From an uncultured virus (IMG/VR IMGVR_UViG_3300030103_005758) (lineage: Duplodnaviria; Heunggongvirae; Uroviricota; Caudoviricetes): a stretch of DNA of 20,000 nt. The position numbers were made by a program, and so were the translations under genes. The stretch lies in IMG/VR virus record IMGVR_UViG_3300030103_005758. One strand, given 5' to 3'. This document shows, piece after piece, positions 1 through 20,000 of this stretch. The notes beneath the pieces are model-generated. The model was not told the DNA's origin. It worked only from the letters and a program-made list of their open reading frames with translations, and ran no database searches. Within the stretch, counting starts at the first letter, position 1. The number at the start of each line of letters is the position of its first letter.

Positions 1-2
1 AA

Positions 3-893
3 CCTAATGATGGAGGATTCCATCATATTGCACATGCTTCTAGTGCTTTTTATAATTCGGGTTTTAAAGAAGCTTTATGTTTAGTAGCAGATGGATTAGG
101 ATCTATTATTTTAAATAGTGGTACTGAAACTGAAACTCTTTTTAAATTTTCATATCCATCTTTTTTTGAAATACTACATAAAAAACTATATATGGACAAC
201 TTTCCTAAACATGTATCAGAATCTCTCCCAGATAATATGACAATAACAACAAAAGTAAACCTAAGTAGAGTTTATGAAACTGTAACAATGTGGTTAGGGT
301 TTAGTAGGAATGATGCTGGTAAAACTATGGGTTTATCTTCTTATGGAAAATATAATAAAAATATTCCTAATTTTTTAGATAAAGAAGGAGATGGAGACCC
401 CAATGTAATTATTGTTGACCGTGATAGAAAAGGAGAATATGAAATTGAAAAAGGATATCAGTGTACTTTTATAGATAAAGAAAAGAATCCTTATTTAAAA
501 AACCAAGATGCAACAAAATGGCACCATAATAAATCAAATATAACAGACTTAGAAAAAGACGTAGCTTGGAAAGTTCAAGATGAAACACAAAAAAGAATAG
601 GTGATATAATAGAAAAAGGAATTAAAGAAACAGGATTAAAACAAGTTTGTTGTAGTGGGGGTTATTTTTTAAATTGTGTTGCAAACTATTATCTTGTAAA
701 AAGATTTCCTGATATAGATTTTTATTTTGACCCAATAGCTAATGATGCTGGTACAGCTATGGGAATAGCTCAATTAGTTTATCATCACAAAACTAGAGAT
801 ACTACTATAAGACCTTTAAAATCTTTATATTTAGGTCCAAAATATCCAAAAGAAGAACTATTAAAAGAAATTAAAAAATATGTGGATAACTAA
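3..893 (+). CDS. Carbamoyltransferase (NodU/CmcH/TobZ family) N-terminal Kae1-like domain; 5'-truncated by window edge
   Basis: The frame is open from base 3, upstream of the ORF-track start at 192, and reads PNDGGFHHIAHASSAFYNSGF...LVADGLG. It then has GKTMGLSSYG, SGGYFLNCVAN, DAGTAMG and a terminal LYLGP, all typical carbamoyltransferase N-domain motifs. It stops at 893 with no C-terminal YrdC-like domain. Confidence 0.9.
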   Translation, partial: PNDGGFHHIAHASSAFYNSGFKEALCLVADGLGSIILNSGTETETLFKFSYPSFFEILHKKLYMDNFPKHVSESLPDNMTITTKVNLSRVYETVTMWLGFSRNDAGKTMGLSSYGKYNKNIPNFLDKEGDGDPNVIIVDRDRKGEYEIEKGYQCTFIDKEKNPYLKNQDATKWHHNKSNITDLEKDVAWKVQDETQKRIGDIIEKGIKETGLKQVCCSGGYFLNCVANYYLVKRFPDIDFYFDPIANDAGTAMGIAQLVYHHKTRDTTIRPLKSLYLGPKYPKEELLKEIKKYVDN

Positions 894-912
894 TTTAAAA
901 ATATTATATTAT
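882..912 (+). promoter_or_regulatory. Possible Bacteroidota-type sigma-A promoter (GTG-N20-TATATTAT)
   Basis: Same 20-nt spacing and TATATT core as the promoters at 10092 and 10639; lies just before the ATG at 917. Confidence 0.35.
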
Positions 913-916
913 CAAT

Positions 917-1420
917 ATGAAAAAATCAAACGTACCTTTTGTAAATGAAGTAGAAGATTTTAATAATTTAATGTCTAAACCAAATAATTATACACCTACT
1001 ATTCCTGAAAAAAAAGAATGGCAATTTGTATATGACTTTGTTTTAGAAGAATTAGAAGAATATAAAGAAGCATGTGAAAAGGGAGACATTGTAGAAATAT
1101 TAGATGCTTTATGTGATATAGCTTATGTATCTTTAGGAAATGGTACTATGCTTCATGGCCTAAAAGATAAAATATGGCCAGCTTATCAGGAAGTTCAGGC
1201 ATCAAATATGTCAAAGGCATGTAAAACTGTAAACGAAGCTATTGAAACTACTCTTAAAAGATCTGAGGAACAAGGGGAACCTTGTCATTGGGAACAAGTA
1301 GGCGATATGTATATTGTGTATAGAACACGTGATCGTAAAGTAATGAAATCACTTACTTACTTTAGACCCGATCTAAAACAATTCTTTACCGATGAAGAAA
1401 TTACTAACAGTACTAAGTAA
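917..1420 (+). CDS. All-alpha NTP pyrophosphohydrolase (MazG/PRA-PH-like)
   Basis: EELEEY...EILDALCDIAYV acidic metal-binding motif and EVQASNMSK, typical of this phage/bacterial family. Confidence 0.8.
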   Translation: MKKSNVPFVNEVEDFNNLMSKPNNYTPTIPEKKEWQFVYDFVLEELEEYKEACEKGDIVEILDALCDIAYVSLGNGTMLHGLKDKIWPAYQEVQASNMSKACKTVNEAIETTLKRSEEQGEPCHWEQVGDMYIVYRTRDRKVMKSLTYFRPDLKQFFTDEEITNSTK

Positions 1421-2702
1421 AGGAACCCTCCCCTTTATTATTGCATTCTCTGCCCTGTCAGTTAGTGCTTCAGCCGCTTTCTATTCAGTTAGCGGTTTAA
1501 GTAAACTATTTGCTGGGGCTTCATTTGAAGTAATTATTATGGCTGGTTCATTAGAAGTAGCTAAATTAGTTACTGCCTCATTATTATATCAATATTGGGA
1601 CAAGATAAATAAAATTCTTAGAACCTATTTAATTATAGCAACTATTATACTTGTATTAGTAACTAGTATGGGTATTTATGGTTTTTTAAGTGCTGCTTAT
1701 CAGGAGACATACCAAAAATTATCTATTAATGAAAATAGAATAGAATTTTTAGACCAAAAAAGAGAATTTTACCAACAAGATGTAACTAGATATGATGATG
1801 AGTTAGCAAGAATATCTGGAAATATCTCAACTCTATCTAATGCTAGAGCAACCTCAATCCAAGTTAGAGATACTACTTCATCTACAGGGGTTAGAAATAC
1901 TATTTCAACTGCCGAGCTAAGATTAGCTCAAAGTAGAATAGAAGTTGAAGAAAAAAATAGAAATGATGTTCAAGCTAGAAGAGAAATAGCAGCTGATAGT
2001 TTGCAAAAATATCAACTTGAAATATTAGACCTAGAAAATGATACCGAAATAACAGGTGAGTTAGGTCCATTACAATATCTATCAGGTTTAACTGGTACCC
2101 CAATGGATAAAATAATTAACTGGTTATTATTAGTAATTATTTTTGTATTTGACCCATTAGCTATATCTTTAGTAGTTGCTGCTAACTTTGCGTTTGCTCA
2201 GGCTTTTCCTAAAAAAGAAGAAGATTTAATTTTAGATTTACCTGATTTTGATCCTTTTCCTAGTGATTCGGAAGCAGAACTTTATCCCGAAGAAGAAGAA
2301 GAAAAAAAAGTAAATATAAATGATTGGGATATAGAAGAAGCAGAAAAAAGAATGGATATTATAGGTCAAAATGGTAATGAAGGATTACATTATGATGATA
2401 CGGAAATAAAAGAATATATTGCAACTGCAGAAGATAAAATTATGGCTGCTACTAAATCTATTATTGAAAAACAAAAAATAGAAGATAATAAATTAAAAGA
2501 TAAATTGGATGCTGCTAATAAAGAAATAAATGAATTAGATAGATCTAGTTTAAAAATAATTGATTCTATAAAACATATTAATGATTATTTAAAAATTCAT
2601 GCACCTTATTATGATAATCAAGGAATAGCTCTTGATAATATAAAACTTGGCTTTGCCGAAGAGGATGATTATATTGACGATGATAATAGTAAAATATATT
2701 AA
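1392..2702 (+). CDS. Membrane protein: about 3 N-terminal TM helices, long coiled coil, further TM segment and acidic C-terminal tail; function unknown
   Basis: Hydrophobic segments at about aa 14-34, 40-65, 78-100 and 241-270; heptad-like region at aa 105-215; D/E-rich tail. Confidence 0.7.
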   Translation: MKKLLTVLSKGTLPFIIAFSALSVSASAAFYSVSGLSKLFAGASFEVIIMAGSLEVAKLVTASLLYQYWDKINKILRTYLIIATIILVLVTSMGIYGFLSAAYQETYQKLSINENRIEFLDQKREFYQQDVTRYDDELARISGNISTLSNARATSIQVRDTTSSTGVRNTISTAELRLAQSRIEVEEKNRNDVQARREIAADSLQKYQLEILDLENDTEITGELGPLQYLSGLTGTPMDKIINWLLLVIIFVFDPLAISLVVAANFAFAQAFPKKEEDLILDLPDFDPFPSDSEAELYPEEEEEKKVNINDWDIEEAEKRMDIIGQNGNEGLHYDDTEIKEYIATAEDKIMAATKSIIEKQKIEDNKLKDKLDAANKEINELDRSSLKIIDSIKHINDYLKIHAPYYDNQGIALDNIKLGFAEEDDYIDDDNSKIY

Positions 2703-2704
2703 AA

Positions 2705-3295
2705 ATGATTGGTTTTCCTGAGTTTCAATTTACAAAACCTACATATATTCATCAAGAAGAAAATTTTTTTACTGGTGAAGAAGTAGATAAAATATTAAAT
2801 GATTTAAAAGATGTATCTTATGAAAGGGGTGCAACAGGTGATTTTAATTCAAATAAAGATTCTTTATCACTTCAGATACGAAAAAGTAATATAAAGTGGA
2901 TTCCACATGAAGAAAAATTTCATTGGTTATATGATAAACTATCAGCCCAAATTCATTTAATAAATTCTTTTACTTGGAAATTTAATCTTAATAATAGTTT
3001 TGAACACATTCAATACACTGAATATGATTCAAAAGAAAAAGGACAATATAATTGGCATGTAGATGTAGGAGAAGGAATGTCTTGTTTTAGAAAAATTTCA
3101 ATTTCAATTCAACTTTCAAATGCTAGTGAATATGATGGGGGAGAATTTAGAATTTTTAACCAAAAAGGTCCAAGTCCTAAATCTAGAGGAACTGCAATTA
3201 TTTTTCCTTCTTTTATTCCCCATAAAGTTACACCCGTAACTAGAGGAAATAGGAAATCTTTAGTATTGTGGGTTGGTGGTAGTCCTTATAAATAA
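2705..3295 (+). CDS. 2OG-Fe(II) oxygenase (prolyl-4-hydroxylase/PKHD-like)
   Basis: YNWHVD (HxD), RKISISIQLS, YDGGEF, FPSFIPHKVTPVTRGNRKSLVLW (distal His and Arg). Confidence 0.9.
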   Translation: MIGFPEFQFTKPTYIHQEENFFTGEEVDKILNDLKDVSYERGATGDFNSNKDSLSLQIRKSNIKWIPHEEKFHWLYDKLSAQIHLINSFTWKFNLNNSFEHIQYTEYDSKEKGQYNWHVDVGEGMSCFRKISISIQLSNASEYDGGEFRIFNQKGPSPKSRGTAIIFPSFIPHKVTPVTRGNRKSLVLWVGGSPYK

Positions 3296-3298
3296 TTT

Positions 3299-5035
3299 AT
3301 GTATAAAAAAATATACGAGCAAGGTAGAGGAGAAAATAAACATTTAATACATCTTTGGACAGACGAGGGTTACGAAAAGATTGAATGGAACAACTATGCT
3401 TATAAAGAATGTTCGCCTAATGATGCAGAATTTAAAGGTTTGAAAGGTGAACCACTTCGTAAAACACACACTTGGGATAGAAAAACCCCTAAACTCCACT
3501 TTAGTGATATCTCAGCTCACCAAAAATTCCTTATAGAAAAATATGGTATTGACGATGAACCTTCTACTTCACATAAGGAGGTTTTTTTTGATATCGAGTG
3601 TGAGATGGGAGGAGCATTGACAGAAGAATATATTTCTAATGCACCTAAGCCAATTACTTCTATTGCTTGGTATGATAAACAAGCAGATTGGTGGTCAATC
3701 GTTATTTTAGATAAAAAAGGTCAATTAAAACATACTAAAACTAAAAATAAAGAAATTATACCTTTACCACATGAGGCAGATCTATTAGATACATTTTTAA
3801 ATAAAATGGAAGAAATTCAACCAGATATGTTAATTGGGTATAATAGTGACTATTTTGATATTCCTTATTTATACTATAGAATGTGTAATGTGTTGGGAGA
3901 AACAGATGCAAAAAGATTATCCCCTATAGGAATAGTTAAATACAAAAAGAATAATCAATATTGGTATAAAAAAGACCAATTTGTAGATATAGCAGGTGTT
4001 GAATCTCTTGATTATATGAGATTACATAAAAAATATAGTTGGGAGGATGAACCAAGTTGGAAGTTAGATTCTATTGGAGAAAAATATGCTGGTATAAATA
4101 AAATTGAATATGATGGTTCTTTAGATAGATTATTTGAAGAGGATATACATAAATTTATTCAATATAACTTTGTTGATGTTGAAATATTAGTTGAATTAGA
4201 TAAAAAATTACAATATATAGCTTTAACAAAAAATTTAGCCCATAAAGGTAAAGTAAAATATAGTGAAGTGTATGCTTCATCTAAAATCCATGATGGTGCT
4301 ATCTCAGCTTACCTATTATCTCAGGGAATAATACCCCCAGGACGCCCTAAGGGGGAAAGTAAATTAAATTATGCTGGTGGTTACTTATTTTGCCCTAAAG
4401 CAGGGTTATACAAATATATGTTTGATGAAGATTTAACATCACTATATCCTTCTATTATAATGACTTTAAATATAGGTAGAGAAACTATTACAGATACATT
4501 ACCCGAAAAATTAGAAGATTTTGGTCCTTATGGTGGTAAATCTGATCGAAATAACTATCTAGGTTTAGGTGATTTAAAAGAAATGGATCCAGATGATGAA
4601 ATTAGAGTTATGGATCCTAATGAAAATATTCAAAACACAACTGTAGGTAAAGTAATTGAAGTAATAGAAAAGAATAATTTTTCAATAGCGGCAAATGGAA
4701 CCTTTTTTAGAACTGATAAACAATCAGTATTATCTACTATTTTAAATAAATGGTTTGATGAAAGGGTCATTTATAAAAATAGAATGAAGCACTGTTACCA
4801 AAAGGGTGATAATGAAGGTGGTGCTAAAAATCATTTACTACAATATACAATGAAAATTTTACTGAATTCTTTATATGGAGCTACTGCCTTACCATCATTT
4901 AGATATGGTTTACCAAAATCTATACTAAGTGAAGCAATTACATTATCAGGGTGGAGAATCATACAAGAATCTGCATTAGTTGCTAATACACATATGAATA
5001 AAGTTTTAAGGAATGAAATAAAGTTAGCATTATAA
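3299..5035 (+). CDS. DNA polymerase family B, N-terminal part (3'-5' exonuclease, palm motif A, fingers motif B)
   Basis: ExoI FFDIECE, ExoII GYNSDYFDIPY, ExoIII YNFVDV, motif A DLTSLYPSII, motif B KILLNSLYG, then EAITLSG. Stops before motif C. Confidence 0.95.
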   Translation: MYKKIYEQGRGENKHLIHLWTDEGYEKIEWNNYAYKECSPNDAEFKGLKGEPLRKTHTWDRKTPKLHFSDISAHQKFLIEKYGIDDEPSTSHKEVFFDIECEMGGALTEEYISNAPKPITSIAWYDKQADWWSIVILDKKGQLKHTKTKNKEIIPLPHEADLLDTFLNKMEEIQPDMLIGYNSDYFDIPYLYYRMCNVLGETDAKRLSPIGIVKYKKNNQYWYKKDQFVDIAGVESLDYMRLHKKYSWEDEPSWKLDSIGEKYAGINKIEYDGSLDRLFEEDIHKFIQYNFVDVEILVELDKKLQYIALTKNLAHKGKVKYSEVYASSKIHDGAISAYLLSQGIIPPGRPKGESKLNYAGGYLFCPKAGLYKYMFDEDLTSLYPSIIMTLNIGRETITDTLPEKLEDFGPYGGKSDRNNYLGLGDLKEMDPDDEIRVMDPNENIQNTTVGKVIEVIEKNNFSIAANGTFFRTDKQSVLSTILNKWFDERVIYKNRMKHCYQKGDNEGGAKNHLLQYTMKILLNSLYGATALPSFRYGLPKSILSEAITLSGWRIIQESALVANTHMNKVLRNEIKLAL

Positions 5036-5063
5036 TATTTACAATCACAATAATTTTAAAAAT

Positions 5064-6593
5064 ATGAATATATCAATTATAGGAGGAGGTACAGCAGGTT
5101 GGTTATCTGCTCTTCATCTAAATAAAATAAATCCAACAGCTGATATTTCTTTAATTGAATCTAAAGATATAGGAATAGTAGGAGTTGGTGAAGGAGCAGT
5201 TCCTCTTTTTGGGGATATGTTATTAGATCTTAATATAGACATTATTGATTTTGTTAATAGTGTTGACGGTACTTTTAAATTAGGGATTTCTTTTGAAGGT
5301 TGGAAAAATTTAGATCATAAATTTTTATATGGGTTTCCTAATTTTAATAGTAATGATGTAGCTAATTTTGAAAAAACTAAATTTGGTTCACAGAAATATG
5401 ATATATATCCTATTTTTGCAAATATGATAGCTAATTCTCAAGATTGTAATATAATGCAAAATTCAATTTTAAGTTACTTAAATAAAGTTCCTTTTACTTT
5501 TGATGAAGAATCTAAAAATGGTATCACCCAAGATGGAATTTCTCACGTATCTTTCCATTTTGATGCCTACAAAGCAGCTCAGTATTTTAGAAAAATTTCA
5601 GAATCTAGAGGTATAAAAAGAATTGAAGGAAAAGTTATTGATTTTAAATCTTCTAAAGACCAAAATATAAAAAGTATTATTACTGAAGATAAAAAAGAAC
5701 ATAAATGTGATTTTGTTTTTGATTGTACAGGGTTTGCTAAATTAATTATAGGTAAGCACTTTAAATCAAAATGGACTAGCTATAAAAGCCACTTAACTAC
5801 TAATGAAGTTATAAGTTTTAGATTAAAGTATAAAGAAAATGAAGAAGTATTTCCTTATACTAAGTCGATTACAATGAAAAATGGTTGGATGTGGCAGATT
5901 CCATTACAAAGTAGAATTGGGGCTGGGTATGTTTATGATAATAGATACATTACTGAATCTCAAGCTAAAGAAGAAGTTGAAGAATTTTTAGGTGAAGAGA
6001 TAGAAATATTAAAAAAAATTAATTTTGAACCTGGAATTTTTGAAGAGGGATGGATTAAAAATTGTGTATCAATAGGTCTTTCTAGTGCCTTTGTAGAACC
6101 TTTAGAATCTACTTCTATAATGTTTACTATTTTGCAATTAAGATTTTTTAAAAGTAAAGATTTATTAGAACCAAATGAATTACTTCAAAAAAGATATAAT
6201 AAATATCAAACAAAATCATTTAAATCAATAATTGATTTAATTCAATTACATTATTTGTGTGATAGAAATGATACTAAATTTTGGAAAGATAGAAAAAAAT
6301 TACCTATAACAACTCCTTTACAAAAACGTTTAAATGATTTTAAAAAATATCCTCTATCAGATTCAACATTTTTTGATGGTGTATGGGGGGCTTTAGGGTT
6401 TTTTGTAGTAGGATATGAAAGTAGTGTTAAAAATTTTCCTAAAAAACTCTACCAATTTTATAATAAAAAGCATAATTTTGATGGATTATTAAAAAATTGG
6501 ATTAAAGATTATAAACAATATTTTGATAATAAACTACCTAAATACTTTAAACATAAAGATTTATTAGATTATTTTAAAACAATAAAACCATGA
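5064..6593 (+). CDS. Flavin-dependent (tryptophan) halogenase-like protein
   Basis: GGGTAGW FAD-binding motif, GVGEG, GTFKLGI (position of the catalytic Lys in PrnA), DCTGF, GWMWQIP (WxWxIP) and FVEPLEST. Confidence 0.88.
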   Translation: MNISIIGGGTAGWLSALHLNKINPTADISLIESKDIGIVGVGEGAVPLFGDMLLDLNIDIIDFVNSVDGTFKLGISFEGWKNLDHKFLYGFPNFNSNDVANFEKTKFGSQKYDIYPIFANMIANSQDCNIMQNSILSYLNKVPFTFDEESKNGITQDGISHVSFHFDAYKAAQYFRKISESRGIKRIEGKVIDFKSSKDQNIKSIITEDKKEHKCDFVFDCTGFAKLIIGKHFKSKWTSYKSHLTTNEVISFRLKYKENEEVFPYTKSITMKNGWMWQIPLQSRIGAGYVYDNRYITESQAKEEVEEFLGEEIEILKKINFEPGIFEEGWIKNCVSIGLSSAFVEPLESTSIMFTILQLRFFKSKDLLEPNELLQKRYNKYQTKSFKSIIDLIQLHYLCDRNDTKFWKDRKKLPITTPLQKRLNDFKKYPLSDSTFFDGVWGALGFFVVGYESSVKNFPKKLYQFYNKKHNFDGLLKNWIKDYKQYFDNKLPKYFKHKDLLDYFKTIKP

Positions 6594-6937
6594 AATACGA
6601 AGCAGAAAGTAGACCTTGGGGAATGTATGAAGTTTTATTAGATTCAGATGAATGTAAAGTAAAAAGAATTACAGTTGCTCCAGATTCAAAACTATCATAT
6701 CAATATCACCATAAAAGACAAGAACAATGGACGGTAATTAAAGGAAATTTAACTATCATTTTAGATGATGAAAAAGTTTTTAGATCACCTGGAGAATCAA
6801 TAAAAATTCCATTAGGAGCTAGACATAGAGCTTGGAATGAAACAGATGAATTAGTACAATTTATAGAAGTTCAAACCGGAACCTATTTTGGTGAGGATGA
6901 TATAGTAAGAATAGAAGACGATTATAATAGAAAATAA
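6590..6937 (+). CDS. Cupin, mannose-6-phosphate isomerase type II C-terminal-like (ManC C-domain)
   Basis: RPWGMY, KVKRITV, LSYQYHHKRQEQW, EVQTGTYFGEDDIVRIEDDY. Confidence 0.9.
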   Translation: MKYEAESRPWGMYEVLLDSDECKVKRITVAPDSKLSYQYHHKRQEQWTVIKGNLTIILDDEKVFRSPGESIKIPLGARHRAWNETDELVQFIEVQTGTYFGEDDIVRIEDDYNRK

Positions 6938-6939
6938 AT

Positions 6940-7203
6940 ATGGCATTAAAAAAACAATCAATAAGACAAGGAGTTTATGTTTTAATAGATGGAGTTAACG
7001 CTTCTAAAGAAGAACTTATTACATTAAGCGAAACATGGACCGAAAAAAAAGAAGTATTTTTTAGAAAAATGCTTCAACAAGGAGGTAATTTTAGAATGGA
7101 TGGAAAAGATTTTATAGTTAAAATTAGAGAAAATCTTCAACTTAGATCAGATGGAACTAAAGATGGGGGAGTAGTTACAATCCCAGGAGGAAGAAGTTTT
7201 TAA
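6940..7203 (+). CDS. Hypothetical 87-aa protein, translationally coupled (TAATG) to the PolB C-terminal gene
   Basis: The ORF fills the gap exactly and its stop overlaps the next start; no motif recognised. Confidence 0.7.
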   Translation: MALKKQSIRQGVYVLIDGVNASKEELITLSETWTEKKEVFFRKMLQQGGNFRMDGKDFIVKIRENLQLRSDGTKDGGVVTIPGGRSF

Positions 7204-8126
7204 TGAAACACTTAGAGAACACCCCTTGGTATATTTGTAATGAAAATGATGAGAATCTATGTGCTTATGTAGATACTGATTCAAATTATTTTAATGCAGA
7301 ACCATTACTTAATCATTTGTATCCTAACTTTGAAGAATTATCTGATGAAGAAAAAGATTTAAAATTAGAACAAATTGCTTTAAAATACCAGGATATCATT
7401 ACTGATCATTATAATTTATTAGCTAAAGAATGTTTTAATGTTGATAAACATAGATTAGAAATGAAAACCGAGTGTGTTATTCGTTCAGCTTATTTTAGAG
7501 CCAATAGACGTTATGCCCAATGGATTACAAAACAAGAAGGTATAACTAAAGAAACATTAGATGTTAAGGGTTTAGAATATAAAAAATCTAATTTTCCAAA
7601 ATTATTTGGTACATTTTTTAAAAATATATTAGAAGATGTTTTAAAGGGTACTGAGCAGGATGAAATTGATACCCGTATTTTAAATTTTAAGAAAAAGATA
7701 TTAACAGAAATACCTATTGAACAATTAGGTAATCCAACAGGTGTAAAAACATTAAATAAATACACCGAACGTAAACCAGTTGGGGGAGAGGCATTTACTG
7801 TTATAAAAAAAGGTGCACCCGCTGCTGTTAGAGCAACAATTAAGTATAATGATTTACTTAGATATTGGAAATTAGATAGTAAACATTCACCAATTGTTCA
7901 AGGTGATAAAGTTAAATGGATCTATTTAAAGAAAAATCCATACAATATTGAGGCATTAGCTTATCTTGATTTTGATATGCCTGATAAAATTAAAGAATTT
8001 TTAGATAAATTCGCAGACAAAGAAAAAGTTTTTGATACTATATTATTAAATAAATTAGAAGGATTTTATGATGATTTAGGTTGGAGCTTAAATACAAACC
8101 CTTATGTAAACCAATTTTTTATATGA
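7203..8126 (+). CDS. DNA polymerase family B, C-terminal part (motif C, palm and thumb)
   Basis: YVDTDSNYF (motif C), RRYA, DVKGLEYKKS, GDKVKWIYLK: the remaining PolB motifs. Confidence 0.95.
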   Translation: MKHLENTPWYICNENDENLCAYVDTDSNYFNAEPLLNHLYPNFEELSDEEKDLKLEQIALKYQDIITDHYNLLAKECFNVDKHRLEMKTECVIRSAYFRANRRYAQWITKQEGITKETLDVKGLEYKKSNFPKLFGTFFKNILEDVLKGTEQDEIDTRILNFKKKILTEIPIEQLGNPTGVKTLNKYTERKPVGGEAFTVIKKGAPAAVRATIKYNDLLRYWKLDSKHSPIVQGDKVKWIYLKKNPYNIEALAYLDFDMPDKIKEFLDKFADKEKVFDTILLNKLEGFYDDLGWSLNTNPYVNQFFI

Positions 8127-8845
8127 TTTATATTTTTGATATAGATGGGACACTAACCCCCAGTAGAAACAAAATGGATAAAAATTTCCATGATTTTTTT
8201 ATGGACTTTGTTAAGATCCATAGAGTATGGCTAATCTCAGGTAGTGACCATACTAAAACAATAGAACAAATAGGTGTTGACTTATGGACAAATGTAGAAA
8301 AAGCTTATCAATGTTCTGGTAATCAACTTTTTCAAAGAGGTTCTTTAATTAGAACTAGTGATTGGGAATTACCTATAGCAACTAAATGGTGTTTAGAAAA
8401 ATTCTTAGAACAGTCTAAATACCCACATAGATATGGAAACCATATCGAAACTAGACCAGGTATGGTTAATTTCTCCATTGTGGGAAGACAATGTACTCAA
8501 GAACAAAGAGAAGAATACTTTAAATGGGATAATGAACATAAAGAAAGAGTTGAATTTACTAAAGAATTAAAAGAAAGATATCTTGGTTTAGATGCTGTAG
8601 TAGGTGGTGAAATTAGTATTGACATTTATCCAAGAGGTAAAGATAAAGGACAAATCGTAGAAGAATTAGATGATAATTTTATGTTTTTTGGAGATAAATT
8701 ATCACTAGGTGGCAATGATTATCCTATTAAACATGCTTCACAACTTAAACAACTAGAAGGAAATGAATTTTTCCATGTTAGAGGTTGGAAAGACACAAGA
8801 AATATATTAACTTCCATAATACAAACAAACGCAGGAGTAGTATGA
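8123..8845 (+). CDS. HAD-IIB phosphomannomutase, eukaryotic PMM/Sec53-like
   Basis: FDIDGTLTPSR, SGSD, IETRPGMVNFSIVGR, GGEISIDIYPRGKDK, FFGDKLSLGGNDYPI match PMM motifs. Start moved to the ATG at 8123 (ATGA overlap with the PolB stop). Confidence 0.85.
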   Translation: MIYIFDIDGTLTPSRNKMDKNFHDFFMDFVKIHRVWLISGSDHTKTIEQIGVDLWTNVEKAYQCSGNQLFQRGSLIRTSDWELPIATKWCLEKFLEQSKYPHRYGNHIETRPGMVNFSIVGRQCTQEQREEYFKWDNEHKERVEFTKELKERYLGLDAVVGGEISIDIYPRGKDKGQIVEELDDNFMFFGDKLSLGGNDYPIKHASQLKQLEGNEFFHVRGWKDTRNILTSIIQTNAGVV

Positions 8846-9561
8846 AAAAAAGTCATATAGTAAGTAATATACAAAAATATTTTTTAGGTGGTTTATCTAA
8901 AGGAGTTATTTGGAAAATACAAAATAACCAAGCAGTTATTGAATTTACTACAGAAACAAAAGATACTGTAGGAAAATTATTTTTTAATATAGATCTAGAT
9001 GAGTGTGAAATTGGTATAAATAATACTGATGCTTTATTACGTTTACTAAGTATAACAGATGAAGAGTTACAATTAGAATTAGATACCAAAGAAACAGGAT
9101 TACCTACTAAATTAAGAATTCAAGATAAAAAATATGATTTAGATTATAATTTAAGTGATCCTAAGATTATTGAAAAAGTACCTAATGTACAAGAAATAGA
9201 TTATGATTTTACTTTTAAACTAAATGATGAATTTATTAGTAGCTTTTTAAAAGCACACAATGCATTAGAAAAAACAAATGAATTCACTTTAAATACAGCT
9301 ACTACTCCACAAGGGGAAAATGTTGTAGAACTAGTAATAGGAGAGAGAGAAAGACACGCTAATAAGATTAAATTCACTGAACCTGCTGAATTTGAAACAG
9401 CAAGTGATTTATTACCATTTTCAGCAATTGTAATTAGAGAAATACTTTCAGCTAATAAGGGTAGTGAAGGTTCGGCATCTGTAAGTAATAAAGGATTATT
9501 AAAAATTTCATTTAATACAGATGAAAGTTTAGTAGAATATTTTGTTGTAAGACAGCAATGA
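8842..9561 (+). CDS. Sliding clamp (T4 gp45/PCNA-like processivity factor)
   Basis: About 239 aa, acidic, alternating beta/alpha pattern ending in GLLKISF...VEYFV; sits in the PolB/clamp-loader neighbourhood. Start at the ATGA overlap (8842) with GGAG upstream. Confidence 0.7.
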   Translation: MKKSHIVSNIQKYFLGGLSKGVIWKIQNNQAVIEFTTETKDTVGKLFFNIDLDECEIGINNTDALLRLLSITDEELQLELDTKETGLPTKLRIQDKKYDLDYNLSDPKIIEKVPNVQEIDYDFTFKLNDEFISSFLKAHNALEKTNEFTLNTATTPQGENVVELVIGERERHANKIKFTEPAEFETASDLLPFSAIVIREILSANKGSEGSASVSNKGLLKISFNTDESLVEYFVVRQQ

Positions 9562-10115
9562 TAGAAAAACGTATAAAAGTTTATGATAATTTATTTTCTA
9601 GTCAATTAGAAGATATTATTGAAAAATTATGTTTAACTCAACTTCCTTATTATTATACCCCTAATATTGCTACTGAACAACACACTATATTATCTCCTGG
9701 TTTTTCCCATTTTTTTATTAATTCCTTATCAAAACCCCATTCTGAAAAATATACTCCCTTTTTTAATAATATATTATATACTTTATCAAATAAATTATCT
9801 ATTGTAGTAGAACAAATAATAGCAGGTAGAGTATTCATGCATTTACCTTCTCCTAATCCCGGAGCTGATACTATTCATACAGATTTAGACACTCCTCATT
9901 GGGTAGCACTTTATTATATCAATGATAGTGATGGTGATACTATATTTTTTGATAATAATGAAAATGAAATTAAAAGGGTATCTCCTAAAAAAGGTAGAAT
10001 TGCTTTTTTTGATGGCTCCATCCCACATTGTAGTTCTAGACCTTCTAAAAGTACACGAGTTATAGTTAATTTTGATTTTAATGGTACATTTTTTGGAGAG
10101 GAAAAAAAGAATTAG
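9558..10115 (+). CDS. 2OG-Fe(II) oxygenase (phage type)
   Basis: IHTD (HxD), LYYINDSDGDTIFF, PKKGRIAFFDGSIPH, RVIVNF. Confidence 0.85.
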   Translation: MIEKRIKVYDNLFSSQLEDIIEKLCLTQLPYYYTPNIATEQHTILSPGFSHFFINSLSKPHSEKYTPFFNNILYTLSNKLSIVVEQIIAGRVFMHLPSPNPGADTIHTDLDTPHWVALYYINDSDGDTIFFDNNENEIKRVSPKKGRIAFFDGSIPHCSSRPSKSTRVIVNFDFNGTFFGEEKKN

Positions 10116-10123
10116 TATATTTA
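10092..10123 (+). promoter_or_regulatory. Bacteroidota-type promoter for hsp20 (TTTG-N20-TATATTTA)
   Basis: TTTG at 10092-10095 and TATATTTA at 10116-10123, close to the -33 TTTG / -7 TAnnTTTG consensus. Confidence 0.65.
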
Positions 10124-10129
10124 TGATAA

Positions 10130-10191
10130 ATAACTGAGACTCTAGGGCGAGCAGTTATAGTTTTATGTTTAACCGAGTAGCTAAGGCACTC
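10130..10191 (+). promoter_or_regulatory. Structured 5' leader of hsp20 with two hairpins
   Basis: ATAACTG-aga-CTC[TAGGGC]GAG-CAGTTAT (10130-10158) and GAGT-a-GC[TAAG]GC-ACTC (10175-10191); GC-rich against an AT-rich background. Confidence 0.65.
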
Positions 10192-10205
10192 ACAAATTTA
10201 ATGAT

Positions 10206-10619
10206 ATGAATACATTTATTTATGAACGTACACCGTTCGACATTTTAATTAGAAATTTTTTCCAAGACGCAAGCACATATTCTCCGCTTGCAGAAACCAA
10301 AGTTCCACATCCAGTAGATATTTACACTTCAGATAAAGGATTATCCTTTGATATCGCTTGTACGGGAATTAGTAAAAAAGATATTGAATTAAACATTCAA
10401 GACAATCTTTTAAAAATCAATTATAATAAACCAGAAGAAGATAAAGATGATAAAGACTATATCCATAGGGGTATTGCTAAAAGATCATTTAATCTAGGAT
10501 GGAAAATTGATAATAAATTTGATTTATCTAAAGCTACAGCTAGCTATAATGATGGGTTATTATCAATTATTATACCATTCTCAAAGGGATCAGAATTAAA
10601 AACTCTGCAAATTAAGTAA
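10206..10619 (+). CDS. Small heat-shock protein, Hsp20/alpha-crystallin family (IbpA-like)
   Basis: PVDIY, IACTGISKKDI, YIHRGIAKRSF, ASYNDGLLSIIIP. Confidence 0.92.
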   Translation: MNTFIYERTPFDILIRNFFQDASTYSPLAETKVPHPVDIYTSDKGLSFDIACTGISKKDIELNIQDNLLKINYNKPEEDKDDKDYIHRGIAKRSFNLGWKIDNKFDLSKATASYNDGLLSIIIPFSKGSELKTLQIK

Positions 10620-10622
10620 AAA

Positions 10623-10647
10623 AAGTTCGCCCTAGAGCTTGGTTTTT
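10623..10647 (+). terminator. Terminator-like hairpin after hsp20; its loop is complementary to the 5' leader loop
   Basis: AAGTTC[GCCCTA]GAGCTT, followed by GGTTTTT and preceded by an A run. Confidence 0.5.
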
Positions 10648-10669
10648 ACGTGTATTTTTCGTATATTTA
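10639..10669 (+). promoter_or_regulatory. Bacteroidota-type promoter for the orf93-groES-groEL unit (TTG-N20-TATATTTA)
   Basis: TTG at 10639-10641 and TATATTTA at 10662-10669; same spacing as the hsp20 promoter. Confidence 0.65.
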
Positions 10670-10697
10670 CGGCAATAATCAGTTATAAAACACACAT

Positions 10698-10979
10698 ATG
10701 GCAAATCCAAATTTTAAAGGTAGACCTGTTGGATCAGGTAAAAATACATTTATAGAAGACCCATTATTAGGGGATTTTAAAATAGTAATTGATGAATACA
10801 GTTATAATGTATTTGATATTACTAAAAATAAAACTATAGGTTTTTATTCAACATTAGAACAATCAGTTTTAGCAATTGCTAGTAAACAAATGTTAGAAGA
10901 TAGAACTTATAGTTTAACAGAATTCGCTAAAGAATTTAAAGAAACACATTTAAAACTTAAAGAAGCAATTTTAAAATAA
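10698..10979 (+). CDS. Hypothetical 93-aa protein
   Basis: ORF downstream of a promoter and coupled to groES by TAATG; N-terminal KGRPVGS resembles an AT-hook-like motif. Confidence 0.7.
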   Translation: MANPNFKGRPVGSGKNTFIEDPLLGDFKIVIDEYSYNVFDITKNKTIGFYSTLEQSVLAIASKQMLEDRTYSLTEFAKEFKETHLKLKEAILK

Positions 10980-11269
10980 TGAGTAAATTAAGACCAGTTA
11001 ATGGAAACGTTATCCTTAGACCTATAGAGGAAGAGGAGCAAATGGCGGGAAATATTATTATTCCTGACATGGGTAAAGAAAGACCCGAAATGGGAGAAAT
11101 TATAGCAATTTCAAATGTTTATAATTTTAATAAAGGTGAATATGCACCTTCAACATTAGAAGTTGGAATGAAAGTCTTAATCCCAAAAATGGGTGCACAG
11201 GCTATAACCATTGAAGGAGAAGAATATTATATAACAGCACAAAATTCAGTGCTATCAATCGTAGAATAA
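10979..11269 (+). CDS. groES: Co-chaperonin GroES (Cpn10)
   Basis: LRPVNGNVIL, GNIIIPD mobile loop, KERPEMGEIIA, VGMKVL, IEGEEYYI; directly upstream of groEL. Confidence 0.92.
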   Translation: MSKLRPVNGNVILRPIEEEEQMAGNIIIPDMGKERPEMGEIIAISNVYNFNKGEYAPSTLEVGMKVLIPKMGAQAITIEGEEYYITAQNSVLSIVE

Positions 11270-12909
11270 TGACAGAAACAAGTTTCGGAACAGATTTAAA
11301 AAATAAGCTTTTAGAGGGAGTTCAAAAGTTAAATAATAGTGTAGCGTCAACATTAGGACCTGCAGGTAGAACAGTATTAATTAAAGAAGATACTGGTGAA
11401 ATTAAAGTAACTAAAGATGGTGTTACTGTAGCTAAAGCATTTAAGGAATTAGAAGATCAAACTGAATCTATAGGTGCAGAATTAGCTAAAAAAGTCTCTA
11501 CTAAATGTGCTAATGAGGTAGGAGATGGTACAACAACTTCAACAGTATTAGCTACTGCTATTTTAGAAGAGGGAATTAGACAAATTAATGATGGTTCTAA
11601 TCCTGTTAATATTAAAAAAGGTATAGATGAAGCTGTCACAACAGTAGTAAATAGACTAAAAGAAATGTCCACTGAAATTACTGAAGATACCCAAATTAAA
11701 GAAGTAGCAACTATATCAGGTAATAATGATGTTGAAATAGGTAATTTAATTTCTACTGCTTTAGATAAAGTTGGTAGAGATGGAATTGTTACTATTGAAG
11801 AATCTAAAACAGGTGAAACTTCATTAGAGATAGTTGAAGGTATGCAATTTGATAGAGGTTTTAAATCTCCTTATTTTGTCACGGATAATAATACAATGCA
11901 AGCTGTATTAGATGATCCTTATGTATTAATTTTTGATGGAAGAATTACACAAGCATCAGAATTAATTAATGTATTAAATAAAGCAAGTGGTGAATCTAAA
12001 CCTATTTTAATTGTAGCCGAAGATATTGATGGTGAGGCATTAGCAACATTAATTGTTAATAAAATGAGAGGTACTGTTAAAGCAGTAGCTGTTAAAGCAC
12101 CAGAATTTGGAGACAGAAGAACTATGGCTTTAGAAGATTTAGCTACAGTTACAGGTGGACAAGTTTTATCTAAAAATAAAGGACATAAACTTGATAAAAT
12201 GTCTCCTGTTCAATTTAATGAACTATTAGGTACAGCTAGAAAAGTAACAGTAGAAAAAGAAACTACTACTATTATAGACGGTAAAGGTGGAGAAGAAGCT
12301 ATTACTTCTAGAGCTGAAGAAATTAAAACACAACTTGATAATGCTAATTCTGCATTTGAAAAAGAAAAACTACAAGAAAGATTAGGTAAGCTAATTGGTG
12401 GTGTAGCAATTATTAATGTTGGTGGCAATTCAGAAATTGAAATTAGAGAAAAAAAAGATAGAGTAGAGGACGCATTATTTGCTACTAAAGCTGCTTTAGA
12501 TGAAGGTATTATAATAGGTGGAGGTACTGCTTTATTATATGCTGCAAATACTATTAATGTAATTTCTGAAAACAAAGATATAGCCATTGGTAGAAGAATT
12601 GTTAAATCAGCTATACAAGAGCCATTTTTAAAGATTTTAAATAATGCTGGTCATGAAACAAATGATGTTAGATTTGCATCTTACGGATTAAGTAGTGCCG
12701 ATCCTAATTTTTGGTTAGGATTAGATTATAAAAATCTAGAAATGGTTAATTTTAAAGAATTAGGTATAATTGACCCTAAAAAAGTAACTAGAATTGCATT
12801 AGAAAATGCTGCCTCAATAGCGGGTACTATTCTTACTACTGAATCTGTTGTTTATGAAAAAAGAACAGATAAAGAAGAAGAACCTAACCCAATGATGGGA
12901 ATGATGTAA
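11269..12909 (+). CDS. groEL: Chaperonin GroEL (Cpn60)
   Basis: TLGPAGR, TKDGVTVAK, GDGTTT, EGMQFDRGFKSPYF, KAPEFGDRR, EKLQERL, GGGTAL, and a Met/Gly tail. Confidence 0.97.
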   Translation: MTETSFGTDLKNKLLEGVQKLNNSVASTLGPAGRTVLIKEDTGEIKVTKDGVTVAKAFKELEDQTESIGAELAKKVSTKCANEVGDGTTTSTVLATAILEEGIRQINDGSNPVNIKKGIDEAVTTVVNRLKEMSTEITEDTQIKEVATISGNNDVEIGNLISTALDKVGRDGIVTIEESKTGETSLEIVEGMQFDRGFKSPYFVTDNNTMQAVLDDPYVLIFDGRITQASELINVLNKASGESKPILIVAEDIDGEALATLIVNKMRGTVKAVAVKAPEFGDRRTMALEDLATVTGGQVLSKNKGHKLDKMSPVQFNELLGTARKVTVEKETTTIIDGKGGEEAITSRAEEIKTQLDNANSAFEKEKLQERLGKLIGGVAIINVGGNSEIEIREKKDRVEDALFATKAALDEGIIIGGGTALLYAANTINVISENKDIAIGRRIVKSAIQEPFLKILNNAGHETNDVRFASYGLSSADPNFWLGLDYKNLEMVNFKELGIIDPKKVTRIALENAASIAGTILTTESVVYEKRTDKEEEPNPMMGMM

Positions 12910-12927
12910 TAATATTTATCAGTAATT

Positions 12928-13839
12928 ATGAATAAATTAATTTATGTAATATCGTTTATGCTCATAGGAATGAGTGTAAGCTGTGAGAAACAAGATTGGT
13001 TCTCACCTGAAGATGTTGACGCGATAAAGGCACAACACCAAGCTCAATTAAATGAGTTAACGTTTGCTAATAACACATTAACAACTTCAGCTGCGGATCT
13101 TACTACTCAAGTAGCGACTTTAACTACCACAGTTGAAACGTTACAAGCAGAAGTAACATCTTTGACAACATCAAACACTACATTATCTACTGAGAATACA
13201 GCGTTAACAGCTACTAATACAGCTAATACAACGACTATTGCAGGTTTAAATGATGATGTAACTGCTTTGACTGCACAAGTAGATAGTTTAACAACTAATA
13301 TTGCTACTTTGGATGCACAGATTGTAACTTTAAACACTACAATAACAAACTCTGGGGCTACTAATACAGATCTAACAGCTCAAATAACAACACTAACAAC
13401 TAGTGTTACTACTTTGACTGCTCAAGTTACTACATTAGAAGCTGCGGCAGATGTTTTAGAGGCTGATATATTAGCGCTTAAAAACTTTAAATCAATTAGA
13501 GATAAATTAGATGTTATGGTTGCTGCAACTATTGCAGATACTAACCTTAATAAAGCTATTGATTCTTTATCTATTGGTTTAACTTCTACAAGCATTACCC
13601 CATCAGTATTAAAAGGATTAGTTACTACAGAAGCTAATTGGTTATTTAATAACGCAATTACAACTGGTACTGTATCTATGACAACTTCAGCTACTACTTT
13701 TTATAACACATCTACAGATACAAATGTAGTTAATTATAAAACACTAGTTACTGAATTGACAGCTGCATGGAATGCTGCTAAAGAACCTACTTTACTTTTA
13801 TGGTTTATTGAATTCGTTAAAGAATACGAAAATCTATAA
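12928..13839 (+). CDS. Lipoprotein with long Thr/Ala-rich heptad coiled coil
   Basis: Signal MNKLIYVISFMLIGMSVS-C followed by EKQD; heptads LTTQVAT/LTTTVET/LQAEVTS/LTTSNTT/LSTENTA/LTATNTA and so on. Confidence 0.75.
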   Translation: MNKLIYVISFMLIGMSVSCEKQDWFSPEDVDAIKAQHQAQLNELTFANNTLTTSAADLTTQVATLTTTVETLQAEVTSLTTSNTTLSTENTALTATNTANTTTIAGLNDDVTALTAQVDSLTTNIATLDAQIVTLNTTITNSGATNTDLTAQITTLTTSVTTLTAQVTTLEAAADVLEADILALKNFKSIRDKLDVMVAATIADTNLNKAIDSLSIGLTSTSITPSVLKGLVTTEANWLFNNAITTGTVSMTTSATTFYNTSTDTNVVNYKTLVTELTAAWNAAKEPTLLLWFIEFVKEYENL

Positions 13840-13848
13840 AAATATATT

Positions 13849-13880
13849 ATAGGGGGGCTTTGCTCCCCTATTTTATTTTA
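13849..13880 (+). terminator. Rho-independent terminator
   Basis: ATAGGGGGGC-ttt-GCTCCCCTAT stem (one G-U pair) followed by TTTATTTTA. Confidence 0.8.
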
Positions 13881-13889
13881 TTATATTAA
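13859..13889 (+). promoter_or_regulatory. Possible promoter overlapping the terminator (TTTG-N19-TATATTAA) for the clamp-loader unit
   Basis: TTTG at 13859-13862 and TATATTAA at 13882-13889, before the ATG at 13897. Confidence 0.45.
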
Positions 13890-13896
13890 TGGTTAT

Positions 13897-14817
13897 ATGA
13901 TTAAAGATCACACTTTATTTACTGAAAAATTTCGACCAACTAATCCTAAAGATTATATTGGAAACGAAGTATTTAAATCAAGTTTAAACCAATGGATAGA
14001 ACAACAAGATATTCCACATATCTTATTGTATGGTCCCGCAGGTACAGGTAAAACTACAGCAGCTAAATTAATTATAACTAACCTAGATTGTGATTCAATT
14101 TATATCAATTGTTCAGATGAAAATGGTATAGATACAATTAGAGAAAAAGTTAAATCATTTGCTTCTGCTGCAACATTCCGCGAATTAAAAGTGGTTATAA
14201 TGGATGAAGCAGATTTCTTAACGATTAACGCACAAGCAGCATTACGTAATGTTATTGAAACATATTCTAAAACAACACGTTTTGTATTTACTTGTAATTA
14301 TATTGAACGTATAATTGATCCTATACAATCTAGAACATCAGTATTTGAAGTATTACCTCCTTCTAAATTAGAAGTGGCTAAACGTTGTGCTACTATTTTA
14401 GATGCAGAAGGCTGTAACCGTGCAACTGATGATATTGTAGAAATTGTAAATAAAACTTACCCTGATATTAGAAAAACATTAAACTTATTACAATCGTGTA
14501 TAGTTTATGATGTTGCAGGAACATTTTTACAATTAAATAAAGATATTGTTAATCAAAAACAATATACAGATCAAATTATTGATTTAATTAAATTAAAAGA
14601 TGCTAAGGCATTTAATCAAATTAGACAAATTGTAGCTGATTCAAATATAAGAGACTACAATGAATTATATAGAGCCTTATTCGAAAACCTAGATTCATTC
14701 CACAACCCAGTGTTAGGTACAATTATTATTGCCGAATCACAATATCAGTCTGTTATGGCTCCTGATAAAGAAATCACTTTCATGGGATGTATCGCAAATT
14801 TATTAAAAAATGGATAG
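13897..14817 (+). CDS. Clamp loader AAA+ ATPase subunit (RFC small subunit/T4 gp44-like)
   Basis: EKFRP, Walker A GPAGTGKTT, INCSDENGID, Walker B MDEAD, AQAALR, IIDPIQSR (SRC-like), PDIRK. Confidence 0.93.
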   Translation: MIKDHTLFTEKFRPTNPKDYIGNEVFKSSLNQWIEQQDIPHILLYGPAGTGKTTAAKLIITNLDCDSIYINCSDENGIDTIREKVKSFASAATFRELKVVIMDEADFLTINAQAALRNVIETYSKTTRFVFTCNYIERIIDPIQSRTSVFEVLPPSKLEVAKRCATILDAEGCNRATDDIVEIVNKTYPDIRKTLNLLQSCIVYDVAGTFLQLNKDIVNQKQYTDQIIDLIKLKDAKAFNQIRQIVADSNIRDYNELYRALFENLDSFHNPVLGTIIIAESQYQSVMAPDKEITFMGCIANLLKNG

Positions 14818-15070
14818 TACACAACAACCACAGATGAATCTAGATTTATCTAAAACAACCCCTATTGATACACCTTCAGGTGGAAAAATATGGCACACAG
14901 GGATGGTACTTAGAAAAGTATCTAAGTTCATAACTGGAACTCAAGAAGATGCTATTGTACCAATTACAATATTTTATGATCCTGAAACTAATGAAATATT
15001 AGAAGATACTTTACCTCAAGATTTAAGAGAAGAGTATGCAGGCACAAAATATAGAAAGATGCAAGATTAA
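14810..15070 (+). CDS. Hypothetical 86-aa protein in the clamp-loader operon
   Basis: Overlap-coupled ORF between the two clamp-loader genes. Confidence 0.7.
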   Translation: MDSTQQPQMNLDLSKTTPIDTPSGGKIWHTGMVLRKVSKFITGTQEDAIVPITIFYDPETNEILEDTLPQDLREEYAGTKYRKMQD

Positions 15071-15477
15071 TGACAATATTTGATTGGCTTAATGAAATAA
15101 GTTATAATAAAAGACCATGGTCTTCATTTAATAATGAGGATCGTGAATCTTTTAATTCATATATGATCAATCGATTTATATCAATGAAAAAGGATTATAT
15201 TGATTTTGTTAATACAATTCAAAAATATCCTATTAATAAAGAAACACTTTATAATTTTTATTGTAAAATAGTACCAAAAAGAAAAACATTTTTTAGATAT
15301 ATTAAACCTAAAAAAAGTACTTTAAATTCAAATTTAATTACTATTTTAGCTAAACATTTTGAATTAAGTGAAAGAGAGATAAAGGATAATTATCAATTAA
15401 TAGGAAAAGACTTATCAAAAATTATACTTCAAAATATAGGTATAGATGATAAACAAATTAAAAAATTATTAAAATGA
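15070..15477 (+). CDS. Clamp loader small subunit (T4 gp62-like)
   Basis: DWLNEI...YMINRFISM...FVNTI...YNFY...KRKTFFRYIK resembles the gp62-like pattern of marine T4-like phages; near the gp44-like gene. Confidence 0.7.
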   Translation: MTIFDWLNEISYNKRPWSSFNNEDRESFNSYMINRFISMKKDYIDFVNTIQKYPINKETLYNFYCKIVPKRKTFFRYIKPKKSTLNSNLITILAKHFELSEREIKDNYQLIGKDLSKIILQNIGIDDKQIKKLLK

Positions 15478-15695
15478 AACAAGAACTTTACGAAATGCTA
15501 AAAGCAGAAGCTATAGCAGATAAAAATAAAGCTTTATTAAGCTTAAATCTACTTACTAATCACCCCGCTGGAATTGGAGATCATTCTACAAAAGACTATT
15601 GGGATAATGCTACAGAATCACTTAAATTATTGGCTTCAGCAGAAGAAAGATTAGAAACGTTAGAAAAATATTTCGATACTAAGGAAATTATATAG
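15474..15695 (+). CDS. Hypothetical helical phage protein (PAGIGDHS motif)
   Basis: ATGA-coupled ORF predicted as two helices around a GIGDH turn. Confidence 0.7.
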   Translation: MKQELYEMLKAEAIADKNKALLSLNLLTNHPAGIGDHSTKDYWDNATESLKLLASAEERLETLEKYFDTKEII

Positions 15696-16321
15696 TGAAA
15701 GAAATTTACAGGGATTTTATTGGTATTTATGAAAATGCTTTTTCAAAAGAATATTGTCAATATTTAATAAATCTTGGTAAAAAAAACATATCAAATGCAA
15801 AAAGTAGAGCTAAGTCTCCTGACAATTTACCTCTTTTAATTTTTGATGATTTATCTTTTAATCTATCAGAGTATATTGATCAAAATACTAAAGAACATTT
15901 TTATAATACAGTTTCAAATCTTATAAAAACTTATATAGAAAAATATAAATGTCTTGAATATATTACTAGTTCGGGATATAATATAACAGATTTCAAATAT
16001 CAAATAACTAAACCATCACAAGGATATCATACTTGGCATTGTGAATATGATGCTTCAATCCCTAAAACGAATTTAAGATGGGGTGTATGGACTTTTTATT
16101 TAAATGATGTTGAAGAAGGGGGTGAAACTGAATTTTTATATCAAAGTTATAGATTAAAACCTAAAACTGGAACTTTTAGTATATTTCCTGCATATTATAC
16201 CCACACACATAGAGGAAACCCCCCTATATCTAATACTAAACATATTATAACCGGGTGGATTGAATACCCACCAGAATTTGTTAATAAAAATGAAAAAAAT
16301 GACAGCAAAAGAAATACTTAA
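15695..16321 (+). CDS. 2OG-Fe(II) oxygenase (phage type, HxE)
   Basis: GYHTWHCE, FYLNDVEEGGETEF, FPAYYTHTHRGNPP, KHIITGW; GTG start overlaps the previous TAG. Confidence 0.88.
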   Translation: MKEIYRDFIGIYENAFSKEYCQYLINLGKKNISNAKSRAKSPDNLPLLIFDDLSFNLSEYIDQNTKEHFYNTVSNLIKTYIEKYKCLEYITSSGYNITDFKYQITKPSQGYHTWHCEYDASIPKTNLRWGVWTFYLNDVEEGGETEFLYQSYRLKPKTGTFSIFPAYYTHTHRGNPPISNTKHIITGWIEYPPEFVNKNEKNDSKRNT

Positions 16322-16628
16322 AAAAGAATATCCATTAATCTATAAAACTTACGTAGAAGTAATGGATGAGCAATTTGAATTATTTGCTAAAAAACATCTT
16401 GATTATGGAATGGGTAATGTATCAGCAGGTACACAACTCGCTAATGATGAAGAAAAAGATTTTGCTATGACTGGTTTATGGTATAGACTATCTGATAAAA
16501 TAAACAGATGGAAAAATATGATATTAACAGATAGAAAATGCCAAAACGAGACATTAATAGATACATTCCAGGATATAACCAATTATGGTATTATTTGCCA
16601 AATGGTTTCTAAGGATAAATGGAAATAA
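16290..16628 (+). CDS. DUF1599/nucleotide-modification-associated alpha-helical protein (MazG-superfamily-like)
   Basis: KKHLDYG...RLSDKINR...ETLIDTFQDITNYGII; start probably 16290 or 16299 rather than 16260. Confidence 0.7.
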   Translation: MKKMTAKEILKKEYPLIYKTYVEVMDEQFELFAKKHLDYGMGNVSAGTQLANDEEKDFAMTGLWYRLSDKINRWKNMILTDRKCQNETLIDTFQDITNYGIICQMVSKDKWK

Positions 16629-17557
16629 ATTACGCTACAGATAAAGTTGTATCATTTTCACAATATTCTACTTATAAATCTTGCCCCCATAAATGGTATT
16701 TAGAATATGTAAAAGGTCATAGGGATACAAAACCTAACATGTATTTTGTGTTTGGGACCGCTATACATGAAGCATTACAACATTATCTTCAAACTATGTT
16801 TGATACATCAGCTAAAAAAGCTGATGATTTTAATTTAAATTTATTCTTCAAAGAAAAAATGATTGAAGAGTATACTAAATATAAGAAAAAACATGGTCAT
16901 TTCGCTACACCAGAATTATTAAATGAATTTTATTCAGATGGTGTAGGAATATTAGATTGGTTTAAAAAACATAAGCGTGGTCGAAGAAATTATTTTTCAC
17001 CTCGTAAACATGAATTAAAAGGTATAGAGGTTCCTTTAATAACTAATCCAATTAAAGAAAGACCAAATATTAAGTATATGGGTTATATAGATTTAGTAAT
17101 CTATAATAAAAAACTAGATGAATATACTATATTTGATATTAAAACATCTACTAAAGGATGGAGTAAATGGGAAAAAGGAGATAAAACAAAACATAACCAA
17201 CTTTATCTTTACAAACAATATTATTCTGAATTATTTAAAGTACCATTAAGTAAAATAAATGTAGAATTTTATATTGTTAAACGTAAAGTATTAGATTTTG
17301 ATGATGAAAATTTAAAATCACCCCATCAAGCATACCGTGTCCAAAATTTTAAACCAGTTGATAATAAAAAACGTTTAAAAGATGCAAAAGAAGATTTTAT
17401 TTCCTTTATAAAAGAATGTTATACTGATACTGGTAATCCTATAGATAAAGAATTTGAAAAGAAAATTGATAAACCTTGTGATTGGTGTGACTTTGGAAAA
17501 AACAAAGATTTATGCGGAGCTTCACTAACTCCCGATGAAAAGTTTTTTAGTTTTTAA
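16619..17557 (+). CDS. PD-(D/E)XK nuclease, RecB/AddB/Cas4-like exonuclease
   Basis: SFSQYSTYKSCP, GTAIHEAL, E..., GYIDLV, IFDIKTS, QLYLY, C-terminal CDWCDF...C (Fe-S type Cys set). Confidence 0.88.
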   Translation: MEINYATDKVVSFSQYSTYKSCPHKWYLEYVKGHRDTKPNMYFVFGTAIHEALQHYLQTMFDTSAKKADDFNLNLFFKEKMIEEYTKYKKKHGHFATPELLNEFYSDGVGILDWFKKHKRGRRNYFSPRKHELKGIEVPLITNPIKERPNIKYMGYIDLVIYNKKLDEYTIFDIKTSTKGWSKWEKGDKTKHNQLYLYKQYYSELFKVPLSKINVEFYIVKRKVLDFDDENLKSPHQAYRVQNFKPVDNKKRLKDAKEDFISFIKECYTDTGNPIDKEFEKKIDKPCDWCDFGKNKDLCGASLTPDEKFFSF

Positions 17558-17590
17558 GAATCCATATATTTATATATATAAAAATAGATT

Positions 17591-17782
17591 ATGACAAAAA
17601 AAGAGTTACAACTAACAAGTGTTAAAGTTCATAAACACTTATTCGAAGAGTTTAAAATAGAGTGCGTTAAAACAAAATTTTCATTCCAAAAGCTTGCAGA
17701 CCGGGCTATTTGTTTGTATCTTACAGACGAAGATTTTAGAAAAGAAATTCATAATAAAACAAACTTAACACTAGACAATTAA
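17591..17782 (+). CDS. Small protein, possible ribbon-helix-helix DNA-binding protein
   Basis: LTSVKV strand followed by two helices (LFEEFKIEC, FQKLADRAICLYL); preceded by an ATATTTAT motif. Confidence 0.6.
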   Translation: MTKKELQLTSVKVHKHLFEEFKIECVKTKFSFQKLADRAICLYLTDEDFRKEIHNKTNLTLDN

Positions 17783-17788
17783 AATTTT

Positions 17789-19225
17789 ATGAGAGAGGGT
17801 TATTTACCAAAAGATCAAAGGAAAAAAATCCTGTTCCTTTGTGATGATATTCGTATGCATTCAGGTGTTGCTACAATGGCAAGAGAAATTGTAATAGGAA
17901 CCTGCCACAGGTATAATTGGGTTAACGTAGGAGCCGCAATTAATCATCCGGAAGTAGGAAAAAAATTAGATTTAAGCCAGGATACTGGTAATAGAGCAGG
18001 CGTTGAAGATGCTTCAGTATTTCTATATCCACAAAATGGGTATGGTGATACTACAATATTAAGACATTTTTTAGACCTTGAAAAACCAGATGCTGTATTT
18101 ATTTTTACTGATCCAAGATATTGGGAATGGTTATTCCAAATTGAAAATGAAGTTAGAGCAAAATGTCCATTAGCTTATTTAAATATTTGGGATGATCTAC
18201 CCGCACCTTTATATAATGAATCCTATTATGATTCATGTGATATGTTGTTAGGTATTTCAAAACAAACAGAAAATATTAATAGGCTAGTTTTAGGAGATAA
18301 AGCAAAAGATAAAATTATATCTTATGTACCTCATGGTATAAATGAAGAACAATTTTATCCAATTGATGAAAATCACGAAAAATGGAATGATCTTCAAACA
18401 GCTAAAAAACAACTATTTGGAGATGAAGAATATAAACATGTATTTTTCTTTAATTCAAGAAATATTAGAAGAAAAATGCCTTCTGATTTATTAGCTGCTT
18501 ATAAAATATTTAAAGAAAATTTACCCGAAGAAGAAAAAGATGATGTATGTTTAGTATTACATACCGCTCCAATAGATGGTAATGGTACTGATTTATATGC
18601 TGTTAGAGATTTATTATTAGGTCATGATAATAGTGTTAAATTCTCTACATCTAAATTATCTACAGAAGGTATGAATTATCTTTATAATTTAGCAGATGTA
18701 ACAGTCTTACCTTCTTCAAATGAAGGTTGGGGATTATCATTAACTGAATCAATGATGGCTGGAACTATGATAATTGCTAATGTTACAGGGGGAATGCAAG
18801 ATCAAATGAGATTTGAAGATGAAAATGGAGATTGGATTAAATTTGATGAAAATTTTCCTTCTAACCACTTTGGAACTTATAAAAAATGTGGAAAATGGGC
18901 TTTACCTATATTCCCATCCAACACAGCAATGGTAGGTTCACCTAAAACACCATACATTTGGGATGACAGATTAGATTTTAGAGAACTAGCAGATACATTA
19001 ATGCAGTCTTATAAAATGTCTAAAAAAGAAATTAAAGAAAGAGGATTAGCAGGAAGAGAATGGGTTACATCAGATGAATCTATGGCTTCAGCTAAAAATA
19101 TGAATAAAAATATTGTTAGTAATTTTGATAAATTATTTAAAACATGGAAACCACGTCCTAATTTTCACTTTAGTAAAATAGATGAATTACCAATAAAAAC
19201 ATTAACACATAAATTAGTATATTAG
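17789..19225 (+). CDS. Glycosyltransferase, GT-B fold (GT4-like)
   Basis: DDIRMHSGVA, YVPHG, NSRNIRRK, LYNLADVTVLPSSNEGWGLSLTESM (EX7E motif). Confidence 0.9.
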   Translation: MREGYLPKDQRKKILFLCDDIRMHSGVATMAREIVIGTCHRYNWVNVGAAINHPEVGKKLDLSQDTGNRAGVEDASVFLYPQNGYGDTTILRHFLDLEKPDAVFIFTDPRYWEWLFQIENEVRAKCPLAYLNIWDDLPAPLYNESYYDSCDMLLGISKQTENINRLVLGDKAKDKIISYVPHGINEEQFYPIDENHEKWNDLQTAKKQLFGDEEYKHVFFFNSRNIRRKMPSDLLAAYKIFKENLPEEEKDDVCLVLHTAPIDGNGTDLYAVRDLLLGHDNSVKFSTSKLSTEGMNYLYNLADVTVLPSSNEGWGLSLTESMMAGTMIIANVTGGMQDQMRFEDENGDWIKFDENFPSNHFGTYKKCGKWALPIFPSNTAMVGSPKTPYIWDDRLDFRELADTLMQSYKMSKKEIKERGLAGREWVTSDESMASAKNMNKNIVSNFDKLFKTWKPRPNFHFSKIDELPIKTLTHKLVY

Positions 19226-19227
19226 TT

Positions 19228-20000
19228 ATGAGTAAACCTTATATAGTAGTAAGTTGTCCAATTGATACTTATTCTGGTTATGGATCAAGAGCCAGAGATG
19301 TAGTCAGAGCATTAATGAGATCTGACAAATATGATGTAAAAATTTTATCACAAAGATGGGGTAACACACCTTATGGATTTTTAAATGAAGATAATCCTGA
19401 GGAGAAAAAAATGAAGGATGCTATCATCCCCCCTCAACTTCAAAGGCAACCTGATGTTTGGATCCAAATAACAGTTCCAGATGAATTTCAAAAATTAGGT
19501 AAATTTAATATTGGTATTACAGCCGGTATTGAAACTGATTTATGTGATGTAAGATTTATACAGGGAGCTAATAAGATGGATTTAATATTGGGTTCTTCAA
19601 ATCATAGTTTATATGCATTAAAAAACTCGCAGTATGAACAAAAGGATAAGGCAGGCCAAGTAGTAGGTATAATTAAATTAGAAGCACCTACAGATATTTT
19701 ATTTGAAGGGGTTGATTTAGAAAAATATTTTCCTATTGAACCAAAAGATCTACCTAAAACAGAATTGGTAAAATCTTTAGATACAGTTGAAGAAGATTTT
19801 AGTTTTTTATATGTAGGACATTGGTTAAGAGGTGCTATCGGTGAAGATAGAAAAAATACTGGTTTACTAGTTAAAACTTTTCTTGAAACATTTAAAAATA
19901 GAAAAAAAGCACCTGCATTAATTATGAAAACTATGACAGGTCCTGCTTCTATTATGGATAGAGATGCAATATTAAAGAAGATTGATGCTATTAGAAAAAG
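19228..20000 (+). CDS. Second GT-B glycosyltransferase, 3'-truncated by window edge (absent from the ORF track)
   Basis: ATG at 19228 reads MSKPYIVVSCPIDTYSGYGSRARD...GITAGIET...FEGVD...FLYVGHWL...DRKN, open to the window end. Confidence 0.8.
   Translation, partial: MSKPYIVVSCPIDTYSGYGSRARDVVRALMRSDKYDVKILSQRWGNTPYGFLNEDNPEEKKMKDAIIPPQLQRQPDVWIQITVPDEFQKLGKFNIGITAGIETDLCDVRFIQGANKMDLILGSSNHSLYALKNSQYEQKDKAGQVVGIIKLEAPTDILFEGVDLEKYFPIEPKDLPKTELVKSLDTVEEDFSFLYVGHWLRGAIGEDRKNTGLLVKTFLETFKNRKKAPALIMKTMTGPASIMDRDAILKKIDAIRK

Follow-up and report, generated by a model that had tools for sequence, protein, structure and literature searches.

A T4-type family B DNA polymerase gene split in the palm, with changing accessory genes at the break

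Does a DNA polymerase gene whose catalytic motifs lie on two open reading frames (ORFs), with three further genes between them, still specify a replicative enzyme? The question is raised by a 20,000-nt stretch of DNA from an uncultured virus of the Caudoviricetes (IMG/VR IMGVR_UViG_3300030103_005758), hereafter called the window. An earlier note on this DNA had described a split family B polymerase (PolB), with motifs A and B in 3299-5035, motif C (YVDTDS) in 7203-8126, and a halogenase, a cupin and an 87-aa ORF in the gap. The ORFs, which we call polN and polC and which lie exactly at those coordinates, and the profile matches agree with this description, and Pfam recognizes the first two cargo genes. 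The polymerase features are the following.

3299..5035, + strand: polN, N-terminal half of polB, 578 aa
4424..4453, + strand: motif A, DEDLTSLYPS, polN residues 376-385 (from the translation)
4853..4879, + strand: motif B, KILLNSLYG, polN residues 519-527 (from the translation)
5009..5035, + strand: C-terminal tail of polN, RNEIKLAL and TAA stop, upstream side of the break
7203..8126, + strand: polC, C-terminal half of polB, 307 aa
7266..7283, + strand: motif C, YVDTDS, polC residues 22-27 (from the translation; invariant in alignment A2)

PolN comprises the N-terminal domain, the 3'-5' exonuclease, the palm with motif A and the fingers with motif B. It matched Pfam DNA_pol_B_exo1 (E 5.5e-17) and DNA_pol_B (E 2.8e-19, profile 23-204 of 453), as well as PHROG 262 'DNA polymerase' (E 2.2e-109). 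In alignment A1 (45 sequences), motif A residues D376, D378, S381, L382, Y383 and P384 and every residue of motif B from K519 to G527 are invariant. PolC consists of a conserved leader, MKHLENTPWYIC..., the motif C hairpin, the remaining palm and the thumb. It matched PHROG 262 with an E value of 2.9e-49 but scored only 15.4 bits against Pfam DNA_pol_B, under the 23-bit cut-off, and as a single-sequence query it retrieved no PDB chain at E <= 1e-5. The invariant polC residues of A2 are M1, E5, P8, W9, I11, Y22, D24, T25, D26 and S27. As the earlier note had stated, no domain is lost, the two halves jointly covering positions 17-569 and 565-851 of the 856 in PHROG 262. Both are under strong purifying selection, with dN/dS values of 0.04-0.17 for polN and 0.04-0.15 for polC (9 pairs each).

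The note had aligned the halves to T4 gp43, and a corresponding alignment with RB69 gp43 bears this out: polN 514-571 aligns with RB69 555-610, motif B falling near residue 560, and polC profile positions 11-188 align with RB69 608-791. We take the motif C aspartates of RB69 to be D621 and D623. The cut is in a surface loop that leads from the helix following motif B to the strand entering motif C, at about RB69 residue 610. This loop is long in the lineage; the short tails that had been described as extra are so relative to RB69 or Mel-JY01 but not relative to an intact sister (L083, P0003), whose loop is equally long. PHROG 1918 is the family to which the C-halves of the known fingertip split belong, and polN reaches about 75 profile positions past its start, so the break lies downstream of the fingertip break as located in the cited text of PMC3061061, and the distinction drawn in the note from the known fingers split stands. 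With motif A on polN and motif C on polC, neither chain has a complete active site. The note was right that the catalytic strands are on separate chains, but this is not special, as it also applies to fingertip splits and, in the available description, to PhiKZ (PMC13648687).

We confirmed 421 related stretches in IMG/VR and kept 80 for examination, 73 of which show both sides of the junction. Profile alignment and mapping of the break, as the note had proposed, placed the split at the same residue in all 73. The tails are conserved as well: polN commonly ends in NKV[IL][KR]xE[IV]KLE[IL] before the stop, and 79 of the 80 C-halves begin M[KI][HY][LI]E..PW.I[CV], the remaining one being cut by the contig end. 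Leader and tail match the catalytic core in conservation, the halves are always adjacent and co-oriented, and the split is still present at the lowest C-half identity, 45%. Gap size ranges from -4 nt, an ATGA stop/start overlap, to 5938 nt; since 20/73 relatives have the ATGA overlap and 3/73 a one-base overlap, the split occurs without any insert. The content of the gaps amounts to 26 gene families, mostly for sugar modification, with Pfam matches to PALP, cytidylyltransferase, 2OG oxygenases, DegT aminotransferase, formyltransferase, PIG-L, C-methyltransferase, epimerases, FkbM and GT2. Genes on the + strand fill 94-100% of each gap longer than 1 kb, and at least 20 changes of content are required on a 45-row tree. 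Genes occupy the break in 50/73 loci versus 25/78 for the junction between polC and the clamp gene; as the latter is also variable, the break is best seen as a particularly active intergenic site amid plastic surroundings. The claim that the break point serves as an insertion site is well supported, and the gap is a slot where accessory genes come and go in uncultured marine T4-like phages.

In a tree built from 119 C-domains the split has one origin, its five clade representatives sharing a branch (support 96) that is sister to the intact P0003/P0004 (support 99). The sister L083 has an intact polB of 888 aa and the same order of polB, clamp-like gene, GroES and GroEL. The split thus arose once, after divergence from this syntenic intact-gene lineage, and is fixed; the new intercistronic site probably then took in many accessory genes, which share one orientation and are closely packed within the string of replication genes.

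In the window, the gap measures 2167 nt, and it and its downstream flank hold the following.

5064..6593, + strand: cargo 1, FAD-dependent tryptophan-halogenase-like, 509 aa (PF04820, E 3.9e-97)
6590..6937, + strand: cargo 2, cupin of the mannose-6-phosphate isomerase C-terminal type, 115 aa (PF01050, E 7.3e-30)
6940..7203, + strand: orf87, small conserved gene, 87 aa, the commonest gap resident
7185..7190, + strand: AGGAGG, Shine-Dalgarno-like site inside orf87, at its 3' end; the polC ATG lies 12 nt further on (from the sequence)
8123..8845, + strand: phosphomannomutase-like gene directly 3' of polC, in the polC-clamp junction (PF03332, E 5.5e-30)
8842..9561, + strand: gp45-like sliding clamp (PHROG 223 'processivity factor', E 6.2e-5)

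The halogenase is missing from the gaps of all 73 relatives, and run X17 contains a halogenase-less variant joining 5027 to 6590. The cupin, whose ATG overlaps the halogenase stop (ATGA), sits in the gap of 13/73 relatives and has a dN/dS of 0.02-0.22. Present in the gap of 41/73 relatives and of the window, orf87 has no family in Pfam or PHROG; its alignment (A3) contains 11 invariant columns, its dN/dS is 0.09-0.61, and its AF2 model (pLDDT 65.7) gave no fold match. The phosphomannomutase-like gene follows polC in 9/80 kept loci, all among the closest (L003-L011; L012 stops short of its position). A clamp gene comes after polC in 78/80 kept relatives and also after the intact polB of Mel-JY01.

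The orf87 stop and the polC start overlap by one base (TAATG), and in relatives with the ATGA overlap the K-G codons of the polN tail form an AAAGG Shine-Dalgarno-like site. PolB-C translation may therefore start in coupling with the upstream gene, through TAATG and AGGAGG in the window and through ATGA and AAAGG in cargo-free relatives. Promoter and terminator signals did not exceed chance, so that only gene packing speaks to operon structure; halves and cargo are probably co-transcribed.

Prediction of the complex, also proposed in the earlier note, was run with custom alignments and gave an ipSAE of 0.78 (runs 0.79, 0.78 and 0.78) against 0.00 for the best of three controls, the mark applied being reached by 116/157 solved complexes and 2/215 mismatched pairs. 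Contact agreement was at least 91% and partner pLDDT at least 83. The predicted interface, residues 360-390 and 550-578 of chain 1 with residues 1-13 and 16-36 of chain 2, corresponds to the normal intramolecular packing of the palm. Because structures of intact PolBs have been solved and custom alignments were supplied, the score may only mirror that likeness; the prediction supports binding of polN and polC, perhaps by way of their resemblance to solved intact polymerases. Altogether, we consider it very likely that the locus encodes a replicative T4/RB69-type PolB made as two separately translated subunits, from a split of single origin whose gap docks cargo. PolB-N and PolB-C would assemble non-covalently and complete the palm sheet, with the conserved PolB-C leader MKHLExTPWxIC lying against the last helix and the tail of PolB-N and with no RNA or protein splicing involved. 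The assembled subunits are probably active, as precedents suggest: the split gp43A/gp43B of Aeromonas phage 25 is reported to co-purify and polymerize (PMC2988022), and the two-gene PolB of PhiKZ to be an active 1:1 complex (PMC13648687).

That the two products work apart, PolB-N as an exonuclease or incomplete polymerase and PolB-C in a new role, appears very unlikely. Separate exonuclease and polymerase chains have been proposed for phiKZ-like phages (in the cited part of PMC3201878), and with kilobases of cargo between the halves in some loci the stoichiometry of the products is not controlled there; however, the division of motifs A and C between the chains, the core-like conservation of leader and tail, the palm-like predicted interface and the constant adjacency and orientation of the halves all argue for an obligate pair. 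We judge it highly unlikely that the split gene is decaying or inactive, with replication by a host or second phage polymerase. PolC is weak against Pfam, and an ORF of 425-429 aa in two of the three near-complete relatives has a C-terminal region with a weak likeness to family A polymerases (25 bits against a cut-off of 34.3), which makes a second polymerase activity possible. Yet no family A polymerase exceeded the Pfam cut-off in these three, and PHROG 262 matched only the two halves in 5/5 relatives' contigs (three of them 96-99% complete), the search being one of relatives' sequences. The low dN/dS of both halves, the invariance of all catalytic motifs in 45 sequences, the persistence of the split in distant C-halves and the retention of clamp and clamp loader genes beside it also speak against decay, a possibility that the note had raised.

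A joining of the halves after transcription or translation, by a cargo-bearing intron, trans- or cis-protein splicing, ribosomal bypass or frameshifting, is extremely unlikely. Mobile elements do strike related genes here: L002 carries complete inteins in motifs B and C, and 9 C-fragments among the 150 representatives listed end in VHN before the S of the extein. Petrov in 2010 reportedly found a group I intron in gene 43B of the T4-related phage 25, and in ATGA loci the frames of the halves are one base apart. In the window, however, neither the halves nor the gap genes matched any Hint/intein or endonuclease family in Pfam or PHROG, as the note's intein-free reading implied; the tails of 8 and 21 aa lack C/S at the N junction as well as HN-C/S/T at the C junction, and an Rfam scan of 4800-7500 (E <= 1) returned 0 matches, with no intron detected. 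In-frame stops separate the halves, polC has its own conserved ATG and Shine-Dalgarno-like site, and the gaps, so variable in length, hold conserved coding genes under selection. As for an assembly chimera with cargo wrongly placed in an intact gene, which metagenome-type data and a halogenase found in the gap only in the window might suggest, it is practically excluded. Contigs from other studies' runs bridge every junction with 0 differences, X3 spanning 4834-6652 and 6902-7409 and X9 spanning 4891-5569, 5866-6652 and 6902-7289. At least half of the sampled words occurred in 13 runs and some in 20, from 14 studies; 11 contigs, up to 177 kb in length, contain the exact polC sequence, and the break is common to 73 independent contigs. 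Evidence at the RNA level comes solely from contigs of RNA libraries, in which DNA may be present.

PolBs that are split elsewhere along the chain occur in nature, in T4-like phages (fingertip), PhiKZ and Methanothermobacter. Split gp43 (43A/43B) is described in the T4-related Aeromonas phages 44RR, 25, 31 and 65 and Acinetobacter phage 133 (Petrov et al. 2006, 2010, as given in PMC3061061 and PMC2988022), with the splits located in the fingertip (PMC3061061). As far as these texts describe them, those genes resemble the window in being two adjacent, co-oriented, intein-free cistrons with motifs A and C on different chains; between the halves there are 2 bp to 3 kb, and the subunits co-purify and are active. 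In those phages the gene is broken at the fingertip, after motif A and ahead of motif B (PHROG 2062, 502 aa; PHROG 1918, 382 aa), whereas the N-half of the window keeps the whole fingers and motif B and breaks about 75 profile positions further on, before motif C. The DNA between 43A and 43B is given as an untranslated spacer, homing endonuclease or intron, and here it is changing metabolic cargo.

The Methanothermobacter (Methanobacterium thermoautotrophicum) enzyme (Kelman et al. 1999) is likewise described as an intein-free palm split near motif C; both subunits are needed, and the genes are 85 kb apart, unlike those of the window. By Pfu numbering its break presumably coincides with, or comes directly after, the DTD of motif C, whereas that of the window precedes motif C. 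The source places it about 83 aa C-terminal of Pfu 467/468 (PMC3061061), and an idea on the origin of this split is put forward in PMC4104785. PhiKZ and other chimalliviruses divide PolB into DNAP-N gp82 and DNAP-C gp50 (Basu et al. 2026 preprint, PMC13648687). In the part of that account cited here, motifs A and C are carried by the N and the C chain, respectively, and the split falls in an enlarged palm loop or insertion, as in the window; but the break comes after motif A, within a large palm-insertion domain, which leaves the fingers on the C chain, the genes are not adjacent, and the enzyme is much larger (1369 aa). The PhiKZ subunits form a non-covalent 1:1 complex, an arrangement that would also apply to the window.

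Fractured-gene or intein-type elements at motif C also appeared in related PolBs found in our searches. The PolB of N. equitans is a related system. Dassa et al. 2009 (PMC2677866) treat fractured genes that carry split inteins and are accompanied by a homing endonuclease standing free; as described there, they share with our locus an essential replication gene, marine phage-like DNA and two neighbours with foreign ORFs between them. They differ in that no intein halves or endonuclease occur in the window or in the 24 representatives of gap families, drawn from the 73 relatives, that were scanned, and the halves are not ligatable. Finally, Comeau et al. 2010 (PMC2908710) outline hyperplastic regions in genomes of the T4 superfamily and remark that less conserved ORFs surround g43; variable accessory genes lie between conserved core genes in both cases, but here the variable island is within a former single core gene.

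The earlier note had described two open reading frames (ORFs) as the halves of one family B polymerase (PolB) with three cargo genes between them, and alignment of the halves to PolB profiles bore this out. polN, the N-half (578 aa), matched PHROG 262 ("DNA polymerase") over profile positions 17 to 569 of 856 (E 2.2e-109), and polC, the C-half (307 aa), matched it over positions 565 to 851 (E 2.9e-49). Thus, polN and polC tile one T4/RB69-type polymerase with nothing missing, and the genes between them are a halogenase, a cupin and an 87-aa ORF.

2705-3295, 9558-10115 and 15695-16321: 2OG-Fe(II) oxygenase paralogues (three in 20 kb)
3299-5035: polN
5064-6593, + strand: Trp-halogenase-like gene (PF04820, E 3.9e-97)
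6590-6937, + strand: mannose-6-phosphate-isomerase-type cupin (PF01050, E 7.3e-30)
6940-7203, + strand: orf87, 87 aa, no family matches
7203-8126: polC
8842-9561: gp45-like clamp, downstream of the polymerase
10206-12909: Hsp20, GroES (10979-11269) and full GroEL (11269-12909), downstream of the polymerase
13897-14817 and 15070-15477: clamp loader genes, downstream of the polymerase

No single polypeptide carries all PolB domains; the complete set is present across the polN and polC pair, two ORFs separated by stops and 2167 nt. polN contains the 3'-5' exonuclease domain (PF03104, E 5.5e-17) with the Exo I DxE motif FDIECE, motif A (DEDLTSLYPS, aa 376-385, fitting DxxSLYPS) and motif B (KILLNSLYG, aa 519-527, fitting KxxxNSxYG), and polC contains motif C (YVDTDS, aa 22-27, fitting YxDTDS). 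The catalytic residues were invariant in 45-sequence alignments of polN (A1) and polC (A2), as were D98 and E100 of Exo I and motifs A and B in A1 and motif C in A2. Motifs A and B aligned to RB69 gp43, and motif C aligned with its YGDTDS. polC alone had no match among PDB sequences at E <= 1e-5, and the A2 profile was required to align it with RB69. Residues 514-571 of polN aligned with RB69 gp43 555-610, and the polC profile from position 11 aligned with RB69 gp43 608 onward, which places the cut in the loop between the post-motif-B helix and the strand entering motif C. The splits known in T4-like phages (133, 44RR, 31, 25, and 65) are described as lying in the fingertip (PMC3061061), in keeping with the statement in the earlier note that they break in the fingers. 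polN matched PHROG 2062, the N-half family of that split, over positions 38 to 487 of 502 and continued into positions 22 to 95 of PHROG 1918, the C-half family, so the break lies ∼75 positions downstream of the fingertip split; polC matched PHROG 1918 (382 aa) only from position 91.

To map the break in related contigs, we scanned IMG/VR with polC and kept the best 80 of 421 related stretches. Both sides of the junction were visible in 73 of these 80, and all 73 were split at the same residue. The N-halves ended mostly in ...NKV[IL][KR]xE[IV]KLE[IL] before the stop, and the C-half start M[KI][HY][LI]E..PW.I[CV] was found in 79 of the best 80, the remaining one being cut by a contig end. Within this leader, M1, E5, P8, W9, and I11 were invariant in the 45 sequences of A2. 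The 73 loci comprised 62 distinct junction segments. In the loci with an ATGA overlap, the AAAGG before the polC start is supplied by the last K-G codons of polN. The dN/dS ratio was 0.04 to 0.17 for polN and 0.04 to 0.15 for polC.

Gap length between polN and polC (73 loci, from the best 80 of 421 related stretches)
ATGA overlap (-4 nt): 20 loci
Stop and start with one common base: 3 loci
200-300 nt: 18 loci
300-700 nt: 15 loci
0.7-1.6 kb: 12 loci
>1.6 kb, up to 5938 nt: 5 loci

Longer, unrelated N-half tails were seen in the related contigs L015/L019/L020, L033/L058/L061, L071/L079, and L023, examples being ...IERNISPRPYGI, ...SFSLGTSESLER, and ...TPDIKEQPRPMW, each followed by the stop. In L023, orf87 has apparently decayed and the polN frame continues into it. 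The 90% cluster of 3299-5035 holds NCBI hypothetical proteins from one Verrucomicrobiales and one Schleiferiaceae bin, on ∼170-kb contigs. These contigs are probably phage genomes binned into metagenome-assembled genomes (MAGs) and so indicate no reliable host.

The split has a single origin. A polC search of 1.84 billion representative proteins returned stand-alone C-halves that share the leader at identities as low as 45% (P0001, P0002, P0005, and P0007) and a full-length 873-aa protein, P0003, with 53% identity to polC. When 119 C-domains were placed in a tree, all five split representatives grouped on one branch (support, 96), the sister of which was the intact pair P0003/P0004 (support, 99). 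L083, an IMG/VR contig related to P0003, carries an intact 888-aa polB followed by a 251-aa ORF in the clamp position (no family found), a GroES (Cpn10) gene, and a 545-aa ORF in the GroEL position, which is the gene order of the window. Since this intact-polB sister has a GroES gene and an ORF in the GroEL position, the chaperonins do not track the polB split. The loop before motif C of the intact sister is as long as the tail and leader of the window together, so the cut fell in an already expanded loop. Accordingly, the tails of the two halves, which the earlier note had taken for short extras, are not additions, whereas its statement that no domain was lost stands.

A spliced, misassembled, or redundant gene was weighed against a true split. 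Neither half, and none of the gap genes of the window, matched intein/Hint or endonuclease families. No split-intein fragments were found at the break, where the polN and polC tails (8 and 21 aa) are devoid of splice-junction residues. Likewise, no homing endonuclease lies between the halves in the window or among the 24 gap-family representatives scanned, only a small Smr domain at 2 loci. The family scans thus agree with the earlier reading by eye that neither inteins nor homing endonucleases are visible, and an Rfam E-value scan of window positions 4800-7500 for introns gave 0 matches. As to misassembly, contigs from sequencing runs of other studies bridge every junction with 0 differences (X3 covers 4834-6652 and 6902-7409; X9 covers 4891-5569, 5866-6652, and 6902-7289). 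A second polB was sought in the contigs of five relatives, three of them 96 to 99% complete, and PHROG 262 matched only the two halves. No family A polymerase scored above the cutoff in the three near-complete relatives, two of which encode a 425- to 429-aa ORF with a weak PolA-like end (25 bits; cutoff, 34.3). The 425-aa ORF at 313-1590 of L087 (genome record G003), also present in G004, has a weak family A polymerase-like C-terminal region (PHROG 17, E 9.7e-9). The genome record nearest to the window, G001, is an 8.3-kb fragment without polB. An "open frame" of 986 aa in three relatives was discarded as a read-through figure, direct translation giving many stops between the halves.

Since each chain is without part of the active site, the enzyme would, judged from the sequence, have to be a two-chain complex, and the active polymerase is probably the complex of the polN and polC products, the heterodimer proposed earlier. 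Structure prediction of the two halves with our own alignments gave an ipSAE of 0.78 (0.79, 0.78, and 0.78 in the individual runs) versus 0.00 for the best of three controls, which favors the pairing but may reflect likeness only, since intact PolB structures have been solved. Of the solved complexes, 116 of 157 attained this ipSAE mark, as did 2 of 215 mismatched pairs. The runs had at least 91% of contacts in common, with a partner pLDDT of at least 83. The predicted interface is the normal palm packing, with polN 360-390 against the motif C hairpin of polC, and polN 550-578 is also predicted to lie against polC residues 1-13. gp43A and gp43B of phage 25 are described as copurifying and active (PMC2988022), and the two-gene PolB of PhiKZ is described as an active 1:1 complex, solved by cryo-electron microscopy (PMC13648687).

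With a G+C content of ∼28% and nearly all long ORFs on the + strand, the window looks like a T4-like phage replication region. The closest members of the phage collection were Microcystis phage Mel-JY01 (37 to 39% identity) and Pelagibacter phage HTVC008M (38%, clamp loader); no close cultured phage was found there, 37 to 39% being the best identity. The genes around the break are tightly packed: polN and the halogenase are 28 nt apart, the stop of the halogenase overlaps the cupin start in ATGA, 2 nt separate the cupin from orf87, and the orf87 stop and polC start have one base in common (TAATG), with AGGAGG 12 nt before the polC ATG. Counts of sigma-70-like promoters (39 versus 47.9 expected), terminators (2 versus 1.6), and the T4 late-promoter word TATAAATA (5 versus 8.7) in the window were not above chance. 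A phosphomannomutase-like gene (8123-8845) directly follows polC and the cupin lies in the gap, so two mannose-activation steps flank polC. The window also contains a carbamoyltransferase fragment (3-893) and a glycosyltransferase-like gene (17789-19225). The closest relative, L003, has two more 2OG oxygenases between its polB halves (2543-3133 and 3408-3950).

The relatives upheld the proposal that the break serves as an insertion site for accessory genes. Among the 73 loci (from the best 80 of 421), the break was occupied in 50, and the + strand ORFs of the gap fell into 26 families. On the polN tree of 45 rows, rooted with the intact sister, gap content required at least 20 changes. The commonest gap gene was orf87 (41 of the 73 loci, plus the window), which occurs in all three main subclades and needs 5 changes on the same tree. 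The cupin came next (13 gap loci, plus the window), and no locus but the window had the halogenase in its gap. Also resident, by Pfam, were a PALP enzyme, a cytidylyltransferase, DUF6165, 2OG oxygenases, DUF2452, the small Smr domain, a DegT aminotransferase with a formyltransferase, a PIG-L deacetylase, a C-methyltransferase, sugar epimerases/dehydratases, an FkbM methyltransferase, and GT2. Gaps of >1 kb were 94 to 100% coding, on the + strand. The junction between polC and the clamp was occupied in 25 of 78 loci among the best 80; with both junctions variable, the neighborhood as a whole is plastic, and no site in it is busier than the break.

The halogenase is polymorphic for presence or absence. 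A contig of run X17 joins position 5027 to 6590 via AGTT, without the halogenase, and restores the tail ...NEIKLEL before the stop and the ATGA overlap with the cupin exactly as in L003, a 95 to 97% identical relative, indicating that the halogenase was recently gained or lost between near-identical strains. In the RNA-library contigs X16 and X17, the halogenase is nearly without cover, a lack that in contigs is not interpretable. The AF2 model of orf87 (pLDDT, 65.7) had no Foldseek match in the PDB at E <= 0.001, and its best ESM Atlas score, 0.83, was within the range of shuffled proteins.

Breaks near motif C also occur elsewhere. The polB of L002 (LR756508.1, a published uncultured jumbo phage; 928-8852) contains complete inteins in motif B (KILIN/C...Q/SVYG) and motif C (S...VVHN/TDS). 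Independent of the two, this gene is also split, without an intein, in the same loop before motif C; four ORFs (one a dCMP deaminase) separate its halves, the N-half tail is ∼45 aa long, and the C-half leader is MKTKKIKNIPESKLNQDGEKEYCVYTD. In L085, an unrelated 285-kb viral contig, polB (4325-7918) is interrupted at this same loop; the halves flank a GIY-YIG/NUMOD3 homing-endonuclease-like gene (6304-7020), and the C-half leader is MKIKKIEKGKQIDYINYIDTDS. The N ORF of L086 (4287-7846) terminates with 43 aa resembling the tail of L002 (...LMDGSKKQVGELTEDDDIVV, then the stop) and is followed by a NUMOD3 ORF; the polymerase frame resumes at ...TDSVFY without a start codon, with stops just upstream. 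Five library proteins start like this resumed frame (P0017, P0019, P0021, P0036, and P0088), and an Rfam E-value scan of L086 5900-7200 gave 0 matches. Of the 150 representatives listed, nine are C-fragments with a split-intein end, ...VHN/S, at DTD/S. These stand-alone C-terminal PolB pieces (P0032, P0043, P0081, P0098, P0099, P0107, P0138, P0139, and P0147) begin with ∼40 to 60 aa ending ...HTFFANDILVHN/S and look like split-intein C-fragments inserted at motif C. P0055 was verified as a real split. P0037 counts only as a putative split, the nearest contig (66% identity) having an intact 883-aa gene and a different loop. The other stand-alone C-halves among the representatives were not counted, being scattered on the 119 C-domain tree (19 changes in 19 rows) and possibly including gene-calling artifacts.

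The inteins of L002, the endonuclease of L085, and the nine split-intein C-fragments suggest, short of showing it, that the split of the marine clade began with a mobile-element hit, an origin that has been proposed for the split in phage 25 (PMC2988022) and for Methanobacteriales PolB (PMC4104785). A broader reading, which we consider rather unlikely, is that the stretch before and within motif C is a recurrent mobile-element fracture zone of T4-type PolB, that one hit was domesticated in the marine clade, and that orf87 is possibly as old. It draws on the inteins at D/TDS and DTD/S, the GIY-YIG endonuclease in the loop, and the independent intein-free splits in two jumbo-phage lineages. Domestication would have involved loss of the endonuclease, fixation of the cut, and conversion of the site into a dock that puts auxiliary genes in the replication gene string, with which they would be expressed. 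orf87 is usually directly beside one polymerase half; it may have been there since the split arose, and its product may help the two pieces of the polymerase to assemble or serve as their third subunit.

A position between motifs B and C joins the known break points of natural family B polymerase splits. That the break is fixed throughout a large, abundant, uncultured clade of marine phages implies that this cut in the catalytic palm is tolerated over long evolutionary time, and the cut is a candidate site for engineered two-piece polymerases. The natural series of an intact sister, a bare ATGA split, one small gap gene, and multikilobase islands shows how a hypervariable cargo site can arise inside an essential core gene. 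Surveys based on polB/gp43 markers and completeness tools will read these phages as having two truncated genes; public sources label the N-half a subunit of a family B polymerase or a MAG-bin hypothetical protein.

Two-piece family B polymerases are already known in nature, some of them with kilobases separating the halves. The fingertip-split gp43 (43A/43B) likewise consists of two adjacent, co-oriented cistrons without an intein, but its break is in the tip of the fingers between motifs A and B, unlike that of the window. Split-intein fractured genes (Dassa 2009) have intein fragments and a free-standing homing endonuclease, whereas the window has neither. In the PhiKZ-type PolB, the break is described as following motif A in the palm-insertion domain, with the fingers on the C chain (PMC13648687), whereas the polB of the window keeps the fingers and motif B on the N chain. 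The split PolB genes of Methanobacteriales are reported to lie 85 kb apart (PMC3061061), whereas the halves in the window are linked, at 2.2 kb. Searches of the open literature turned up no account of marine T4-like phages with a polymerase divided between motifs B and C. What is new is a cut placed between these two motifs, the fact that it is fixed throughout an abundant uncultured marine clade whose syntenic sister is intact, and the turnover in the gap of metabolic cargo rather than selfish elements.

Follow-up and report, generated by a model that had tools for sequence, protein, structure and literature searches.

The window, by which we mean the whole 20,000-nt stretch of uncultured virus DNA analysed here (IMG/VR record IMGVR_UViG_3300030103_005758), carries a small heat-shock gene, hsp20, at 10206..10619 on the + strand (137 aa, a 414-nt reading frame in the ORF list; Pfam HSP20, E-value 2.1e-11). 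It is followed on the same strand by a 93-aa ORF (10698-10979), groES (10979-11269) and groEL (11269-12909), the latter two identified from the ORF list by a Pfam/PHROGs scan. The initial annotation spoke of read-through from hsp20 into groES-groEL; both chaperonin genes do lie downstream, and the next gene is the 93-aa ORF, not groES. In many relatives groES comes immediately after hsp20, judging the sequences by eye. The groEL product shares 55% identity with that of Flavobacterium phage immuto, and the clamp loader and polB products are 34-39% identical to T4-like marine and cyanobacterial phage counterparts. A DNA search of a phage collection with 9900-11000 as the query gave no match.

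Upstream of hsp20 is a promoter-like region (10092..10127, + strand) composed of TTTG (10092-10095), 21 nt, TATATTTA (10117-10124) and an overlapping second hexamer, TATGAT (10122-10127). The region fits the Bacteroidota-type pattern TTTG-N18-21-TANNTTT, for which the window shows no enrichment (7 matches, 7.4 expected), and a consensus promoter scan returned TGGAGA-16-TATATT at 10094-10121. Judging from this promoter-like box of uncertain type, hsp20 transcription would start at about 10129-10139. Another promoter-like region, that of the next gene, follows hsp20 (10638..10668, + strand), with CTTGG at 10638-10642 and a box at 10660-10668 that contains both CGTATATT (10660-10667) and TATATTTA (10661-10668). 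Portions of the stretch occur in four metatranscriptomic RNA libraries, as assembled contigs only and with DNA carry-over possible; the contig pieces begin at 10131, 10146, 10630 and 10654, and 9700-9903 and 10057-10107 are uncovered.

Complementary flanks of hsp20 in the window

The two flanks of hsp20 contain a 100% complementary 11-nt inverted repeat, CTCTAGGGCGA (10140-10150) and TCGCCCTAGAG (10627-10637), 476 nt apart. These are the only two exact copies of the 11-mer in the 20-kb window, and even the 7-mer CTAGGGC is found there only at the two arms. The initial annotation had described this repeat, with all of its elements where we find them, and had extended it to about 20 bp (10132-10152 with 10625-10644, with three G-U pairs and one bulge), an extension that we reproduced. 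RNAduplex lengthens it further, pairing 10127-10152 with 10625-10648 in 24 bp that include G-U pairs and two one-base bulges, at -33.5 kcal/mol. In this duplex the 5' arm (10127..10152, + strand) has unpaired bulges at 10131 and 10139 and a G+C-rich core at 10140-10152, and the 3' arm (10625..10648, + strand) begins 6 nt past the hsp20 stop codon and has its last G-C pair at 10642, followed by UUUUU at 10643-10647. The tail of the 3' arm is overlapped by the upstream element of the next gene's promoter-like region. When the whole predicted mRNA (10127-10650) is folded, the duplex appears in both the MFE and the centroid structure, and the MFE of -113 kcal/mol (z -4.97) is equalled by none of 100 shuffles. 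With its 5' arm ending at 10152, the helix stops 53 nt short of the ATG, and in this fold the start region is not paired with it. A transcription start at about 10138 would leave just 14-15 bp of helix within the RNA.

We assessed how readily such a match arises by chance. An exact complementary run of at least 11 between the two intergenic regions was seen in 23 of 5000 mononucleotide shuffles, and among the 21 pairs that can be made from seven intergenic stretches of the window the hsp20 pair has a z of -3.6 while all others fall between -1.1 and +1.5, so that no other gene flanks among these stretches pair. The window by itself is thus suggestive of a non-chance match, as the initial annotation had argued, and the comparative sequence data presented below settle the matter in its favour.

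Each arm can also fold locally. The alternative 5' hairpin (10130..10158, + strand; stems 10130-10136/10152-10158 and 10140-10142/10149-10151) displays UAGGGC (10143-10148) in its loop, and the alternative 3' hairpin (10623..10640, + strand; stem 10623-10628/10635-10640) displays the complementary GCCCUA (10629-10634). Both are the MFE folds of their local segments, which bears out the complementary loops drawn in the initial annotation. The 5' hairpin is weak (-7.5 kcal/mol, z -1.75 against shuffles), and the 3' hairpin (-6.0 kcal/mol, z -0.95) is no better than shuffles and was not called by a terminator scan. As had also been claimed, and as the overlapping folds confirm, the local hairpins and the long-range duplex are mutually exclusive. 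A second leader hairpin (10175..10191, + strand; CUAAGG in the loop) is separate from the duplex; it is the local MFE (-6.3 kcal/mol, z -2.83) and is retained in the whole-mRNA fold. Its Shine-Dalgarno-like CUAAGG loop is not the partner of the 3' arm and, by eye, does not track it across classes of related loci. A cmscan of 9500-11500 against Rfam with E up to 10 gave four unrelated weak matches (E at least 0.84), none of them over the arms or the leader.

Pairing across related loci

We retrieved 173 loci from marine viral and metagenome contigs through hsp20 protein similarity alone; together with the window these yielded 139 non-identical loci with both flanks, at 46-100% protein identity. 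For each, the leader, cut after the promoter box, was allowed to pair with the 40 nt past the stop codon; this replaced an initial duplex test with unrestricted upstream segments, which had caught A+T-rich pairing between the two promoter regions. Flanks paired with their own partners reach a median of -28.9 kcal/mol and 20 bp, with 132 of 139 loci at -20 kcal/mol or better, as against means of -15.8 kcal/mol for swapped partners and -10.0 kcal/mol for shuffled 3' flanks. With widened cuts, five of the seven misses pair well (-22.6 to -32.9 kcal/mol), bringing the count to 137 of 139; the two exceptions, L037 and L042, have mismatched arms that come from two different classes. The MFE fold of the whole mRNA contains at least 10 long-range pairs in 135 of the 139 loci, compared with 87 when the 3' flank is replaced by a random other one.

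The letters of the paired core vary widely. There are 27 different 5' cores, each faced by its own complement, for example CTCTAGGGC/GCCCTAGAG, CTCGAGAGC/GCTCTCGAG and CCTCAGAGC/GCTCTGAGG, or CCCCAGAGC/GCTCTGGGG and CTTTAGGGA/TCCCTAAAG. In MAFFT columns that had not been fitted to the pairing, 84 of 139 loci have canonical pairs at all nine central positions and 117 at eight or more of them, whereas between loci of different cores the corresponding figures are 7.3% and 30.7%. For covariation we used an alignment, A2, of 61 of the 120 distinct flank combinations, chosen by eye to span the classes and with misfits included. Taking the long-range helix alone, 65.1% of its cells are paired, against 36-51% with a slid partner; the covariation is 0.227 against 0.158 in shuffles, and 150 cells are changed on both sides against 82, neither value being reached in 500 shuffles, which ignore relatedness. 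Two of the five measures applied to A2 are not above shuffles, namely pairs changed on both sides (114/500) and further pair types (305/500). In the same alignment the second leader hairpin has 95.6% of its cells paired, with changes on both sides in five of its six pairs. The initial annotation had named compensatory covariation between the two loops in relatives as a check on the pairing, and covariation of the paired cores is found, with 27 cores over 139 loci.

The geometry is conserved as well. Between the promoter-like box and the helix lie a median of 3 nt, between the helix and the start codon a median of 53 nt, and the 3' arm runs from a median of 8 to 28 nt past the stop codon. In 137 of the 139 loci a box of the form TAYNTWTW precedes the leader by at most 30 nt; a stem-loop is also found just before the hsp20 promoter box in relatives. 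Behind the gene, a box of the form YNTAWATT lies at most 75 nt past the stop codon in 111 loci. If hsp20 is its own unit, such a promoter-like box 3' of the arm is to be expected.

Another way to view the pairing is by strand. Of the 139 loci, 123 have a more stable duplex on the sense than on the antisense strand, 2 show no difference and in 14 the sense duplex is the less stable; the corresponding numbers for the 32 core classes are 25, 4 and 3. Better pairing of the sense strand indicates action at the RNA level, which the initial annotation had read from the G-U pairs of the window and which the covariation across relatives also favours. The asymmetry comes mostly from a few conserved G-U pairs of the outer helix, where the 3' arm also bears the TTTG/TTGG element of the next promoter, and is seen only in the duplex energies; in the central nine columns G-U cells (46) barely exceed A-C cells (32), with no clear bias.

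By a crude criterion, 96 of the 139 loci have the core within a local hairpin loop on the 5' side, 76 have it so on the 3' side and 62 on both, and two weak hairpins with complementary loops recur in relatives having quite different letters. Hairpins in the register seen in the window have weak support among the relatives, with 60.7% paired and a covariation of 0.158 (shuffles 0.137; 7 of 500 reach the observed value), and in other core classes the stems occupy other registers. The local 3' hairpins of relatives have a median of -4.4 kcal/mol, and the duplex surpasses the two local folds added together by 15-25 kcal/mol in 135 of 139 loci. On these modelled energies the long-range duplex is by far the most stable structure available to either end of the mRNA.

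Among four cultured T4-like marine phages with hsp20 at about 30-35% protein identity, Syn9, Melnitz, S-RSM4 and P-TIM40, the pairing was not found, and these four thus supply no cultured model for it. Their 5'-3' flank duplexes do no better than shuffles, the energies being as follows (own/shuffled): Syn9 -25.3/-25.9, Melnitz -16.6/-18.2, S-RSM4 -26.1/-25.5 and P-TIM40 -17.7/-27.4. Taking the sequence comparisons together, we consider it highly probable that the RNA pairing is real and selected. As read from sequence, 5'-3' end pairing of a monocistronic phage mRNA is conserved and absent from Rfam, where we infer that the two arms share one transcript.

What the duplex may do

Our best explanation, to which as a whole we assign a probability of roughly one half, is that the source is an uncultured, A+T-rich, marine, T4-like phage in which hsp20 forms a transcription unit of its own. 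Its mRNA very probably folds, on the predicted structures, into a panhandle, roughly the first 25 nt of the predicted message pairing with some 24 nt past the stop codon in a helix of 20-24 bp that encloses the 414-nt reading frame and the leader. As we picture it, the 5' arm would fold first as a small hairpin that shows its G+C-rich core in the loop. Once the 3' arm is transcribed, its core would meet the 5' loop, in many relatives by loop-loop contact, and the duplex would then zip outwards to the 3' U-run and the A-rich 5' end. The helix with its U-run could serve as the terminator of the one-gene unit, or reinforce it, and both mRNA ends, buried in the duplex, would be shielded from 5'-end-dependent endonucleases and from 3' exonucleases. 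A chaperone message shielded in this way would last through infection. Closure and protection of the ends, combined with termination or its reinforcement, is our tentative choice of function, at a little under even odds.

Rho-independent terminators consist of a G+C-rich stem followed by a U-run that matches an upstream A-rich stretch, and the hsp20 helix resembles them in having all three, right after the stop codon. It differs in that the strong stem takes its upstream half from the transcript's 5' end, about 480 nt distant, and in the weakness of the local hairpin. An ordinary hairpin-plus-U terminator is present elsewhere in the window, at 13851-13880. The five-U run that follows the last G-C pair in the window has a moderate counterpart in relatives, where the 8 nt after the last G-C pair contain a mean of 4.53 T against 3.08 expected, and at least 5 T in 75 of 139 loci. 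A stem whose upstream half is so distant may form too slowly to stop the polymerase; we found no precedent in the literature for a terminator with its upstream half 480 nt away, and searches on long-range terminators, phage mRNA panhandles and hsp20 phage RNA elements gave nothing relevant among the matches listed. It is a speculative and rather doubtful proposal that the helix is a split intrinsic terminator, which would amount to a closed-loop prokaryotic mRNA whose upstream stem half is the transcript's own 5' end. If it were true, only messages from the hsp20 promoter whose leader is still free would stop, and a single helix would seal their two ends. With 6-8 nt between helix and stop codon and about 50 nt between helix and start codon, ribosomes that terminate would come off close to the start site and would briefly open the helix, tying translation, re-initiation and mRNA lifetime together.

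The same helix could instead be a processing stem, cut by the double-strand-specific RNase III so as to free hsp20 from transcripts that reach groES-groEL or to set the lifetime of the message. The processing stems that flank 16S and 23S rRNA and the early mRNA sites of phage T7 are helices cut by RNase III, and the hsp20 helix is like them in being formed over about two turns from both sides of a complete functional RNA, with 24 bp in the window, a median of 20 in relatives and small bulges. Those stems enclose rRNA or are local intergenic hairpins, whereas the phage helix would, from its sequence, enclose a protein-coding message. As outlined in the report on Staphylococcus aureus icaR (Ruiz de los Mozos et al. 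2013, PMC3868564), the 3'-UTR of that mRNA pairs with its Shine-Dalgarno region, and the resulting 5'-3' UTR duplex is a substrate of RNase III. The likeness to hsp20 is a double-stranded stretch made by 5'-3' UTR pairing inside one bacterial mRNA; the differences, on the same outline, are that icaR pairing hides the ribosome binding site and supplies RNase III with a substrate, whereas the phage helix leaves the start free, and that the icaR 3' UTR is long, whereas the phage 3' arm lies 6 nt past the stop codon. With its 5' arm at 10127-10152, the phage helix does not pair a 3' UTR motif with the Shine-Dalgarno region. About half of the relatives have a weak U-run behind the arm, which makes read-through transcripts plausible, but the promoter-like box 3' of the arm in 111 of 139 loci means that the downstream genes need no co-transcript, and no sequence feature singles out RNase III; we regard processing as unlikely to be the main role. 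We are somewhat more sceptical of the regulated switch favoured by the initial annotation, in which the local hairpins and the duplex are alternative states whose balance, set by temperature, by a protein or by a terminating ribosome over the first bases of the 3' arm, decides between termination and read-through into the chaperonin genes, or governs hsp20 translation. Their mutual exclusivity, the 62 loci with cores in hairpin loops on both sides and the position of groES right behind hsp20 in many relatives (by eye) agree with it. So does the start of the 3' arm a median of 8 nt past the stop codon, a distance that, given ribosome footprint sizes, is within reach of a terminating ribosome. 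The 15-25 kcal/mol by which the duplex exceeds both local folds together, however, leaves little to switch at equilibrium, so that only a kinetic switch could operate; the helix, ending a median of 53 nt before the start codon, leaves the start unmasked; and we found no feature suggestive of a ligand, a protein or a thermometer, nor a match in Rfam. In ROSE and fourU thermometers a local hairpin of the 5' UTR covers the ribosome binding site until heat melts it. The hsp20 helix shares with them a structured RNA tied to a small heat-shock gene, but it draws in the 3' flank, leaves the start region alone and is much too stable for melting; we found no hairpin sequestering the ribosome binding site or start, and the earlier view that the element is unlike ROSE or fourU agrees with this. 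From its energy, the duplex of about -29 to -33 kcal/mol would stay unmelted at sea temperatures, and the heat-sensitive part could be the first loop-loop contact alone. Of the initial interpretation, then, the sense-RNA pairing and the recurrent loop design stand, whereas a switch role, a specific function and temperature dependence are still conjecture.

A reading at the DNA level has far less to recommend it, and we think it very improbable: the inverted repeats would be recombination or recognition sites around hsp20, as in an invertible segment, the ends of a mobile cassette or PeSL-like shuffling, and the co-variation of the arms would reflect copying, or one protein reading both ends. 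It is true that inverted repeats flank one accessory gene with varying neighbourhoods, and that L037 and L042 are recombinants between arm classes. PeSLs, composite terminator/promoter motifs at which accessory genes of T4-like phages are described as being shuffled (Arbiol et al. 2010; Comeau et al. 2014, PMC4122927), offer a parallel: beside an accessory gene of a T4-like phage, a promoter-like box comes directly behind the 3' arm or local hairpin (CGTATATT at 10660-10667 in the window, a similar box in 111 of 139 loci, promoter type uncertain). By the same descriptions PeSLs are repeated, near-identical direct motifs that are thought to be recombinogenic, whereas the hsp20 sequences are inverted, covarying and unique to hsp20 in the window, CTAGGGC being unrepeated there outside the two arms. 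The inverted arrangement occurs in 0 of 139 loci, and neither both orientations nor a repeat-bounded insertion was found. The promoter box is kept upstream of the 5' arm in 137, and the conserved module begins at the promoter, that is, outside the repeats. The 27 core variants, single compensated changes, bulges, G-U pairs and sense bias (25 of 32 classes) all speak for RNA and not for a protein site, and a Pfam or PHROGs scan of 28 window ORFs, covering these 20 kb only, turned up no family of recombinases or transposases.

Known end pairings and wider meaning

A close parallel to the end closure and protection that we favour is the hbs mRNA of Bacillus subtilis, which is described as having a 14-bp long-range pairing of its 5' and 3' UTRs that restricts endonuclease cutting within the leader and thereby influences stability (Braun, Durand and Condon 2017, PMC5737220). 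On that description both are intramolecular pairings of leader and 3' UTR in a short, highly expressed, monocistronic mRNA, and stability is the function that we favour for hsp20. The predicted phage helix is longer (20-24 bp), sits at the extreme ends of the message and overlaps the terminator region; its pairing covaries across more than 100 loci, and it has no sequence similarity to hbs. Complementarity of leader and 3' UTR, the feature common to hbs and icaR, is thus present around hsp20, and the pairing is compensated and conserved.

To our knowledge, only a handful of bacterial mRNAs with 5'-3' UTR pairing are known, icaR and hbs among them, each in a single species and by experiment. 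The hsp20 loci would add a whole family of phage messages with paired ends, at a quality of covariation that is usual only for structured non-coding RNAs and on a scale of more than 100 loci, 27 core variants and arms about 480 nt apart. Such a family offers a natural panel of mutants, together with compensatory double mutants, for studying the effects of end-to-end closure on a bacterial message, and the questions that it opens concern termination, RNase protection, processing and ribosome recycling. The search for covariation between the flanks of a gene, beyond its leader, can find RNA structure that family libraries miss. For the biology of these phages, the pairing indicates special handling of a chaperone message that stands beside phage-encoded GroES and GroEL.

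Complementary flanks of hsp20 in the source phage

The window has a G+C content of 28.6% and carries phage replication genes, with a family B DNA polymerase in two separate ORFs (3299-5035 and 7203-8126) between which lie three others, one of them tryptophan-halogenase-like (5064-6593). It also encodes clamp-loader subunits, an exonuclease, 2OG-Fe(II) oxygenases and a chaperone cluster of hsp20 (10206-10619), a 93-aa ORF, groES and groEL. A DNA search of a phage collection found no similar DNA. The clamp loader and polymerase show 34-39% identity to their counterparts in T4-like marine and cyanobacterial phages, and groEL 55% identity to that of Flavobacterium phage immuto, which together point to an uncultured, distant T4-like marine phage as the source.

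The segments at 10140-10150 and 10627-10637, on either side of hsp20, are exact complements over 11 nt, with no other copies in the window. The initial annotation was thus correct in describing this inverted repeat, and the two local hairpins it proposed, with loops UAGGGC (5' side) and GCCCUA (3' side), fold as stated, though they are weak (-7.5 and -6.0 kcal/mol, with shuffles equally good). Far stronger is the duplex between the 5' and 3' arms, which pairs 10127-10152 with 10625-10648 at -33.5 kcal/mol in 24 bp, three of them G-U, and leaves bases 10131 and 10139 bulged; UUUUU follows the last G-C pair at 10643-10647. When the whole predicted message (10127-10650) was folded, this helix appeared in both the MFE and centroid structures (z -4.97). 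The arms' pair alone stood out among 21 pairs of intergenic stretches in the window. For the window alone, a run of 11 was reached in 23 of 5000 shuffles, and on these data a chance match is unlikely but not impossible.

Covariation of the two arms

Relatives were gathered by Hsp20 protein search alone, which kept the 80 best of 216 confirmed relatives in one case and of 513 in another; the loci so obtained, on contigs of viral or metagenome origin, numbered 173. The comparison set, including the window, comprised 139 non-identical loci with both flanks (46-100% protein identity). Some relatives (L006, L012 and others) have a short Cys-rich Hsp20 insert, ..CCEVNDC.., at columns 78-90 of alignment A1, which the window copy lacks.

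The 5' element, directly downstream of a conserved promoter-like box, and the one following the stop codon both vary widely among lineages, and at each locus one is the reverse complement of the other. Examples of 5' and 3' cores are CTCTAGGGC with GCCCTAGAG, CTCGAGAGC with GCTCTCGAG, CCTCAGAGC with GCTCTGAGG, CCCCAGAGC with GCTCTGGGG, CCCTAGAGC with GCTCTAGGG, CTTTAGGGA with TCCCTAAAG, CCTTAGGGC with GCCCTAAGG, CTTGAGAGC with GCTCTCAAG and AGCTAGGGC with GTCCTAGC, out of 27 different 5' cores in total. Counted on MAFFT columns aligned without reference to structure, all nine central pairs were canonical in 84/139 loci and at least eight in 117/139, against 7.3% and 30.7% when the two flanks came from loci whose cores differ. 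Most of the 17 loci below seven central pairs were misregistered in this alignment.

We also compared the leader, cut after the promoter box, with the 40 nt past the stop codon, free of any alignment. A locus's own two flanks formed a duplex of median -28.9 kcal/mol and 20 bp, reaching -20 or better in 132/139 loci, while swapped and shuffled partners averaged -15.8 and -10.0 kcal/mol. The own flank was the best or tied-best partner in 29/139, with a median rank of 3, because many loci share a class. Five of the seven misses (L083, L149, L157, L165, L167) gave -22.6 to -32.9 kcal/mol with wider segment cuts. The other two, L037 and L042, are genuine exceptions, having the 5' arm of one class, the 3' arm of another and broken pairing, and they look like recombinants between arm classes; the downstream gene of L042 is of the window type. 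In whole-mRNA MFE folds, at least 10 long-range pairs were present in 135/139 loci, compared with 87/139 when a random other 3' flank was attached.

For column-wise statistics we used A2, a MAFFT alignment of the complete locus from 61 sequences picked by eye from 120 distinct flank combinations, spanning the classes and including misfits. Taken alone, the long-range helix had 65.1% of cells paired; sliding the partner 1-3 columns lowered this to 36-51%. Its covariation score (0.227 versus 0.158 shuffled) and its number of cells changed on both sides (150 versus 82) were each reached by none of 500 shuffles. On the same alignment, two other measures, the count of pairs changed on both sides and that of further pair types, were no better than shuffles (reached by 114 and 305 of 500). 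Judged by sequence comparison, support for pairing of the hsp20 ends is unusually strong, and the earlier view that the match at both ends is hardly due to chance is borne out by the 139-locus comparison. We put the probability that this pairing is real and selected, at the RNA level, at about 0.9.

The initial annotation had drawn its RNA-level argument from the G-U pairs. Owing to these pairs, the sense duplex was more stable than the antisense in 123/139 loci (less in 14, equal in 2); by class (n=32), sense was more stable in 25, with less-stable and equal counts of 4 and 3. This bias arises mainly in the outer helix; in the nine central columns the numbers of G-U (46) and A-C (32) cells are similar. 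We regard the bias as supportive rather than decisive. That the arms act as DNA, as inversion ends, terminal repeats or PeSL-like recombination sites, is very improbable: the inverted arrangement occurs in 0/139 loci, in 137/139 the repeat excludes the conserved promoter box, the arm motif is single-copy per side in the window, the helix is bulged and varies in many places by single compensated changes, and no recombinase was found among the window ORFs scanned.

Anatomy of the predicted hsp20 unit

Across the family, the helix starts a median 3 nt past the promoter-like box and ends a median 53 nt ahead of the start codon, the 3' arm lies at a median 8 to 28 nt past the stop codon, and in 111/139 loci the arm is followed by another promoter-like box that would serve the next gene. 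Thus hsp20 resembles a single-gene unit, its predicted 5' end paired with its predicted 3' end. The predicted start depends on the putative promoter box, and were it to lie near 10138, the RNA would have only the 14-15-bp core. Metatranscriptome libraries contain the region solely as assembled contigs, which are uninformative on transcript ends. In L001, L004, L011 and similar window-group loci, a small stem-loop, GTTGTAAGACAAC, lies directly before the promoter box, ~20-35 nt upstream, and the two together match the composite stem-loop and promoter layout of the PeSL of T4-like phages.

The duplex is more stable than the sum of both local folds in 135/139 loci, and the local 3' hairpins of relatives are weak (median -4.4 kcal/mol). 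A crude test places the core in a small local hairpin's loop in 96/139 loci for the 5' side and in 76 for the 3' side, with 62 loci showing it for both, so the kissing-loop layout proposed for the window is a frequent family feature. In relatives, U-rich runs after the last G-C pair are only moderately enriched (4.53 T in 8 nt versus 3.08 expected; at least 5 T in 75/139). Elsewhere the phage uses normal local terminators, as at 13851-13897, where a strong hairpin (AUAGGGGGG-CUUU-GCUCCCCUAU) and a U-rich run are followed directly by a promoter-like TTATATTAAT box.

Other hairpins occur in the leader and early coding sequence. A second leader hairpin (10175-10191), with CUAAGG in its loop, has a strongly covarying stem; on A2, 95.6% of its cells are paired, five of six pairs have changed on both sides, and the loop is constant as A(G/U)CUUAGG(C/A). 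Another, at 10223-10239 in the first hsp20 codons (GAACG-UACAC-CGUUC), was called terminator-like by a scan and persists when the whole mRNA is folded; its nucleotides, within coding sequence, are conserved in many relatives. In a few distant relatives (L144, L150 and L173), the same CUUAGGAG as in the loop of the second leader hairpin is placed 8-10 nt upstream of the ATG, as an ordinary ribosome binding site would be. In the more distant hsp20 loci of Syn9, Melnitz, S-RSM4 and P-TIM40 (L174-L177), a G+C-rich hairpin stands ~25-45 nt before the start codon, and such hairpins may be more widespread in the leaders of phage hsp20 genes. These four cultured marine T4-like phages show no 5'-3' complementarity above shuffles, and so there is no cultured model at hand.

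Possible roles of the end pairing

Sequence comparison establishes the arms' complementarity, its upkeep by compensated change, the helix's predicted thermodynamic dominance and its location at the predicted unit ends. If, as predicted, one transcript carries both arms, the 5' loop could nucleate pairing with the emerging 3' arm, and the helix with its U-run would end transcription, burying both message ends and shielding them from 5'-end-dependent endonucleases and 3' exonucleases. That the helix works as or with a terminator, closing and protecting both ends, is our tentative preference. The nearest experimental parallel is the B. subtilis hbs mRNA, in which a 14-bp pairing of the 5' and 3' UTRs limits RNase cleavage in the leader (PMC5737220).

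The same helix might serve as an RNase III processing stem, which we think unlikely. The flanks of rRNA pair into stems of this kind. The icaR duplex offers a further precedent (PMC3868564). Somewhat less likely still is a kinetic switch for read-through into the downstream chaperonin genes. Judging by its energies, the helix would hold together at sea temperatures. Thermometers of the ROSE or fourU type were rejected, in line with the original assessment: an Rfam search gave no relevant match, and the long-range helix leaves the hsp20 start region unmasked.

Literature searches covering open-access full text yielded no description of this hsp20 element. By its sequence features, terminal pairing in these phages would fall within a rare class already known from bacteria, in which the 5' and 3' UTRs of one mRNA pair intramolecularly, and would add to it an uncatalogued example.
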